64,000 nt of DNA from Actinomycetota bacterium. GTDB taxonomy: Bacteria > Actinomycetota > Acidimicrobiia > Acidimicrobiales > Ilumatobacteraceae. A model generated the notes under the pieces. That model had not been told where the DNA came from and made no database searches. It saw nothing but the letters and a program-made list of their open reading frames with translations. The DNA lies in contig JAUXQB010000278.1 of NCBI GenBank assembly GCA_030685215.1, positions 2,599 to 66,598 of the forward strand. Direction: 5' to 3'. Made by a program: the position numbers and the translations under genes. Shown in pieces: positions 1 to 64,000 of the stretch. Each line of letters opens with the position of its first letter. The stretch's first letter is position 1.

Positions 1-2
1 CT

Positions 3-620
3 GTGGTGGCCGAGCTCGGTGCCGACGTGGTGGCGTTGCCGGCCGATCGGCACGATCAGACCGTGGCCGTCATCAGCCACGTGCCGCACCTCACCGCCGC
101 CACCCTGATGGGCCTGGCCAGCGAGCGTTCGGAGGAACACGCGGCGTTGCTGCGCCTGGCCGCCGGTGGCTTCCGCGACATGACCCGCATCGCCAGCGGC
201 CAACCCAACATCTGGCTCGACATCTGCGCCGAGAACCGAACGGCCATCCTGTCGGCGCTCGACGGGCTCATCGAAGGGCTGCAGGGCATGCGCCAGGTGG
301 TGCACGCCGACGACCGCGACGAGCTCTACCGTCGCCTCGCGCACGCTCGTGACGCCCGAGCCAACCTGCCCGTGCGGGGCACGCAACCCAGCGAGCTGGC
401 CGAGATGCGCATCCCCATCCCCGATCGTCCCGGTGCCGCCGCCGAGGTGTTCACGCTCGCCGCCGAGCTCGGCGTCAACATCGACAGCTTCGAAGTGGTG
501 CACAGCGTGGAGGGCAACCGCGGTGTCGCGGTGGTGCTCGTCGACGCGACGATGGCCGATGTGTACCGCGGTGGGCTCATCGCCCGCGGCTACCGACCCG
601 CCGTGCAGCGGTTGAGCTGA
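3..620 (+). CDS. tyrA: prephenate dehydrogenase, C-terminal part (5' end outside window)
   Basis: The ORF is open to the window edge. 'HDQTVAVISHVPHL...AAGGFRDMTRIASGQPNIW' is the TyrA catalytic/dimerisation region, followed by an ACT-like tail. It ends 8 nt before aroA. Confidence 0.8.
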   Translation: MVAELGADVVALPADRHDQTVAVISHVPHLTAATLMGLASERSEEHAALLRLAAGGFRDMTRIASGQPNIWLDICAENRTAILSALDGLIEGLQGMRQVVHADDRDELYRRLAHARDARANLPVRGTQPSELAEMRIPIPDRPGAAAEVFTLAAELGVNIDSFEVVHSVEGNRGVAVVLVDATMADVYRGGLIARGYRPAVQRLS

Positions 621-628
621 GCGGCCCG

Positions 629-1897
629 ATGGACGTCTACCGAGTCGCTCCCTTCGGCGCACCGATCGATGCGGTGGTCGAGGTTCCTGGGTCGAAGAGC
701 ATCGCCAACCGCGCGCTCGTGTGCGCCGCGCTCGCCGAGGGCGAATCCATCCTGCGTGGTGTGCCCGACGGCGACGACACGGAGGCGATGCTCGACTGCC
801 TGCGCGAGCTGGGCCTGGAAGCCGAACGCGACGGCGACGACGTGCGCGTGGCCGGTGGGCTGCGTTCGTTCAAGCGAGGGCCGCTCACGCTGTCGGCACG
901 ACTGGCGGGCACCACCTCGCGGTTCGTCACCGCCCTCGCCGCGCTCGGGCCAGGGCCGTACACGATCGACGGCCTTCCGCCGTTGCGGGCCCGGCCGATG
1001 GCACCCCTCCACGACGCGCTGGTCGCGATGGGCGTCGACGTGCATGCGCACGAAGGGTGGGGGCACCTGCCGGTCACCGTGCACGGGCCCGTCGACATCT
1101 CGCTCGACGAGGTGCAGCTGCGCGGCGACGTGAGCAGCCAGTACCTCACCGCACTGATGCTCATCGCGCCGTACTTCCCCAACGGCCTGCGGTTCGTGCT
1201 CACCACGCCGCTCGTGTCTCGGCCCTACATCCGCATCACCGCAGCCATCATGGAGGCGTTCGGCGTGCCCGGCGTGGGGCTCGGCGACCGCATCATCACG
1301 GTGCCGCCGGGTCGGTATGCGCCGCTCGACTTCACCATCGAGCCCGACGCCAGCTCGGCGGGCTACCCGCTGGCGGCGGCGGCCATCTGCGGCGGGCGGG
1401 TCACCGTGCCCGACCTCACCGATACCTCCATCCAGGGCGACGCGACGTTCTGTCATGTGCTCGCGCGCATGGGATGCGAGGTCAGCCAGGACAGCCGCGG
1501 CACCACGGTCAGTCGTACCGGCCGGTTGCACGGACTGAGCATCAACATGGTCGACCTGTCGGATCTGGTGCCCACACTGGCGGCAGTCGCCGCGTTCGCC
1601 GACGGGCCCACCGACATCCACGGCGTCGGGTTCATCCGCAACAAGGAGAGCGATCGCCTCACCGACCTGTGCATCGAGCTGCGCAAGGCCGGCATCGACG
1701 CCACCGACAACCCCGACGGGCTGGTCGTGCGACCGAGCACCCCGCACACCGCCACGCTGGGCACGCACCACGACCATCGGCTGGCGATGGCGTTCGCACT
1801 GGTGGGTCTCGGCGCCAGCGGCATCATCATCGAGGATCCCGATGTGGTGAGCAAGAGCTGGCCAGACTTCTGGTCCATGATCGAGGGCCTGCGATGA
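629..1897 (+). CDS. aroA: 3-phosphoshikimate 1-carboxyvinyltransferase (EPSP synthase)
   Basis: ATG at 629. 'VEVPGSKSIANRALVCAAL', 'LAGTTSRF', 'RNKESDR' and 'DHRLAMAFAL' are hallmark AroA motifs; 422 aa. Confidence 0.93.
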   Translation: MDVYRVAPFGAPIDAVVEVPGSKSIANRALVCAALAEGESILRGVPDGDDTEAMLDCLRELGLEAERDGDDVRVAGGLRSFKRGPLTLSARLAGTTSRFVTALAALGPGPYTIDGLPPLRARPMAPLHDALVAMGVDVHAHEGWGHLPVTVHGPVDISLDEVQLRGDVSSQYLTALMLIAPYFPNGLRFVLTTPLVSRPYIRITAAIMEAFGVPGVGLGDRIITVPPGRYAPLDFTIEPDASSAGYPLAAAAICGGRVTVPDLTDTSIQGDATFCHVLARMGCEVSQDSRGTTVSRTGRLHGLSINMVDLSDLVPTLAAVAAFADGPTDIHGVGFIRNKESDRLTDLCIELRKAGIDATDNPDGLVVRPSTPHTATLGTHHDHRLAMAFALVGLGASGIIIEDPDVVSKSWPDFWSMIEGLR

Positions 1898-2523
1898 CCG
1901 ACACGGTGGCCGCGTTCGACGTCGACGGCACGCTCACGGTGCGCGACTGCGTGAAGCCGTTCCTGCTGCGCGTCGGTGGCTGGCCGGCGGTGTCGCGCGC
2001 ACTGCTGCACAAGCCGGGTGCCACGCTCGGCGCCGCGGCCCGTCGAGATCGCGATCGGATGAAGGAACTGGTGGTGGGCGGCGTGCTGCGTGGCCGCAAG
2101 GTGGCGCACGTCGAGGCGTTGGGTGAGCAGTTCGCCGAGCAGGTGGAGGCCGGGTGGATGCGCGCCGACACGATGGGCCGGCTCCGCTGGCACCAACGTG
2201 CGGGCCACCGCATCGTGCTCGTCTCCGCCTCGCTCGGGCCCTACCTGCGGCCGCTCGGTCGCCGGTTGGGTGTCGACGACGTGCTCTGCGCCGAACCGCT
2301 GCGAGCGGGTGACGAGTTCGCCGACGGCCTCGACGGTGCCAACTGTCGTGCAGGGGAGAAGGTGCGGCGCCTCGATGCGTGGCTGGTGCTGCGACGCATG
2401 GAGGACGCCACCGTGTGGGCGTACGGCGACAGCGCCGGCGACCGCGAGTTGCTGGCCCGCGCGGACCACCCGCTGCTGGTCACCCGCACGTTGGTGTCGG
2501 CCGTGCCCTCGGGTTTCGAATGA
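1894..2523 (+). CDS. HAD-IB (SerB-like) family phosphatase
   Basis: ATG 1894 overlaps the aroA stop (ATGA). HAD motifs present: 'FDVDGTLT' (DxDGT), 'VLVSAS', 'YGDSAGDRELL'. Only the last 209 codons of track ORF 721..2523 are taken as real. Confidence 0.8.
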   Translation: MTDTVAAFDVDGTLTVRDCVKPFLLRVGGWPAVSRALLHKPGATLGAAARRDRDRMKELVVGGVLRGRKVAHVEALGEQFAEQVEAGWMRADTMGRLRWHQRAGHRIVLVSASLGPYLRPLGRRLGVDDVLCAEPLRAGDEFADGLDGANCRAGEKVRRLDAWLVLRRMEDATVWAYGDSAGDRELLARADHPLLVTRTLVSAVPSGFE

Positions 2524-3386
2524 TCCGCGCCATCGTCCGCGAAGCGCGGCCCAAGCAGTGGGCCAAGAACGTGCTCGTCTTCGCCGCGCCCGGCGCCGCC
2601 GGTGTGCTCGACAACTGGTCGTTCCTGTGGCGCACCATCCTCGCGTTCGTCGCGTTCTGCCTGGTCAGCAGCGGCACCTACTACTGGAACGACATCCACG
2701 ACGTGGAGGCCGACCGGCAGCATCCGACCAAGTCGAAGCGGCCCATCGCGAGCGGCACACTGCCCATCGGCGTGGCCAAGGTGGTCGGGTCGCTGATGCT
2801 GGGTGGCGGCATCGCACTCGCGTTCGGCCTGGGCTGGCAGATGGGCGTGGTGGCGCTCAGCTATGTCGTCCTCACCACGCTCTACAGCACGGTGCTCAAG
2901 CACGTCGCCGTCGTCGACCTGGTGGCTGTCGCCGCCGGTTTCGTGCTGCGCGCCATCGCCGGCGCCGTGGTCACCGACGTGAAGATGAGCACCTGGTTCG
3001 TGCTGTGCACGTCGTTCGGGTCGCTGTTCATCGTCACCGGCAAGCGGTTCGCCGAGCTGCGCGAGATGGGCGACAGCTCCGCCACGCGCGCGACGCTCGA
3101 CGACTACACGCTCCCGTTCCTGCAGACCGTGCTGTCGGTCGCCGTCGGTGCCACGCTCGTCACCTACTGCATCTGGGCGTTCGAGGTGCGTGAGGTGTCG
3201 GGCAGTTCGTGGCCGTTCTACGAGCTGTCGATCGTGCCGATGCTGACGGCGCTGCTGCGCTACACGCTCATCCTCGAGCAGGGCCACGGTGCCGCGCCGG
3301 AGGAGATCTTCGCTGCGGACCGCACGCTGCAGATCCTCGGCGTGGTGTGGGCGATCGTTTTCGGACTGGGAGTGTACGTAGGGTGA
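2520..3386 (+). CDS. ubiA: decaprenyl-phosphate phosphoribosyltransferase (DPPR synthase, UbiA superfamily, Rv3806c-like)
   Basis: ATG 2520 overlaps the HAD stop (ATGA). 'EARPKQWAKNVLVFAAP...YYWNDIHDVEADRQHPTKSKRPIASG' matches the Rv3806c-type signature. Multi-TM. Confidence 0.88.
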   Translation: MIRAIVREARPKQWAKNVLVFAAPGAAGVLDNWSFLWRTILAFVAFCLVSSGTYYWNDIHDVEADRQHPTKSKRPIASGTLPIGVAKVVGSLMLGGGIALAFGLGWQMGVVALSYVVLTTLYSTVLKHVAVVDLVAVAAGFVLRAIAGAVVTDVKMSTWFVLCTSFGSLFIVTGKRFAELREMGDSSATRATLDDYTLPFLQTVLSVAVGATLVTYCIWAFEVREVSGSSWPFYELSIVPMLTALLRYTLILEQGHGAAPEEIFAADRTLQILGVVWAIVFGLGVYVG

Positions 3387-3391
3387 GCAGC

Positions 3392-4135
3392 ATGCGATCG
3401 TTCGACGAGACGTTGGCGGCAGTCGACGGTGTCGATGGGTGGATGAGTCCGGATCAGGCCGCACGGCTGTACGCCGCGGCGGCCGCCACGCACGCCGGCG
3501 ACACCATCGTCGAGATCGGCAGCTTCCGTGGTCGCAGCACCATCGTGCTCGCCAGCGCCGCCCCGGCGGGGGTCGAGGTCGTCGCCATCGACCCCCACGC
3601 CGGCAACGATCGCGGTCCGCAGGAGATCGAGGGCTTCGCCGAGGCCGCGGCCACCGACCACGACGTGTTCAACGCGAACCTGGCTGCTGCCGGAGTCGCC
3701 GATCGAGTGCGCCACGTCCGCGCGTTCAGCGATGTCGCCCACGACGAGGTGCCTGGCGAGCCGGCGGTGCTGTACGTCGACGGCGCGCACCGGTACGCGC
3801 CGGCACGGGCCGACATCCGCGACTGGGGCCGCCGCGTACGGCCGGGTGGCACGTTGCTCATCCACGACTCGTTCTCGTCGCTCGGTGTCACGCTCGCGAT
3901 CGCACGCGAGCTGATGTTCGGCGGTCGTTGGCGCTACGTCGGCCGTGCCCGATCCCTCACCGAGTACTGCGCCGACCTCGACGGCACCTGGCGCAGTCGC
4001 GCCGGCAATGCCGCCCGCCAGCTTGCCCAGGTGCCGTGGTTCGTGAAGAACCTGCTGTTGAAGGTGCTCATCACCGTGAGGCTCGGTGGCGTGCTGCAGC
4101 GCATCACCGGCCGCGAACCGGAATGGCCGTACTAG
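3392..4135 (+). CDS. class I SAM-dependent methyltransferase (Methyltransf_24-like)
   Basis: ATG 3392 lies 6 nt after the ubiA stop. Motifs 'WMSPDQAARLY', 'IVEIGSFRGRST', 'LYVDGAHRY', 'GGTLLIHD'. The 3' end overlaps the dprE1 start by 13 nt. Confidence 0.75.
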   Translation: MRSFDETLAAVDGVDGWMSPDQAARLYAAAAATHAGDTIVEIGSFRGRSTIVLASAAPAGVEVVAIDPHAGNDRGPQEIEGFAEAAATDHDVFNANLAAAGVADRVRHVRAFSDVAHDEVPGEPAVLYVDGAHRYAPARADIRDWGRRVRPGGTLLIHDSFSSLGVTLAIARELMFGGRWRYVGRARSLTEYCADLDGTWRSRAGNAARQLAQVPWFVKNLLLKVLITVRLGGVLQRITGREPEWPY

Positions 4136-5496
4136 TGCCGTCGGCTCGTCGTCTGCTCACCGGCTGGGGTCGCACGAACGCCACCGTGGCGGAGGTGCTC
4201 GAACTGCCCAACCACGAGGTGCCCGCCGCGCTCAAGGAAGCCGGCGATCGAGGCGCGCTGGTGCGCGGACTGGGTCGCAGCTACGGCGATGCTGCGCAGA
4301 ACGCCGGCGGGCTGGTGATGCGGCTGCTCGGCTCGGCACACCAGTCGGTGGTCGACTCGGCGGCGGCAACGGTCACTGTGCCAGCCGGCGTGAGCATCGA
4401 CGATCTGTTGCGCGTGATCGTGCCGCGCGGGTTCTTCGTCCCGGTCACCCCCGGCACCCGGTTCGTCACCATCGGCGGCGCCATCGCCAGCGACATCCAC
4501 GGCAAGAACCACCACGTCGAAGGGTCGTTCGGCAACCACGTCGCGGCGCTCACGCTGCTGCTCGCCGACGGCACGCAGGTGGTCGTCGGTCCCCACCTGC
4601 AGCCGGAGCTGTTCTGGGCCACCGTCGGCGGCATGGGCCTCACCGGGGTCATCCTCGACGCCACCGTGCGCCTGCTGCCGATCGAGACCAGCCGCATGTC
4701 GGTCGACACGCAACGTGTGCCGGATCTCGACTCGCTGTTCACCGCGATGGCGGAACACGACGACGACTACCGCTACAGCGTCGCCTGGATCGATCCGCAG
4801 GCGAAGGGTCGTTCGCTCGGTCGCAGCGTGCTCAGCCGCGGCGACCACGCACGCCTCGACCAGCTGGGGCCGCGCGAGGCCATCGATCCGCTGGCGTACG
4901 GCGCCAAGCAGCTGGTCTCGATGCCGCCGCTCATCCCGCCGATGGGCGTCATCAACCACGCCACCGTCGCCGCGTTCAACGAGATGTGGTACCGCAAGGC
5001 ACCACGCCACCGTGAGGGCGAGCTGCAGACCATCGCCGGCTACTTCCACCCGCTCGACATGGTCGGCAAGTGGAACCGCATCTACGGCTCCAAGGGCATG
5101 CTGCAGTACCAGTTCGTCGTGCCGTTCGGTGAGGAGGAGACGATGCGAACGGTGATCGAGCGCCTCTCGGCGAGCGGCACCGCCAGCTTCCTCGCAGTGC
5201 TGAAGCGCTTCGGCCCCGGGAGCCAGGCGCCGCTCAGCTTCCCCGCCCCGGGCTGGACGCTGGCGCTCGACGTGCCCGCCGGTTCCAGCGGTCTCGGCGG
5301 CATGTTGCACAGCCTCGACCGCCTGGTGCTCGACGCCGGCGGTCGCCACTACTTCGCCAAGGACTCCGTCACCACTCCCGACGCCATCCGTCGTGGGTAC
5401 CCGCGCCTCGCCGAGTGGAAGGCCGTGCGCGACGGCGTCGACCCCACCGGCGTGTGGCAGAGCGACCTCTCCCGCCGCCTCGGCCTCACCGACTGA
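4123..5496 (+). CDS. dprE1: decaprenylphosphoryl-beta-D-ribose 2'-oxidase (FAD)
   Basis: 'LTGWGRT...RGLGRSYGDAAQN', 'GGAIASDIHGKNHH', 'LQYQFVVP' and 'FGPGSQAPLSFPAPGW' are colinear with M. tuberculosis Rv3790. ATG 4123 is in frame within track ORF 3439..5496. Confidence 0.92.
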   Translation: MAVLVPSARRLLTGWGRTNATVAEVLELPNHEVPAALKEAGDRGALVRGLGRSYGDAAQNAGGLVMRLLGSAHQSVVDSAAATVTVPAGVSIDDLLRVIVPRGFFVPVTPGTRFVTIGGAIASDIHGKNHHVEGSFGNHVAALTLLLADGTQVVVGPHLQPELFWATVGGMGLTGVILDATVRLLPIETSRMSVDTQRVPDLDSLFTAMAEHDDDYRYSVAWIDPQAKGRSLGRSVLSRGDHARLDQLGPREAIDPLAYGAKQLVSMPPLIPPMGVINHATVAAFNEMWYRKAPRHREGELQTIAGYFHPLDMVGKWNRIYGSKGMLQYQFVVPFGEEETMRTVIERLSASGTASFLAVLKRFGPGSQAPLSFPAPGWTLALDVPAGSSGLGGMLHSLDRLVLDAGGRHYFAKDSVTTPDAIRRGYPRLAEWKAVRDGVDPTGVWQSDLSRRLGLTD

Positions 5497-5510
5497 AAGA
5501 TCACCCACTC

Positions 5511-6272
5511 ATGGACAACGCGCTCGGCGAACCTCAGACCATCCTGCTGCTCGGCGGCAACAGCGACATCGGCCTCGCCATCGTGCGCGAGCTGCTCAGC
5601 CCGAACGCGCGCACGGTGGTGCTCGCGTGCCGCGACACGGGCAAGGGCGAGCAGGCAGCTGCCGGGCTGCGCCACGACCGGCTGGCAGTGCACGTGGTGC
5701 AGTTCGACGGCGCGGCCTCGAACACGCACGAAGCGCTGGTTCGCTCGATCGGCGAGCAGTACGGCGACATCGACCTCGCGATCATCGCGTTCGCGTTGCT
5801 CGGCGATGGCGAGGCCACGTCGAAGGATGTCGCCGCTGCCACCGAGGTGGCCGCGGTCAACTTCACCGGCGTGATGTCGGCCACCATCGCGGTGGCGAAC
5901 CGCATGCGCGTGCAGGGCCACGGTGCCATCGTGATGCTCAGCAGCGTGGCCGGCGAACGAGTGCGCGCGGCCAACGCCGTCTACGGCGCCACCAAGGCCG
6001 GCATCGACGGCTTCGCGCAGGGCCTCGGCGACGAACTCGCCGGCGAGGGGGTGCACATGCTGGTCGTGCGCCCGGGTTTCGTCCACTCGGCGATGACCGC
6101 CGGGCTGAAGGCCGCCCCGTTCGCCACCACGCCGGAGGCCGTCGCGGCTGCCACCGCGAAAGGCCTGCGTTCGAAGCGGCGCACGGTGTGGGCGCCGGGC
6201 ATCCTGCGCGTCGTGTTCATGACGCTGCGTCACGTGCCCGGCCCCATCTGGCGACGCCTGCCCCTCGGCTGA
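5511..6272 (+). CDS. dprE2: decaprenylphosphoryl-2-keto-ribose reductase (SDR)
   Basis: 'PQTILLLGGNSDIGLAI', 'IVMLSSVAGERVRAANAVYGATKAG' and 'VVRPGFV' are colinear with Rv3791. ATG 5511 is 15 nt after the dprE1 stop. Confidence 0.9.
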   Translation: MDNALGEPQTILLLGGNSDIGLAIVRELLSPNARTVVLACRDTGKGEQAAAGLRHDRLAVHVVQFDGAASNTHEALVRSIGEQYGDIDLAIIAFALLGDGEATSKDVAAATEVAAVNFTGVMSATIAVANRMRVQGHGAIVMLSSVAGERVRAANAVYGATKAGIDGFAQGLGDELAGEGVHMLVVRPGFVHSAMTAGLKAAPFATTPEAVAAATAKGLRSKRRTVWAPGILRVVFMTLRHVPGPIWRRLPLG

Positions 6273-6296
6273 CCCGCAGGCTGCCACCCTCCGGCC

Positions 6297-6388
6297 GCCC
6301 ACCATCCGAGTGCCAGCCGACCATCCGAGTGGCAGCCGACCATCCGAGTGGCAGGTGCACCCCCGTCGGGCCGCTCACACTCGGATGG
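6297..6388. repeat. structured intergenic repeat, copy 1: three tandem ~19-nt units plus one inverted arm
   Basis: 'CCATCCGAGTG' occurs at 6303-6313, 6321-6331 and 6340-6350. Its reverse complement 'CACTCGGATGG' is at 6378-6388. The same architecture recurs at 41838-41930. Confidence 0.85.
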
Positions 6389-6399
6389 CCCGCAGCGAG

Positions 6400-6777
6400 T
6401 CAGTCCTCTTCGGGGAGGTGGCAGACGGCCTCGACGTTGTTGCCGTCGGGGTCGCGCACGAACGCGCCGTAGTAGTTCGGGTGGTACTCGGGCCACACCC
6501 GTGGTTCGTGCAGCACCTCGGCGCCGAGACCGACCGCGGCGTCGAAGAACGCGCGAACCGTCGCCCGGTCGGCAGCCTTGAACGCGATGTGCGACTCGCG
6601 GAAACCTTCTCCCGAGTCGAACTCGCTGATCCAGAACTCGGGCTCGGGCGGCACCCCGAAGCCGATGGCGACGCCGAAGTCCATCATCCTGACGCCGCCC
6701 AGCGGCGCGAGGACGGTCTCGTAGAACGTGGCGCTGGCGGCCATGTCGGTGCACTGGATGCCGAGGTGATCGATCAT
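6400..6777 (-). CDS. VOC/glyoxalase-family protein
   Basis: 'MIDHLGIQCTD...HIAFKA...FVRDPDGNNVEAV' is the glyoxalase/bleomycin-resistance fold. ATG at 6777 is chosen over the longer track start at 6867. Confidence 0.8.
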   Translation of the reverse strand: MIDHLGIQCTDMAASATFYETVLAPLGGVRMMDFGVAIGFGVPPEPEFWISEFDSGEGFRESHIAFKAADRATVRAFFDAAVGLGAEVLHEPRVWPEYHPNYYGAFVRDPDGNNVEAVCHLPEED

Positions 6778-6913
6778 CTCGCCAGTCTGCCACCCCGCTC
6801 GCAGCGCCCCCGTCCGCCCGTTCGTGTCGCGGCTCCACCGACTCACACCCAGGTGGGGCCGCGACACGTGCGTTCGTGAACGGCCGCCGGGGGGCCGGCC
6901 GGCCGACTGGGCG

Positions 6914-8743
6914 TCAGCCTTGGGCGGCGCGTTCGGCGAGCTCGGCGTCGAAGTCGGCGCGGCGTTGCGTGCCGATGCCGATGCCGGCCGGGCTGATGCC
7001 GTCGCCGACGTCGCACTTCTGGTAGAGCAGCACGAGCGCGTCCTCGTAGTTGCCGACCAGGCAGAACTGGTCGGCGACCACCTGGTTGGGAGCGTCGCTG
7101 CCGAACTCGCTCGACGCGTTCGGCTCGAACCAACCGGTCCAGAAGTTGGTGAGGATCAGCCAGTCGGCGCTGGCGACGTCGTCGGCGAGGCGTGAGCCTT
7201 CCTGGTCGGCGAGGCCCGGGTCCATCTCGATGAAGAACGTCGCCGGCGTGAGCTCGGGGAACATGTAGTAGAACGCGGCGTCGCTGTAGATGGTGCGGCT
7301 GAGATCGGCCGGGCCGACCAGCAATCGCTCGCCGGGCGACGACAGCCGGTCGAGATCGTCGATGGCCGCCTGGCTGGCCGACTGCAGCGCCTGGTTACCG
7401 AAGAAGAACCGCCGGTGGTCGCGGGCGACCTCGAAGCCACCCGGCTTGTTGCCCACGGCAACTCGCGTCTGCAGCAGGTAGTACCGGTACGTGAAGAACG
7501 GGTTGACCACGAACATCGTCGCCGCGATGGCCGCACCCGCCACGAACCAGGCGTGGCGGGTGAGACGAGGTGCGATGCGAGGCACGAGCTCGACGAGAAG
7601 GCATGGGAGCAGCGCGAACGACACGCACGACCCCCACGCGAGGTGCGTGCTGTCGGGTCGCTGCATCGCCTGCGGAAGCATGCCGAGACCGAACAGCGAA
7701 GCGCCCATCAGCACCGTCAGGCGCGCCGAGCCACCATCTACGCGACGCAGGAGCCGCCACGCGATGAGAGGCAGCGCGATGGCGACGATGATGACCACGA
7801 AGAACCACACGAACAGCTGCTGGCTGGCAGCGAGCGACGGGAAACCCCACCACGGTGCGTCGAGCGGACCCTCGGCCACCGCCTGCAGGGCACCGTCGAT
7901 CTGGTTCCAGCCCGGCGGCCTCGGCAGTTCGCGGCCGGGGCGCAGATCGAACACCGGCTCGAGGAACATTCCGCGCACGCTGGGGCCGATGCCGGCCATG
8001 GCCAGGTGCACCAGGAACGGGATGGAGCCGACCGCCACGCCGATGGCCGCGGGCTTCCACAGCCGGCGCGTCTCGGCCCGCGGGTTGCCCTGCCACAGCA
8101 GCCAGCCGTGCACCAGGCCGAGCGCGAGCACCAGATCGGGGCGATAGCCGAGGGCGAACCCGACCAGCATTCCGGCGCCGGCGAGCGCCCGCACACGTGC
8201 ACGGCCGTCGGTGTGGAGTGCACGGATGCCGAGCACCACGCTCCACAGGCCGAGCGCGATGGCACCTTCCCACGCGAGTGCCGACAGCCCGATGGGAGTG
8301 AGCACCAGCATCGTGACGGTGACGGCGCTGACCACGGCCGTGCGGCGGCCCCAGGCCCGAGCCAGGGTGTAGAGGGCGAAGATGATGCCCAGGTGCTGCA
8401 GCAACCCGAACACCCGCTGGGTCTCGAGCGTGTCGCCGAACAGCCAGTACCAGCCCGCGAGCACGTGCAGGGAGAACGGCCCGTAGAGGTGGAGGAAGTC
8501 GACGTTGGGCACGTCGCCCTCCAGCACTCGCTGCGGGAAGGTGAGCATGAACCCTTCCTCCATCGAGCTGCCGGTGGCCAGGAACAGCCCGCGCAGCGGG
8601 ATGGCGATGACGACCGCGACCATGGCGAGCGCCAGCACCGACCGGAGATCGGGGCGGCGTGTGCGCCATCCGCCGAACGCTCCGCCGAGGACGAAGGGGA
8701 GATCGGTGCCGGCGGGCGACGGCGTAGCGGTGGCTGCAGGCAC
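6914..8743 (-). CDS. multi-pass membrane protein with C-terminal soluble domain; candidate GT-C glycosyltransferase (family unassigned)
   Basis: About 12 hydrophobic segments. The first loop carries acidic 'SSMEEGFMLTFPQRVLEGDVPNVDFLHLYGP'. GTG 8743 is preferred because a TAGAGT hexamer lies 7 nt upstream. The ATG at 8815 would overlap the divergent GT4 start. Confidence 0.6.
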   Translation of the reverse strand: MPAATATPSPAGTDLPFVLGGAFGGWRTRRPDLRSVLALAMVAVVIAIPLRGLFLATGSSMEEGFMLTFPQRVLEGDVPNVDFLHLYGPFSLHVLAGWYWLFGDTLETQRVFGLLQHLGIIFALYTLARAWGRRTAVVSAVTVTMLVLTPIGLSALAWEGAIALGLWSVVLGIRALHTDGRARVRALAGAGMLVGFALGYRPDLVLALGLVHGWLLWQGNPRAETRRLWKPAAIGVAVGSIPFLVHLAMAGIGPSVRGMFLEPVFDLRPGRELPRPPGWNQIDGALQAVAEGPLDAPWWGFPSLAASQQLFVWFFVVIIVAIALPLIAWRLLRRVDGGSARLTVLMGASLFGLGMLPQAMQRPDSTHLAWGSCVSFALLPCLLVELVPRIAPRLTRHAWFVAGAAIAATMFVVNPFFTYRYYLLQTRVAVGNKPGGFEVARDHRRFFFGNQALQSASQAAIDDLDRLSSPGERLLVGPADLSRTIYSDAAFYYMFPELTPATFFIEMDPGLADQEGSRLADDVASADWLILTNFWTGWFEPNASSEFGSDAPNQVVADQFCLVGNYEDALVLLYQKCDVGDGISPAGIGIGTQRRADFDAELAERAAQG

Positions 8744-8750
8744 GGCGGCG

Positions 8751-8756
8751 ACTCTA
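8751..8756 (-). promoter_or_regulatory. -10-like hexamer TAGAGT, 7 nt upstream of GTG 8743
   Basis: TANNNT motif read on the minus strand, at leaderless-type spacing. Confidence 0.4.
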
Positions 8757-8798
8757 GTGATCGAGGCGGCGATCCAACGGTCTCCCGGTTCTCTTCGA

Positions 8799-8804
8799 TA
8801 CCCT
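8799..8804 (+). promoter_or_regulatory. -10-like hexamer TACCCT, 9 nt upstream of ATG 8814
   Basis: TANNNT motif. It sits back-to-back with the minus-strand hexamer at 8751-8756. Confidence 0.4.
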
Positions 8805-8813
8805 CTCCCCGCC

Positions 8814-10007
8814 ATGTCTGCCGTTCCGCCGACCATCGAGGAGCTGGCCGCCGAGATGATCGGGGTCGGCTGCCGCCGAGTGCACGTGCTGGCGTGGCGC
8901 GACCTCGACGATGCCGACGCCGGCGGTTCCGAGGTGCACGCCGACCACTTCATGCGCCGATGGGCCGAGGCCGGACTCGACATCACCCACCGCACCTCGT
9001 TCGCGCAGGGCCTGCCCACGCACGCCGAGCGCCACGGCTATCACGTGGTGCGCAAGGGCAGCCGGTACAGCGTGTTCCCCCGTGGCGTGGCCCGTGAGCT
9101 GCGCGAACGCCGGAACTACGACGCGCTCGTCGAGATCTGGAACGGCGTGCCGTGGCTGAGCCCGGTGTGGTGTCACAAGCCGCGCATCACGTTCCTGCAC
9201 CACGTGCACGGTCCGATGTGGGACCAGCTGCTGCCCCGGCCGTTCGCGTTCATGGGCCGTGCGGTGGAGGCCCGGCTGGCGCCGCCCTTCTACCGGCGCA
9301 CGCTCACGCTCACCCCGAGCGACGCCACCCGTGACGAGTTGTTGCACCTCGGCTTCCGGCACGACCGCGTGGTGGCCGTGAACAACGGCGTCGACGAGGC
9401 GTTCCACCCCGGAGGCGAGCGGGCAGCGGTGCCGACGGTGGTATCGGTGGGGCGGCTCGCGCCGGTGAAGCGCCAGGACCACCTCATCGACGAAGCGGTG
9501 GTGGCCAAGCGGCGCGTGCCCGACCTGCAGCTGTACATCGTGGGGGAGGGCCCGTTGAAGCCGGTGCTCGAGCAACGCATCGAGCAGCACGGCGCGCACG
9601 ACTGGATCCATCTCGCCGGCCGGCTCAGCGACGACGACCTGATCGCGCTGTACCAGCGGGCGTGGCTCGTCAGCAGTGCATCGCTGGCCGAAGGGTGGGG
9701 GCTCACGATGACCGAGGCGGCGGCGTGCGGCATTCCCGCAGTGGCCACCGACGTCAACGGCCACCGCAGCAGCGTGGTCGACGGTGTCACCGGCGTGCTG
9801 GTGCCGCTCGAATGTTTGGGCGACGCGATGGCCGACGTGCTGCTCGACGCACCCCGCCGTCAGGCGATGGCCGACGCCGCGCTGGCCCGCGCCCGCACGC
9901 TCACCTGGGAAGCGTCGGCACGCGGCGTGCTGCTCGGCCTGCACGGCCAGGTGATGGCCAAGGCCCGCGCCCGCTCGCGCGGCAGCCGACGTTCGCCCCG
10001 CCCCTGA
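8814..10007 (+). CDS. GT4-family glycosyltransferase (Glycos_transf_1)
   Basis: 'VHVLAWRDLDDADAGGSEVHA' N-domain and 'SSASLAEGWGLTMTEAAACGIPAVATDVNGHRSSV' (the EX7E region). Alternative ATG at 8856. Confidence 0.85.
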   Translation: MSAVPPTIEELAAEMIGVGCRRVHVLAWRDLDDADAGGSEVHADHFMRRWAEAGLDITHRTSFAQGLPTHAERHGYHVVRKGSRYSVFPRGVARELRERRNYDALVEIWNGVPWLSPVWCHKPRITFLHHVHGPMWDQLLPRPFAFMGRAVEARLAPPFYRRTLTLTPSDATRDELLHLGFRHDRVVAVNNGVDEAFHPGGERAAVPTVVSVGRLAPVKRQDHLIDEAVVAKRRVPDLQLYIVGEGPLKPVLEQRIEQHGAHDWIHLAGRLSDDDLIALYQRAWLVSSASLAEGWGLTMTEAAACGIPAVATDVNGHRSSVVDGVTGVLVPLECLGDAMADVLLDAPRRQAMADAALARARTLTWEASARGVLLGLHGQVMAKARARSRGSRRSPRP

Positions 10008-10024
10008 CGCTCAAGGCAGTTGGC

Positions 10025-10061
10025 GAAGCGATTCATCGCGGGTGCCGCGATGAAACGCTTC
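10025..10061. terminator. bidirectional terminator-like hairpin between convergent genes
   Basis: GAAGCGATTCATCGCGG-GTG-CCGCGATGAAACGCTTC gives 16 bp plus one A/A mismatch. There is no U-tract, which is common in GC-rich actinobacteria. Confidence 0.55.
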
Positions 10062-10095
10062 CCGAAGGTGTCGAGATGCCCGAGCGACGCCGTGC

Positions 10096-11271
10096 TCACG
10101 CACCGGCGACGATGACGAGCTCGTTGCCTTCGGGGTCAGCGACGCGCCAGGAATGCTCTGACTCGTCGAGCTGGCGGCCGCCCGCGGCGAGGGCGGCGGC
10201 CACCCGCTCCTGCGACTGGTCCGAGGCGACGGCGAGCTCGAAGTGGATGCGGTTGCGCTGCCGGCGTCGGTCTGTCTCCGACACGTCGAGCGGCTGGAAC
10301 ACCAGCACGGCACTCAACCTTCGCGGATCGTGGATGTCGGTGACACCGGCCCTGCGGTCGGGGGCGTATCCGAGTGCGGCGACCCAGAACGCGCGGACGG
10401 CGGCGACGTCGGCAGCGTCGAGGAAGAGTTGAGCGAAGCGCGACAGCGCGGGGTCGGCAGTGGCCCCGAGTTCGCGGGCCGCGGTCTGGAGGTTGCCGGC
10501 GAGGTCGGTGAAGTCGGCCGCGAGGCCGTGGGCGTCGGCCTCCCACTGGTCCTTGCCGCTGTCGAGGATGACGAGTCCGGGGCGTACGTCGATCAGCAGT
10601 GGGAAGCCCGCGTCGGCGGCCAGTGCTGCTGCGGCGGCAGCCAGGTCACGCTGCTGAGCAGGCGAGGTGGTGCGGTAGCACGCCATCGCGCTGAACACCG
10701 CCTGCCAGTCGGCCGTCGCGACGCTCTCGCCGAGCGGGTCGCCCGGCACCAGGTCGACCTCGTTGCCGTCGGGGTCGCTGTGGCGTACCCCGTACGGTCC
10801 CGATGCCTCACCGAGACCCATCTGCTCGACCACCGCGGCCGGCCGCACCACGTCGAGGTGGATGCGGTTCCGCAGCGGTCGCGGTTCGGTCGACTGCCCG
10901 ATTCGCATCGCTGGGTCGCGCTGCAACGGATCCGTCAACTCACCCTCGCCTCCACGCGCGAAGTCGAGCACGCGCTGCCAGAACTCTGCCACCTCGGTCG
11001 GGTTCGCGGACTCGACCACGACGCTCAGCTGCTGCGGCACGGCGGTGTCGGCGGCCAGCCCGAGATCACGCGCGGCCGCCGACACAGCGGCTGCGTGGTC
11101 GTCGGAGTCGAGGCGCACCCGCACGCCGGTGGCTCGCAGGTCGACCACGATCTCGTTCGACAGCTCCACGATGCGCGCGGCGAGCGCAGCTCCCTGGGCG
11201 AGCGAGCGCGCATCGAACCATGCCGTCGTCACGCCATCGACCACACGCCAATCCGTTCCGATCTCCGTCAT
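10096..11271 (-). CDS. tandem [PCD-like + VOC] x2 protein (VOC family)
   Basis: Two repeats of a pterin-4a-carbinolamine-dehydratase-like segment, each followed by a glyoxalase-fold segment ('NRIHLDV...DPDGNEVDLV' and 'NRIHFELAV...DPEGNELVIV'). ATG 11271 is preferred over GTG 11280 because of a -10 hexamer 7 nt upstream. Confidence 0.65.
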   Translation of the reverse strand: MTEIGTDWRVVDGVTTAWFDARSLAQGAALAARIVELSNEIVVDLRATGVRVRLDSDDHAAAVSAAARDLGLAADTAVPQQLSVVVESANPTEVAEFWQRVLDFARGGEGELTDPLQRDPAMRIGQSTEPRPLRNRIHLDVVRPAAVVEQMGLGEASGPYGVRHSDPDGNEVDLVPGDPLGESVATADWQAVFSAMACYRTTSPAQQRDLAAAAAALAADAGFPLLIDVRPGLVILDSGKDQWEADAHGLAADFTDLAGNLQTAARELGATADPALSRFAQLFLDAADVAAVRAFWVAALGYAPDRRAGVTDIHDPRRLSAVLVFQPLDVSETDRRRQRNRIHFELAVASDQSQERVAAALAAGGRQLDESEHSWRVADPEGNELVIVAGA

Positions 11272-11278
11272 GCTCGGC

Positions 11279-11284
11279 ACCGTA
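11279..11284 (-). promoter_or_regulatory. -10-like hexamer TACGGT, 7 nt upstream of ATG 11271
   Basis: TANNNT on the minus strand. Confidence 0.4.
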
Positions 11285-11320
11285 GTGCCCAGTCCGACGG
11301 CCGGAACCCGCGCCCGCTCG

Positions 11321-12361
11321 TCAGCCGGGCAGCAGGCGGGTGGCGGTCTTCAGCACTCGCAGCGCGCCTTGCTTGGCGATGGTGCGATGGTGGCTGCGGC
11401 CTTCGTCGGCGGTGCTCGCACGGTTCGCCAAGAACCAGTCGTAGCTGTCGGCCAGCATCTCCGCGTTGGAGTACTTCGGCGACCACCCGAGTGCATCGTG
11501 CACGTGCTGCGTGTCGAACCACAACGACTTGCTGTACATCAGCCAGTGGTACGGGGCGAACGGCGCGAGGTGCAGGCCGGCGGCCGCCTTCATGCCCAGC
11601 GCGGCCGGACCGGCGGGCAGCGAGCGCACCTTCGAGCCCGTGCCGGCATGCGCACACAGCGCTTCCAGCGACTCGCGCATGGTTCCGAAGCGGTCGGTGC
11701 CGGCGTTGAACACCGCGGGTCCGGGCGACGCGCCTGCGAGCACGCACACGTCGGCGAGATCGTCGGCGTGCACGAACTGGTAGCGGTTGCTGCCGTCGCC
11801 GAGCACGAAGATGTCGGCACCGTCGGCCACCCATTCGAACAGGATGCCGAAGATGCCGAGCCGGCCGTGGCCGAGAATGGTGCGTGGCCGCACGATCGTG
11901 ACATCGAGTCCGTTGCGCACCGCGTCGAGGCACGCCCATTCGGCGGCGAGCTTGGCGTGGCCGTAGGCCTCGACGGGGGAGGGGACGGTGGTGGGCAGCA
12001 CCGGATTGCTGCGCGGCACCCCGAACACCGCGCTGCTCGAGGTGTGCACCACCTTGCGCACGCCGGCGCGCAGGCACTCGGCCAGCAGCAGCGTGGTGCC
12101 GTCGACGTTGACGGTGCGCAGCAGCTCCTCGTCCTTGGCCAGCGGCACCTGCGCGACGTTGTTGAACACCACGTCGACGCCCTGCACCGCGCGGGCCACG
12201 ACCGCGGCGTCGCGGATGTCGCCCTGCACCAGTTCCACCCCGGCGGGGCGGTCGTCGACGTCGTTGAGGTCGAGCACGCGCACGGTGTGGCCGGCCGCGA
12301 CCAGCCGGTGGACGAGCAGCGAACCGAAGTAGCCGCTGCCGCCGGTGACGAGCGCGATCAC
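11321..12361 (-). CDS. NAD-dependent epimerase/dehydratase (SDR fold)
   Basis: GTG 12361 overlaps the upstream stop (GTGA). Motifs 'ALVTGGSGYFGSLLV', 'HTSSSAVFG', 'YGHAKLAAE' (YxxxK). The rest of track ORF 11321..12859 is out-of-frame overlap. Confidence 0.85.
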   Translation of the reverse strand: MIALVTGGSGYFGSLLVHRLVAAGHTVRVLDLNDVDDRPAGVELVQGDIRDAAVVARAVQGVDVVFNNVAQVPLAKDEELLRTVNVDGTTLLLAECLRAGVRKVVHTSSSAVFGVPRSNPVLPTTVPSPVEAYGHAKLAAEWACLDAVRNGLDVTIVRPRTILGHGRLGIFGILFEWVADGADIFVLGDGSNRYQFVHADDLADVCVLAGASPGPAVFNAGTDRFGTMRESLEALCAHAGTGSKVRSLPAGPAALGMKAAAGLHLAPFAPYHWLMYSKSLWFDTQHVHDALGWSPKYSNAEMLADSYDWFLANRASTADEGRSHHRTIAKQGALRVLKTATRLLPG

Positions 12362-13500
12362 AGTTCCAGCCCCTGGTCGAGGCACCAGCGGATGCTGCGA
12401 CGCATGCCCTCGTACAGCGCGACCTGCGGCACGTAGCCGATCTCGGCGGTGGAGCGGCTGATGTCGACCGCGATGGTGTGGCCCATCTCGCCGAGCACGT
12501 GCAGTTGCTGCTGGTACAGCCCCACGGCCTGCAGCACGCGATCGCCGGCCTCGGCCACGCGTGCGGCCAGTGTGGGCAGTCGGGTGGTGGGCGGCGTCAC
12601 CGAGAGGCCTTCGTCGGTGAGAGCACGACCGACGGTCTCGACGATCTCGTCGACGGTGTAGGCCCGCTCGTCGGCGATCCAGTAGCCCTTGCCGCGAGCA
12701 GCAGGCACCAGTTCGGCGCAGAAGACGCCGTCGACCAGGTTGTCGACGTAGACCATCGAGCGTCGCTGATCGCCCTTGCCGATGACGGGGAACTTGCCGG
12801 TGCGCACCATGCGGAAGAAGGTGGTCTGCCGCGGTGGCTGGAACGGGCCGTAGAACCACGGCGGCCGCACGATGGTGGCGTCGAGCCCCGCGGCCACCGC
12901 TTCGTCGACGGCCATCTCGGCCTGCATCTTCGATGCGCCGTAGCCGAGGTACGGGTGGAACGGCTCGTCGTGCCGGAACGTGTCGGCAGGGTCGGGGTTG
13001 GTGCCGAACGGGCTGTTCGACGAGACGTGCACGAACCTGCGCACGCCTGCGTCGCCGGCCGCCTGCGCGAGGTGGCGGGTGCCGTTGGTGTTGACCTCGT
13101 AGAACTGGCGCACGCGCGACGGATGGATGACGCCCGCGGTGTGGAGCACGTCGGTGTCGGTGGTGAGCCCGTACAACAGGCGCGCCGCGGTGTCGGCCTT
13201 GGCCACGTCGCCGATGACGATCTCCACGGCAGTGACGGCAGTGGCCCCTGCGGCGCGTTCGGCGGCGATGAACGCGCGCAGGTCTGCGGCCTCGGCGGTG
13301 CTGTGCGCGAGCAGTCGCAGCGCGCGTCGGTGGGGGTCGGCGAGCAGGCGGTGCACCAGCGCGCGACCGAGCCAGCCGGCGGCACCGGTGATCACGGTGG
13401 TGCCCGGTGGCGACCAGCGTTCGATGACCACCGGCGGCGGCGACGGCGATGTGGATGGTTCAGGCACGACGACCTCCAGTGGCGGCGAAACGTCGGGCAT
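12358..13500 (-). CDS. NAD-dependent epimerase/dehydratase (3-beta-HSD-like SDR)
   Basis: 'VITGAAGWLGRALV', 'HVSSNSPFG', 'YGASKMQAE'. ATG 13500 overlaps the GMC gene by 41 nt; an alternative GTG at 13467 would give an 8-nt overlap. Confidence 0.82.
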   Translation of the reverse strand: MPDVSPPLEVVVPEPSTSPSPPPVVIERWSPPGTTVITGAAGWLGRALVHRLLADPHRRALRLLAHSTAEAADLRAFIAAERAAGATAVTAVEIVIGDVAKADTAARLLYGLTTDTDVLHTAGVIHPSRVRQFYEVNTNGTRHLAQAAGDAGVRRFVHVSSNSPFGTNPDPADTFRHDEPFHPYLGYGASKMQAEMAVDEAVAAGLDATIVRPPWFYGPFQPPRQTTFFRMVRTGKFPVIGKGDQRRSMVYVDNLVDGVFCAELVPAARGKGYWIADERAYTVDEIVETVGRALTDEGLSVTPPTTRLPTLAARVAEAGDRVLQAVGLYQQQLHVLGEMGHTIAVDISRSTAEIGYVPQVALYEGMRRSIRWCLDQGLEL

Positions 13501-14926
13501 TGCGGATGGCGAACGCCATGACCGATGCCTGCGGGTTGACGCCGGGTGCCGTGGGCAGCAGCGAGGCGTCGTTGACGAAGATGTTGGTGCAACCGTGCAC
13601 GCGACCGAACGAGTCGGCGCCGGTGCGGCCCTCGAGTTCGCCCATCGGCACGGTGCTGCACAGGTGCACGGTCATCACGCTCGCCTTGGTGGCCGAGAAC
13701 GCCTGCTGCATGGTGGCCACGTCGCGACGGTTGCGCACCGACGGCGCGCCCTTGAACGACGGGTACACCTCGAGCGCGCCGGCCTCGAGCATCAAGAGAG
13801 CCAGCCGGGCGAGCCCGCTGCGCAGCAACGCGCGATCGCGCCAGGTGAGGCCATAGGTGACGATGGGGTCCTTCATGTGCGGGACGGATCGCACCTTGCC
13901 CAGACCCTCGCTGGTGATGGCCGCGTAGTAGACGCTCATCTGCTCCCACTGGGTGATGGCGTTGCGGAACGTGGGCCACTGGTCGAGCAGCGTGAGCGCC
14001 ACCAGCCCCGGGTTGCTGGCCGAGCCGCCGAACGACAGGTGTGGGGCGAACTCCTTCACCTGGTGCACGGGCACGTCGTCGGGCACGTTGAGCGAATCCG
14101 CGAACCGTGCGGCCAGTTTCACCGTCGGGTGCACGGCCAGCGAGCGGCCGATGTGGCCGTGGATGCCCGAGCGCTGCAGGAGCGCCGGTGACTGGATGGC
14201 GCCACCGCACACGAACACGTGACGGAAGGTGATGGTGCCCTTGCTGCCGTCGGCGAGGGTGGTGAGCGCCGACGCGGCGGTGCCGTGCCGGGTGACCAGC
14301 CGGTCGACGCGGCAGCCGACGGCGAGCCGGGCGCCGGCGCGCATGGCCCGCGGCAGGTAGGTGCGTGTCATCGACTGGCGCTGCCCGCCGGCCGCGTCGT
14401 CGGCGGACGGATAGCTCATCCACCGCGGGATCTCACCGTTGCGCCAACCGAGCTTGTCGGCACCACGCCGAAGCACTTCACTGGGCTCGGAGTACGCGCC
14501 GGGCGCCGTGCACACGCTGATGTCGCGCTCCACCTCGTCGGCGATGGCCAACAGGTCGGCCGGGTCGAAGTCGACGATCTGGAACTGGTCGCGCCAGCGT
14601 TCGAGCACGTCGCCCGGGGGACGCCAGTAGAGCCCGCTGTTCACTTCCGTGCCGCCGCCGGCACAACGGCCTTCCGTGTACGCGATGGACGGCAGGCCGA
14701 GTGCGACGGTGACGCCACCGGCTCGGTACTGGCGGTCCATCTGCTCGAGCGAGAACGGGACGACGGAGCCCTGCTCGACCCATTCGCCCTCCTCGACCAC
14801 CAGCACGTCGAAGCCGGCCTCGGCGAGCACCGACGCGGTGGTGGCGCCACCGGCTCCGCTGCCGATGACGAGCACCTCGGCATCCATCGCGACGGTGGCG
14901 CGCTGCACGGGCACGTCGGGTGGCAT
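13460..14926 (-). CDS. GMC-family FAD oxidoreductase
   Basis: 'VLVIGSGAGGATTASVLAEAGFDVLVVEEG' (FAD fold) and C-terminal 'HLCSTVPMG...NIFVNDASLLP' (GMC signature). ATG 14926, alternative 14887. The upstream part of track ORF 13460..16183 is rejected. Confidence 0.85.
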   Translation of the reverse strand: MPPDVPVQRATVAMDAEVLVIGSGAGGATTASVLAEAGFDVLVVEEGEWVEQGSVVPFSLEQMDRQYRAGGVTVALGLPSIAYTEGRCAGGGTEVNSGLYWRPPGDVLERWRDQFQIVDFDPADLLAIADEVERDISVCTAPGAYSEPSEVLRRGADKLGWRNGEIPRWMSYPSADDAAGGQRQSMTRTYLPRAMRAGARLAVGCRVDRLVTRHGTAASALTTLADGSKGTITFRHVFVCGGAIQSPALLQRSGIHGHIGRSLAVHPTVKLAARFADSLNVPDDVPVHQVKEFAPHLSFGGSASNPGLVALTLLDQWPTFRNAITQWEQMSVYYAAITSEGLGKVRSVPHMKDPIVTYGLTWRDRALLRSGLARLALLMLEAGALEVYPSFKGAPSVRNRRDVATMQQAFSATKASVMTVHLCSTVPMGELEGRTGADSFGRVHGCTNIFVNDASLLPTAPGVNPQASVMAFAIRNARRFAATGGRRA

Positions 14927-14928
14927 GC

Positions 14929-15267
14929 TCACGTCGATGCTCCGGTGGGAGTGGTGGAGGGCCAGTGCTCCCACACGTACGCGAAGCTCAGCGAGCGGAT
15001 CAGCCGCGGGTATTCCGCCACCAGTGGGAGCGGCAGCTTCATCAGCACCGAGACCGCGGTCCAGCCGCCCGGCACGGCGAGCAGCGTGCGGAACACCGAC
15101 CCCAGCACGAGCACACCGAAGCGGGTGAAGCTGGGGAGCGTGTCGATGCGATGCGCGACGAAGCCGACCGTCTCGTTGCGCTTCGCCGTCGGCAGGTCGG
15201 GAAGATCGGTGGCCAGCAGCCGCTGAGCGAACGAACCGACGACGGGAAGAGCGGGCACCTGGGGCAT
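14929..15267 (-). CDS. small hydrophobic protein of unknown function, coupled to the GMC oxidoreductase
   Basis: 112 aa with two or three hydrophobic stretches ('FGVLVLGSVFRTLLAV', 'AVSVLMKLPLPLV'). Its stop lies 2 nt before the GMC ATG, and a -10 hexamer lies upstream. Confidence 0.5.
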   Translation of the reverse strand: MPQVPALPVVGSFAQRLLATDLPDLPTAKRNETVGFVAHRIDTLPSFTRFGVLVLGSVFRTLLAVPGGWTAVSVLMKLPLPLVAEYPRLIRSLSFAYVWEHWPSTTPTGAST

Positions 15268-15277
15268 GAGCGCCTGA

Positions 15278-15283
15278 ATCGTA
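15278..15283 (-). promoter_or_regulatory. -10-like hexamer TACGAT, 10 nt upstream of ATG 15267
   Basis: TANNNT on the minus strand, in the divergent intergenic region. Confidence 0.4.
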
Positions 15284-15362
15284 CCCGTGGAGGTGCGCTG
15301 AGCGGGGCTTGGTGCACGCGAGTCGGACGGGTGGTTGCCAGGGGCCGCGACGTCCCGCGAGA

Positions 15363-15368
15363 TAGCAT
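15363..15368 (+). promoter_or_regulatory. -10-like hexamer TAGCAT, 8 nt upstream of GTG 15377
   Basis: TANNNT in the divergent intergenic region. Confidence 0.4.
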
Positions 15369-15376
15369 CGCCGCCC

Positions 15377-16114
15377 GTGCGTGCTGTCGTCGTCATTCCC
15401 ACCTACAACGAGCGTGAGAACGTCGTGGCGATGCTGCAGGCACTCCGCAGCCAGGTGCCCGCCGCGCACGTGATGATCGTCGACGACCTCAGTCCCGACG
15501 GCACCGGCGGGCTCGCCGACGAGGCGGCCGCCGAGCTGGGACAGGTGACGGTGGTGCACCGCAGCGGCAAGCCGGGGTTGGGTGCGGCCTATCGCCACGG
15601 CTTCCAACTCGCCTTCGACGAGGGCTTCGACGCCATCGTGTCGATGGACAGCGACTTCTCGCACGATCCCGCGGTCGTGCCGACGATGTTGCGCCTCCTC
15701 GAGGAGGGCGCCGACGTGGTCATCGGCAGCCGCTACGTGGCGGGCGGTGGCACGCAGGACTGGCCGTTGCGCCGGCGGCTGCTCTCCAAGTGGGGCAACC
15801 GCTACGCCAGCGCGTTGCTGGGCGCCAAGGTGCGCGACTGCACGGCCGGCTTCCGTGCCTACCGGGCCGAGACGCTGCGGGCCATCGAGCCCGGCAGCAC
15901 CGCCGCCGAGGGCTACGCGTTCCTCACCGAGCTCACCCGCCGACTGGCTCGCAGCGGCGCCACCATCGTCGAGACGCCCATCATGTTCAAGGACCGCGAG
16001 AAGGGCACGAGCAAGATGTCGGGGCGCATCATCGTCGAGTCGATGCTGCTCGTCACCGGGTGGGGCGTGCTCGACCGAGCGCGCAGCCTGCGCCGGCGAC
16101 TCACTCGCCGATGA
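15377..16114 (+). CDS. polyprenol-phosphate hexose synthase, GT2 (Ppm1/DPM1-like)
   Basis: 'VVIPTYNEREN', 'VDDLSPDGT', 'SMDSDFSHDP', 'VIGSRY', 'KDREKGTSKMS' form the classic DPM1/Ppm1 catalytic domain. GTG 15377 is preferred; the track start is 15335. Confidence 0.85.
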   Translation: MRAVVVIPTYNERENVVAMLQALRSQVPAAHVMIVDDLSPDGTGGLADEAAAELGQVTVVHRSGKPGLGAAYRHGFQLAFDEGFDAIVSMDSDFSHDPAVVPTMLRLLEEGADVVIGSRYVAGGGTQDWPLRRRLLSKWGNRYASALLGAKVRDCTAGFRAYRAETLRAIEPGSTAAEGYAFLTELTRRLARSGATIVETPIMFKDREKGTSKMSGRIIVESMLLVTGWGVLDRARSLRRRLTRR

Positions 16115-17916
16115 GCACACGCCGGCTCGTCTGGGCACTGCGCGCCGCGATCGCGGTGCCGTACGTGATCGCGCTCGTCGCACTGAGCACCACCGACTGG
16201 TACCCGGTGCTCGACCTGGCGATGACCGAGTTGCGGGTGCGCGACGTGTTCGGCTCGCACACGCCGCTCATCGGCCTGCCGGGTCGCATCGGCACGTTCC
16301 CCGACCAGGGAAGTCACCCCGGCCCGCTGAGCTTCTACCTGGTGGCACCGATCTACCGGCTGTTCGGCAGCTCGGCCCACGGGATGCTGGTCGCCGCGGC
16401 GGTCATCAACGTGGGTGCCGCCTCGGCGGCGTTGTGGGCGGCCGGTCGCCGCGGCGGCCCGCGCCTGCTGGTGGGCATCACGGCGGTGCTGATGGCGCTG
16501 ATGGCCTGGCTCGGCGCCAGCGTCCTGACACAGCCGTGGAACCCATATCTGCCGCTGGTGAGCTTCGTGGTCGTGCTGCTCTGCACGTGGGGTGTGCTCG
16601 ACGGCGATCACGTGCTGCTGGTGCCGCTGGTGGCGTTCTCCACGCTCTGCGCGCAGACCCACGTGCCGTACCTGGCGCTGTGCGTGGTGCTGTGCGTGCT
16701 GGCGTTCGGCGCAGTGCTGGCTCGCTGGTGGACCGCGCGGGCCGTTGCGGCCGCCGAACGCCGTTCGGTGCTGATCGCGGTCGGTGTCGGCGCGCTGCTG
16801 TGGCTGCCGGTGCTGGTCGACGAGGTGCGCCGCACGCCGGGCAACGTCACGATGTTGCGTCGCCACTTCCTCTCCCCGCCGGAGGAGCCGGTGGGCTTCG
16901 CGGTGGGCCTGAAGACCGTGCTGGCCCACTTCGATCTCACGCACGTGGTCGGCAGCCTGGCCACGCGTTCTGGTGACGAGATCGAGCACCTCGACGCGCT
17001 CGCCGGCGGTCGATGGGTGATCGGCCTGCTCGTGCTGCTGGTGTGGGCGGCCGCCGCGCTGTCCTCGCGGCGCCTCGCCGACCGTCGCATCGTGCGTCTG
17101 CACCTGGTGGTCGCGGTGGGCACGGTCGTCGCGTTCGTCTCGACCGGCCGCATCTTCGGCAAGGTCTGGTACTACCTCACGCTGTGGTCCTGGTCGCTGG
17201 CCCTGCTCGCCGTGGCCGCCACGCTGTGGACCGCGTTGGCGTGGTGGGAGCGGCCGGAGCGGTCGGACCGGCGCGCCTTGCCGGTGGTGCGGGTGGCGGC
17301 GGGCATCGTCGCGGTGGCCGCCGTCGTGTTCGTCGTCGACGCTGCCACCGTGGATCCACCGGAGGACCGGCTCTCGCGTGTGCTCGGCGAGGTGGTCGGC
17401 CCCACGGCCGACGCGCTGCGCGAGGGCGTCGGCGCGGCCGACGGCGACGACGGCGTGTACGCGGTCTACTGGGAAGATGCGTACTACTTCGGTTCGCAGG
17501 GCTTCGGGTTGATCAACGAGCTCGAGCGGCGCGGCTTCGATGCTCGGGCGTACGACACGTATCGCGTGCCGATCACCCATCACCGCATCGCGCAGCCGTC
17601 GGAGGTGACGGCCGAAGTGGTGCTGGCCACCGGGGTGAACGTGGAGGTCTGGCGTGCGAAGCCCGGTGTGGTGGAGGTGGCCGTGTTCGAGCCGCGCTCG
17701 GCCGAGGAGATGGCCGAGTTCGACCAGCTGTACGCCGAGGCCGTCGAGGCGTTGCGTGCCGACGGGCTCGACGATCTGGTGCCGTTGCTCGACACCAACA
17801 TGTTCCTGGCGCGGCTGGACCCGCGACTGTCCGACGATGTGGAGGCCACGCTCACCACCCTGCTGATGCTCGGCCAGGAGACGGCAGTCTTCGTCGCTCC
17901 TCCCGGATCGTTCTAG
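16111..17916 (+). CDS. uncharacterised multi-pass membrane protein, paralog A of three (candidate GT-C glycosyltransferase)
   Basis: ATG 16111 overlaps the GT2 stop (ATGA). 601 aa. Motifs shared with paralogs B and C: 'WYPVLDLAMTELRVRDV', 'SHPGPLSFYL', 'QPWNPYLPL', 'CAQTHVPY'. About 190-aa soluble C-terminal domain. Confidence 0.6.
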   Translation: MSTRRLVWALRAAIAVPYVIALVALSTTDWYPVLDLAMTELRVRDVFGSHTPLIGLPGRIGTFPDQGSHPGPLSFYLVAPIYRLFGSSAHGMLVAAAVINVGAASAALWAAGRRGGPRLLVGITAVLMALMAWLGASVLTQPWNPYLPLVSFVVVLLCTWGVLDGDHVLLVPLVAFSTLCAQTHVPYLALCVVLCVLAFGAVLARWWTARAVAAAERRSVLIAVGVGALLWLPVLVDEVRRTPGNVTMLRRHFLSPPEEPVGFAVGLKTVLAHFDLTHVVGSLATRSGDEIEHLDALAGGRWVIGLLVLLVWAAAALSSRRLADRRIVRLHLVVAVGTVVAFVSTGRIFGKVWYYLTLWSWSLALLAVAATLWTALAWWERPERSDRRALPVVRVAAGIVAVAAVVFVVDAATVDPPEDRLSRVLGEVVGPTADALREGVGAADGDDGVYAVYWEDAYYFGSQGFGLINELERRGFDARAYDTYRVPITHHRIAQPSEVTAEVVLATGVNVEVWRAKPGVVEVAVFEPRSAEEMAEFDQLYAEAVEALRADGLDDLVPLLDTNMFLARLDPRLSDDVEATLTTLLMLGQETAVFVAPPGSF

Positions 17917-17918
17917 TG

Positions 17919-19790
17919 ATGACGCGCAGGTGGCGGCCGGGCTTCGAGTGGCTGGCTGTCGTGCCGCTCGTGATCGCTGCCGTACGTGCGCTGGTGACGA
18001 GATGGATCCCCGTGGGGGAGAACGCGCTCATGTCGCTGCGGGCCCGCGACGTGCTCACCGAACACCATCCGTGGTTGGGCACTGCGTCGTCGGGGTCGCT
18101 CACGTCGGGCACCACCGTCAGCCATCCGGGGCCGCTGCTGTTCGATCTGTTCGCACTGCCGGTGCGACTGCTGGGGCCCGGTGCCGGGCTGGTGATCGGC
18201 GCACTGCTGCTGCACTCGGCGGCCGTGCTGGTGGCCGGTGCGGCGGCGCGCCGTGCGGGCGGCGAGCGGCTCGTCGTGATCGTCACGCTCGCGTTCATCG
18301 CGCTGCAGTGGACGTTGGGTCCACAGTTGATGCTCGACCCGTGGAACCCGCACATCGTGCTGATGCCGTTCCTCGCGTTCCTCGTCTGCCTCGTCGCGGT
18401 GGCGGTGGGACACTCGCGCCTGCTCTGGCCGGCGGTGTGCTTCGGTTCACTGGTGCTGCAGACGCATGTCAGCTACGTGCTGCTGGTGCCGCTGCTCGCG
18501 CTCGGCGCCACGGGCGCCTGCTGGTGGCACGCCCGAACCGGTGGCATCGTGCGCCGTGACTGGGCGACGGCAGGGGGAGTGTTCGCGCTGCTGTGGGCGC
18601 AGCCGGTGTGGCAGCAGTTGTTCGGGCCCGGCCCGGGCAACCTGGGGTTGTTGCTGCGCAGTGGCGACAGCGAGGGTCGCGTCGGGGTGCGGCTCGGGTC
18701 GCGGTTGGTGGCCGAGGTCGTGGCTGCGCCCCCGTGGTGGGCTCGACCGTCGTTCGACCGGTCGGTGAGCGACATGCCCGTGCTCGACGCCGATGGCGGC
18801 CGGCTGCCCACTGCCGAGTGGCTCATCGGCGGCGCGATGGCGGCGCTGCTGCTGGTCGCCCTCGCTGCACTGCTGGTCGCGCTCGCCGTCACGGCGCATC
18901 GCCGCGGCGAACGGGTCGCGGTCGCGATGCTGGCCATCGCGCTGGGCGGCGTGTGCCTGGCGGTGGTCACCACGGCCATCATCCCGGCGGCCGGCTACGG
19001 CATCGCGCCGCACCAGTTGCGGTGGCTGTGGCCGCTGTCGATCTGGTGGATGGTGGCGGTGGCCTACACGGCCGTGCAACTGCTGCCGTCGGTGGCCGAT
19101 GGCATCGTGCGCGCTCGTTGGCTCGCGCCCGGCATGGCAGTGGCCGGCGTTGCGTTGTGCATCCCGTCGTACGTGGTGCCGGTGGGCGTGGCGCGCGCAC
19201 CGGGGTCGATGGACTCGGTGCGCTCCATTGTCGAGCAGATGGACGGAGTCGAGATCCCGCCGGCGGTGTTCGAGCCGTCGGGCATGTGGATCGGCGAGCC
19301 GTACAGCGTGCCGATGATCGCGGCGCTGCTGGCCGACGACCAGCCGGTGCTCGTGGCGCCCGATGCCGCCGCGCAGTACGGACGCGGCCGGGTGGCAGGA
19401 CCGGATGTGGCGTGGCGGCTGTCGTTGCGCCAGGGAGCGGAGGCGCTGGTCTGTGCCGATGCCGACCGTCTGGCGCTCGACACGCCGCTCGCCGACGAGC
19501 AGGTCGCCGACTACCGAGCACTGCAGCAGCAGGTGCTCGATCTGGTGGTCGGCCTCGCCGCCACCGACGCGACGCTGCAGGCGGAGATCGATGGGCTCGG
19601 CCGACCGCTGGTCGAGTCGCTCGCCGACGGCTCGCTGACCGCAGCCGTGCTCGAATCGACCGCGGCGCTGAGCGACGACGACCTCGCCCTGCTCGCCGCG
19701 TTCGACGTGCAACGCACGGCGCTGGGCATCGACACTGTTGCCGCGTTCGTGCGGCCGCTCGACGGCCTCTACGGGCAGGGCTGCGACTGA
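17919..19790 (+). CDS. uncharacterised multi-pass membrane protein, paralog B (candidate GT-C glycosyltransferase)
   Basis: ATG 17919 (or GTG 17916) lies 2 nt after the paralog A stop. Motifs 'WIPVGENALMSLRARDV', 'SHPGPLLFDL', 'DPWNPHIVL', 'VLQTHVSY'. 623 aa. Confidence 0.6.
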   Translation: MTRRWRPGFEWLAVVPLVIAAVRALVTRWIPVGENALMSLRARDVLTEHHPWLGTASSGSLTSGTTVSHPGPLLFDLFALPVRLLGPGAGLVIGALLLHSAAVLVAGAAARRAGGERLVVIVTLAFIALQWTLGPQLMLDPWNPHIVLMPFLAFLVCLVAVAVGHSRLLWPAVCFGSLVLQTHVSYVLLVPLLALGATGACWWHARTGGIVRRDWATAGGVFALLWAQPVWQQLFGPGPGNLGLLLRSGDSEGRVGVRLGSRLVAEVVAAPPWWARPSFDRSVSDMPVLDADGGRLPTAEWLIGGAMAALLLVALAALLVALAVTAHRRGERVAVAMLAIALGGVCLAVVTTAIIPAAGYGIAPHQLRWLWPLSIWWMVAVAYTAVQLLPSVADGIVRARWLAPGMAVAGVALCIPSYVVPVGVARAPGSMDSVRSIVEQMDGVEIPPAVFEPSGMWIGEPYSVPMIAALLADDQPVLVAPDAAAQYGRGRVAGPDVAWRLSLRQGAEALVCADADRLALDTPLADEQVADYRALQQQVLDLVVGLAATDATLQAEIDGLGRPLVESLADGSLTAAVLESTAALSDDDLALLAAFDVQRTALGIDTVAAFVRPLDGLYGQGCD

Positions 19791-21706
19791 TCGCTGAACA
19801 GCGCGTACGCGGTGTTCAGGAAGGTGTCGACCACCGGGAAGACGCTCGTCAGATCGTCGGGTGACTGCACCTCGCCGCCCGCGTACCAGCGACTGAGGTA
19901 GCCCTCGTAGACGATGGTGCGAGCGGCGTCGAGGTCGCCCTGCTGGGCGAGCCTGAGCACCGGCTCGATGGCGGCGTCGGCATCGCGCAGCACGCTGTCG
20001 GCGACGACGATCTCGCCGCCTGCGACCTGCTCGGAGAGCTGCTCGGCGCGCTCGCGTGCAACTCCTTCCTCGCTCTCGCTGAGCTCGCTGGCGAGCGCCA
20101 CCAGGCATGCAGGCCCGTCGTACAGCACGGCCGGCGCGCCCTGCAGCTGGAAGATGGTGGCCGGCTCGGTGCCGTCGGCTCGGCGCGACGGACCGAGCTG
20201 GCGGATCATGATCTCGTCGGTGACGCGGAACTCGATACCGAGCTCCTGCAGCTGCATCATCACCGTCGAGCTGTACGGCTCGAACGGCCGCACGTTGCTC
20301 ACGTCGTACAGCACCGGTTGCACGGCGGCGAGTTGGTCGAGGTGTGGCAGCACCCGGCGCAGCGTGCTCATCGACGAGTAGAAGGCCACCGGGCCCTGTG
20401 GTTGTGCGTGGTACGGCACCGCCGCGATGGCGAGCACTGCGGCCACACCGACGGGCGCCCACTGCAGCGCAGCGAGCGCGCGCCCGGCGAGGCGAACGGC
20501 CACGTGGTGCACGAGCGTGGCGACGAGCGCGACGTGCACGAACACGGCCAGCGGCCACAGGAACCGCACGTGGTGCGCGGCCAGGCCGACAGGACCGACG
20601 GTGAGCCTGCTGATCGCGAGCACGCTGCCGACGACGCCCGCGGTGGCCATCAGGCACGCGTTGCCGAGCAGGTGCGTGTCGCGCCGGCGGTGATGGGTGG
20701 CGAGCGCGACGAGCAGCCCGACGAGCACCAGCAACGACAGCGCGGCGAGCGCGGTGTTGGGAAGCCCCGGGATGACGAGCGCCGGCTCGCCGCTCGGACC
20801 GACGGTGAGCGGTGTGTTGGGCACCGAGGTGGAGAACCCGCTGCGGAACCACCACGGTGGCAGCGTGAACACGTTGGCGCTGATGCCGGTGGCCGAGCGC
20901 ATGCCCACCTGCAACGAGCCCCCGCCGGCGTTGCCGAGCAGGCGGCTGAGGTTGCCCTTGCCGGGACCGAACAACTGCTCGTAGAAGGTCTGGCTCCAGA
21001 TGAGCGCGAGCGCGACGAACGACACGATGGCCGGGCGCGAGCGGATGGCGTCTCGCCACGGGAGGTGTGGCCGCCGACGCCGCTCCAGCCAGTAGCTGAC
21101 CGCTGCCACCGGGCACAGCACGGCGAGGATGTACGCGTAGCTGATGTGGGTGTGCACGAGCAGCGACACCATCGCCAGCGACCACGGGATGCACCACGTC
21201 TGGCCGTCGGTGACACCCACCAGCAGCACCAGCAGCAGCAGGAACGGCAGCAGCAGCGAATGCGCCTGCCAGATGTCGAACAGCATCTCGCTGCCCATCG
21301 ACCAGCTCAGCCCGGCAGCGGCCAGCAGCGCCCACCGCTCTGCAGCCCAGCCGCCCAGGCGTCGGGCGACCGCGACGATGCCGATGATGGCGAGCACGTT
21401 GAGCACGCCGACGCCGACTGCTGCACCGGGTCCGGGCCCGAACACCTTCGCGAACGGTGCCACCAGGTCGGCGTAGATGGGGCCGGGGTTGTTCATGTTC
21501 TCGCCGACGCTGAGCGACGCCGAGGTCCACGACCCCAGCCACGGGTGGTGCGCCGTGGCCACGTCGGCCACGCGGATGTAGAGCAGCGCGTTGTCGCCGA
21601 TGGGGAACCAGTCGTGGTGCAGCGCCCGGATCACGGCCACCACGATGGGCAGCACGGTGAGCGCGACGAGCGAACGCCGCAGCCACTTCGGGGCGTCGGA
21701 GGTCAC
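19769..21706 (-). CDS. uncharacterised multi-pass membrane protein, paralog C (candidate GT-C glycosyltransferase)
   Basis: GTG 21706 overlaps the upstream stop (GTGA). Motifs 'WFPIGDNALLYIRVADV', 'NNPGPIYADL', 'LVHTHISY'. 645 aa. Its 3' end overlaps paralog B by 22 nt. Confidence 0.6.
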   Translation of the reverse strand: MTSDAPKWLRRSLVALTVLPIVVAVIRALHHDWFPIGDNALLYIRVADVATAHHPWLGSWTSASLSVGENMNNPGPIYADLVAPFAKVFGPGPGAAVGVGVLNVLAIIGIVAVARRLGGWAAERWALLAAAGLSWSMGSEMLFDIWQAHSLLLPFLLLLVLLVGVTDGQTWCIPWSLAMVSLLVHTHISYAYILAVLCPVAAVSYWLERRRRPHLPWRDAIRSRPAIVSFVALALIWSQTFYEQLFGPGKGNLSRLLGNAGGGSLQVGMRSATGISANVFTLPPWWFRSGFSTSVPNTPLTVGPSGEPALVIPGLPNTALAALSLLVLVGLLVALATHHRRRDTHLLGNACLMATAGVVGSVLAISRLTVGPVGLAAHHVRFLWPLAVFVHVALVATLVHHVAVRLAGRALAALQWAPVGVAAVLAIAAVPYHAQPQGPVAFYSSMSTLRRVLPHLDQLAAVQPVLYDVSNVRPFEPYSSTVMMQLQELGIEFRVTDEIMIRQLGPSRRADGTEPATIFQLQGAPAVLYDGPACLVALASELSESEEGVARERAEQLSEQVAGGEIVVADSVLRDADAAIEPVLRLAQQGDLDAARTIVYEGYLSRWYAGGEVQSPDDLTSVFPVVDTFLNTAYALFSDQSQPCP

Positions 21707-22599
21707 GACGCGCCGGAGCCCTTCACCGTGCTGGCGGAGGTGTGCGAGAAGCCGGAGAACAGCACCAGGAATCCGATGAAGGTGGTGACGAACGCGACGC
21801 CGCTGCCGATGAGGAGCGCGAGGCCGACCGTCCCGGCGTGTGATGCGATGGTGGCGGTGGCGACGAGCGTGAGCACCGTGGCGAACGCGACGAAGGTGGC
21901 AGCGGCAGCGACGAGCATGCGTGCCGCGATGCGCTCGGAGAACGGCAACAGCATGCGGATGCCGTGTGCGATGAGCGACGAGGTGTTCATCCGGCTGCGC
22001 CCGGCGAACCGGTGGCCGCGAGCGCACGGCACTGTGGTGGTGGCGCGACGCAGCGCGAGCAGCGTGCTCGAGTAGCAGAGGTCGAAGCTGGGGTGGTGCA
22101 CGGTGGCCTTCAACGAGTCGGCCCGCTGGGCGGCGAAGTTGCCCGACAACACGGTGATGCCGGCGATGAGCCGGAAGAAGATGCGGAACATCACGTACAG
22201 CACACGGAACAGCAACGGTTCCGACCGTTTCGTGCGCTCGGCGAGCACGAGGGCGCTGCCGGTGTCGCGCAGCGCGGCCAGCAACCGTGGCACGTCGGCC
22301 GGCTGGTCCTCGCCGTCGGAGTCCATGGTGATGACCACGTCGGTGTCGGCCAACGATGGCGCGAGGTGCCGCAGGCCGTGGACGATGGCGCGCTGGTGGC
22401 CCATGTTGAACGGGGGAGTGAGCACCGTCACGTCGGGCAGGGCATGGAGCTGCACGACCTCCGGGTCGGTGCCCGCGGAGTCGTCGACCACCAGGAACTG
22501 CAGCGGCCCGTGCTCGGCGGCGAGCGCCTCGCGCACTTCGGTGTGCAGTCGCAGGAACGACACCGTGTCGTGCAGCATCGGGCTCACGATCCAGATCAC
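21703..22599 (-). CDS. GtrB-type GT2, polyisoprenyl-phosphate glycosyltransferase
   Basis: GTG 22599 overlaps the upstream stop (GTGA). Motifs 'VVDDSAGTD', 'TMDSDGEDQP', 'LAERTKRSEP', plus two C-terminal TM helices as in bactoprenol glucosyltransferases. Confidence 0.78.
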   Translation of the reverse strand: MIWIVSPMLHDTVSFLRLHTEVREALAAEHGPLQFLVVDDSAGTDPEVVQLHALPDVTVLTPPFNMGHQRAIVHGLRHLAPSLADTDVVITMDSDGEDQPADVPRLLAALRDTGSALVLAERTKRSEPLLFRVLYVMFRIFFRLIAGITVLSGNFAAQRADSLKATVHHPSFDLCYSSTLLALRRATTTVPCARGHRFAGRSRMNTSSLIAHGIRMLLPFSERIAARMLVAAAATFVAFATVLTLVATATIASHAGTVGLALLIGSGVAFVTTFIGFLVLFSGFSHTSASTVKGSGAS

Positions 22600-23333
22600 G
22601 AGCGCACCTCGCCGGCCGGCCCCGCCTGCACGAGCATCACCACCGAGGTGCCGCCCGGCCACGCACGTCGCAGCGCGGTGGTGCCGCGACTGAACAGCTC
22701 TGCCGAGCGATCCACGAGGCGCGGCAGCGACGGGAAGTCGGCGTGCTCGCGCTGGCTGCGACGCAGCTTGCGCACGGCCACCAGCGGCAGCAGCTCGGGG
22801 AACAGGTAGCCGGCCGAGACGACGCGGAAGCCCGCGGTTTCGGCGACCTCGCGGAGCCGGCGACGCGAGTACCGGCGGTGGTGGCCGAGTGCCGTGTCCC
22901 ACGACGTGAACGCCCACTGGAACGCCGGAACGGTGAGCAGCAGCTGCGCGCCGGGAGCCATTCGTGCTCGGATGCGCTCCAGGGCGGCCCGGTCGTGCTC
23001 GATGTGTTCGAGCACGTCGAGCATCGTGACCAGCGTGGTGGACGCGATGGGCGCGCCGTCGACGCCTCGATGGTCGCTGCCGAAGCGTTCGGCGAGCGCG
23101 GCGTCGAGCACGGCCGACGACTCCTCGAACAGGTACTGCAGCGGGCGCGGCTGGGCGAGCAGCCAGTCGCCGAGCTGGCCCGACCCGGCACCGATGTCGA
23201 GCACGGTGGTGGCGCCGCTGGCAGCAGCCGCCTGCTGCACGAGGCGGAAGCGAACGCGGTGCCAGAAGGTGAGCCCCTCGGCAGCGGCGACGCGCATCTG
23301 CTGCTGTTCGAGATGTGTGACGGGCTGGTTCAC
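22596..23333 (-). CDS. class I SAM-dependent methyltransferase
   Basis: 'VLDIGAGSGQLG' (motif I), 'MLDVLEHIEHD', 'PGAQLLLTVP'. GTG 23333 lies 12 nt after the upstream stop; alternative ATG at 23297. The N-terminal ~620 codons of track ORF 22596..25202 are rejected. Confidence 0.8.
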   Translation of the reverse strand: MNQPVTHLEQQQMRVAAAEGLTFWHRVRFRLVQQAAAASGATTVLDIGAGSGQLGDWLLAQPRPLQYLFEESSAVLDAALAERFGSDHRGVDGAPIASTTLVTMLDVLEHIEHDRAALERIRARMAPGAQLLLTVPAFQWAFTSWDTALGHHRRYSRRRLREVAETAGFRVVSAGYLFPELLPLVAVRKLRRSQREHADFPSLPRLVDRSAELFSRGTTALRRAWPGGTSVVMLVQAGPAGEVRS

Positions 23334-23344
23334 CGGAGACGACC

Positions 23345-25222
23345 TTAACGCCGAGCCTGGAGGCTCTGGCAGATGGGTGTGCCCCGGTCGTCGGCAACGA
23401 TCGGGGAGAAGTTGTCGCTGATCGCCGCGTCGGCGAGGCCGGGCGCATCGAACGCGAACAGGGCAGACCGGCCGTCGATGAGCACCTGCAACCGACCGGT
23501 CACGGGGTCGGACAGGATGTCGAGTGTGATCGGGCCGCGCGGCATCGTCAGGGTGTCGCCCTGCACGACCTCGCCCTGATCTGGCGTGTACGACGCGCTG
23601 GCTCGCCCCGGACTGCTGAGCACCTCGATGGTGCCGCCGACCGCGCGGACGACGACTGGTTCCGCGGTGTCGAGCGGACCGCGAAGCCGCCGCACGCCAT
23701 CGGCCAGTTCGAGTGCCACCCAGGCGCGCTGTTCGGCGATGTACAGGCCGTCGCAGTCGCCGTCGATGGCCACGACGCCGTCGCGCGGCGCGGGTTGGCC
23801 GGGCACGAGGTCGATCACCGAGGGAGGGGGTCCGCCGAAGATGGCGTCGTCGATGTCGTAGCGCAGTTCGGTGAAGCCCGGCTCCTTCAGGTTCTGCGTC
23901 CAGGTGGCCAGCGCGACGTTCACCCACAGACCCCACAGCGCGAGCACGGCGACCATCACGTGCGCGGCGCGCAGGCTGATCCGCTGCGGGCGCACGATCA
24001 CCGCGAGTGCGGCCGCGGCGGGGATGACGAGCGCGGGCAGCATGTCGGTGAGGTAGCGGTTGGCGACGAACCCGATGAGGAAGCTGGGCACCGCCGCCAC
24101 CAGCGCACCGACGAACAGCGCGGCGAGTGGCCACGAGCGGCGCCGGACGATGACCCACACACCGGCCACCGCCACTAGGAACAACAACGTGGCCGACGCG
24201 GTGAGCGACGACGACGGGGTGTTGGTCTCCAGCGGGTACGAGCCGTACTCGTGAGCGAGCGGACCGAAGCGGACGAACGGCAGCAGCCGTTCGAACTCGA
24301 CCGTGTCGGGCCGCAGGTACTGCACGACCGTGGTGGGCAGGAAGCGCACGCTGAGGAAGCTGCCACCGTTGCCGGCGAACCATGCCGCTCGCTCGGGGTC
24401 CTGCAGGCTGAGCAGCTGCCGGTCGGCGGGCAGGTCGAGCAGCGTGCCGAACTTGGCCAGGTTCACCGCCATGTTCAGCAACAGCCCTGCGAACGCACCG
24501 GCGCCGGCGACCATCGCGATCTGGCGTCGGCGGTTCCACAGCAGAAGGCCCACGAGGCCCACCGCGAGCAGCGCGCCGATGCCGACGCTGGAGCGAGTGA
24601 GGATGGTGCACGTGCCCAGCCCGACGGCCACCAGCGCCGCTGGCCTGCTCGGCTGCTGCCACATCCCGATGGCGGCGAGGGCGGTGCCGAGGAAGAGGGC
24701 GAACGCCCACATCTCGGTCTCGTCGTACACGCTGTTCCAACCGGCCAGGCTGAGCGCCGGCGACACCGCCACTGCGGTGACGAGCACCGTGGCTCGGCGG
24801 GCGCTCGTGCCACCGAGCACCGACCCGACTCGCCAGGCGACGTGCCAGGTGAGGGTGCACGCGACGAAGAACGCGAGCAGCAGCGACGGGGCCGACAGCC
24901 GTCCGTCGAACCAGTGGCCGAACAGCGCGAACGGCATGCGTGCGAGCGCCAGCAGCGGGCCGTAGTAGAGGTACGTCCGCCCGTCGATCAGGAAGCCCTC
25001 CGGCCCCGCGATGTCGGCCGGCACGTCGAGCCGGCCGCGGACGAAGGCGTGGGCCTGCGCGTCGTAGAAGTCGGTGCTGAACCCGCCGCGGGTGAACAGG
25101 GTCCACGGTTGCCAACGGGTGAGCACGAGCAGGAAGACGATGGTGGCGGCGAGCGTGATGCGGCGGGCCCACCGCGACTCGGGGGTGCGGTGTGCGGCCC
25201 ACAGCCGACGTAGCAGGGTCAC
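23345..25222 (-). CDS. multi-pass membrane protein with beta-rich C-terminal domain; candidate GT-C glycosyltransferase (ArnT/PMT-like first loop)
   Basis: GTG 25222 overlaps the upstream stop (GTGA). About 11 hydrophobic segments. First loop reads 'FSTDFYDAQAHAFVRGRLDVP...LIDGRTYLYYGPL'. 625 aa. Confidence 0.6.
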   Translation of the reverse strand: MTLLRRLWAAHRTPESRWARRITLAATIVFLLVLTRWQPWTLFTRGGFSTDFYDAQAHAFVRGRLDVPADIAGPEGFLIDGRTYLYYGPLLALARMPFALFGHWFDGRLSAPSLLLAFFVACTLTWHVAWRVGSVLGGTSARRATVLVTAVAVSPALSLAGWNSVYDETEMWAFALFLGTALAAIGMWQQPSRPAALVAVGLGTCTILTRSSVGIGALLAVGLVGLLLWNRRRQIAMVAGAGAFAGLLLNMAVNLAKFGTLLDLPADRQLLSLQDPERAAWFAGNGGSFLSVRFLPTTVVQYLRPDTVEFERLLPFVRFGPLAHEYGSYPLETNTPSSSLTASATLLFLVAVAGVWVIVRRRSWPLAALFVGALVAAVPSFLIGFVANRYLTDMLPALVIPAAAALAVIVRPQRISLRAAHVMVAVLALWGLWVNVALATWTQNLKEPGFTELRYDIDDAIFGGPPPSVIDLVPGQPAPRDGVVAIDGDCDGLYIAEQRAWVALELADGVRRLRGPLDTAEPVVVRAVGGTIEVLSSPGRASASYTPDQGEVVQGDTLTMPRGPITLDILSDPVTGRLQVLIDGRSALFAFDAPGLADAAISDNFSPIVADDRGTPICQSLQARR

Positions 25223-26370
25223 AGCAGCACCAGGCTCGTCACGGTGAGGACTGCGCCCGCGAGCAACCCGGCCGCGATGGTGGGTGTCGGCGCGGTGGTC
25301 ATCCGCCTGACGGGTCGTTCGACGAGCACGTGCAGGCCCCACGCGACCAGCACGGCCGCACCCAGGATCACTGCCGCGAGCCCCACGCCGTCGAAGCCCA
25401 TGCGGTCGGCGGTGAGCACCGAGTAGACCGGCCAGTGCACGAGGTACAGCGAGTAGCTGACGGTGCCCAGCCAGTGCAACGGCTGGCCGCCGAGCGCGCG
25501 CGCGACCGCGCCGCGTTGCAGCAGCCCGACGATGGTGACCGCGCTGACGACGGCCACCGCGGTGTACCCGCCACGCAGCAGCCACGGCGGCGAGTAGTCG
25601 ACGAGGAGGAACAGAGCGACGAGCACTGCCAGCCCGCCGCCGGCGAGGAGGTCGCCGGTGCGTGCGGTGAGATCGGCGTGCTGGATGCGGTGGTGACCGA
25701 GTGCGAGCAGCACTCCCATGAACAGTTCGGGCATGCGCAGCACGGTGCTGAACTCGAGCGTCGGGTGCCAGTCGCTGACCACGTTGGTGAGCACGGCGGG
25801 TACCAGCACGCCCGCGGTGGCCACCACCGCCAGCACGGTGCGTGCGTGGCGCAGGCGGCTGACCATCACGAACAGCAGCGCGAGCACGATGTAGAACTGC
25901 TCCTCGACGGCGAGCGACCAGGTGGGGCCGAGCGGCCCGACGATGGTCTGCAGCAGTTGCGCCTCGCCGCCACGGATGACGTGCCAGTTGGTGACGCTCC
26001 ACGTGGTGGCGATGGTGTCGGCGGAACGCGCCGAGAGGGGACCCCACGCGCTGAGCAGCACCACCGCGAGCACCACCGCGAACGTCGCCGGCCACAGACG
26101 GCGGATGCGGCGCGACCAGAAGCTGCGCAGGCTCACACCGCCGGTGGCGGACTGCTCGCGCAACAGCAGAGAGGTGATCAGGAACCCGCTGAGCGTGAAG
26201 AACACCGAGACGCCGATGAAGCCGCCGCGCATCCAGCCGCTCAGGCCGGACACAGCGCACGCGTGGTAGACGACGACGGCGACGATGCACACGCCGCGCA
26301 TGCCGTCGAGCGACGGCTCGTAGGCGGCGAGCGCGCTGGTGCCCGAGGTGGTTGCGGTGGCGGCGCTCAT
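25219..26370 (-). CDS. acyltransferase family 3 (AT3) membrane O-acyltransferase
   Basis: ATG 26370 overlaps the upstream stop (ATGA). 'LDGMRGVCIVAVVVYH', 'GFIGVSVFFTLSGFLIT', 'TWSLAVEEQFY' and 'SYSLYLVHWP' are canonical AT3 motifs. Confidence 0.88.
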   Translation of the reverse strand: MSAATATTSGTSALAAYEPSLDGMRGVCIVAVVVYHACAVSGLSGWMRGGFIGVSVFFTLSGFLITSLLLREQSATGGVSLRSFWSRRIRRLWPATFAVVLAVVLLSAWGPLSARSADTIATTWSVTNWHVIRGGEAQLLQTIVGPLGPTWSLAVEEQFYIVLALLFVMVSRLRHARTVLAVVATAGVLVPAVLTNVVSDWHPTLEFSTVLRMPELFMGVLLALGHHRIQHADLTARTGDLLAGGGLAVLVALFLLVDYSPPWLLRGGYTAVAVVSAVTIVGLLQRGAVARALGGQPLHWLGTVSYSLYLVHWPVYSVLTADRMGFDGVGLAAVILGAAVLVAWGLHVLVERPVRRMTTAPTPTIAAGLLAGAVLTVTSLVLL

Positions 26371-27842
26371 CGCGCCGGGTGTGGCACGGACCCGGCGTCG
26401 TTGCGCAGCGCACCGCCGCGCCACGGGGTGAACTCGTAGACGAACTGGTACGCGAACATCGTCGGCCACAGCTTCACCAGCAGCCGGTCGGCGCGGCCGA
26501 CCGTGCCCGCGACGAGCGGACGATCGCCCATGCCGAGTGCATCGAGCGGCAGACCGGTGTGGCGATGCCCGAGGTGCTCGAGGCCTGCCTCGTCGGCCAC
26601 CCGCAGGAACCGGCGACGGGTGAAGAACCGGAGGTGGGTGGCGTCGAGCACGCCGCGCTGGTCGTAGTCGAAGCGGCCGAATGCGATGCGCCCACGCGGG
26701 TACCAGTGGCTGATGTTGGGCACGCTCGCGATGAGCGTGCCCTGCGGGTGCACACGTGCGGCCATGTCGGCGAGCAGGCGCGCGGGATCGACGAGGTGTT
26801 CGATGACGTCGGCCGCGAGCACAAGGTCGAAGTCGCCGCCCACGGAATCCGGGATGCCGTGCCCGAGGTCGGCGGCGACGAAGCGGCTCATCCGCTGCTC
26901 GACGCCGTCGGCGGGTTCGATGTCGACGCCGACCACGGTGTGGCCGGCATCGGTGAGCGCCTTGGCGAGCCAGCCCGGCCCGCACCCGACGTCGAGGATG
27001 CGCATCGACGGGCGACCCTGCACCATCTGCAGGATGCGGCCGTGCGAACTGTACGGCGACGGCTTGAACGCGTACGGCTCTGGCACCTTGCCGAGCCGCC
27101 CGCTGCCGAAGCCACTGCGACCGAGGCGGTAGCGCACCGTGTCGACCACGACGTCCTTCGCGTACTTGATGCCGTTGACGTGGCAGATCTCGTCGCCGTA
27201 GTACGTGGGGATGGCCACTTCGACGATCTTCATCTTCGCTGCGGCGAGCTGCAGGATGATCTCGGTGTCGAAGTCGAAGTCGTCGGAGTTGCCCACGAAC
27301 GGCAGCTGAGCGAGCGCGCTCACCCGGTAGGCGCGGTAGCCGCTGTGCCACTCGCTGAGGCCGAGCCCGGTGAGCGCGTTCTGCGTGGTGCTGAGGATGC
27401 GGTTGCCGACGTACTTGTACAGCGGCATGCCGCCCTTGCGTGCCTCGCCGGCGTGCATCATGCGCGACCCGAACACGGCGTCGGCGTCGCCGTCGACGAT
27501 GGGGGCGATGAGGTCGCCCATGATCTCCGGGGCGTACTGGCCGTCGCCGTGCAGCAGTACCACGACGTCCCAGCCGTGGTTGATGGCGTAGGTGTAGCCC
27601 GCCTTCTGGTTGCCGCCGTAACCGAGGTTCTGCGGGTGGCGCACCACGGTGAGGTGGAACCGCGGGTCGGGGTGCTGCTCACCCTGGTACTGCTGGGCCA
27701 CGCCGTGCGTGTCGTCGGTGGAGTGGTCGTCCTGCACCAGCACCTCGGCCAACTGCAGTTGCGTGACGTCGGGGATGCGGTCGAGCACGCGGGCCAACGT
27801 CGATTCCGCGTTGTATGCCACCACCAGCACGCCGACCTTCAC
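26367..27842 (-). CDS. bifunctional GT2 glycosyltransferase / class I SAM methyltransferase fusion
   Basis: GTG 27842 has an AAAGGGG Shine-Dalgarno about 8 nt upstream. N-terminal half: 'VVAYNAES', 'VQDDHSTDDT', 'LLHGDGQYAP'. C-terminal half: 'ILDVGCGPGWLA', 'DLVLAADVIEHL'. 491 aa. Confidence 0.85.
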   Translation of the reverse strand: MKVGVLVVAYNAESTLARVLDRIPDVTQLQLAEVLVQDDHSTDDTHGVAQQYQGEQHPDPRFHLTVVRHPQNLGYGGNQKAGYTYAINHGWDVVVLLHGDGQYAPEIMGDLIAPIVDGDADAVFGSRMMHAGEARKGGMPLYKYVGNRILSTTQNALTGLGLSEWHSGYRAYRVSALAQLPFVGNSDDFDFDTEIILQLAAAKMKIVEVAIPTYYGDEICHVNGIKYAKDVVVDTVRYRLGRSGFGSGRLGKVPEPYAFKPSPYSSHGRILQMVQGRPSMRILDVGCGPGWLAKALTDAGHTVVGVDIEPADGVEQRMSRFVAADLGHGIPDSVGGDFDLVLAADVIEHLVDPARLLADMAARVHPQGTLIASVPNISHWYPRGRIAFGRFDYDQRGVLDATHLRFFTRRRFLRVADEAGLEHLGHRHTGLPLDALGMGDRPLVAGTVGRADRLLVKLWPTMFAYQFVYEFTPWRGGALRNDAGSVPHPAR

Positions 27843-27967
27843 GATGCACCCCTTTCGGCACGCCAGGCTAGTGGCGCCACCCCTGCCCGCCCCCGCATCT
27901 TCGCCGTCGGTACGGGCGCGCCGGCGTTCCTCGGGTTCCGAGAGCTCGGGTAGTACGGTGCCGCTCC

Positions 27968-29098
27968 ATGACGGAGCAGCCTGACGCACTGGTGTCGCGC
28001 AGCAAGAACATGGGCTACCTGGCGGGCGTCGACCATCTGCGGGGCTACGCGGCGGTGCTGATGGTGGTGTACCACGGCGTGCAGCAGGTGTCGAACCGCG
28101 TGTTCCCACGTGTCCACGACCCGCTGTCGGCGCTGGTGGTGGAAGGCCACACCGCGGTGGCGTTGTTCATGGTGCTCAGCGGGTTCATCCTCACCTACGG
28201 AGTCGGCGAACGGCCGATCCGTTACGGCGGGTTCATGAAGAACCGTGTGCTGCGCGTGGTGCCGATGTACGTGGTGGTCGTGGTCGTCGGCATGTACACG
28301 TTCTCCGGGGCGTACTCGCTGTCGGGCGTGTTCCAGTACTTCACGCTGCAGGCCACACCGCCGCTGCCGATGGCGTCGTTCGGGCCGTGGTCGGCCGTGC
28401 TCTGGACCATCAGCGTCGAGTTCTCGCTGTACCTGCTGTTCCCGTTCCTCGTGCGGTTCCTGCAGCGCGAGGGCGTGCGGTACCTGGTCGGGCTGCTGCT
28501 GCTCACCAACGTGCTGCGGCTGCTGTCGGCCGCCACCAACCGTGCCGCCATCCGAGACCTCAGCTACTGGACCATCGTCGGTCGCATCGACCAGTTCGTG
28601 CTCGGCATGATCGCGGCGTGGCTCATCAAGCGGGGCATGCTGCGCCTGGCCGGCACGCAGGCCGTGCTGCTGGCGCTGGCGGCGTTCGCCGGAGTGTGCT
28701 GTGCACTGTGGTGGTTCAACGCGAACGGCAGCTTCTACGGCAACGCGGTGTGGAAGGCGCAGTGGCCACTGGTGGAGGGAGCGCTGTGGGCGTTGTTCGT
28801 CGCCGGCTACGTGCTCGCCAGTCGCGGCTGGACCGGACGCGTGAAGCACTGGCTCACCCTGCCCGGCATCGTCAGCTACTCGGCCTACCTGCTGCACTTC
28901 GTGCTGGTGTCGGTGGTGGCGGATCGGATGTGGAACGTGCTCGACGGCAGCGTCGCCAACGCCGCGCTGCTCACGGTGGTGGTCATCCTGCCGGCCACGT
29001 TCGCGCTGTCGACGCTCTGCTATCTGGTGGTCGAGCGCCCGTTCATGCAGATGCGAGTTCGCTACGTGGCCACGCCGGAACCCGCCGCGGCTACGTGA
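27968..29098 (+). CDS. acyltransferase family 3 (AT3) membrane O-acyltransferase
   Basis: 'VDHLRGYAAVLMVVYH', 'VALFMVLSGFILT', 'VLWTISVEFSLYLLFP', 'SYSAYLLHF'. ATG at 27968. Confidence 0.88.
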   Translation: MTEQPDALVSRSKNMGYLAGVDHLRGYAAVLMVVYHGVQQVSNRVFPRVHDPLSALVVEGHTAVALFMVLSGFILTYGVGERPIRYGGFMKNRVLRVVPMYVVVVVVGMYTFSGAYSLSGVFQYFTLQATPPLPMASFGPWSAVLWTISVEFSLYLLFPFLVRFLQREGVRYLVGLLLLTNVLRLLSAATNRAAIRDLSYWTIVGRIDQFVLGMIAAWLIKRGMLRLAGTQAVLLALAAFAGVCCALWWFNANGSFYGNAVWKAQWPLVEGALWALFVAGYVLASRGWTGRVKHWLTLPGIVSYSAYLLHFVLVSVVADRMWNVLDGSVANAALLTVVVILPATFALSTLCYLVVERPFMQMRVRYVATPEPAAAT

Positions 29099-29669
29099 TC
29101 GACGCGGTCGCCGACACGTCGTCGCGTTGCGGCGTGGGGGTGCGGCGCTGGCTCACGAACACGGTGAACAGGAACAGCACGACGCCGATGATCTCCAGCA
29201 CCGAGACGATGCGCACGCCACCGATGTCGCGCCGGTAGAGCAACGTGTCGACGTGGTGCAGCGACACGAGGCGGATGGCGGCGAAGCAGACCAGGCCGGA
29301 GAGCACCACTGCGGCGGGAAGGTAACGTCGCCGGCGTTCCGGCACACGCCAGATGGCCACGATCACGGCGATGCCCCAGACGGCGGCGACGGTGCCGACC
29401 ACCGCCGCCTGCAGCCCGCGACGCGTCTGGTACCAGCCTTCTTCGCGGGCGGTGCGACGGCCGAGATCCGACAGCAGGTCGCCGAGCCCGACGCGGCCGA
29501 CGGCCAGAACGAGCAGCAGCGCGGCGGACAGCAGCCAGAACAGCGGCCACAGATCGCGCCGTTCCTCACGGCGCTGCACACGCTCGCGCCACCAGACCGG
29601 GAGGCACACGATGCACGCGAACAGGTACGCCAGGACGCGAACAGCATTCGAGTCGAGGATCTCCGCCAT
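29091..29669 (-). CDS. hypothetical integral membrane protein (~5 TM)
   Basis: ATG 29669. 192 aa of alternating hydrophobic stretches and Arg-rich loops. I recognise no family. The 3' end overlaps the convergent AT3 gene by 8 nt. Confidence 0.5.
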   Translation of the reverse strand: MAEILDSNAVRVLAYLFACIVCLPVWWRERVQRREERRDLWPLFWLLSAALLLVLAVGRVGLGDLLSDLGRRTAREEGWYQTRRGLQAAVVGTVAAVWGIAVIVAIWRVPERRRRYLPAAVVLSGLVCFAAIRLVSLHHVDTLLYRRDIGGVRIVSVLEIIGVVLFLFTVFVSQRRTPTPQRDDVSATASIT

Positions 29670-29712
29670 CGGGAAAGCGTACTGGCGTGCACCTCGACGG
29701 CGCATTCGCGGG

Positions 29713-30435
29713 TCAGTGACGAGTGCGGATGCGGGTGCCGAGCGGGCTGTACTTGACGATGCACACGACGGCGTGCACGCCGTCGTGCCAGCCGATCTTC
29801 TTGCCCTCGGCGTACGTGCGCCCGGAGTAGGACACACCCACCTCGTAGATGCGGCACTCGCGCGCGGCCACCTTGGCGGTGATCTCGGGCTCGAAGCCGA
29901 ATCGATCCTCCTCGATGTCGATCGACTGGATGATCTCGCGCCGGAAGACCTTGTAGCAGGTCTCCATGTCGGTGAGGTTGAGGTCGGTCATCATGTTGGA
30001 GAACAGCGTGAGCAGCTTGTTGCCCACCGTGTGCCAGAAGAGCAGCACACGATGAGGTGCGCCGGATTGGAACCGCGAGCCGTACACCACGTCGGCGCGG
30101 CCGTGCTCGAGCGGTTCCAGCAGCAGCCCGTAGTCGGCCGGGTCGTACTCGAGGTCGGCGTCCTGCACCACCACGTAGTCGGCGGTGGCGAGGGAGAAGC
30201 CCTGCCGCAGCGCGGCGCCCTTGCCCTGGTTGCGCGGTTGGTGGAACACGCGCACCAGCGGATGGTCGTACTCCGCGAGCAGCGCTCGACTGCCGTCGGT
30301 GCTGCCGTCGTCGACCACGACCACCTCGGCCACCCACGGCGACTGCAGCACCTTGTCGAGCAACTGGACGATGGTGGCTTCCTCGTTGAAGCAGGGCACG
30401 ACCACGGAGAGACACTGGCGGGGGGCTGTGGTCAC
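29713..30435 (-). CDS. GT2 glycosyltransferase (polyprenyl-phosphate sugar synthase-like, soluble type)
   Basis: 'VVVPCFNEE', 'VVVDDGSTDGS', 'VQDADLEYDP', 'VVYGSRF'. GTG 30435 is preferred over the track TTG at 30447, because a TATTGT hexamer occupies 30444-30449. Confidence 0.82.
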   Translation of the reverse strand: MTTAPRQCLSVVVPCFNEEATIVQLLDKVLQSPWVAEVVVVDDGSTDGSRALLAEYDHPLVRVFHQPRNQGKGAALRQGFSLATADYVVVQDADLEYDPADYGLLLEPLEHGRADVVYGSRFQSGAPHRVLLFWHTVGNKLLTLFSNMMTDLNLTDMETCYKVFRREIIQSIDIEEDRFGFEPEITAKVAARECRIYEVGVSYSGRTYAEGKKIGWHDGVHAVVCIVKYSPLGTRIRTRH

Positions 30436-30443
30436 GGGCGGGG

Positions 30444-30449
30444 ACAATA
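30444..30449 (-). promoter_or_regulatory. -10-like hexamer TATTGT, 8 nt upstream of GTG 30435
   Basis: TANNNT on the minus strand within the short divergent spacer (30436-30485). Confidence 0.4.
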
Positions 30450-30470
30450 CAGTGCAGGCATCACAAGCGC

Positions 30471-30476
30471 TACCGT
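30471..30476 (+). promoter_or_regulatory. -10-like hexamer TACCGT, 9 nt upstream of ATG 30486
   Basis: TANNNT within the divergent spacer. Confidence 0.4.
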
Positions 30477-30485
30477 GGCGCTGCC

Positions 30486-31757
30486 ATGACGGTCGCGGCC
30501 CCTTCCTCCAGCCACCGCCGTGCGCTTGCCGGTGTCGTGCTGCTCGGTGCCGTCATCCGAGTCGTGTACTGGCTGACGAAGTGGAACCAGCAGCTGCTGC
30601 TCAACGACTCCGTCTACTACAGCGGGCAGGCGTACCAGCTGACGCACGGCCGGCTGTTCCGAGAGCTGTTCGTCGACCAGCCCGGTGCCGAGCACGGCCC
30701 GCTCACCTCGGCGCTGATGGCTCCCCTCAGCTGGGGCGACGACTACGTGCGCTGGCAGCGGCTGGTCACCGTGGCCTGCGGCATCTGCCTGGTGTGGGTG
30801 CTGGGCCGGCTCGCGATGCGCCTCGCCGGGCCGCGAGCGGGGTTGCTGGCCGCCGGCATCGCCGCCGTGGCACCCAACCTGTGGATGAACGACGGCCTGG
30901 TGATGTCGGAGAGCGTCAGCATGCTGCTGGTCGCTCTCACGCTGTGGTGCGCACTCGACGCCGCCGAGCGCGACGACCGTCGCTCGCGAGTGCTGCTCGG
31001 CCTGGCGCTCGGCCTCGGCGCGCTCGCGCGCAGCGAGCTGGCACTGCTGGTGGTGCTGGCGCTCGTCTGGCTCGCCATCGTGCACCGCCGTCGGGCGCAG
31101 CCTGCCTGGCGGCCGGTGCTGCTGGTGGCCGCTGTGGTCGCCGGCACGCTGGCGCCGTGGGCGACGTTCAACATGGCTCGTTTCGAGCGGCCGGTGGTGC
31201 TCACCACCAACGACGGCACCACCTGGCTGGGGGCCAACTGCGACGACACCTATCGTGGCAGCGACGCCGGCGGGTGGACCGTGCTCTGCGTGTTGTCGGA
31301 CCCCGACTACCGCGCCGACGAGGAGCCGAGCGTGCGCTCCGCCCGGCAGCGATCGCTGGCCGTGCAGTACGTGCGCGAGCACCTCACCGACGCGCCCGGC
31401 GTCGTGGTCGCCCGCGTCGCCCGCACGCTCGATCTGTACGGCCTGCACGACCTGGTGCACCAGGACGTGGGGGAGGAGCGCCCACGGTGGGCCGCGTGGG
31501 CCGGCATCGTGTCGTTCTGGTGCATGGCCGTCGCCTCCGTGTTCGGCGCCCGCACGCTCGCCCGCCGTGAGCGGTGGCTGCTCCTGCTGCCGGTGCTGGT
31601 GGTGGCGTTCACCACCGTGGTGTTCTACGGCGGTCACCGCATCCGGTCCACGGCCGAGCCCACACTGGTGGTGCTCACTGCGCTCGCGGTCGATGCTGCG
31701 CTGAGCGCGTGGGGCTACGGTGTCGCCGCACGCCGTCCCGAAAGGCCTGGTACATGA
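30486..31757 (+). CDS. GT-C glycosyltransferase, PMT_2/ArnT-like (GT39/GT83-type)
   Basis: 'RVVYWL...LLNDSVYYSGQAYQL...AEHGPL' first-loop motif, 'APNLWMNDGLVMSES', about 10 TM. 423 aa. Confidence 0.75.
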   Translation: MTVAAPSSSHRRALAGVVLLGAVIRVVYWLTKWNQQLLLNDSVYYSGQAYQLTHGRLFRELFVDQPGAEHGPLTSALMAPLSWGDDYVRWQRLVTVACGICLVWVLGRLAMRLAGPRAGLLAAGIAAVAPNLWMNDGLVMSESVSMLLVALTLWCALDAAERDDRRSRVLLGLALGLGALARSELALLVVLALVWLAIVHRRRAQPAWRPVLLVAAVVAGTLAPWATFNMARFERPVVLTTNDGTTWLGANCDDTYRGSDAGGWTVLCVLSDPDYRADEEPSVRSARQRSLAVQYVREHLTDAPGVVVARVARTLDLYGLHDLVHQDVGEERPRWAAWAGIVSFWCMAVASVFGARTLARRERWLLLLPVLVVAFTTVVFYGGHRIRSTAEPTLVVLTALAVDAALSAWGYGVAARRPERPGT

Positions 31758-34192
31758 CGACCCCCTCCCGCCGATCAGTGGTCCTCCGCTTGATCACCGC
31801 GTTCGTGATCGGCTTCGTCAGCCTCACCCTCGAGATCGCCTACACCCGCGTCATCTCGTTCAAGCTGTTCTACTACTACACGTACTTCGTCATCGGGCTT
31901 GCGCTGCTCGGCCTCGGCGCGGCGAGTGCGTTCACCTCGTTGTCGGGCCGCCTGCGATCCGTCGACACCGTGCGGCTGGTGCAGCGGGTGGCACCGATCG
32001 CGGGTCTGGTGGGTGTCGTCGGGTATGCGGTGGTGGCCAGGCTGCCCACCGACGTCAACCTCATCTGGACCGGCTCGGCGGGCCAGGCCATCTGGCAGTT
32101 GATGCTGCTGGTGGTGCTGTCGGTCTCGATCACCGGTGTCTTCTTCGCCGTCGGCATGCTGTTCGCGTCGCTGGTCGTCAGTCAGGCCGACGAGGTGCGC
32201 CGGCTGTACTTCTGGGACCTCGTCGGCGCCGCACTGGGCTGCCTGGCGGCGGTGCCGCTCGAGTCGACGATGGGGCCGCCGGCGATGATCCTGGTCTCGC
32301 TCGTGCTGCTCGCGTTGCTCGGGCTCGGGATGGTGCTGGCCGAAGGTCGCCGCTGGCTGTTCACGGCCGGCGCGGTCGCGGTGGTGGCGTTGCTCGCGCT
32401 CGCGGCCGGCCAGTTGCGCGTGCGAGCCGATGCCACCAAGACGCTGAAGGACACCGACACCATCGTGGCCGGCGACTGGGGCCCGGTCTTCCGGGTCGAC
32501 GCGGTGGATCTCGGCGATCTGCAGGTGCTGCATCACGACGGGCTGTGGGGTTCGTCCATCTGGCGCTACGACGGCACCAGGGCCACCACCGCCCGCTTCG
32601 ACAACGACGTCCGGCAGGTGCCCTTCGCTGCACTCGGCCCCGATGCCGCCCCGACCGTGCTCATCATCGGCGCCGCAGGTGGCAACGAGATCATGGCCTC
32701 GCTCACCTATGGCGCCGGCCACGTCGATGCAGTCGAGCTGAACCCGGTCACGGTCGACCTGCTGCGCGACGAGTTCGCCGAGTACTCCGGACACGTGGTC
32801 GACGACCCACGGGTGAACTACGTGCAGGGCGACGGGCGCACCTTCCTGGCGCGCAGCAACACCGCGTACGACCTCATCTGGTTCGTCGCCCCTGACAGTT
32901 ACGCAGCGTCGAACGCGGCCACCGCCGGCGCCTTCGTGCTCTCCGAGAGCTACCTGTACACGCGTCAGATGATCGAGACCGCGTTCGACCACCTCACCCC
33001 GGAAGGTGCCATCGTCGCCCAGTTCGGCGACTTCGCGTTCGACCGCCGGCCCACCCGCACCGCGCGCTACCTCGTCACGGCCCGCGACGCGTTGCGCCCC
33101 CGCATCGACGAGTTCGCCGACCACGCCGCGCTCATCGTCGACTTCGGCGAGGACGACCTCGACAAGGTGAGCACCATCATGCTGTTCGCCTCGCCGGTCA
33201 CACCCGATGCGGTCGACCGGGTGCAGACCTCGCTCGACACACTGCCGCAGTCCACCGCCAAGTACCTGCCCGACGCGGTGCGGGCCGATGGCGTCACCTC
33301 CGACCTCATCACCGGAACCGATCGTGAGGTCACCACCATCGTCGACGACTACCCGTTCGACATCAGTGCCATCGACGACGACCGGCCGTTCTTCTGGCAC
33401 TTCACCGGGTTCGGCACCGTGCTCACCGACTGGTCGCGCAGCTTCGAGGACAACGAGATCGCCATCGGCGAACGGCTGCTGGTGGTGCTGGTCGGCGTCG
33501 GCACGCTGGTGGCCGCAGTGTTCCTGTGGCTGCCGTTCGGGCTCACCCGCCGGCGGGGAGCGGGAGTGAAGGTGAGCGGCCGTGCCCGATTGTTCGGATA
33601 CTTCGCCGCCCTCGGACTCGGCTTCATGCTCATCGAGATCTCGATGATCCAACGGTTCGCGCTGCTGCTCGGCTTCCCGACGCTGTCGCTGTCGGTCTCG
33701 CTGTTCACGCTGCTCATCGCCACCGGCGTCGGGGCGCGGTTCTCCGCCGTGATCAAGCGCTGGCCGGTGGGCGGTCTGCCGGTGGTCACCGGCACGCTCG
33801 TGGTGCTCAGCATCGTCTACATGTCGGTGGCCGAGTCGATCACCGACGCAGCGCTCGCCTGGGAGCAGTGGGCCCGCATCGCCGTCGTGATCGCCCTGCT
33901 GTTCCCGATCGGTCTGCTGCTGGGCGTGTTCCTGCCCACGGGCATCGACGACGCCGTTGCGGTCGCGGGCGCCGACCCGGCGGTCCGTGGCCGGTTGGTG
34001 GCGTGGTGTTGGGCCGTCAACGGGTTCTTCTCCGTCATCGGTGCATCGGTCACCACCATCTTGTCGATGGCGGTCGGGTTCAACCAGGCTTTGCTCGTCG
34101 GCCTCGGCATGTACGTGGCGGCGCTGGTGCTGCAACTGCTGGCACAGAGCGCCGAAGAGGACGACGAGGAAGCGGCGCTCGAACCGGCGTGA
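31754..34192 (+). CDS. membrane-embedded spermidine-synthase-like protein (TM bundle - SpeE-like domain - TM bundle)
   Basis: ATG 31754 overlaps the upstream stop (ATGA). The central domain 'VLIIGAAGGNEIMASL...VDAVELNPVTV...YVQGDGRTFL...DLIWFVAPDS' resembles the aminopropyltransferase fold. It is flanked by about 7 N-terminal and 6 C-terminal hydrophobic helices. 812 aa. Confidence 0.7.
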   Translation: MTTPSRRSVVLRLITAFVIGFVSLTLEIAYTRVISFKLFYYYTYFVIGLALLGLGAASAFTSLSGRLRSVDTVRLVQRVAPIAGLVGVVGYAVVARLPTDVNLIWTGSAGQAIWQLMLLVVLSVSITGVFFAVGMLFASLVVSQADEVRRLYFWDLVGAALGCLAAVPLESTMGPPAMILVSLVLLALLGLGMVLAEGRRWLFTAGAVAVVALLALAAGQLRVRADATKTLKDTDTIVAGDWGPVFRVDAVDLGDLQVLHHDGLWGSSIWRYDGTRATTARFDNDVRQVPFAALGPDAAPTVLIIGAAGGNEIMASLTYGAGHVDAVELNPVTVDLLRDEFAEYSGHVVDDPRVNYVQGDGRTFLARSNTAYDLIWFVAPDSYAASNAATAGAFVLSESYLYTRQMIETAFDHLTPEGAIVAQFGDFAFDRRPTRTARYLVTARDALRPRIDEFADHAALIVDFGEDDLDKVSTIMLFASPVTPDAVDRVQTSLDTLPQSTAKYLPDAVRADGVTSDLITGTDREVTTIVDDYPFDISAIDDDRPFFWHFTGFGTVLTDWSRSFEDNEIAIGERLLVVLVGVGTLVAAVFLWLPFGLTRRRGAGVKVSGRARLFGYFAALGLGFMLIEISMIQRFALLLGFPTLSLSVSLFTLLIATGVGARFSAVIKRWPVGGLPVVTGTLVVLSIVYMSVAESITDAALAWEQWARIAVVIALLFPIGLLLGVFLPTGIDDAVAVAGADPAVRGRLVAWCWAVNGFFSVIGASVTTILSMAVGFNQALLVGLGMYVAALVLQLLAQSAEEDDEEAALEPA

Positions 34193-34196
34193 CCGC

Positions 34197-37100
34197 TCAG
34201 CGCTCGCTGTCGCGAGCGAGCAGTGCGGCGGTGAGGAGCAGCGTGACCACCAGAAGGCCGGGACCGTGCAGCTTCTCCCAGATGCCCGGCCACGCGGCGT
34301 TGGCGGGGTAGCGGCCGGCGAGCTGCCGTTGCACCATCCGGGCTCCGATCGCAGCCACGACGAGCAGTGCGGCCGCGCCCGCCACCGCGAGGCGGCGAGT
34401 GGCGACGATCGCTGCGGCCGGCACCACGGCGACCAGCGCCATGTCGGGCGACACGACCAGCGCGGTGAGCGCCACCAGCACTGCAGCGCTCACCACCGCC
34501 GTTCGCCACGATGTGGGTTGCAGCATCGCTCGGTCGAACGAGGGTGGCGCCGCGGACCACTCCTGGGTCGACCCCCCTGCGTCTGTGCACTCTCGCTCGC
34601 TCGGCGAGCGGAAGTGCTCAGACGCCGAGGTGGAGGTGGGGGCGGGCCGAGGGGAGACGGGGAGCGGGCGCCGGCGGCGACCCACCGCGAGGATCACGCA
34701 CGCGATCACGGCGACGGCCGACAGCACGAGGCCGATGGTCACCGGCAGCTGTGCCTGCCACTCGATCTGCACCACCGTCGGTTGGGTGCTCGGTGGCAGC
34801 CACCATCCGTTGAAGCCGCCACTGATCTGGGTAGGTGCTGCGAGCACGGTGCCGTCGATGGAGGCTTCCCACCCGTCGTTGAGACCCTCGCCCATGATGA
34901 GCCAGCAGCCCTGCGGGCACGCGGCCACGGTGGCCGTGCGGCTGAGCCGGGTGCGGGTGACGTCGACGGTGGGCGCGGCGGTGTAACCCATCATGTCGGT
35001 GCCCGCGGTGTGGTCGAAGCCGGCGGCGCCGTCGTCGAGCACCACCTGGTTCACGTCGATGCCGCCGACCAGTCCGTTGGCAGTCGCGAGCCGGTGCGAC
35101 CCTGCCGTGAGCGCGAGTGGCTCGCAGGTGGCGACGTTGATCGTCTCGCCCGCCGCGATGGCCGCACGATCCGCGGCGGAGATCTGCAGACCGACGGGTC
35201 GTCCGTCGAGGGTGAGCAGATCGGTCGCGCAGTCACCTGCCGCCGGAGGCTCGAGCGTCGCGACTGCGGCGATGGCGGGTGCCGTGATCTCGTGGATGGC
35301 CACTGGCAACGTGGTGACCTCGCCGAAGCGACGGTCGATCGTGGTGCGGGCTTCGATGCCGGTGACGGTGAGCGTGAACGAGTCGCCGACGAGCGCTGCC
35401 GGCAACCGGACGGTGCTGCGACCTTCCGAGTCGGGTGGCGGCACGGGGAGGTCGACGGCCGTGGTGCCGGCCGACCCGACCGAGACCGTGGTGATGATCG
35501 AGTGCTGAGCATCGACGCTCTGCTGCAGCACGAGCTCGGTGAACGGAGCCTCGGCCGCTGCGGTCTGGTCGAGCGGGATGGTGAGCTGCGAGCCGATCGC
35601 GTCGACGAACGGAGAGGTCCACGTCGTCGATGCATCGCCGTCGGCCGCGAACCTGCCCCGCGCCGACGGCACACCGGCGAGCCGCCGATTCGCCGTCGCG
35701 CCGGCCACGCCGTCGAGCGCGTCGAGCACCGCGTCGCCGGCTCGGTCGTTGTGCTGCAGCGTGACCGTGGCGACGAACTCGCCGTCGGCGGGTGTCGTGA
35801 ACTCGCGCTGCAGCGTCGGCTCCGGGTCGCTGCGCCAGCGGTTGCGCGGATCCACGCGTAGCCGGGTGAGCACCACGGCGAACGGAGCGTCGTCGGCGAC
35901 GGGCAGGGCGGTGACCGGCAGGCGCACGATCTCGGTGTGCGTGCCGACTCCCAGTTCGGCGAACCCGACCGCCGACGGACCGGGGTCGGTGCCGCCGACG
36001 CGTGGCGCCACCCCGGTGATGGTGATGGTGACCGCCGCGTCGTCGGGCAGTTCGACCTCCTGGCCGGGTGAGGCCAGCGACCGTTCGTCGAGCACGAGGT
36101 CGATGGGCACCGACGACGTGGCGGTGGTGATGCGCACGGACGAGATCATCCGATTCGCGTTGGTGCCCTGTGGCTGCAGCAGGCGCAGCGAACCCTCGGT
36201 GGCCGACAGGGTGACGAAGTGTCCGATCGGGTTGTCGCGGTCGGCGACCACCCACGCTGTGCTGGTGTCGCCGTCGACGGCCATCGCGGGACGCTGCTCG
36301 GGACGGTAGGCGTACGGTTCGCCGTAGCCGCTGGCACGCACCACCAGCCCACTGTCGAGCGTGGCCACGGTCTGGTCGTCGGAGCGCACGTCGGCCGGGT
36401 CGGCGGCGAACACCGGCAGGCGTTGGTCGCCCTCGTCGAGGCGCAGCACGTCGCTGCCCGCGCCGCCGACCTCCGTGAATCCGTTGACGTCCTGCGAGCT
36501 GCGCCAGTGGTGCGCGCGGTCGCGGTTCGAGTCGGTGAGGATGACGACGGCCCCGCGCAGCTGCTCGCCGGCCACGTCGCCCTCGACGAGGTCGGCCGCG
36601 TAGAGCACCGCCTCGTTGCCGTGGAGGAGGCCCGCACCGGCCGCGTCGATGATGCCGTCGCCGCTGCCCACCAGGATGACGACCTGCTCGCTCGCGCGCA
36701 CGATGGCCACCGGGTCGTCGACGTCGACCAGTTCCACCGGGGCCAGCGGGGTGCCGATGCCGTCGCCGCTGAGCGCGGTCTCGTCGACCATCGGGATGTC
36801 GGCCACGTTGACGGTTGGCTCCCCGTACGCCACCGGCGCGTCGAGCCCATCGGGCCGATCGGCGAAGGTGGCCGACACCTCCTCCGGGCGCGGTGTGCGG
36901 AAGCGGTCGAAGGCGAGGTCGTTGGCCAGCCAGATGGTGTCGACGCCGAGCGCCCGCGCCACGGCCGCGATGGCGTCGGGGTCGAGCGTGTGGTCCTGCA
37001 CGCGGTCGTCGAGCGCGTAGAGCAGGTCCATCACTCCCGGCGAGCCCAGTGGCAGCAGGTCGCGGGTGACGAGCGGCTTGGTGGTGAGACCGGGCAGGGG

Positions 37101-38510
37101 AGGGTCGACCGTGTAGCCCCAGCGGAACGCGCCGAACTCGGAACCCGGCAGCTGCAGCACACGGAACTCGGAGCTGGTGGAGGAGAGCGCGTCGGCCGCG
37201 TCGAGCCAGGCAGCGGGCGGCGACTGGTCGCGCTCGAGGGCAGGGTCGACGATGTTGCCGTCGAACAGGGCCGGCAGGTTCACCAACGCCAACAGCACCA
37301 CCAGCACCGGTGCCAGCATCCGCAGGCGCCAGCGAGTGGCGCCGACCGCGGCGACCAGCGCGCCGGCACCCAGCGCGAGCCCGAAGTTCGACATCGGCAG
37401 TGCCCGCGTGCTGCTGCGGATGGCGAGCGCGAGTGAACTGCGAGAGTTCTCGGCCAGCGGCGACATCAGCGGGGACGCATCGAGGATGGGGTGCACTCCG
37501 ACCGCGAGCACGATGCCGACCAGCACCAGCAGTGCCGCGTACCGCCGCTGCGACCAGCGCGTGACGGCGAGCCCGCCCACGCACACCAGGAGCAAGGCGA
37601 AGCTGACGGCAATGGCGCGGCCGGACTCCATGTAGGTCTGTGACGCCGTGGTGGTGAACGCGTACGGATCGCGCACGTAGAACAGCCAGTACCCCATGCC
37701 GCGCAGCGTCTCGGTCGATGCAGAGGTGAGCGAGGTGGCCTGCAGGCTCTCGCTGAACGCGAGCACGTCGGCGCCGTGGATGCCCTGCGCGCGGAGCATG
37801 AACACCCACCACAGCGAGACGGCCACGGCGAGCCCGCCGATGCGCAGCGCAGCGCCGGTGGCGCGCTGCCACGTGACCGTGCGCTGGGCGATTGCGTGCA
37901 GCAGCCAGAGCACCGGCGCGGGCGCGATCATCATCACCGCGGTGGCGTTGACCGCGCTGCACGACAGCAGCACCAACGCCATCAGCGCGGGATGTCGCCA
38001 GCGGTGGTCGCTGGTGGCGGCACGGATGGTGAGCCCGACCAGCCAGCCGACTGCCGCCCACGGCAGCAGCATCGCACTGGTGCGGGAAGCGTAGGGGAGG
38101 ATGTACGGCGACAGCTGATAGACGACGGCAGCGACCAGCGCTGCCGACTTCGGCAACCCCAGCAGCCGTGAGGCCCAGTACACGCCGAGTGCGGCCAGGA
38201 ACAGCAGCGTGCCCAACCACAGCCGGTGCGCGAGCCAGTCGGGCAGACCGATGGTCTCGCACACCCAGTACCACGGGCCCTGCGGCCACAGGTACGCAAT
38301 GGTCTGGTGCGGCACCCAGCCGCCGAACTGGCGGGTGTCCCAGGTGTAGGGCGCATCGCCGATCAGGCGGCCGGGGTCGAGGTACAGGTACAGCTTGGTG
38401 TCGGCGGTCATCCGGCCGGGCTTGGTGAGCAGCAGCGGGACGTAGGCGATGAGCGCCAGCAGGGCGACGGTCCGTCGTGAGAGACGGGCCGTGAGGCGCC
38501 CGTTGCTCAC
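34197..38510 (-). CDS. aftD: AftD-like alpha-(1->3)-arabinofuranosyltransferase family protein (GT-C, DUF3367-type)
   Basis: GTG 38510 overlaps the upstream stop (GTGA). 'MTADTKLYLYLDPGRLIGDAPYTWDTRQFGGWVPHQTIAYLWPQGPWYW' is the AftD N-terminal signature. The large periplasmic region has two 'DGD(T/A)ST(A/T)W' discoidin/CBM-like motifs, and C-terminal TM helices are present. 1437 aa. Confidence 0.85.
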   Translation of the reverse strand: MSNGRLTARLSRRTVALLALIAYVPLLLTKPGRMTADTKLYLYLDPGRLIGDAPYTWDTRQFGGWVPHQTIAYLWPQGPWYWVCETIGLPDWLAHRLWLGTLLFLAALGVYWASRLLGLPKSAALVAAVVYQLSPYILPYASRTSAMLLPWAAVGWLVGLTIRAATSDHRWRHPALMALVLLSCSAVNATAVMMIAPAPVLWLLHAIAQRTVTWQRATGAALRIGGLAVAVSLWWVFMLRAQGIHGADVLAFSESLQATSLTSASTETLRGMGYWLFYVRDPYAFTTTASQTYMESGRAIAVSFALLLVCVGGLAVTRWSQRRYAALLVLVGIVLAVGVHPILDASPLMSPLAENSRSSLALAIRSSTRALPMSNFGLALGAGALVAAVGATRWRLRMLAPVLVVLLALVNLPALFDGNIVDPALERDQSPPAAWLDAADALSSTSSEFRVLQLPGSEFGAFRWGYTVDPPLPGLTTKPLVTRDLLPLGSPGVMDLLYALDDRVQDHTLDPDAIAAVARALGVDTIWLANDLAFDRFRTPRPEEVSATFADRPDGLDAPVAYGEPTVNVADIPMVDETALSGDGIGTPLAPVELVDVDDPVAIVRASEQVVILVGSGDGIIDAAGAGLLHGNEAVLYAADLVEGDVAGEQLRGAVVILTDSNRDRAHHWRSSQDVNGFTEVGGAGSDVLRLDEGDQRLPVFAADPADVRSDDQTVATLDSGLVVRASGYGEPYAYRPEQRPAMAVDGDTSTAWVVADRDNPIGHFVTLSATEGSLRLLQPQGTNANRMISSVRITTATSSVPIDLVLDERSLASPGQEVELPDDAAVTITITGVAPRVGGTDPGPSAVGFAELGVGTHTEIVRLPVTALPVADDAPFAVVLTRLRVDPRNRWRSDPEPTLQREFTTPADGEFVATVTLQHNDRAGDAVLDALDGVAGATANRRLAGVPSARGRFAADGDASTTWTSPFVDAIGSQLTIPLDQTAAAEAPFTELVLQQSVDAQHSIITTVSVGSAGTTAVDLPVPPPDSEGRSTVRLPAALVGDSFTLTVTGIEARTTIDRRFGEVTTLPVAIHEITAPAIAAVATLEPPAAGDCATDLLTLDGRPVGLQISAADRAAIAAGETINVATCEPLALTAGSHRLATANGLVGGIDVNQVVLDDGAAGFDHTAGTDMMGYTAAPTVDVTRTRLSRTATVAACPQGCWLIMGEGLNDGWEASIDGTVLAAPTQISGGFNGWWLPPSTQPTVVQIEWQAQLPVTIGLVLSAVAVIACVILAVGRRRRPLPVSPRPAPTSTSASEHFRSPSERECTDAGGSTQEWSAAPPSFDRAMLQPTSWRTAVVSAAVLVALTALVVSPDMALVAVVPAAAIVATRRLAVAGAAALLVVAAIGARMVQRQLAGRYPANAAWPGIWEKLHGPGLLVVTLLLTAALLARDSER

Positions 38511-39775
38511 GGAATGGCCCCGAAGACCCCGTAGAGCGCGGTGAGGCCGACCAGTCCTGCCGAGCAGGCGCCGACGACGTACGGCCACCACTCACGCTCG
38601 TGTTCCTCGTTGTGGTCGAACCAGAGTGCCGCGGCGATGAGCAGTGGGAACGCGGTGTACAGGAACCGCGGGCGGGCGGTGACCGTGCTGGGCAGCAGCA
38701 TCAGCAGCAGCACGACGGCGATGTACGCGTTGATCATTGCCGGCAGGCGGTGCTTCCATAGGAAGTAGAGCAGCAGCACCAGAGTGACCACACTGACGGC
38801 GGTGATGGTGTCGCTGGGCGAGGTGAACGGGTGGGTGAAGGCCTTCAGCGTGCGGCGGATGGCGGTGAGCCCGAAGCTGGTGCCTTCGCCCCACGCCTCG
38901 GTCTGCACGCGGAACCAGACACCGCGTTCGCCGGTGTGCCCGTCGAGCCACAGCATGAAGCCGAGGAAGCCGAGCGGCGCCAGCAGGGGAGCGATGAGCG
39001 AGCGCCATTCGCGTCGCTCGCGTATCGCCAGGAACGACGCCACCGCGCACGCGGCGACGAGCGCGACACCGTTCGGGCGCGTGGCGGTGCCGATGGCCGC
39101 CAGGATGCCGGCCAGCAGCCACTGACGGCGCAGCAACAGCAGCATGCACCCAGCTGCCAGCGTGAGCAGCAGTGCTTCCGTGTAGGCGAACGACAGCACG
39201 AAGCTGCCGGGGAACAACGCCATCAGGATCATCGTGCGCTCGCCGATGCGCACGCCGAACAGCTCCCGCGCCAGCAGGCCCGCCAGGAACACCGCGGCAG
39301 CACCGAGCAGCAGGTTGGTGAACACGGCGGCGATGCTGTCGCCGCCGGGCAGCACCCAGTCGACCGCGCGCACGAGCATCGGATAGGTGGGGAAGAACGC
39401 CGCCCTCGCGTCGCTCACCTCGTAGGTGACGTTCGGCTGCACCGTCGTCGGGTAGCCGGAGCGGGCGATGCGCAGGTACCACACGCCGTCCCACGAGGTG
39501 AGCACGTCGAGCATGGGGCGCAGCGCGCTCTTCGGGATGGGCTTGTTGGCGTAGTGCGGGTCCGCGAACGGAGCGTTGGGGAACTCCGCGATGCGCAGGT
39601 TCTCGTCGGCCCTCAGCTCGGCGGCCACGATGGCTGCTCCGATGGCGACGCAGAGGCGGGAGAACAGGTAGACCAGCCCCGCCTTGCGCAGCGCTCGGCG
39701 CCAGGCCAGACGTGCTGCGGTGTGATCGGGTGCGGGGCTGCTGGGGCTGGTGATGGGCGTGGTGGTGGTGGTCAT
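38507..39775 (-). CDS. GT-C membrane glycosyltransferase, PIG-V/GT76-like mannosyltransferase family
   Basis: 'WDGVWYLRIARSGY...AFFPTYPML' is the PIG-V-type first-loop signature. About 9 TM. ATG at 39775. Confidence 0.65.
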   Translation of the reverse strand: MTTTTTPITSPSSPAPDHTAARLAWRRALRKAGLVYLFSRLCVAIGAAIVAAELRADENLRIAEFPNAPFADPHYANKPIPKSALRPMLDVLTSWDGVWYLRIARSGYPTTVQPNVTYEVSDARAAFFPTYPMLVRAVDWVLPGGDSIAAVFTNLLLGAAAVFLAGLLARELFGVRIGERTMILMALFPGSFVLSFAYTEALLLTLAAGCMLLLLRRQWLLAGILAAIGTATRPNGVALVAACAVASFLAIRERREWRSLIAPLLAPLGFLGFMLWLDGHTGERGVWFRVQTEAWGEGTSFGLTAIRRTLKAFTHPFTSPSDTITAVSVVTLVLLLYFLWKHRLPAMINAYIAVVLLLMLLPSTVTARPRFLYTAFPLLIAAALWFDHNEEHEREWWPYVVGACSAGLVGLTALYGVFGAIP

Positions 39776-39825
39776 CGGCGAAGGGCTGGCGTCAGAAACG
39801 AGGGGACGCTAACACCAAGGGTGCG

Positions 39826-40722
39826 TCACCAACGCCTCATGGGCAGGATGCGTTGCCGTGGCCCGAAGGCCGGCGCCCTGTGCCCGGCGGCGAGCAGCAG
39901 CTTGACCACCCGGCCGCGCTGGCCGGTGTAGGGGGCGAGCAGCGCCAGCATCTCGTCGTCGGTGCCACGCGGGCGCCCGGTGAGCGCGTGCGTGACGATG
40001 TTCTTGAGGTGGAAGTCGCCCACCGCCACCGCGTCGGGGTCGCCGAGGGCGGTGCCGAGCACGGAGCCCGTGGTCCACTGGCCGATGCCGGTGAGCAGGT
40101 GCAGCTTCGCTGCCGCCTCGCTGGGCGGCAGTTGCGCCCACTCGAACAGTCGCGCCGCGTGGCGCGCCACCTGGTGCAGCGGTGTGACGCGCTTGCCCTC
40201 GATGCCGAGCGGATGGAACCACCATCGCGGCTGATCGAGCAGCGCCTGCGGCGACGGTGGCAGCCGCAGCTGCGGGTGGGGCCCGGGGGCGGGTTCACCC
40301 AGCCGGCGCACGAGCCGGTGCCACTGTGCGATGGCCTCGCCGGCGGTGATCCGTTGCGCCAGGATGGTGGGCAGCAGCTCGTGGTACAGCGTGCCGCTGG
40401 CGCCGAAGCGCAGGTGCGGGTGGTCGCGCTGCGCGGCGACGATGTGCGGGTGCGCGTCGGTGAACATGTGCCCTTCGTCGAACGCGCCGGTGAGGGCCGG
40501 TACGCCGGCGAGCAACCAGTCGCCGCCCGGCCCCCAGGCTGCTGCCCGCAGCTCGCCCGTGCTCCAGTCGAGGTGCAGCGTGCCGGGTCCGTCGGGTGTG
40601 AACGTGGCCCGCCAGAAGTCGCCGGGGCCGAGCGTCGTGGTGAGGTCGCCGGCGCCGAACCGGTAGCCGGCGAGCACTCCTCTCACCGCCGCCGTGGCGA
40701 CTGGCGGCGACGCGGCGGGCAT
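39826..40722 (-). CDS. DNA-3-methyladenine glycosylase II-like (HhH-GPD superfamily)
   Basis: 'LPTILAQRITAGEA', HhH 'LLTGIGQWTTGSVL' and catalytic-Asp region 'GDPDAVAVGDFHL'. ATG 40722 is preferred (a TACGCT hexamer lies 6 nt upstream) over 40773. Confidence 0.75.
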   Translation of the reverse strand: MPAASPPVATAAVRGVLAGYRFGAGDLTTTLGPGDFWRATFTPDGPGTLHLDWSTGELRAAAWGPGGDWLLAGVPALTGAFDEGHMFTDAHPHIVAAQRDHPHLRFGASGTLYHELLPTILAQRITAGEAIAQWHRLVRRLGEPAPGPHPQLRLPPSPQALLDQPRWWFHPLGIEGKRVTPLHQVARHAARLFEWAQLPPSEAAAKLHLLTGIGQWTTGSVLGTALGDPDAVAVGDFHLKNIVTHALTGRPRGTDDEMLALLAPYTGQRGRVVKLLLAAGHRAPAFGPRQRILPMRRW

Positions 40723-40728
40723 CGCGTG

Positions 40729-40734
40729 AGCGTA
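40729..40734 (-). promoter_or_regulatory. -10-like hexamer TACGCT, 6 nt upstream of ATG 40722
   Basis: TANNNT on the minus strand. Confidence 0.4.
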
Positions 40735-40771
40735 ACTCGTCGTCGCGGTCGCGGATCGGACAGCATGGGGC

Positions 40772-41575
40772 ATGGCTGTCATCGACCGCACCGCGCCCGC
40801 CGAGGGCATCGTGCAACTCACGCTCAATCGTCCCTCCGCGCTCAACGCGATGACTGCGGAACTGGTCGAGTCGTTGCACCAGCACCTCCGCGAGATCGCA
40901 GTCGATCCGGCGGCGCGCGTGGTCATCCTCACCGGCTCCGGTCGTGGGTTCTGCGCCGGTCTCGACCTGCGCGGGTACGGCACTGCGCCGCACACCGAGC
41001 ACCTCGGCCGCACGCAGGCAGGGTTCGCGGTGCAGCAGCACATCGCGTCGCTCATCCCAGCGCTGCGGTCGCTGCCGCAGCCGGTGATCGCCGCGGTGAA
41101 CGGCCCGGCGGCCGGCGGCGGGTTCGCGCTGGTGCTCAGCTCCGACGTGCGCCTGGCTGCGCGCTCGGCGAAGTTCAACGCGGCGTTCATCCGTATCGGT
41201 CTCTCCGCCTGCGACATCGGCACCAGCTGGCTGTTGCCGCGCCTGGTCGGGGTGGCGCGTGCACAGGAACTGATGCTCACCGGCCGCGTGTTCGACGCCG
41301 AGGAGGCCTACCGCATCGGGCTGGTGGTGGAGCTGCTCGACGACGACGCGCTGCTCGAAGCCGCGATGGAGAAGGCGCACGAGATCATGAAGAACACGCC
41401 GTTCGGCGTGGCGCTCACCAAGCAGGGCATGTGGGGTGCGCTGGAGATCCCGGCGTTGCAGAACGCGATCGACCTGGAGAACCGTCAGCAGATCATGGCC
41501 AGCGCCACCGCCGACCATCGCGAGGCGATGGCCGCGTTCCTCGAGAAGCGCCCGCCGAACTACACCAACAGCTGA
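40772..41575 (+). CDS. enoyl-CoA hydratase/isomerase (crotonase) family
   Basis: 'LNRPSALNAM', 'VILTGSGRGFCAGLDL', 'PVIAAVNGPAAGGGFAL' are crotonase-fold signatures. 267 aa. Confidence 0.88.
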   Translation: MAVIDRTAPAEGIVQLTLNRPSALNAMTAELVESLHQHLREIAVDPAARVVILTGSGRGFCAGLDLRGYGTAPHTEHLGRTQAGFAVQQHIASLIPALRSLPQPVIAAVNGPAAGGGFALVLSSDVRLAARSAKFNAAFIRIGLSACDIGTSWLLPRLVGVARAQELMLTGRVFDAEEAYRIGLVVELLDDDALLEAAMEKAHEIMKNTPFGVALTKQGMWGALEIPALQNAIDLENRQQIMASATADHREAMAAFLEKRPPNYTNS

Positions 41576-41691
41576 GTCCGGCTGCCCGCTCCGCGTCGGG
41601 CCGAACGAACCCTGGCTCTCCTCACGTTTGTGTGGGTGACCGGCGGTTGCCGTCGGGTGCGGCGCACCATTGGCTGCATGGTTCTCTCAGC

Positions 41692-41738
41692 TCAGCGACA
41701 ACTTCTCCTGCACTTGGTGCAGGGAACGTTGTCGCTGA
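41692..41738. other. long imperfect hairpin (11 bp + 4x4 internal loop + 7 bp) in a 467-nt convergent intergenic region
   Basis: TCAGCGACAAC-TTCT-CCTGCAC-TTG-GTGCAGG-GAAC-GTTGTCGCTGA. Locally AT-richer than its surroundings. Confidence 0.6.
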
Positions 41739-41837
41739 CCGAAACGATGTGCCATGAGCTGGACTGCCCGACCCGACGCCGGGGCCGAGGCAAGCCACAG
41801 CGGTGACCGGCGCGGTTCGGGCGCCGCACGCGAGGTG

Positions 41838-41930
41838 CCATCTCCTTCCGAGTGCCAGCCGCCCATCCGAGTGCCAGCCGACCATGCGAGTGGCAGACGC
41901 ACCCCCGTCGGGACGCTCCCACTCGGATGG
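41838..41930. repeat. structured intergenic repeat, copy 2
   Basis: Units end in '...CCGAGTGCCAG' (41838-41857, degenerate), 'CCATCCGAGTG' (41863-41873) and 'CCATGCGAGTG' (41882-41892). The inverted arm 'CACTCGGATGG' is at 41920-41930. The 27-nt spacer matches copy 1 at 23 of 27 positions. Confidence 0.85.
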
Positions 41931-42042
41931 ACCGCCACCGACGCCGCACGCGCTCCACGAGTACGCGGCGAGGTCGGACGGCTGAGCGTCGCATGCCCAC
42001 GGACATGCGTTGGCGGCAACGGGGCGAACGTCGAGGTCGGCG

Positions 42043-43065
42043 TCAGGCGCGCACGGCGACGGGGGCGTCGCCACCGACGAGCGGGTGGTGACAGGCAACG
42101 AAGTGGCTGGTGGCGATCTCGCGCAGCTGCGGCTCCTCGCTGCGGCAGCGATCGTCGGCGGCAGGGCAGCGCGGGTTGAACCGGCAGCCGGGCGGCGGCA
42201 GCACCGGTGACGGCGGTTCGCCTTCGATGGCCACCTGATGCACGGCGATCTCGGGGTCGGGCACCGGGATGGAGTCGAGCAGCACCTTCGTGTAGTGGTG
42301 TGCCGGCGATGCGTAGAGATCGTCTGACGAGGCCACTTCGCAGATCTTGCCGAGGTACATCACCTGGATGCGGTCGCTGATGTTCTTCACCACGGCCAGG
42401 TCGTGCGCGATGAAGACCAGGGTGAGGCCGAACTTGGCCTTCAGGTCTTCCAGCAGGTTGAGCACCTGCGCCTGCACGCTCACGTCGAGTGCGCTGACCG
42501 GCTCGTCGCAGATGATGAGCGTGGGGTCGAGCACCAGCGAACGCGCGATGGAGATGCGCTGGCACTGGCCGCCGGAGAACTGGTGAGCTTGGCTCTCGGC
42601 CGCGCGCTGCGGGTCGATGCCCACTTCTTCGAGCAACGCGTCGACCTTGGCGAGCTGCTCCTCCTTGCCACCGCGCTTCCAGATGGCGAGCGGCTCGCGG
42701 ACGATGTCGCGCACCTTGCGCCGCGGGTTGAGCGACGAGATCGGGTCCTGGAAGATCATCTGCATGCGGGTGCGAGCCGCGCGCATCTGATCGGGGGGCA
42801 GCGCGGTGAGCTCGGTGCCTTCGAACATCACCGAACCGCTGGTGGGCCGCGGCAGCATCATCAGCGCCTTGCCGGTGGTGCTCTTGCCGCAACCGCTCTC
42901 GCCGACGACGCCGAGGGTCTCGCCGCGCAGCACGTCGAAGCTGATGCCACTGACTGCGTGCACCACCAGACCGGTGCGGCCGACGGGGAACTCCATGACC
43001 AGGTCTTCCACTCGCAGCAACACATCGGGCGAGTCGCGCAGGTGCGCCTTGCCGGTACCCGCCAT
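42043..43065 (-). CDS. oligopeptide/dipeptide ABC transporter ATP-binding protein (OppF/DppF-like)
   Basis: Walker A 'GESGCGKST', signature 'FSGGQCQR', Walker B 'LIICDEP', C-terminal 'GCRFNPRCP' oligopeptide-type tail. The ATG shares one base with the upstream stop. Confidence 0.9.
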
Positions 43066-44129
43066 CAGCGTGCTCCTACCTTCTGCTCGGCCAACTGGGC
43101 GCTGCGCTCGCGGTGCACCGGCGAACCCACCGGGTACCAGCAGGCGTACATGTGCTCGGGGTGCTCGGCAGTCATCAGCGGTGGTTCCTCTTCGATGCAG
43201 CGAGACTGGGCGAACGAGCAGCGCGGTGCGAACCGGCAGCCCTTCGGCGGGTTGACCAGGTCGGGTGGGCGACCGGGGATGACGTTGAGTCGAGTGTGGC
43301 TGGGGTCTTCGATCTTGGGGATGCTGTTCAGCAGTGCCTCGGTGTACGGCATCTTCATGTTCGCGAACAGCACGCGGGTGGGTGCCTTCTCGACCAGCTT
43401 GCCGCCGTACATGACCGCGATCTCGTCGGTGTGGCCGGCGACCACGCCCAGGTCGTGGGTGACCAGGATGACCGACATGTTGCGGTCGCGGCGCTGTTCG
43501 TTGATGACCTCGAGGATCTGCGCCTGCACCGTCACGTCGAGCGCGGTGGTGGGCTCGTCGGCGAACAGCAGCGTGGGGCCGCACGACATGGCCAGCGCGA
43601 TCATCACGCGTTGGCGCATACCGCCGCTGAGCTCGAACGCGTACTGATCGAGCCGCTTCTCCGGCTCGGGGATGCGCACGTCCTGCAGCAGCTTCAGCGC
43701 GGTGGCGCGAGCGTCGTCGTTGCTCATCCCGAGGTGGATCTTCAGGCCCTCTCCGAGTTGCTTGCCGACCCGCATGACCGGGTTGAGCGAGGTCATCGGG
43801 TCCTGGAAGATCATCGACATCTCCCGGCCCCAGATCTTGCGCCGCTCGCTGAGCGACAGGTCGATGATCTCCTGGCCCTCGAACAGCACGGAACCGGAAC
43901 GCTCGGTGTTGCGCTTCGGCAGCAACCCCATGATGGAGCGCGAGAGCACGGTCTTGCCCGAGCCCGACTCGCCGACCACGCCCAGCGAACGCCCACGAGT
44001 GAGCGAGAAGCTGACGCCGTCGACGGCCTTGACCAAGCCTCGATCGGTGCGGAACGCGGTGCGCAGGTCAGTGACCTGCAGCAGCGGTCCGTCGACCTGG
44101 CGGGATGCAGCCTGTGTCTGTGGGCTCAT
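43065..44129 (-). CDS. oligopeptide/dipeptide ABC transporter ATP-binding protein (OppD/DppD-like)
   Basis: 'GESGSGKT', 'LSGGMRQR', '[12 protein letters not shown]', 'GCRFAPRC'. ATG 44129 overlaps the upstream stop (ATGA). Confidence 0.9.
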
Positions 44130-45142
44130 CCGATGGCCTCCCGGGAGTTGAAGCGCTGTGCGAGCACGTCGCCGAGCAGGTTGATGGAGAGCACGGTGAG
44201 GAACATCACGAACGCCGGCATCAGCGAGATCCACCACGCGCCGTTGCGCAGCGGCTCGGAGCCGGCGGCGATCATCGCGCCCCACGTGGGCACCGGTGCC
44301 TCGACCGACAGACCGAGGAAGGCGAGGCCGCCCTCGGCGACGATGAGGATGGCGAGACCGGTGAGCGCGAACGACAGCAAGGTGGGCACGATGTTGGGCA
44401 GGATCTCGCGGAACAGGATGCGGCTGCCCTTCGCCCCCAGGCTGCGCGCGGCGACCACGAAGTCGCGCTGCGCGTAGGCGATGGTGTTCGCGCGCACGAG
44501 CCGCGTGAGCGGTGGGATAGAGAGCACGACCAACGCGAGGATGATGGGCCAGAGTGGTCGTGAGTTGGCCGCCCCGGTGGTGTTGGGGTCGTTGAAGAAC
44601 GTGACCAGGAAGATCGCGAGCAGCAGCGCCGGGAACGCCAACATGACGTTCGATATGTTCTCGATCACCGTGTCGACCTTTCCGCGGAAGTACCCCGCGA
44701 TCATGCCGAGGAACGTGCCGATGGCTAGACCGAAGGTGATGGCGAGACCGGCGATGATGAGCGAGTTGCGAGCGCCGAGCATCGAGCGGGAGAAGATGTC
44801 GAAGCCGTTCTTGTCGGTGCCCATCAGGCCCATGCGCTCGGGGGCGCCGTTCACCGGCTTGGGGGCCTCGGAGAAGAACGCCCACTTGGGTGGCAGCTGA
44901 CCGAGCAGCAGGCTGCCCTTGACGGCCGTGCTGCACATGCTGTCGCCCGGCTCGCACGAGTGCGGGATGTACGGCAGCGAGTTGGCGCCGATGGCGCTGA
45001 TGGTGATGAACGCGAGCCACCCGATGGCGAGCCACTTGGTGATGCGTCCGCGGCGCTTGACCTTCACCTTCTTGACCGGAGCGTCGGCGAGGACGGGGAC
45101 CTCGGGAGCGTGTTCGTCGGTGACGACGTCGATGTCGGTCAT
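44126..45142 (-). CDS. ABC transporter permease (OppC/DppC-like)
   Basis: BPD_transp_1-type membrane protein: 'GTDKNGFDIFSR' N-terminal motif and an EAA-like loop 'YAQRDFVVAARSLGA'. ATG 45142 lies 5 nt after the upstream stop. Confidence 0.88.
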   Translation of the reverse strand: MTDIDVVTDEHAPEVPVLADAPVKKVKVKRRGRITKWLAIGWLAFITISAIGANSLPYIPHSCEPGDSMCSTAVKGSLLLGQLPPKWAFFSEAPKPVNGAPERMGLMGTDKNGFDIFSRSMLGARNSLIIAGLAITFGLAIGTFLGMIAGYFRGKVDTVIENISNVMLAFPALLLAIFLVTFFNDPNTTGAANSRPLWPIILALVVLSIPPLTRLVRANTIAYAQRDFVVAARSLGAKGSRILFREILPNIVPTLLSFALTGLAILIVAEGGLAFLGLSVEAPVPTWGAMIAAGSEPLRNGAWWISLMPAFVMFLTVLSINLLGDVLAQRFNSREAIG

Positions 45143-45146
45143 GGCA

Positions 45147-46112
45147 TTACCCCAGCGCCCTGGCGGCGCGCACTCTCGGGTCGATCCAGGCGTAGGCGAG
45201 GTCGACGAAGAAGTTGGCGAAGATGTAGATGAGCGCAAGGATCACCACGGCGTACTGCACCGTCGGGTACTCGCGACGGAAGATGCTCTCGACGGTGAGG
45301 CGGCCCATGCCGTTGAGCAGGAAGAACTGCTCGACGATGACCACGCCACCCATCAGTGCGCCGATGTTGACCGCGGCCGAGGTGACGATGGAGAACAGCG
45401 AAGGCCGCAGCGCGTGCTTGAACAGCAGCGGACCGGTGCCCACGCCCTTGGCGCGTGCGGTGGTGATGAAGTCGTTCTGCAACGTGCCGATCACGTCGGC
45501 TCTGAGCACCCGCATGTAGCCCGCGTAGAGCGGGATGGCGATAGTGAGCGACGGCAGCACGAACGCTTTGAAGTGCGCGACGGGGTCGTCGAAGATGCTG
45601 GTGTAGATGGACGGGTAGGGGATGAACTTGGTGTTGACGCTGAACAGCAGGATGAGCACCGGTGCCACGATGAAGTTGGGCATGCTGAGCATCGCGAACG
45701 CCGACGTGCTGGCGGCACGGTCGAAACGCGAGTTCTGCTTGTAGGCCGACCAGACCGCGGTGGGAACTGCCAGCGAGAGGGCGACGAACTGGCCGTAGAT
45801 CATCAGGTAGAGGCTGACGGGCAGTGCCCGCTTCACCTCGGTGGCGATGGACTGGTTCGTCTGGAACGTGTTGCCCCAGTTGCCGGTGACGAAGTCCGTC
45901 ATCCACGAGAAGTACTGCGTGTACCACGGCTTGTCGAGGCCGAGCTCCTTGATGACGGCCTGGGCTTGTTCAGGGGTGGCGCCCGGCCCCGTCTTGAGGG
46001 CAACGATGACATCGGTGCCGCCCGGGAGGAACCGGAGCGCAATGGAGGTGAGGAAGGTGACCACCACCACGACGAATATGGTTTGCGCGAGCTTGCGAAG
46101 CACATATCGCAT
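45147..46112 (-). CDS. ABC transporter permease (OppB/DppB-like)
   Basis: 'MRYVLRKLAQTIFVVVVV' start and EAA loop 'DFITTARAKGV'. 321 aa. Confidence 0.88.
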   Translation of the reverse strand: MRYVLRKLAQTIFVVVVVTFLTSIALRFLPGGTDVIVALKTGPGATPEQAQAVIKELGLDKPWYTQYFSWMTDFVTGNWGNTFQTNQSIATEVKRALPVSLYLMIYGQFVALSLAVPTAVWSAYKQNSRFDRAASTSAFAMLSMPNFIVAPVLILLFSVNTKFIPYPSIYTSIFDDPVAHFKAFVLPSLTIAIPLYAGYMRVLRADVIGTLQNDFITTARAKGVGTGPLLFKHALRPSLFSIVTSAAVNIGALMGGVVIVEQFFLLNGMGRLTVESIFRREYPTVQYAVVILALIYIFANFFVDLAYAWIDPRVRAARALG

Positions 46113-46176
46113 ACGTGGTGGTGGCCCCTTCTCTTCTGTGAGTTACGTGTTGGTGGTGATCAGTGAACCGCGAGGG

Positions 46177-47931
46177 TCACTGCTGGACCCAGAGGGTCAT
46201 CGGGAAGAAGGTGCCGGCGATGCCTGCACCGAACTCGACGGCCGTGCCATCGGGAAGGTTGAAGCCGACCACGCCCTGGACCTCGGGCTTGTGGATGACC
46301 GACCAGGTGGTGTAGCTGCCCCACAGGTTGTAGCACTGGGTGCCGAACAGCTTGTTGACCTCGATCGCAATCTCTTCCTTGCGGGCCGGGTCGCTGCTGG
46401 CACGGTTCTCCTCGAGCAGCGCGTCGAGCTGCGGGTCGCGGATGCGGCCGAAGTTCAACGCCAGCGAGCCCACTTCGGGAGCGGCGATGGAGTGCCACCA
46501 GTGGAACTGCTGGTCGAGGTCGACGCCACCGTGGTTACGCCACTGGAACACCTGGAAGTTGCCCAGGAGGGCGGTGACGATGTAGTTGCCCTGGTCGATC
46601 TGGTCGATGGTGACCTCGTCGAAACCAGCCTCGACCCACCACTGCTGCTGCTGCTGGGCGATGGTGAGGTTGGTCTGGTCCTGGGTGGTGGCCAGCGACA
46701 GCGTGAGCGGACCCGGGTTCTCGGCACGGTACTCGGCGATCAGCTCCTGAGCCTTGGCCATGTCCTGCGCCTCGGGGAAGCCGGTGCCGTTCTCCATGTA
46801 GCCCGTCTGCGTGGGCGAGAAGGGACCGAACGCGATCTGGTTCACGCCTTCACCGATGGTGTCGATGAGGAGCTGCTGATCAGAGGCGTAGGCCAGTGCG
46901 CAACGAACGCGCACGTCGGTGAGCGGCGAGCCTTCCTGCGTGACGTGCAGGAGGGTGTAGGCGGTCTCGCCGTTGTTGTTGATCTCGACGTACGGGAACT
47001 CGTCGGTGGAGCGCACCTCGTTGATGGTGGCCGCGTTGGTCGTGTGGATGATGTCGACCGTGCCGCTCTTCAGCGCATCGCGGCGGTTGAGGCCGTCGGC
47101 GATGGGCCGGAACTCGATGGAGTCGAGGTACGGGTACGGCTGGTTCCAGTAATCCGGGTTCTTGGTCATCGAGAACACTTCGTTCGGGCGGTAGTCGCCG
47201 TACACGAACGGGCCGGTGCCGACCGGCTTCGAGCGCAGGGTCTCGTCGGTGTCGCTGGCGAGCAGCCACGTGGGCGAGGCCTGGTAGCCACCCTGACCGA
47301 TGATGGAGAACGGGAACGCCGCCCACGAGGTGTTGGTGGCGACGACCGCGGTCATCGGGTCGGCCGGGTCGAGCGTGATCGAGTCGACCGCGCGGAACAC
47401 GTTGCCGGTGAGCACGCCCTGCTTGGCGCGAGTGAGGTTCTCGACGATGGCGGCGCCGTCGAACGGCGTGCCGTCGTGGAAGGTGACACCTTCACGAGCG
47501 GTGATGCGCCACTCGGTGAAGTCCTCGTTGGGCGTGATCGACTCGGCCAGGTACGGGCTCCAGGAGCCTTCGGCGTTGGGAAGTGCCAGTGGGTCGTAGA
47601 TGTTGCGGATGACCTGGTGGCAGGCGATTGCGCAGACCATCTCGCTCGGGCGCCACGGGCTCGACGTGTCGGCCTCGATGGCGAACACGACGTTGCCGCC
47701 GGGCACGGGCTCGATGCCGGCCTCGGTGGTGGGCGGCGGAACGGTGGTGACTTCTGCGGTGGTATCCGATCCGCCGTCGGTTGTGGTGTCGGACCCGCCG
47801 GCCGTGGTCTCGGTTGCTTCGCCGCCGTCGTCGTCGCCGCCGCACGCGGCGCCGATGAGACCTGCAGCAATGGCCAAGGCGGCCAGCATCCGACCCGGCC
47901 TGCGCCGTGACGATGCGTTCAAGTGACCCAT
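46177..47931 (-). CDS. ABC transporter substrate-binding lipoprotein, family 5 (peptide/nickel type)
   Basis: ATG 47931 with a GGGGGA Shine-Dalgarno. Signal peptide plus lipobox 'LIGAAC', a Thr/Asp/Gly-rich linker, then an SBP_bac_5-like body ('WSPYLAESITPNEDFTEW', 'TKNPDYW'). Confidence 0.85.
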   Translation of the reverse strand: MGHLNASSRRRPGRMLAALAIAAGLIGAACGGDDDGGEATETTAGGSDTTTDGGSDTTAEVTTVPPPTTEAGIEPVPGGNVVFAIEADTSSPWRPSEMVCAIACHQVIRNIYDPLALPNAEGSWSPYLAESITPNEDFTEWRITAREGVTFHDGTPFDGAAIVENLTRAKQGVLTGNVFRAVDSITLDPADPMTAVVATNTSWAAFPFSIIGQGGYQASPTWLLASDTDETLRSKPVGTGPFVYGDYRPNEVFSMTKNPDYWNQPYPYLDSIEFRPIADGLNRRDALKSGTVDIIHTTNAATINEVRSTDEFPYVEINNNGETAYTLLHVTQEGSPLTDVRVRCALAYASDQQLLIDTIGEGVNQIAFGPFSPTQTGYMENGTGFPEAQDMAKAQELIAEYRAENPGPLTLSLATTQDQTNLTIAQQQQQWWVEAGFDEVTIDQIDQGNYIVTALLGNFQVFQWRNHGGVDLDQQFHWWHSIAAPEVGSLALNFGRIRDPQLDALLEENRASSDPARKEEIAIEVNKLFGTQCYNLWGSYTTWSVIHKPEVQGVVGFNLPDGTAVEFGAGIAGTFFPMTLWVQQ

Positions 47932-47988
47932 CCTGTTCCCCCAGTTCGTTGATGTGAAGTACTCATGTCCGAGGCGTGCGAAACGGTC

Positions 47989-48008
47989 GGTGTGACCCCC
48001 ATCACACC
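47989..48008. promoter_or_regulatory. perfect 7-bp inverted repeat GGTGTGA-N6-TCACACC (operator-like)
   Basis: Lies 58-77 nt upstream of the SBP start, in the divergent spacer. A related GGTGACC follows at 48011-48017. Confidence 0.3.
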
Positions 48009-48070
48009 TCGGTGACCGCACCTTAGCCACAACGGTGCAGGCTCGGGCAACACGGAGGTACCGTCATCGT

Positions 48071-48307
48071 GTGACAGCCCGACGCGTCGACGGACTCACC
48101 GTGCCACTGCCTCGCCGGTACTCGTCACGGCACCGCGGATACGACCGCGGCATGGCCGCGCACGCCGCCGCGGTGGCCGCCGGCATGCCCACCTACCGTG
48201 ACCCGATCACCGGCAACACGGTGTTCACCGCAGTGTTCCTGGCGGATCGCGGCTACTGCTGCGAGAGCGGCTGCCGGCACTGCCCGTACTCGCCGGGCGG
48301 CAGGTGA
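48071..48307 (+). CDS. small Cys-rich protein, DUF5522-like
   Basis: C-terminal 'DPITGNTVFTAVFLADRGYCCESGCRHCPY' matches the DUF5522-type motif. Start uncertain: GTG 48071 is 12 nt after a GGAGG; the track start is GTG 48035. Confidence 0.55.
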   Translation: MTARRVDGLTVPLPRRYSSRHRGYDRGMAAHAAAVAAGMPTYRDPITGNTVFTAVFLADRGYCCESGCRHCPYSPGGR

Positions 48308-48321
48308 ACAGGCTCGCCCGC

Positions 48322-48327
48322 TAGCGT
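48322..48327 (+). promoter_or_regulatory. -10-like hexamer TAGCGT, 7 nt upstream of ATG 48335
   Basis: TANNNT motif. Confidence 0.35.
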
Positions 48328-48334
48328 CGCCCGC

Positions 48335-49147
48335 ATGGCCAACGACACTCTCGCCTCGCTCCGCGTCGCCCCCGCCAAGCCGTTCTCGCTCCGGCAGCAC
48401 GACCCCGGCGACACGTTGGGCTGGAACAAGGAGGCCGCGGAGACCGAACTGGAAGCGGTGAAGCTGCGCCTCGACGCGCTGCAGGTGCGGCTGTTCGCCG
48501 AGGAGCGCCGCAGCGTGCTGCTGGTGCTGCAGGCGATGGACGCGGCCGGCAAGGACGGCACCATCCGCAACATCCTGTCGGGGCTCAACCCGGCCGGCTT
48601 CCACGTCACCGGCTTCGGCGTTCCCGGCGGTCCCGAGACGCAGCACGACTACCTGTGGCGGGTCCACGAGATGGTGCCGCGGAAGGGCGTCATCGGCATC
48701 TTCAACCGCAGTCACTACGAAGACGTGCTCGTGGTGCGCGTGAAGAACTTCGTGCCCCGCTCGGTGTGGTCGAAGCGGTTCGATCACATCCGCGACTTCG
48801 AGCGCATGCTCGGCGACGAAGGCACCACCGTCGTCAAGTGCTTCCTCTACGTCTCGAAGGACGAGCAACGCGAACGGCTGCAGGAGCGCGTCGACGACCC
48901 CGAGAAGCGGTGGAAGTTCCGCCTCGGCGACCTCGACGACCGCACGCTGTGGCCGAAGTACCAGAAGGCCTACGAGGATGCGATCGGGCGCACCAGCACA
49001 GCGGCGGCGCCGTGGTACGTGGTACCGGCCGACCGCAACTGGGTGCGCAACCTGGCGGTGGCCAAGATCCTGCTGCACCACCTCGAGCGCCTGGACCCGC
49101 AGCTGCCCGAGCCGGAGGAAGGCATCGAGGGCGTCGTCGTCCGCTGA
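48335..49147 (+). CDS. ppk2: polyphosphate kinase 2 family (polyphosphate:nucleotide phosphotransferase)
   Basis: 'VLLVLQAMDAAGKDGTIR' (P-loop), 'FNRSHYEDVLVVRV', 'PWYVVPADRNWVRN' are PPK2 signatures. 270 aa, single domain. Confidence 0.88.
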   Translation: MANDTLASLRVAPAKPFSLRQHDPGDTLGWNKEAAETELEAVKLRLDALQVRLFAEERRSVLLVLQAMDAAGKDGTIRNILSGLNPAGFHVTGFGVPGGPETQHDYLWRVHEMVPRKGVIGIFNRSHYEDVLVVRVKNFVPRSVWSKRFDHIRDFERMLGDEGTTVVKCFLYVSKDEQRERLQERVDDPEKRWKFRLGDLDDRTLWPKYQKAYEDAIGRTSTAAAPWYVVPADRNWVRNLAVAKILLHHLERLDPQLPEPEEGIEGVVVR

Positions 49148-49219
49148 CGATGCTCGCTCCCGGCGTCAGATGTGACACGGCGTTCACGCGGAAAGCGGGT
49201 CGCACCCATTGACGAAATG

Positions 49220-49225
49220 TAAAGT
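49220..49225 (+). promoter_or_regulatory. -10-like hexamer TAAAGT in an AT-rich patch, 9 nt upstream of ATG 49235
   Basis: 'CATTGACGAAATGTAAAGTCCTCACACC' is conspicuously AT-rich for this genome. Confidence 0.4.
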
Positions 49226-49234
49226 CCTCACACC

Positions 49235-50086
49235 ATGTCGGTGATCGTCCCTCTCACGCTGCACGACGCGCTGCAGGCGCTCGCCGAGGCGCCCGATGCC
49301 ACGCTGCTCGCCGGCGGCACCGACCTCATGGTCGAGCTCAACGCCGGCCACCGTCAGGTCACCGACGTCGTCTCGCTGAGCCGCGTGGCCGACCTGTGCA
49401 CGTGGCAGCACGACCCGGTGCGACAGGTGCTCACGTTGGGGGCCGGCATCACCTATGCCGAGATCGCCACCGAGCCCATCGCCCAGTGGGTTCCCGCACT
49501 GGCGCAGGCGGCGCGCACGGTCGGTTCGCCGCAGATCCGCAACGCCGCCACCATCGGCGGCAACCTCGGTACGTGCTCGCCCGCCGGCGACGGGCTGCCG
49601 GTGCTCTCGGCGCTCGAGGCGGTGGTGCACCTGCGTTCGGCCACCGGCAGTCGCGATCTGCCGTTCGACGAGTTCATGGTCGGCCCGAAGCGCACCGCCC
49701 GACTGCCGGGCGAGCTCATCACCGGTGTGTCGGTGCCGGTGCTCGACGGTTGGCAGGGGTACAGCAAGGTCGGTGTGCGCAACGCGATGGTCATCGCCAC
49801 CGCCAGCGTGGCGCTCGTCACCGATCCTGCCGCACGACGCGTGCGCCTCGCGCTCGGCTCCGTCGGACCGGTCATCCTCCGTTGCCCCGAGGCCGAGGCG
49901 GCGGCTGCCACAGCCGTCGACTTCCACGCGGCCAGCGTCTCCGACAGCGCCGTCGAGCACTTCGCCGAGCTGGCCCGCGCTGCGGCCCGTCCCATCGACG
50001 ATCACCGTTCCACCGCCGCCTATCGCCGCCACGCCGTCGGCGTGCTGGCCGGTCGACTGCTGCGAAAGGCGTTCCCCAATGGCTGA
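49235..50086 (+). CDS. molybdenum hydroxylase FAD-binding subunit (CoxM/XdhB-like)
   Basis: 'LLAGGTDLMVELN', 'IRNAATIGGNL', C-terminal 'STAAYRRH' (CO_deh_flav_C). Confidence 0.85.
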   Translation: MSVIVPLTLHDALQALAEAPDATLLAGGTDLMVELNAGHRQVTDVVSLSRVADLCTWQHDPVRQVLTLGAGITYAEIATEPIAQWVPALAQAARTVGSPQIRNAATIGGNLGTCSPAGDGLPVLSALEAVVHLRSATGSRDLPFDEFMVGPKRTARLPGELITGVSVPVLDGWQGYSKVGVRNAMVIATASVALVTDPAARRVRLALGSVGPVILRCPEAEAAAATAVDFHAASVSDSAVEHFAELARAAARPIDDHRSTAAYRRHAVGVLAGRLLRKAFPNG

Positions 50087-50582
50087 CCCGATGGGCCACC
50101 ACGAGCAGTACGCGTTGCACGTGAACGGGCACACGCTCGAGGTGCGCGATGCGTGGCTGGGCGAGAGCCTGCTCTACGTGCTGCGCGAACGGCTCGGGCT
50201 GATGGGCAGCAAGGGCGCGTGCGAGCAGGGTGAGTGCGGCTCGTGCAGCGTCACGGTCGACGGCCGCTTGGTGTGCAGTTGTCTCGTGCTCGCGGCCACC
50301 GCGGTGGGGCAACAGATCGTCACCATCGAGGGCGTCGCTCCGGTCGGCTCGCCGAGCGACGTGCAACAGGCGTTCGTCGACGCGGGTGCCGTGCAGTGCG
50401 GGTTCTGCACCCCTGGGCTCATCATGGCTGCGCACTCGCTGCTCGAGCGTTCGCCCGAGCCCACCGAGATGGAGATCCGCGAAGAGCTCTCCGGCAACAT
50501 CTGTCGCTGCACCGGCTACGGCCGCATCATCGACGCGGTGCAACGAGTCGCCGTGTCGCGGCGCGACGGCGGTGCACGATGA
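50079..50582 (+). CDS. molybdenum hydroxylase (2Fe-2S) subunit (CoxS/XdhC-small-like)
   Basis: 'CEQGECGSCSV' and 'QCGFCTPG...CRCTGY' are the two [2Fe-2S] clusters. The ATG overlaps the upstream gene by 8 nt. Confidence 0.9.
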   Translation: MADPMGHHEQYALHVNGHTLEVRDAWLGESLLYVLRERLGLMGSKGACEQGECGSCSVTVDGRLVCSCLVLAATAVGQQIVTIEGVAPVGSPSDVQQAFVDAGAVQCGFCTPGLIMAAHSLLERSPEPTEMEIREELSGNICRCTGYGRIIDAVQRVAVSRRDGGAR

Positions 50583-52855
50583 CCGAGGCACCGGTTCGCG
50601 ACCAGCTGCGCGGTCGGCTCGGCGACAGCATCGGCCGTCCCGACGGCGTCGCCAAGGTGCAGGGTTCGTTCGAGTTCTCCGGCGACCTCACCGCCGACGG
50701 CTTCCTGTGGGGCGCCACGCTGCGCTCGCCGCACCCGCACGCGCGCATCGTCCGCATCGACCTCTCCGGCGCGTGGCGCATCAGCGGCGTCGAGGCGGTG
50801 GTCACGGCCGACGATGTCCCCGGCAAGGCCACCTACGGGCTGATCAGCGACGACCAGCCGGTGTTCGCCCGCGACGTCGTGCGCTACGTCGGCGAGCCCG
50901 TCGCAGCCGTCGCTGCCGACCACCCCGACACGTGCCGGCGCGCACTCGCCGCCATCGTGGTGGAGTACGAGCTGCTCGCGCCGCTCACCGACCCAGAGCG
51001 CGCCATCGACGGCTCGCACGAGCCCATCCACCCGTTGGGCAACGTGGTTCGTCATCAGCGCATCGTGCGTGGCGATCAGACCATCGAAGGCCCGGTCGTG
51101 GTGGAAGGCACGTACCACCTCGGCATGCAGGACCAGGCGTTCCTCGGACTGGAAGCCGCGCTGGCGGTGCCCGATCCCGGTAGCGACGGTGTCGAGCTGT
51201 TCGTCGCCACCCAGTGGTTGCACGAGGACCGCAAGCAGATCGCCGCCTGCCTGGGCTTCGCCGAGGAGAAGGTTCGCCTCACGCTCGGCGGCGTGGGCGG
51301 GGCGTTCGGTGCGCGCGAAGACATCAGCCTGCAGGTGCATGCGTGCCTGCTCGCGCTGCGCACCAGCCGTCCGGTGCGCATGGCCTACGGCCGCGAGGAG
51401 AGCTTCCTCGGTCACGTGCATCGGCACCCGTGCACCGTCTTCATGCGCCACCACGCGCACCCTGACGGCCGCATCCGTCGCATCGAGGCTCGCTTCGTGT
51501 TCGACGGTGGCGCCTACGCGTCCACGTCGTCGGCGGTGCTCATCAACGGCATCACGCACGCGCAGGGGCCGTACAAGTGCGAGCACGCCACGGTCGACGG
51601 GTGGGCGGTGCGCACCAACAACCTGCCGTGCGGCGCGATGCGAGGGTTCGGTGTGGTGCAGGCCTGCTTCGCGCACGAGGGCCAGATGGACAAGCTCGCT
51701 GCCGCGGTCGGGCTCGACCCGGTGGAGATCCGACTGCTCAACGCGATGGAGACCGGCGACACGCTCATCACCGGTCAGGTCATCGAGAACGTCGCGCCAG
51801 TGGCGCGCTGCATCACCGAGACCGCCGCGCTGCCGTTGCCCTCCGAGCCGGTGGGTGGCCACGACGGCGACCCGCTGCGGCTACCCGGCGGGTCGGGCCT
51901 CACCGCCGATCGCAGCCACATCCGGCGCGGCATCGGGTGGGGTGTTGCCATCAAGAACCTGATGTACAGCGAGGCGTTCGACGACTACTCCACCGCGCGA
52001 GTGCGCCTCATCGACGGTGTCGCCTCGGTGAAGTTCGCCACCTCCGAGGTCGGGCAGGGCTTCGTCACCATCGCCGGGCAGATCGCTCGCTCCGTGCTCG
52101 GCGTCGACGAGGTGATCATCGAGCCCATCGACACCAGCGTCGGTTCCGCCGGGTCCACCTCGGCGTCGCGGCAGACGTGGATGAGCGGCGGCGCCGTCGA
52201 CGGTGCGTGCCGCCTCGTGCGCGAGCGACTGTTCGAACGCGTGGGTGCGGCGAACGACATCGACCCGCTGCGCCTGGCCATCGACGGCACCGACGTGGTC
52301 GACACCGAGGGCACGCTGCGAGTGCCGGTGGTGGAGGCGTCGGCCGGCGACCCGATCGACGAGACCTTCGAGCACCACCATCGGCCCACGGAGGATCTCG
52401 ACGAGAACGGCCAGGGCAACTGCCACACCGCGTTCGCGTTCGTGGCGCACCGTGCGGTGGTCGATGTCGACCCGGAGTTGGGCCTGGTGAAGGTGGTGCA
52501 GATCGCCACCGCGCAGGACGTCGGTCGCGCCCTCAACCCGCTCAGCGTGGTCGGGCAGATCGAAGGCGGCATCGCCCAGGGCCTCGGCCTGGCCGTGATG
52601 GAGGAGATCATCCTCGTCGACGGGCACGTGCGCAACGCCAGCTTCACCGACTACCTGTTGCCCACGTTCCTCGACATGCCCGATGTGGTGATCTCGCTGA
52701 TCGAGGAGCCGGATCCGATGGCGCCGCTGGGCGCGAAGGGCGTGGGCGAGCCGCCCACCATCTCGTCCACCCCCGCGGTGGTGGCGGCCATTCGCGACGC
52801 GCTCGGCAAAGACCTCGCGCGGGTACCCGTGCGCCCCAGCGACATCTGCCTCTGA
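50579..52855 (+). CDS. molybdenum hydroxylase molybdopterin-binding large subunit (xanthine dehydrogenase family)
   Basis: ATG overlaps the upstream stop (ATGA). 'GRPDGVAKVQGSFEFSGD', 'YVGEPVAAVAA', 'GGVGGAFGARED', 'GAKGVGEPPT'. The substrate cannot be determined from sequence alone. Confidence 0.88.
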   Translation: MTEAPVRDQLRGRLGDSIGRPDGVAKVQGSFEFSGDLTADGFLWGATLRSPHPHARIVRIDLSGAWRISGVEAVVTADDVPGKATYGLISDDQPVFARDVVRYVGEPVAAVAADHPDTCRRALAAIVVEYELLAPLTDPERAIDGSHEPIHPLGNVVRHQRIVRGDQTIEGPVVVEGTYHLGMQDQAFLGLEAALAVPDPGSDGVELFVATQWLHEDRKQIAACLGFAEEKVRLTLGGVGGAFGAREDISLQVHACLLALRTSRPVRMAYGREESFLGHVHRHPCTVFMRHHAHPDGRIRRIEARFVFDGGAYASTSSAVLINGITHAQGPYKCEHATVDGWAVRTNNLPCGAMRGFGVVQACFAHEGQMDKLAAAVGLDPVEIRLLNAMETGDTLITGQVIENVAPVARCITETAALPLPSEPVGGHDGDPLRLPGGSGLTADRSHIRRGIGWGVAIKNLMYSEAFDDYSTARVRLIDGVASVKFATSEVGQGFVTIAGQIARSVLGVDEVIIEPIDTSVGSAGSTSASRQTWMSGGAVDGACRLVRERLFERVGAANDIDPLRLAIDGTDVVDTEGTLRVPVVEASAGDPIDETFEHHHRPTEDLDENGQGNCHTAFAFVAHRAVVDVDPELGLVKVVQIATAQDVGRALNPLSVVGQIEGGIAQGLGLAVMEEIILVDGHVRNASFTDYLLPTFLDMPDVVISLIEEPDPMAPLGAKGVGEPPTISSTPAVVAAIRDALGKDLARVPVRPSDICL

Positions 52856-52915
52856 CCCGCTGACCGCCTTGCGGGCGGTGCGGCGGTGCTCTTCGTGACC
52901 GTGGTGGCGATCGGT

Positions 52916-52921
52916 TAGGTT
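52916..52921 (+). promoter_or_regulatory. -10-like hexamer TAGGTT, 7 nt upstream of GTG 52929
   Basis: TANNNT motif. Confidence 0.35.
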
Positions 52922-52928
52922 TCCTTGC

Positions 52929-53423
52929 GTGTCGAACGAACGCGAAATCATGTCCTGGGAGATCTTCGGTGAGGCGTCGCGTGCGCTCGCGCAGATGGTG
53001 GCCGACGACTACGAACCGGACATGATCCTGTCGATCGCACGTGGTGGGCTGCTCATCGGTGGCGCCCTCGGCTACGCCCTCAGCGTGAAGAACGTGTACA
53101 CGATGAACGTCGAGTTCTACACGGGTGTCGACGAGCGGTTGGAGGTGCCTCGCATCCTGCCGCCGGCACCCGACTTCGTCGACGTCAGCGATGCTCGCAT
53201 CCTCATCGCCGACGACGTGGCCGACACCGGCCACACGCTGCGCAGCGTGATGGAGTTCTGCGCCGGCAAGGTCGCCGAAGTGCGCACCGCCTGCCTGTAC
53301 GAGAAGAGCCACTCGGTCGTGAAGTGCGAGTACGTGTGGAAGTACACCGACCAGTGGATCAACTTCCCGTGGAGCGACAAGGACCCGGTCGCCAAGCGCT
53401 CCTGGTCCGTCAAGGACGCCTGA
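52929..53423 (+). CDS. purine (xanthine/hypoxanthine-guanine-type) phosphoribosyltransferase
   Basis: 'ILSIARGGLLIGGAL' and the PRPP loop 'ILIADDVADTGHTL'. 164 aa. GTG start. Confidence 0.8.
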   Translation: MSNEREIMSWEIFGEASRALAQMVADDYEPDMILSIARGGLLIGGALGYALSVKNVYTMNVEFYTGVDERLEVPRILPPAPDFVDVSDARILIADDVADTGHTLRSVMEFCAGKVAEVRTACLYEKSHSVVKCEYVWKYTDQWINFPWSDKDPVAKRSWSVKDA

Positions 53424-53433
53424 CCGCCATTGG

Positions 53434-54999
53434 TCAGCGGGTGGCGAGGATCTTCATCGCCGCGTTGCGGCCGCTGGCACCCCACACGCCGGCACCGGGG
53501 AAGGTGGCGGCACCGGTGATGTAGAGACCCTTCACCGGGGTCTCGTAGCGGGTGAGCTCTGGGTTCCTGTTGCGAAGTGCCGCGAGCGGACCGCCGGCGA
53601 AGCTGGTGGCGTGCCCGTGAGGAAGGTGGAACTCGCGCTCGTAGCGGTCTGGCGTCATCGCCCGCCACTCGACCACGCTCTCCTTGAACCCGGGTTCGGC
53701 GAGGCCCGCGAACAGGTCGAGCCAGCGTGCGGGCTCGGTGGACGAGGCCCAGCCGCCGGGCAGCGCGTAGGGCGTGTAGAGCGTCTCCAGGCTGAGGACG
53801 TGGCGGCCGCTGGGCGCGATGGTGGTGTCGCCGACGGACGGCACGTTGGCGAGGAGCCCTGGTCGTTCGAGCATGCCGCCCGACGCCATCAGTTCGTAGC
53901 CGCGGTGCATGTCGGCGATGCTGGGAGCGATGGCATACGTGGCGGTGAGGTCGCCGTCGAGGCCGGCCAGCTGCGCGGCGCGCAGGTGGGGCACAGCCGT
54001 CGTCACCGCGTCGAGCTTGGATTCGTAGCCGTCGTCGTGGGGGATCGCCTTCCAACGCTGCACCATCGCGCTCGCCTGCGGCGGTGGGTTGCGCAGCCAG
54101 GTGAGGAACGTGTCGTGCGGGTTGCACGCGGACACGACGAGGCCGGCGGTGATCTCGGTGCCGTCTGCCAGCGTGACCCCGCGCACACCGTCGCCCTCGC
54201 AGGTGATGGCGTCGACGCGTGTGCTCACCCGCACCGTGCCGCCGGCACCTTCGAACGCGGCCCGCAGCGTGCGCGGCACCTCACCGCTGCCACCCACGGG
54301 GCGACCCACCGTGCCGACGTGCCGCAGCGCGTAGGTGAGCGCGCCGAGTCCGCTGCCCTTGAACTCGGGGGAGATGCCCCACACCATCGGACCGACGAGC
54401 AGCCCCGGTGACTGCAGCGCGTCGGTGGTGAAGAACTCGCGCATCACGTCGGCCGCGCTGCGCCGGCTCCATCGCAACATCGTGCTCACGCCGCGGCCGC
54501 GCTTGGCGAGCACCTTCTTGGTGAGGCCACCGAACGACGGCGGGTCGTTGGCCGCGTCGAACACCAGCCTCACGGCCGGCATCGCGGCCGCGACGTAACG
54601 GCGGTAGCCGTCGACCTCCTGCGGGTAGTTGCGTCCGATGGAATCGAGCGTCTGCTCGAGCGAGTGGTAGCTGGCCCACGCCGCGCCGCCGCTCCATGCC
54701 ATGTTCACCTGCGCGGGCTCGACGTCGAGGTAGCGCAGGCCGTGGCGGGCGAGACCGAGCTCTTCGATGACAGGGGTGGTGCGGAACGTGATGTGGTCGC
54801 AGTTGCAGATGTTCACCATCGCGCCGGCGAACGGCTCGCTGGCGGCCGTGCCGCCGACGTCGTGGCGGGCTTCCAGCAGCAGCGTGCGCAGCCCGCCGCG
54901 GGCGAGGTACGCCGCGCACACGAGGCCGTTGTGACCCCCGCCCACCACGATGGCGTCGTAGTCGTGGGTGGTGGTCGTCGGCGAAGTCATCGCAGCCAT
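53434..54999 (-). CDS. NAD(P)/FAD-dependent oxidoreductase, phytoene-desaturase (CrtI)-like family
   Basis: 'YDAIVVGGGHNGLVCAAYLARGG' and C-terminal 'LYITGAATFPGAGV'. 521 aa. Confidence 0.8.
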   Translation of the reverse strand: MAAMTSPTTTTHDYDAIVVGGGHNGLVCAAYLARGGLRTLLLEARHDVGGTAASEPFAGAMVNICNCDHITFRTTPVIEELGLARHGLRYLDVEPAQVNMAWSGGAAWASYHSLEQTLDSIGRNYPQEVDGYRRYVAAAMPAVRLVFDAANDPPSFGGLTKKVLAKRGRGVSTMLRWSRRSAADVMREFFTTDALQSPGLLVGPMVWGISPEFKGSGLGALTYALRHVGTVGRPVGGSGEVPRTLRAAFEGAGGTVRVSTRVDAITCEGDGVRGVTLADGTEITAGLVVSACNPHDTFLTWLRNPPPQASAMVQRWKAIPHDDGYESKLDAVTTAVPHLRAAQLAGLDGDLTATYAIAPSIADMHRGYELMASGGMLERPGLLANVPSVGDTTIAPSGRHVLSLETLYTPYALPGGWASSTEPARWLDLFAGLAEPGFKESVVEWRAMTPDRYEREFHLPHGHATSFAGGPLAALRNRNPELTRYETPVKGLYITGAATFPGAGVWGASGRNAAMKILATR

Positions 55000-55027
55000 T
55001 CTGCCTGCCCGCGCGGCGACCGACCGA

Positions 55028-55033
55028 TAACGT
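55028..55033 (+). promoter_or_regulatory. -10-like hexamer TAACGT, 6 nt upstream of GTG 55040
   Basis: TANNNT motif. Confidence 0.35.
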
Positions 55034-55039
55034 GCACAC

Positions 55040-55831
55040 GTGAATCGCGTTCGTTACTTCCCCGACCTCACCGGCCCACAGGTTGCCGAGCGGCTCACCG
55101 AACGCAGCATCCTCGTACAGCCGCTGGGGGCCATCGAACAGCACGGGCCGCACCTGCCGTTGAGCACCGATTCGGTCATCGCCGCCGCCGTCGCGGAGGC
55201 CACGGTGGCCGAAGTCGGCGACGAGCTCGACGTGTGGCTGCTGCCCACGCTCGAGTACACGAAGAGCAACGAGCACGCCTGGAGCGCGGGCACGGTGTGG
55301 CTCAGCGCCACCACCTTGCTGGCCGTGCTCGACGACCTCGGGCGCTGCCTGGCCACCACGCCGGCCAAGCGGCTGGTGTTCCTCAACGGCCACGGCGGCA
55401 ACAGCGCGCTGCTCAACGTGGCCAACCGCGAACTTCGGCTCGCGCACGGTCTGATGACGTTCCTCACCCACCCGGGTGTGCCGCCCGACCAAGGTGGCAC
55501 GTCGCCCGCCGACGAGTTGGGGATGGGCGTGCACGGCGGCACCGACGAGACGTCGATCATGTTGCACCTGGCCCCGCACCTGGTGAACATGAGCCTGGCC
55601 GAACGTCGCGTGCCCGACGCCATCGCGCTGAACCAGTACGTGCGCTTCGGCGGGCGGGTGAGCTTCGGATGGATGTCGAACGACTTCTTCCCCGACGGCT
55701 ACATCGGCGACCCCACCGCAGCCACTCCCGAGTTGGGCAAGGAGCTGTTCGAGGGCGCGGTGCGCGGCTTCGGTGAGGCGCTGCGCGAGATCGCCGCGTT
55801 CAACTTCGGTCGCCCGGCACACCAGCCATGA
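55040..55831 (+). CDS. creatininase-family amidohydrolase
   Basis: 'LGAIEQHGPHLPLSTD', 'FLNGHGGN', 'HGGTDETS' are creatininase-family metal ligands. Confidence 0.82.
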   Translation: MNRVRYFPDLTGPQVAERLTERSILVQPLGAIEQHGPHLPLSTDSVIAAAVAEATVAEVGDELDVWLLPTLEYTKSNEHAWSAGTVWLSATTLLAVLDDLGRCLATTPAKRLVFLNGHGGNSALLNVANRELRLAHGLMTFLTHPGVPPDQGGTSPADELGMGVHGGTDETSIMLHLAPHLVNMSLAERRVPDAIALNQYVRFGGRVSFGWMSNDFFPDGYIGDPTAATPELGKELFEGAVRGFGEALREIAAFNFGRPAHQP

Positions 55832-57102
55832 ACACCGCCGACCTGCGCGTCGACGGAGCACGGCTGTGGGCCCGCATCGAGGCGCTCGGCGAGGTGGGTG
55901 CGGTGCATGGTCCCAACGGCGAGCGCGGGTGTGCGCGCCTCGCACTCACCGACGAGGACCGTGAGGGCCGCGACCTCGTGGTCGGGTGGATGCACGATCT
56001 CGGGCTGGCGGTCACCATCGACGCCATCGGCAACGTGGTCGGGGTGCGGGCGGGCACCGACCCCGATGCGGCACCGGTGCTCATCGGTTCCCACATCGAC
56101 ACCGTGCGCACCGGGGGCCGGTTCGACGGCAACCTCGGTGTGCTGGCCGGCCTCGAGGTGGTCGAGACGCTCGCACAACACGGCGTCGACACCGTGCACC
56201 CGGTGGCCGTGGCGTTCTTCACCGACGAGGAAGGCGCTCGCTTCCAGCCCGACATGCTCGGCAGCCTGGTCTACGTGGGTGGCATGGCGGTGGAAGACGC
56301 GCTCGACGTGCGCGCGGCCGACGACGGCGCCCGGCTGGGCGACGAACTTGCCCGCATCGGCTACGCCGGCCCCACCCCGTGCCCGGCTGCGGCCGCCCCA
56401 CACGCGTACGTGGAGCTGCACATCGAGCAGGGCCCGGTCCTCGAGGACGAAGGCGTGGTCATCGGTGCGGTCACCGGGGTGCAGGGCATCTCGTGGACCG
56501 AGCTCACCATCACCGGCCAGTCCGCTCACGCGGGCACCACGCCGATGCGCCTGCGCCGCGACCCTGGCTTTGTGGCCGCCGCCATCAACACTGGCATCCG
56601 CGCACTGGCCACCGAGATGGGCTCGCTCGGCGACGGCTCGCAGGTGGCCACCGTCGGTCGCTGTGAGTTCTCGCCGAACCTGGTCAACGTGGTGCCCGCG
56701 TCGGTCACGATGACGGTCGACCTGCGCAACACCGACGAGGCGCTGCTGCAACAGGCCGAGGCCGTGTTCGCCGCGCTGTGCGACCAACTCGCGCGCGAGG
56801 AGCAGGTCACCATCGAACGACGCACGCTCGCCCGTTTCGAACCCGTCGAGTTCGATCCGCGGATGATCCAGCTCGTCGAGTCGACGGCCCGACGACTCGG
56901 TCACTCCGTGCGGCGCATGCCAAGCGGCGCCGGTCACGACGCGCAGATGCTCGCCCGGGTGTGCCCCACCAGCATGGTGTTCGTGCCGAGCGCGAACGGG
57001 CTCTCGCACAACATCGCCGAGTACACCGAGCCCGCGCACATCTCTGCCGGCGCCGATGTGCTGCTGCAGGTGGTGTTGCAGGTGGCGCAGGGCGGCGCGT
57101 GA
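55828..57102 (+). CDS. M20-family Zn-dependent amidohydrolase (allantoate amidohydrolase / N-carbamoyl-amino-acid hydrolase type)
   Basis: ATG overlaps the upstream stop (ATGA). 'GSHIDTVRTGGRFDGNLGV', 'FTDEEGARF', 'HAGTTPM', 'SGAGHDAQ'. Confidence 0.85.
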   Translation: MNTADLRVDGARLWARIEALGEVGAVHGPNGERGCARLALTDEDREGRDLVVGWMHDLGLAVTIDAIGNVVGVRAGTDPDAAPVLIGSHIDTVRTGGRFDGNLGVLAGLEVVETLAQHGVDTVHPVAVAFFTDEEGARFQPDMLGSLVYVGGMAVEDALDVRAADDGARLGDELARIGYAGPTPCPAAAAPHAYVELHIEQGPVLEDEGVVIGAVTGVQGISWTELTITGQSAHAGTTPMRLRRDPGFVAAAINTGIRALATEMGSLGDGSQVATVGRCEFSPNLVNVVPASVTMTVDLRNTDEALLQQAEAVFAALCDQLAREEQVTIERRTLARFEPVEFDPRMIQLVESTARRLGHSVRRMPSGAGHDAQMLARVCPTSMVFVPSANGLSHNIAEYTEPAHISAGADVLLQVVLQVAQGGA

Positions 57103-57449
57103 GGCCGCGGCTCGACCTCGTCACGCTCGATTCGCCCGATCCCGATGCTGCCGCTCGCTTCTGGTGCGCGGCGCTCGAACTGGTGGTGTCCGAGCGCGAG
57201 GACGACGGCCGGTGGGTGGTGCTGAGCGACGCGGCCGGGGTGCGCCGGATCGGCCTGCAGCGGGGCGCGACGAGATCGGGATCCGTCCATCTCGACCTCG
57301 TCTGCGGTGTCGACGAGTTCGACGCATCGGTGGAACACCTCGTTGCGGAGGGAGCCGTTGCACTCGCCGCGCCCCGCACGGAACCGTACGGGCGCATCGT
57401 GAACCTCGCCGACCCCGACGGCAACCCGTTCGACCTCTGCGCGTACTGA
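57099..57449 (+). CDS. VOC/glyoxalase-family protein
   Basis: GTG overlaps the upstream stop (GTGA). 'LDLVTLDSPDPDAAARFW...HLDL...LADPDGNPFDL'. Confidence 0.7.
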   Translation: MRPRLDLVTLDSPDPDAAARFWCAALELVVSEREDDGRWVVLSDAAGVRRIGLQRGATRSGSVHLDLVCGVDEFDASVEHLVAEGAVALAAPRTEPYGRIVNLADPDGNPFDLCAY

Positions 57450-57497
57450 GGAGGAAGGTCCCTCACGCCGAGGTCTCCTGAGCGATAGAACGAGCAG

Positions 57498-59099
57498 GTG
57501 GACGTTCTGATCGACAACCCGCTGCTGCTGCTGTTCCTGGTGATGGGTGTCGGCGCCGCACTCGGCAGCGTTCGCATCGGTGGCGTCGCCCTCGGCCCGG
57601 CCGCGGCGCTGTTCGCCGGGCTGGCGGTGTCGGCCATCGACGAGGATCTGGCCAACACGCCACTCATCCTCACCCAGGTGGGGCTCGCGCTGTTCATCTA
57701 CACCGTCGGTCTCGCGTCGGGTCCGTCGTTCCTGGCCGAGCTGCGACGTGGGGGAGCGCGTGTGCTGGTGGGCGCCGCGGTGCTGCTCTCGTTCGTCGCG
57801 CTGGTGGTGGTGGGCGTGGCGAGCCTGCTCGACCTCGACACCGGTGCCCGTGCCGGTCTGTTCGCCGGTTCGCTCACCAACACGCCGGCGCTGTCGGCCG
57901 CGATCGACGGGCTCGGCGACGGCATTGCCGACGGGTCGCTCACCGACCCGGTCGTCGGCTACTCGCTCGCGTACCCGATGGGTGTGGTGACGATGCTGCT
58001 CGCCGCGCACTGGTCGCTGCGCCGAGGTCATCACCGGGCGGCCGGCCGCACGGAACTGCCCGTTGCGGCCAGCACCAACGCCACCAACGCCACGCTCCTC
58101 GTCACTCGTGTCGACCTGCCGACGCTCGGCGAGCTGGAGCGCTGGAGCGGCACCAAGCTGGCCTTCGGCCGTGTCGAGCACGACGGCCAGGTCAGCATCG
58201 CCACCGCCGACGTGCAACTCGTGCCCGGCGACCTGTGCACTGTGATCGGCACGCCCGACGACGTCGAACGCTTCGTCGCCTGGGCCGGTGGCCCCAGCTC
58301 GCGGCACCTCGCGCTCGACCGCGCGCTGCTCGACTTCCGTCGTATCTCGGTGTCGAACCGCAAGCTCGCCGGCACCCGCTTGCGCGATCTGCAGCTCGAG
58401 CGCCGCTTCGGTGCCACCGTCACCCGGGTGCGCAGAGGCGACGCCGACCTGGTGGCCGACGGCGACTTCGTGGTGCGCCTCGGCGATCGACTGCGCGTGG
58501 TGGGGCCAGCGAGCCGGCTGGGTGAGGTGGCCACGCTGCTGGGCGACAGCGACCGCAGCCTCGGCGAGGTCGACGCGATGGGCTTCGCGCTCGGGCTGTC
58601 GATCGGCCTGCTCATCGGCCTGGTGGAAGTGCCGCTGCCCGGTGGCGGCAGCATCGAGCTCGGTGTCGGTGGTGGCCCGCTCATCGCGGGCCTGGTGCTC
58701 GGCACGCTGTCCCGTACGGGGCCGATCACGTGGCAGGTGCCACACGCGGCGAACCTCACGTTGCGCCAGTTCGGCATCCTGATGTTCCTGGGCGCGGTCG
58801 GCATCCGCTCCGGCGCCACGTTCGCCACCGCGGTGGGCACGGCGGTGGGCGGCAGGCTGGCGCTGGCGGCACTGATGGTCACCGTCGTGCTCGCTGTCGC
58901 CTCGGTGCTGCTCACCCGACTGCTGCGCAGCGACCCGGTCACCGCCGCCGGCCAGATCGCGGGCATCGAGACCCAGCCGGCCGTGCATGCCTATGCGGCC
59001 GAAGCCACCAAGGGCGACCAGCGCGTCGACGCCGGCTACGCGCTCGTGCTGCCGCTGGCCATGATCGTCAAGCTCGTGCTGGTGCAGTTGCTGCTCTGA
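57498..59099 (+). CDS. YidE/YbjL (AAE) family transporter with two RCK_C/TrkA-C domains
   Basis: Duplicated membrane halves ('LGPAAALFAGLAVS', 'GGGPLIAGLVLG') flank two TrkA-C-like segments ('VQLVPGDLCTVIG', 'VVRLGDRLRVVG'). Confidence 0.8.
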   Translation: MDVLIDNPLLLLFLVMGVGAALGSVRIGGVALGPAAALFAGLAVSAIDEDLANTPLILTQVGLALFIYTVGLASGPSFLAELRRGGARVLVGAAVLLSFVALVVVGVASLLDLDTGARAGLFAGSLTNTPALSAAIDGLGDGIADGSLTDPVVGYSLAYPMGVVTMLLAAHWSLRRGHHRAAGRTELPVAASTNATNATLLVTRVDLPTLGELERWSGTKLAFGRVEHDGQVSIATADVQLVPGDLCTVIGTPDDVERFVAWAGGPSSRHLALDRALLDFRRISVSNRKLAGTRLRDLQLERRFGATVTRVRRGDADLVADGDFVVRLGDRLRVVGPASRLGEVATLLGDSDRSLGEVDAMGFALGLSIGLLIGLVEVPLPGGGSIELGVGGGPLIAGLVLGTLSRTGPITWQVPHAANLTLRQFGILMFLGAVGIRSGATFATAVGTAVGGRLALAALMVTVVLAVASVLLTRLLRSDPVTAAGQIAGIETQPAVHAYAAEATKGDQRVDAGYALVLPLAMIVKLVLVQLLL

Positions 59100-59112
59100 C
59101 CCGGAACGCGCA

Positions 59113-59142
59113 CGAGGGCGTCGGCCGCAGCCGACGCCCTCG
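59113..59142. terminator. bidirectional terminator-like hairpin (13-bp perfect stem, CGCA loop)
   Basis: CGAGGGCGTCGGC-CGCA-GCCGACGCCCTCG, between the convergent transporter and SBP genes. Confidence 0.6.
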
Positions 59143-59175
59143 CGGGTACTTCAGTGGTTCAGTGGTCGAGTTCGA

Positions 59176-60369
59176 TCAGAGCTTGATCGAGGGATCGATG
59201 AACTGGTTGGTGACGACGTCCTCGGGCGTGAGGCCTTCCTTGGGGGTTGCGCCCTGCGCCTCGTACACGGGGACGGCGATCTCGATGAGACCGGCCACGC
59301 GCTCGAGGTCGAAGCTGCCCATGGTGCCATCGGTTCCGTTGGCCTGGAGGCCGTCGGCCTTGATGGTGGCCACACCGAACTCGGCGGCGCCGGCGGTGTA
59401 GGTCCAGCCGAAATCGCCACCGAACTCGGCGACGGCGGCGAGGATGACCTCGTTACCGTGTGCCGGATCGGTGAGGTAGTCGACTGCCGACTGCTGGATC
59501 ATCGGGATCAGCTCGGTGAAGCAATCGGCTTCGGCCTCGACGTTGCCGGGCTTGGTGGCGATGCTCTGGGCGTAGTTCTCCCAGCCGATGTCGTTGATGT
59601 ACTCGTACTCGACCGGCTTGCCCCAATCGGTGAGCTCGTTCTCGTACAGGTACGGCTCGGCCGAGCCGAAGCCCTGCTGTGCAGCCTTGCCCTCGTCGGC
59701 GATGAACAGCGCCGGGTCGCCGGTGTAGGAACCGTCGACCTGGTCCTTGCTCAGCACGCCCGTCCCGGTGAGGAAGTCCATGTAGGCCGCGCCACCGAAG
59801 TAGCGGACCGTGACACCCTCGGTGCCGAGGTCGGCGATGCCGGTGACGTCGGGGTAGGTCTCGGGATCCCACATGATCATCTGCGGGTTCTTCTCGAAGC
59901 CCGACATGAGGGCGATGGTCGGGAACTCGCTACCGGAGAACTGGATGCCCTCGTCGGTGTAGACGAAGCCCAGCAGGACGTCGTCGTTGTTGTACATGAT
60001 CTCGGTGACCGGGCTGAACTGCTGGGGCAGGCCGCCCGAGCGGATCTCGATGTCGACACCGGTGTCGACACCGCCGGCCACGAGCGGGCCGGTGACGTAG
60101 GCCTTGCCGGCGTCCATCGTGTAGCCGTCGCCGACGAGGTTGTAGAGGAAACCGTGCTCGGCTTCCGGCATCCAGTCGGTCTGGATGACGACCTTCTCCG
60201 GGCAGAGCCCCGCGAGGCTGCCGCCGGCCTCCCCGCCGGTGGTCTCGGTGGCGCCGGTGGTCTCCGGTGCGCTGGTGGTTTCGGACGTCTCGTCGTCGCC
60301 ACACGCTGAAAGTGTGACGGCGGCGGTGAGCGAGATGGCCAGCAGTGTGCGGCTGCGTCGCTGTTGCAT
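59176..60369 (-). CDS. ABC transporter substrate-binding lipoprotein (NMT1/THI5-like, NitT/TauT family)
   Basis: ATG 60369 with an AAGGAG Shine-Dalgarno. Lipobox 'LSAC', a Thr/Glu-rich linker, then an NMT1-like body. It sits with a NitT/TauT-type permease and ATPase. Confidence 0.7.
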   Translation of the reverse strand: MQQRRSRTLLAISLTAAVTLSACGDDETSETTSAPETTGATETTGGEAGGSLAGLCPEKVVIQTDWMPEAEHGFLYNLVGDGYTMDAGKAYVTGPLVAGGVDTGVDIEIRSGGLPQQFSPVTEIMYNNDDVLLGFVYTDEGIQFSGSEFPTIALMSGFEKNPQMIMWDPETYPDVTGIADLGTEGVTVRYFGGAAYMDFLTGTGVLSKDQVDGSYTGDPALFIADEGKAAQQGFGSAEPYLYENELTDWGKPVEYEYINDIGWENYAQSIATKPGNVEAEADCFTELIPMIQQSAVDYLTDPAHGNEVILAAVAEFGGDFGWTYTAGAAEFGVATIKADGLQANGTDGTMGSFDLERVAGLIEIAVPVYEAQGATPKEGLTPEDVVTNQFIDPSIKL

Positions 60370-60446
60370 TGAGTGCTCCTTGGGTGTTGGTGGGTTCACG
60401 CTGCTCGGGAGATCGTGGAGGATCTCGTTGGGTAGGACATGGTGGA

Positions 60447-61385
60447 TCAGCTGCCTCGACGGGTGGGCTCGTGCCAGTGACCGACGACGAGCTTGCCGAT
60501 GAAGCCGAAGACGAGGAACACCGCGATGCCGAGCGCGGCGGCGATGAGCAGACCGCCGTACATCGGCGGGTAGAGCAGGTCGGTGCGGAACTGCTCCATG
60601 ACGATGCCGATGCCGGGCTTCTGCCCCTGCCGGAAGAACTGCTCGCCGACGATGGCGCCGATGACGGCGAGGCCGGCCGAGATGCGGAAGCCGGTGAAGA
60701 TGGCCGGCATGGCCGCGGGGAACTGCAGCTTCACCAGACGGGTGAACCGGCCGGCGCTGCGCAGCGTGAACAGGTCGTGCTGCGACGCCTCGACCGAGGT
60801 GAGGCCGAACAGCGTGTTGGTGACGATGGGGAACAGCGAGATCATCACGCACACGTAGATGCGCGACGACATGCCGCCACCGAACACCGAGTAGATGATG
60901 GGCACGATGGCCAGCACCGGCGTGGCCTGCAACGCGACCAGGTAGGGGTAGATGGAGCGCTCGGCCCACACCGCCTGCGCCATGAACACGGCGAGCCCGG
61001 TACCGATGACGATGGTGATGGCGAGCCCGATGAAGGCCGCGTAGCTGGTCCAGCCGAGGCCGGCGATGAGCTGGTTGCGGAAGAACGGGTCGAGGAACGC
61101 CTGGTCGATGACGGTGACCGGGGACGGCAGCAGGCTCGGCCGTTTGTCGAGCCAACGGCGCATGCCGTCGCGGTGCATGTACTCCCAGAAGCTGATGAAC
61201 AGCACGAACACGATGAACGGGCCGATGTAGGTGCTGAGCTGACGCGTGTGCACCTTGCCCGACGGGACGAGCTCGTCGGCGATGGTGGGGGAGACGCCGC
61301 TGATGACCGCGGCGTCGGCAGCCATCTGCTGGCGCTCGTCGTGGTCGGGGTTGTCGTGGCGTTCGTGGTGGATGGACGTGCTCAT
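60447..61385 (-). CDS. ABC transporter permease (NitT/TauT family)
   Basis: ATG overlaps the upstream stop (ATGA). BPD_transp_1 topology. 312 aa. Confidence 0.82.
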   Translation of the reverse strand: MSTSIHHERHDNPDHDERQQMAADAAVISGVSPTIADELVPSGKVHTRQLSTYIGPFIVFVLFISFWEYMHRDGMRRWLDKRPSLLPSPVTVIDQAFLDPFFRNQLIAGLGWTSYAAFIGLAITIVIGTGLAVFMAQAVWAERSIYPYLVALQATPVLAIVPIIYSVFGGGMSSRIYVCVMISLFPIVTNTLFGLTSVEASQHDLFTLRSAGRFTRLVKLQFPAAMPAIFTGFRISAGLAVIGAIVGEQFFRQGQKPGIGIVMEQFRTDLLYPPMYGGLLIAAALGIAVFLVFGFIGKLVVGHWHEPTRRGS

Positions 61386-62182
61386 GCGTGCGCACCTCGC
61401 AGCTCGTGGGAGATGGCGCCGCACAGCCGGGCGAACTCGGGCTCGAAGCGCAGGTCGGGCACCCGCGGGTAGGGGAACGCGATGGGGTACTCGGCCACGA
61501 TGCGGCCGGGGCGGGCGCTCATCACCAGCACTCTCGTGGACAGGAACACCGCCTCGCTGATGGAGTGCGTGATGAACAGCCCGGCGAAGCCTTGGCGAGC
61601 GAACAGGCTGATGACTTCGTCGTTCAGGCGCTCGCGGGTGATCTCGTCGACCGCGCCGAACGGCTCGTCGAACAGGAACACGCTGGGGTCGAGCACCAAG
61701 CTGCGGGCGAGCGAGGCCCGCATCTTCATGCCGCCGGAGAGCTGCTTCGGGTACTTCTTCTCGAAGCCGGTGAGGCCGACCAGTTCGATGGCGGCGGCCG
61801 CTCGCGACCTGCGCTCGGCCTTCGGCACGCCTTCCAGCTCGGCGAGCAGTTCCACGTTGCGCTGCACGTTGCGCCACTGCAGCAGGGTGGCGTCCTGGAA
61901 CACGTAGCCGACGTGGCGGCGGTCGACCTCGACGGAGCCGGTGGTGGGCGGGTTGAGGCCGGAGGCGATCTTCAGCAGGGTGCTCTTGCCGCAGCCGGAC
62001 GGCCCGACGACGGTGACGAACTCGCCGGGGCGGACGTCGAAGCTGGTTTCCCCGAGCGCGTGGGTTCCGTCGGGGTAGACCATCGACACCCCGTTGAACC
62101 TCAGCGCCGGGGCGGGCACGGAGTCGTTCATCGAGGTCACCATAGTGGGTGCGACTGTTTCGCTCACTGCCGCCGATTTCAT
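61382..62182 (-). CDS. ABC transporter ATP-binding protein (NitT/TauT family)
   Basis: 'GPSGCGKSTLL', 'LSGGMKMR', 'FLFDEPFGAVD'. The start shares one base with the upstream stop. Confidence 0.88.
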   Translation of the reverse strand: MKSAAVSETVAPTMVTSMNDSVPAPALRFNGVSMVYPDGTHALGETSFDVRPGEFVTVVGPSGCGKSTLLKIASGLNPPTTGSVEVDRRHVGYVFQDATLLQWRNVQRNVELLAELEGVPKAERRSRAAAAIELVGLTGFEKKYPKQLSGGMKMRASLARSLVLDPSVFLFDEPFGAVDEITRERLNDEVISLFARQGFAGLFITHSISEAVFLSTRVLVMSARPGRIVAEYPIAFPYPRVPDLRFEPEFARLCGAISHELRGAHA

Positions 62183-62946
62183 CAGTGCATCACCATCCCG
62201 CCACTCACGTTCATCGCTTGCCCGGTGCAGTACTTGGCCTGGTCAGAGGCCAGGAACAGCGCCATGTCGGCCACTTCCTCGGGCTCTGCGCAGCGGCCGA
62301 GCGGCGACATCGCCGACCACTTCGCCACCATCTCGGGCGTGCGTGTGGCAGCCCCCATCTCGGTGAGCACGTAGCCGGGACAGATGCAGTTCACGCGGAT
62401 GCCGTGTTCGCCCAGCTCCATCGCCGACACGCGGGTGAGGCTGATGACGGCTGCCTTCGACGCCGCGTAGTGCGCCTGGTTGGGCGAGCCGACCTTGCCG
62501 CCCATGCTGGCCATGTTGACGATGGCGCCGCCATCGCCGGCAGCGATCATCGCTCGGGCCGCCACCTGTGTGGTGAGCAGCATCGCGCGCACGTTGATGT
62601 CGAAGGTGCGGTCCCAGTCGTCGACGGTGATGTCGAGCAGCGGCGCCATCTGCAGCACGCCGGCGTTGTTGACGAGCACGTCGACGCCGCCCAGCGCGTC
62701 GATGGCCGACTGCGTGACCTTGCGGGTGTTCACCGGATCCGCGAGGTCGACCGGGAACGCCACCGCACCGAGTCGCGCGGCCGTGCCTGCGCACTGCTCG
62801 GCTTCGCGGTCGAGCAGCGCGAGCCGCGCACCCTCGCCGGCGAAGGATCGCGCGATGGCCGCGCCGATGCCTCGAGCGGCTCCGGTGATGATCACTCGCT
62901 GTCCGGCGAGGCGGCCTGCTGCGGGGGCATCGCGTTCGGTCACCAT
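62182..62946 (-). CDS. SDR-family oxidoreductase (classical, FabG-like)
   Basis: 'ITGAARGIGAAIA', 'NNAG', 'YAASKAAV'. 254 aa. Confidence 0.88.
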   Translation of the reverse strand: MVTERDAPAAGRLAGQRVIITGAARGIGAAIARSFAGEGARLALLDREAEQCAGTAARLGAVAFPVDLADPVNTRKVTQSAIDALGGVDVLVNNAGVLQMAPLLDITVDDWDRTFDINVRAMLLTTQVAARAMIAAGDGGAIVNMASMGGKVGSPNQAHYAASKAAVISLTRVSAMELGEHGIRVNCICPGYVLTEMGAATRTPEMVAKWSAMSPLGRCAEPEEVADMALFLASDQAKYCTGQAMNVSGGMVMH

Positions 62947-62955
62947 GGTGTCGCC

Positions 62956-62961
62956 ATCGTA
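62956..62961 (-). promoter_or_regulatory. -10-like hexamer TACGAT, 9 nt upstream of ATG 62946
   Basis: TANNNT on the minus strand. Confidence 0.35.
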
Positions 62962-63052
62962 CGACAGCCACTGTTGCCGCCGGCGCGACGCGATGTGAAC
63001 AGCTTGTTTCGGCCGCCACGAGTGCGCGTGCGTCGCCGCAGGTGGTGGCTGA

Positions 63053-64000
63053 TCAGGCGCCGTGCGTGACCACGCGGCCGGCGCGGACGACGGTGCGGCC
63101 CGGGGCGCCGAACGCGATGGCGTCGCGCACCGTGCGAGCGGGCGCGATGACGAGGTCGGCGACCTGGCCGACCTCGGGACCCGCGACGGGCAGCCCCATC
63201 AGCTGGCGCACTCGGTCGCTCACCATTCGATATGCGTCGTGGGGGAGCACGTGGCCCGCCATCACCATCAGGCCGGCGGTCTCCAGGCAGTCGCCGCGGC
63301 CGACGGGGTTGAACGGGTCCTGCAGGTTGTCGGCCCCGGCGGCCACGTTGACGCCGGCGGCGCGCAGCGCCTGGATGGCGGTGAGCGCACGCGGCATCGC
63401 CACCTGCTGGGCGCGCCCCTGCAGGAACAGGTTGCTGCTGGGCAGGGCGATCACGCTGATGCCGGCCGCGGCGAGCTGCTCGGCCACCTGCGCCTGCACC
63501 GTCGCTGGTTGCACGCCCAGGCTGACGCAGTGGCTGGCGCTCACCCGGTGCGGGAAGCCGCTGGCGAGCACTCGCGCGGCCAGGTCTGGGAGCGCGAACC
63601 GGCTCGGGTCGAGCGTCTCGTCGGTGTGCAGGTCGACCGGCAGGCCCGCCTCGGCCGCGATGGTGAGGAACTCGTCGTTGGCCGCGTGCGGGTCCGACTC
63701 CAGGTGCGGGCAGCCGCCGATGCCGTCGATGCCCATCGCGATGGCCTCACGCAGGAGGGCGCGCTGCTCGGTGCCCTCCGGCCCGATGCTGGGCCACCCG
63801 CACAGTGCGAACACCTCGAGGTGCACGACGTCGTGCAGGCGTCGCCGCACCTCCAGCAAGGCCCGCACCGACATCAGTCCGTTGTCGGTGGTGAGGTCGG
63901 CGTGCGTGCGGATGGCGGTGGCGCCGTTGGCGGCGATCAGGCGGGCAGCACGTTCGGCGCGTACCACCGTGTCGGCTTCGGTGAGCAGGTGACGGTGGCT
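63053..64000 (-). CDS. amidohydrolase, cytosine-deaminase-like (5' end outside window)
   Basis: The frame stays open to the window edge. 'IRTHADL', 'GGCPHLE', 'VDLHTDE', 'SASHCVSL', 'AAGADNLQDPFNP' follow the CodA-type metal-ligand order. Confidence 0.75.
   Translation of the reverse strand, partial: SHRHLLTEADTVVRAERAARLIAANGATAIRTHADLTTDNGLMSVRALLEVRRRLHDVVHLEVFALCGWPSIGPEGTEQRALLREAIAMGIDGIGGCPHLESDPHAANDEFLTIAAEAGLPVDLHTDETLDPSRFALPDLAARVLASGFPHRVSASHCVSLGVQPATVQAQVAEQLAAAGISVIALPSSNLFLQGRAQQVAMPRALTAIQALRAAGVNVAAGADNLQDPFNPVGRGDCLETAGLMVMAGHVLPHDAYRMVSDRVRQLMGLPVAGPEVGQVADLVIAPARTVRDAIAFGAPGRTVVRAGRVVTHGA

What the first reader, a model, noticed from the sequence alone, without database searches (positions are those of the whole stretch)
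16111..21706. Three adjacent paralogs of an unnamed ~600-aa membrane-protein family (possible new GT-C family)
Genes A (16111-17916), B (17919-19790) and C (19769-21706, opposite strand) share colinear motifs. The motifs are W-[YIF]-P-[VI]-x-[DE]-x-A-[ML]-x-x-[LI]-R-x-x-D-V in the first loop, 'PGP' about 25 residues later, 'PWNP' (A and B) and 'THxxY'. Each also has a divergent ~190-aa soluble C-terminal domain.

A conserved acidic residue in the first extracytoplasmic loop is the GT-C hallmark. Each paralog sits directly downstream of a polyprenyl-phosphate-sugar synthase GT2. I do not recognise the family as Emb, AftA-D, PMT, PIG-V or ArnT.
Basis: partly seen in the sequence, partly recalled or inferred. 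Interest (0 to 1): 0.75.

Follow-up and report, generated by a model that had tools for sequence, protein, structure and literature searches.

The report
Undescribed GT-C glycosyltransferase family, three paralogs
Three neighbouring genes encode membrane enzymes of an unnamed family that most likely attach lipid-carried sugars to a cell-envelope polysaccharide on the outside of the membrane, in a poorly studied group of actinobacteria (Acidimicrobiia) whose genomes also carry the mycobacterial-type arabinose-donor pathway.

Summary
Genes A (16111-17916, +), B (17919-19790, +) and C (19769-21706, -) are intact paralogous genes.

An AlphaFold2 model of B (pLDDT 92) matches only GT-C glycosyltransferases with high Foldseek probability: ArnT, ALG9/12, AglB/PglB/STT3, DPY19, AftA and EmbA/B. 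Transporters score a probability of about 0.1. Charge statistics put loop 1 and its two conserved acidic residues outside the cell.

No Pfam, NCBIfam or PDB sequence model recognises the family, and NCBI calls these proteins "hypothetical". The family is nevertheless large, with about 6,500 clusters at 50% identity. Every relative with a credible label comes from Acidimicrobiia-type Actinomycetota.

New points:
- The family splits into two old subfamilies, A-type and B/C-type.
- At least two copies were present in all 50 long loci examined, usually as an A-type gene followed directly by a B/C-type gene.
- The neighbours are usually a DPMS/ArnC-like GT2, a GMC-oxidoreductase/SDR module, other remote GT-C genes, AftD, and UbiA-DprE1-DprE2.
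- The C-terminal domain has no structural match in the PDB.

The donor sugar, the acceptor and the activity are inferred, not shown. I rate this a new family within a known superfamily, of moderate interest.

The parts
16111..17916 (+). Gene A, 601 aa. Type-1 (A-type) member of the unnamed GT-C family. Identical to MDP2293078.1, 'hypothetical protein'.
   Evidence: Open ORF; correct GC3 phase; exact match in NCBI. Falls in cluster 1 of 164 family proteins. Weak PF10131 PTPS_related hit, E=0.019, which recurs in 7 of 44 A-type relatives.
17919..19790 (+). Gene B, 623 aa. Type-2 (B/C-type) member. This is the protein that was modelled.
   Evidence: AF2 pLDDT 92.4. Foldseek top hits are all GT-C.
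19769..21706 (-). Gene C, 645 aa. Type-2 member, convergent with B; the 3' ends overlap by 22 nt. Identical to MDP2293080.1.
16198..16248 (+). Loop-1 motif of A (W30..V46), with D35, R42 and D45.
   Evidence: Sequence; at least 97% conserved in both subfamilies; predicted extracytoplasmic.
18003..18053 (+). Loop-1 motif of B (W29..V45), with E34, R41 and D44. It lies in the helix at residues 34-43 that follows TM1.
21560..21610 (-). Loop-1 motif of C (W33..V49), with D38, R45 and D48.
17362..17913 (+). C-terminal extracytoplasmic domain of A (residues 418-601).
   Evidence: Hydropathy. Aligned with the B/C-type domain in the global profile comparison (574 columns). R492 conserved.
19191..19787 (+). 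C-terminal extracytoplasmic alpha/beta domain of B (residues 425-623). No structural relative found in the PDB.
   Evidence: AF2 of the domain alone, pLDDT 91.1. Best Foldseek match E=0.06, probability 0.14. E460, P461, Q486, G488 and R491 are invariant or nearly so.
19772..20413 (-). C-terminal extracytoplasmic domain of C (residues 432-645).
15335..16114 (+). GT2, 259 aa, polyprenyl-phosphate sugar synthase type. Its stop codon overlaps the start of A (ATGA).
   Evidence: Pfam GT2 E=1e-30. Best PDB hit is Dol-P-Man synthase 5mlz (E=2e-32), then ArnC. NCBIfam nearest models are AglJ, Dol-P-hexose transferase, PpgS and ArnC, all below cutoff. Junction.
21703..22455 (-). Second, more divergent GT2 (about 250 aa; start uncertain). 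Its stop overlaps the start of C (GTGA).
   Evidence: Pfam GT2 E=1e-13. Weak NCBIfam hits to PpgS, PgfS and ArnC. No PDB sequence hit. Junction.
11321..15402 (-). Conserved neighbouring module: SDR epimerase/dehydratase (11321-12385), SDR (12358-13500), GMC oxidoreductase (13460-14974) and a 157-aa protein (14929-15402). ORF limits are generous.
   Evidence: Pfam and NCBIfam. GMC is present in 41 of 50 related loci and SDR in 39 of 50.
2379..6272 (+). Polyprenyl-phospho-arabinose donor pathway: decaprenyl-phosphate phosphoribosyltransferase (2379-3386), a methyltransferase (3209-4135), DprE1 (4132-5496) and DprE2 (ORF 5415-6272; real start near 5510).
   Evidence: NCBIfam equivalog scores above the curated cutoffs: 329.7 vs 207, 608.6 vs 500, 304.7 vs 250. 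Pfam.
6914..8770 (-). 'GTCx': another membrane protein of about 600 aa with no Pfam match. Remote GT-C, and the only sequence-level bridge between the A/B/C family and PMT_2-type GT-C.
   Evidence: hhalign gives 80.8% (E=1e-5, 335 colinear columns) to type 2 and 85.7% to PMT_2-type. Present in 40 of 50 loci. Not a BLAST-level paralog of A.
34197..38591 (-). AftD-type GT-C arabinofuranosyltransferase homolog (1464 aa), within the same glycan cluster.
   Evidence: PF11847 GT-C_AftD, E=5e-82, 276 bits. Found within 10 kb of the family in 19 of 50 loci.

Best explanation
A, B and C are integral-membrane GT-C-fold glycosyltransferases of a family that no library I searched describes.

Architecture. 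Each protein has its N-terminus in the cytoplasm and about 11 transmembrane helices. The first outside loop is long and carries a short helix with a conserved D/E-x6-R-x2-D-V motif. A C-terminal alpha/beta domain of about 190 aa lies outside the membrane.

Proposed mechanism (inferred).
1. On the cytoplasmic face, the translationally coupled DPMS/ArnC-like GT2 loads a sugar from a nucleotide sugar onto polyprenyl phosphate.
2. The lipid-linked sugar is flipped to the outer face. The flippase has not been identified.
3. On the outer face, the GT-C enzymes transfer the sugar to a cell-envelope glycan. This is probably the arabinan-type polymer made with the UbiA-DprE1-DprE2-AftD genes of the same 38-kb cluster.
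4. The loop-1 acidic residues (A D35/D45, B E34/D44, C D38/D48) serve as catalytic base or metal/acceptor ligands.
5. The conserved R, H and W-x-P residues of outer loops 1-3 bind the donor phosphate-sugar.
6. The C-terminal domain, with its conserved Arg, holds the acceptor.

A-type and B/C-type enzymes are ancient sister subfamilies that almost always occur as an adjacent pair. They either perform two successive or different transfers, or they work as a heterodimer.

What is shown: the genes, the paralogy, the conservation, the fold, the topology and the synteny. What is inferred: activity, donor, acceptor and pairing.
For: Fold.
- AF2 model of B: pLDDT 92.4, pTM 0.93.
- All Foldseek PDB hits with probability 0.9 or more are GT-C enzymes. 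The best is ArnT 5ezm, E=6e-5.
- The secondary-structure order is TM1, then a loop with short helices, then a TM bundle, which is the GT-C core layout.

Topology.
- 15.3 K+R per protein in the putative inner short loops against 1.5 in the outer ones, averaged over 164 proteins.

Conservation.
- All residues at least 90% conserved in both subfamilies lie in outer loops or in the outer C-terminal domain, apart from R113/112/116 in the TM2-TM3 cytoplasmic loop.

Weak sequence signals pointing to GT-C.
- 7 of 44 A-type members hit PF10131 (best E=5.5e-5).
- Scattered sub-threshold hits to DUF2142, GT87, PMT_2 and PMT.
- One JGI pipeline named a 59%-identical relative 'ArnT-like glycosyltransferase'.
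- hhalign type 2 vs GTCx gives 80.8%, and GTCx vs PMT_2-type gives 85.7%.

Donor context.
- The GT2 at 15335-16114 is closest to Dol-P-Man synthase (E=2e-32) and ArnC.
- Start/stop overlaps couple GT2 to A and the second GT2 to C.
- A GT2 lies within 10 kb in 42 of 50 related loci, and it is the commonest immediate neighbour (29 of 49).

Cluster context.
- Equivalog-level DPPR synthase, DprE1 and DprE2.
- AftD, two PMT_2 GT-C genes, acyltransferases and methyltransferases.

Pairing.
- At least two family copies are present in all 50 long loci.
- An A-type gene is followed directly by a B/C-type gene in 38 of 49.

Precedent.
- GT136 was founded in 2024 on a GT-C enzyme that had no sequence similarity to existing families (PMC11127046).
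Against: - There are no biochemical or genetic data for any family member.
- Foldseek global TM-scores are only 0.32-0.37, with large rmsd. The call therefore rests on the 3Di-based probability and on the consistency of the hit list.
- Sequence profiles find nothing among PDB chains.
- Direct hhalign to the window's PMT_2-type family (14-19%) is no better than the acyltransferase-3 negative control (16%).
- I could not superpose residues, so I did not verify that E34/D44 sit where the catalytic Asp of ArnT or PglB sits.
- 7-8 of 50 loci have no detectable GT2 within 10 kb, so the GT2 product is not proven to be the donor.
- No flippase gene was identified in the window.
Confidence: 0.6

Rival explanations
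1. Same fold and same side of the membrane, but a different donor. A, B and C would be arabinofuranosyltransferases that use polyprenyl-phospho-arabinose made by the UbiA-DprE1-DprE2 genes of the cluster. They would stand in for the missing Emb/AftA/AftB/AftC functions. The adjacent GT2 genes would then serve other GT-C enzymes of the cluster.
For: - The donor pathway is present at equivalog level 10 kb upstream.
- AftD is the only recognisable arabinosyltransferase in the window, so further Araf transferases are needed if an arabinan is made.
- Foldseek lists AftA and EmbA/B among the matches.
- 7-8 of 50 loci have the family but no GT2 nearby.
- DprE1/DprE2 lie in the same syntenic block in many loci.
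Against: - The tightest and most frequent linkage is to a GT2, with translational coupling.
- DprE1/DprE2 are instead immediately adjacent to a different remote GT-C, GTCx.
- No sequence similarity to Emb or Aft families was found.
Confidence: 0.22
2. GT-C-like membrane proteins with a different chemistry. They could be a glycan polymerase or ligase acting on polyprenyl-diphosphate-linked oligosaccharides (Wzy/WaaL/OST-like). Alternatively, one subfamily could be a non-catalytic partner or scaffold of the other.
For: - Foldseek also lists AglB, PglB and STT3, and WaaL at probability 0.82.
- One A-type relative gives a weak Wzy_C hit, E=0.006.
- Obligate pairing of two subfamilies would fit a catalytic subunit plus an accessory subunit.
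Against: - Both subfamilies keep the same loop-1 acidic residues and outer-loop motifs at 96% or more, so neither looks degenerate.
- WaaL, FtsW and RodA matches have low TM-scores of about 0.2.
- The genomic partner is a monophosphate-sugar synthase type GT2. No Wzx, initiating phosphoglycosyltransferase or similar gene was seen in the cluster.
Confidence: 0.1
3. Not an enzyme: a transporter, flippase or other membrane protein whose resemblance to GT-C is only a generic helical-bundle match.
For: - Global TM-scores to GT-C structures are low, 0.32-0.37.
- Profile searches of PDB sequences find nothing meaningful.
- No flippase was otherwise identified in the cluster.
Against: - Every high-probability Foldseek hit is a GT-C enzyme. 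MFS and other transporters have probability 0.2 or less and TM-score about 0.1.
- Strict conservation is concentrated in outer loops rather than within the helices.
- Recurrent weak Pfam hits fall in GT-C families.
Confidence: 0.04

Closest known systems
ArnT (GT83; undecaprenyl-phosphate-L-Ara4N:lipid A transferase; PDB 5ezm)
   Same: It is the best structural match (Foldseek E=6e-5, probability 1.00). It has a multi-span GT-C core with the active site expected at the outer membrane face. It is partnered genetically with a GT2 that makes the polyprenyl-P-sugar (ArnC), and the window's GT2 also hits ArnC. One pipeline has named an A-type relative 'ArnT-like'.
   Different: Sequence identity is 13% and there is no HMM-level similarity. 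I predict about 11 TM helices rather than the 13 I recall for ArnT. The C-terminal alpha/beta domain of about 190 aa has no PDB fold match. The conserved motif set is different (D/E-x6-R-x2-DV, PGP, WxP, THxxY). The family occurs as type-1/type-2 pairs.
Three-component extracytoplasmic glycosylation systems: GtrA/GtrB/GtrC, CsbB/GtcA/YfhO, and the pentofuranose systems with GT136 (PMC11127046)
   Same: The logic is the same: a cytoplasmic synthase makes a polyprenyl-P-sugar and a GT-C enzyme transfers the sugar to a glycan outside the membrane. The GT-C has 11 TM helices, an extra domain after the last TM helix, and a catalytic Asp just after TM1. GT136 likewise had no sequence similarity to existing families.
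   Different: No flippase gene (GtrA/SMR/MATE type) was found next to A, B or C. The C-terminal domain is alpha/beta, not a beta-rich CBM. Two conserved paralogous GT-C enzymes accompany one synthase. I did not test membership of GT136 directly, because no GT136 sequence was at hand.
Mycobacterial arabinan GT-C enzymes (EmbA/B/C GT53, AftA GT85, AftB GT89, AftC GT87, AftD)
   Same: They are actinobacterial. They are encoded in a cluster with DPPR synthase, DprE1, DprE2 and AftD. AftA and EmbA/B are among the fold matches. The EmbA-EmbB and Pmt1-Pmt2 heterodimers offer a precedent for paired paralogs.
   Different: No Pfam or profile similarity to Arabinose_trans, AftA or GT-C_AftD. The proteins are much smaller than Emb or AftD and have no CBM. 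The closest genomic partner is a hexose-type GT2, not the DPA genes.
PF10131 PTPS_related and PF13231 PMT_2 (Pfam GT-C clan; clan membership recalled from memory)
   Same: There are recurrent sub-threshold hits over the TM2-TM7 region (A residues 71-233 against profile positions 5-167). There is a transitive profile link through the neighbouring GTCx protein.
   Different: Scores are below the gathering threshold in every member tested (best 5.5e-5; A scores 13.9 bits against a cutoff of 26.4). Direct hhalign to PMT_2-type proteins is at the level of the negative control.

Membership tests
GT-C glycosyltransferase superfamily (fold level) | Polytopic membrane protein with about 8-13 TM helices | tested here: met
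   The AF2 secondary structure gives about 11 TM helices in B. Hydropathy is similar in A and C.
GT-C glycosyltransferase superfamily (fold level) | Structural similarity of the TM core to solved GT-C enzymes | tested here: met
   Foldseek probability 0.9-1.0 to ArnT, ALG9/12, AglB, PglB, STT3, DPY19, AftA and EmbA/B; best E=6e-5. Non-GT-C hits have probability 0.2 or less. Caveat: global TM-scores are only 0.32-0.37.
GT-C glycosyltransferase superfamily (fold level) | Long first extracytoplasmic loop after TM1, carrying short helices and conserved acidic residue(s) | tested here: met
   The loop spans residues 27-72 of B, with helices at 34-43 and 59-63. D/E34 and D44 are 96-99% conserved in both subfamilies. 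Outside orientation follows from the positive-inside rule.
GT-C glycosyltransferase superfamily (fold level) | Loop-1 acidic residue positioned at the donor/acceptor site, equivalent to the catalytic Asp of ArnT, PglB or PMT | not testable with these tools
   Neither model coordinates nor residue-level superpositions are returned by the tools.
GT-C glycosyltransferase superfamily (fold level) | Transfer from a lipid-phosphate-linked sugar donor | not testable with these tools
   Only context is available: translationally coupled DPMS/ArnC-like GT2 genes and the DPA pathway in the cluster.
ArnT / PMT_2 (GT83, GT39-like; PF13231, PF02366) | Match to the family HMM at the gathering threshold | tested here: not met
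   No hit in A, B or C even at E<=1. Single sub-threshold hits occur in 1 of 68 and 1 of 44 relatives. hhalign to the window's PMT_2 family gives 14-19%, equal to the negative control.
Emb / AftA / AftD / GT87 (AftC, PimE) / PIG-V | Match to PF04602, PF12250, PF11847, PF09594 or PF04188 | tested here: not met
   None in A, B or C. One GT87 hit at E=0.006 among 68 relatives. hhalign to the AftD GT-C domain gives 2% or less.
PF10131 PTPS_related | Match at the gathering threshold (26.4 bits) | tested here: not met
   A scores 13.9 bits, E=0.019. 7 of 44 A-type relatives hit below threshold, best E=5.5e-5. B and C have no hit.
GT136 (Citrobacter ORF12 type) | Sequence similarity to the founding member; beta-rich CBM after TM11 | tested here: inconclusive
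   Sequence similarity was not tested, because no GT136 sequence was available. The C-terminal domain here is alpha/beta with a helical subdomain, unlike the beta-rich domain described in PMC11127046.
NCBIfam named protein families | Any curated model hit | tested here: not met
   No meaningful hit for A, B or C. NCBI's own name for A and C is 'hypothetical protein'.

The most novel reading that the evidence does not exclude
A-type and B/C-type proteins form an obligate heteromeric GT-C enzyme, as EmbA-EmbB and Pmt1-Pmt2 do. This enzyme would be the main polymerase or brancher of an Acidimicrobiia-specific cell-wall polysaccharide built from lipid-linked sugars. It would replace the Emb/AftA-C set, and would use a donor tailored by the adjacent GMC-oxidoreductase/SDR module, which would act as a second DprE1/DprE2-like epimerisation system. 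This would define both a new CAZy GT-C family with a new acceptor-binding domain and a previously unknown envelope polymer in an abundant environmental clade.
Probability: 0.15. Interest if true: 0.7.

Novelty: new variant of a known kind. Interest (0 to 1): 0.45.

Why it matters
Acidimicrobiia are abundant in fresh water, sea water and soil, yet I found no paper dealing with the chemistry of their envelope glycans.

This locus shows that they carry the mycobacterial-type polyprenyl-phospho-arabinose pathway and AftD. Alongside these sits a set of GT-C enzymes that no current library names. The family studied here is the most conserved of that set and is always present in multiple copies.

If the prediction holds, several things follow.
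- It would add a new GT-C (CAZy) family with an extracytoplasmic domain that has no match among solved structures.
- It would give about 6,500 "hypothetical protein" clusters a testable function.
- It would help reconstruct how arabinan-type cell walls evolved in Actinomycetota outside the Mycobacteriales.

This is not a new principle. The three-component, lipid-linked-sugar logic is well established.

Tried and rejected
1. Sequence searches of PDB chains with B alone, with the 68-sequence profile and with the 44-sequence A-type profile gave only chance hits, such as opioid-receptor TM segments at E about 0.1 and a de novo designed helix bundle.

2. Pfam and NCBIfam gave nothing at threshold for A, B or C.

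3. I asked whether the two other membrane proteins of about 620 aa in the cluster were a fourth and fifth paralog (23345-25222 and 6914-8770). BLASTP says no. Profile comparison shows they are separate remote GT-C lineages.

4. I modelled the C-terminal domain on its own and searched the PDB, hoping to find a CBM or an OST-like domain. No match was found.

5. My first hhalign run was accidentally in global mode. I repeated it in local mode and rely mainly on that run. From the global run I use only the observation that the A-type against B/C-type alignment extends into the C-terminal domain.

6. Direct hhalign of the family against PMT_2-type, PIG-V-like and AftD GT-C domains gave 0.3-19%. This does not exceed the acyltransferase-3 negative control (16%), so I do not claim a direct sequence link.

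7. The large profile search returned only its top 150 hits, all of them close relatives, and without taxonomy. It gave the family size but not its outer limits.

8. A literature search for 'GT-C' together with 'Acidimicrobiia' found nothing.

9. I looked for a GtrA-like flippase next to the genes and found none. The small ORF at 14929-15402 has no family hit, and the membrane ORF at 29091-29837 was not analysed further.

Full report
**1. What is in the sequence**

The window has about 70% G+C. At the stated coordinates there are three uninterrupted ORFs of 601, 623 and 645 codons.

A position-specific GC plot shows the pattern expected of real genes in such a genome. Third-position GC is about 0.9, in the right phase and on the right strand, across each ORF. 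The phase switches fall at the proposed gene boundaries.

A and C are identical, end to end, to NCBI proteins MDP2293078.1 and MDP2293080.1. These come from an "Actinomycetota bacterium" metagenome-assembled genome and are both annotated "hypothetical protein". A 100% identical 623-aa copy of B is in the protein collection.

The gene junctions are as follows.
- The stop codon of the upstream GT2 overlaps the start of A (ATGA, 16111-16114).
- B starts 2 nt after the stop of A.
- B and C converge, and their 3' ends overlap by 22 nt.
- The stop of a second GT2 overlaps the start of C (GTGA, 21703-21706).

**2. Paralogy and motifs**

BLASTP gives these values.
- A-B: 40% identity over 257 aa, E=1e-28.
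- B-C: 30% over 581 aa, E=8e-56.
- A-C: 30% over 204 aa, E=2e-11.

I extracted 161 further family proteins from 79 related genomic loci and clustered them with A, B and C. They fall cleanly into two subfamilies.
- Type 1, A-like: 75 sequences, mean identity 45%.
- Type 2, B- and C-like: 89 sequences, mean identity 38%.
- Identity between the two types is 23%.

The two types are homologous over almost their whole length. The local profile alignment gives probability 100%, E=7e-62 over 521 columns. The global alignment runs to the C-terminus.

Twenty-two alignment columns are at least 90% conserved within each subfamily, and 18 of them carry the same residue in both. In A/B/C numbering these 18 are:
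- D35/E34/D38
- R42/41/45
- D45/44/48 and the following V
- P52/51/55 and G55/54/58
- the PGP motif
- R113/112/116
- G135/134/138
- W143/142/146 and P145/144 (Ala in C itself)
- H184/183/187
- W231/226/237
- N245/241/252
- G262/256/268
- R492/491/508, in the C-terminal domain

The window holds one type-1 gene and two type-2 genes.

**3. Fold**

Pfam, NCBIfam and searches of PDB sequences recognise nothing at threshold.

AlphaFold2 with a 68-sequence alignment gives a confident model of B, with pLDDT 92.4 and pTM 0.93.

Foldseek against the PDB returns ArnT (5ezm) first, at E=6e-5 and probability 1.00. It is followed by ALG12, AglB, ALG9, STT3, DPY19, PglB, AftA, EmbA/B and Pmt1/2, most at probability 0.9 or more. 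The interspersed MFS and SV2A transporters have probability 0.2 or less and TM-scores of about 0.1.

The global TM-scores to GT-C structures are modest, at 0.32-0.37. I therefore treat the fold assignment as strong but not absolute.

Weak sequence signals agree with the fold assignment.
- 7 of 44 A-type relatives hit PF10131 below threshold.
- Isolated relatives hit DUF2142, GT87, PMT_2 and PMT.
- A JGI pipeline named one relative "ArnT-like".
- Type 2 aligns colinearly with the neighbouring "GTCx" family (80.8%, E=1e-5, 335 columns). GTCx in turn aligns with the window's PMT_2-type family at 85.7%.

Direct comparison with PMT_2-type proteins does not beat a negative control. I do not claim membership of any named GT-C family.

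**4. Topology**

I took the helices from the AF2 model and averaged charges over 164 proteins.
- The N-terminus and the short loops between TM2/3, TM4/5, TM6/7, TM8/9 and TM10/11 carry 15.3 Lys+Arg per protein.
- The short loops on the other side (EL2, EL3, EL5) carry 1.5.

This places the N-terminus inside the cell. Loop 1 with its acidic motif, the WxP loop, the THxxY loop, the long loop 4 and the C-terminal domain are all outside.

**5. C-terminal domain**

Modelled alone, the domain (residues 425-623 of B) is confident, with pLDDT 91.1. It consists of a small alpha/beta sheet and a helical subdomain. It has no significant structural match in the PDB; the best hit has E=0.06 and probability 0.14.

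It is not a beta-sandwich CBM of the kind seen in Emb, AftD or GT136. It carries the motifs EP(Y/F) and RQxGxxR in type 2. The last Arg of RQxGxxR is also conserved in type 1.

**6. Genomic context**

The three genes sit in a glycan-biosynthesis cluster of about 38 kb (roughly 1.9-39.8 kb). In order, it contains:
- a HAD phosphatase
- decaprenyl-phosphate phosphoribosyltransferase, DprE1 and DprE2, all three above NCBIfam equivalog cutoffs
- a remote GT-C, here called GTCx
- a GT4
- two SDR epimerase/dehydratases, a GMC oxidoreductase and a small protein
- GT2, then A, then B
- C and its GT2, on the opposite strand
- a methyltransferase
- another remote GT-C (23345-25222; 98% to PMT_2-type by hhalign)
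- two acyltransferase-3 genes
- a GT2-methyltransferase fusion and another GT2
- a PMT_2 GT-C
- an 873-aa membrane protein with a spermine-synthase-like domain
- AftD
- a PMT_2/PIG-V-like GT-C

The GT2 upstream of A is closest to archaeal Dol-P-Man synthase (E=2e-32) and to ArnC. All the GT2 genes in the cluster lean towards polyprenyl-phosphate sugar synthases in NCBIfam, below cutoff.

**7. Distribution and synteny**

A profile search of 1.84 billion representative proteins finds 6,540 clusters at E<=1e-3 and 2,775 at E<=1e-30.

Named relatives are all "hypothetical", and those with a taxon label come from Acidimicrobiia-type Actinomycetota.

A pattern-seeded scan of GTDB species genomes returned 79 loci. 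The labels include Ilumatobacteraceae, Acidimicrobiales, Iamia, Microthrixaceae and strain IMCC26256. Many are only generic (Actinomycetota, Actinomycetes or "uncultured bacterium"), and three are evidently mislabelled bins. Because the scan was seeded with one peptide pattern, it cannot exclude more distant members in other taxa.

In the 50 loci of at least 15 kb:
- The family is always present in two or more copies (2 copies in 37 loci, 3 in 11, 4 in 2).
- An A-type gene is followed immediately by a B/C-type gene on the same strand in 38 of 49.
- A GT2 is within 10 kb in 42 and is the commonest immediate neighbour (29 of 49). Seven or eight loci have none.
- GMC is present in 41, GTCx in 40 and SDR in 39.
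- AftD is present in 19, DprE1/DprE2 in 12 and UbiA in 7. These three counts are limited by the 10-kb flank.

**8. Mechanism**

The best-supported reading is the classical lipid-linked route.
1. A cytoplasmic GT2 charges polyprenyl phosphate with a sugar.
2. The product is flipped to the outer face.
3. The GT-C enzymes transfer the sugar to a growing or finished envelope glycan at the outer face.

In this reading the loop-1 acidic residues act in catalysis, the outer-loop R, H and W residues hold the donor, and the new C-terminal domain holds the acceptor.

The steps that are shown are fold, topology, conservation and linkage. Activity, donor, acceptor and the meaning of the type-1/type-2 pairing are inferred.

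The main rival keeps the same enzymology but makes polyprenyl-phospho-arabinose the donor. Less likely rivals are a polymerase or ligase acting on diphosphate-linked glycans, or a catalytic-plus-accessory pair. A transporter is unlikely.

**9. Comparison with known systems and novelty**

In how it works, the system resembles two things. One is ArnC/ArnT and the Gtr-type and pentofuranose three-component systems (PMC11127046). The other is the mycobacterial arabinan machinery whose donor genes share the cluster.

In membership, it passes every testable fold-level criterion of the GT-C superfamily. It fails the HMM criteria of ArnT/PMT_2, PMT, Emb, AftA, AftD, GT87, PIG-V and PF10131. GT136 could not be tested by sequence.

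I therefore file it as a previously undescribed family within a known superfamily, with three distinctive features: its own motif set, a C-terminal domain without a structural match, and a conserved two-subfamily tandem.

AftD homologs in Ilumatobacter have been noted before (bioRxiv 10.1101/2019.12.22.885152). I found no paper dealing with GT-C enzymes in Acidimicrobiia.

**10. Verdict**

Interest is moderate (0.45). This is a solid, testable functional prediction for a large family of "hypothetical" proteins, and it gives a view into the envelope of an abundant but little-studied clade. The principle, however, is well known, and specialists expect further divergent GT-C families to turn up.

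Noticed in passing
window 11321-15402 (- strand): A module of two SDR epimerase/dehydratase-type genes, a GMC (FAD) oxidoreductase and a 157-aa protein with no family hit lies beside the GT2-A-B operon. It is conserved next to the family in about 40 of 50 Acidimicrobiia loci. An FAD oxidase plus NAD(P) reductases is formally the same chemistry as DprE1/DprE2, so this may be a second epimerisation system for a lipid-linked sugar.
   Followed up: partly
window 6914-8770 (-) and 23345-25222 (-): These are two further membrane proteins of about 620 aa without Pfam or NCBIfam hits at threshold. By profile-profile comparison they are remote GT-C enzymes: GTCx scores 86% to the PMT_2 type, and the 625-aa protein scores 98%. 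They are separate lineages, not paralogs of A, B and C.
   Followed up: partly
window 2379-6272 (+) and 34197-38591 (-): A complete polyprenyl-phospho-arabinose donor pathway is present in a non-mycobacterial, Acidimicrobiia-type genome: DPPR synthase, DprE1 and DprE2, all above NCBIfam equivalog cutoffs, plus an AftD homolog. No Emb, AftA or GT87 (AftC-type) Pfam hit was found among the genes scanned in the window, and nothing was recognised as AftB.
   Followed up: partly
window 31571-34192 (+): An 873-aa predicted protein inside the glycan cluster whose only hit is a spermine/spermidine-synthase-like domain at residues 362-490. Its role is unknown.
   Followed up: no
window 26367-27842 (-): A single 491-aa gene fuses a polyprenyl-P-sugar-synthase-like GT2 domain to a class-I SAM methyltransferase domain. 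The same architecture recurs in a related locus (L002, 10040-11539).
   Followed up: no
L009, L031, L052 (GTDB genome contigs): Contigs that carry this Acidimicrobiia-type locus are labelled Bifidobacterium breve, Bifidobacterium sp. and Bordetella parapertussis MAGs. These bins are probably mislabelled or contaminated.
   Followed up: no
window 44000-48100: G+C drops to about 0.65 over an ABC peptide/oligopeptide transporter operon (two permeases and an SBP_bac_5 binding protein). The remainder of the window (41-64 kb) is ordinary metabolism and is unrelated to the glycan cluster.
   Followed up: partly
window 29091-29837 (-): A small multi-span membrane ORF lies directly downstream of the GT2 at 29713-30447. 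It could be a lipid-linked-sugar flippase. It was not analysed.
   Followed up: no
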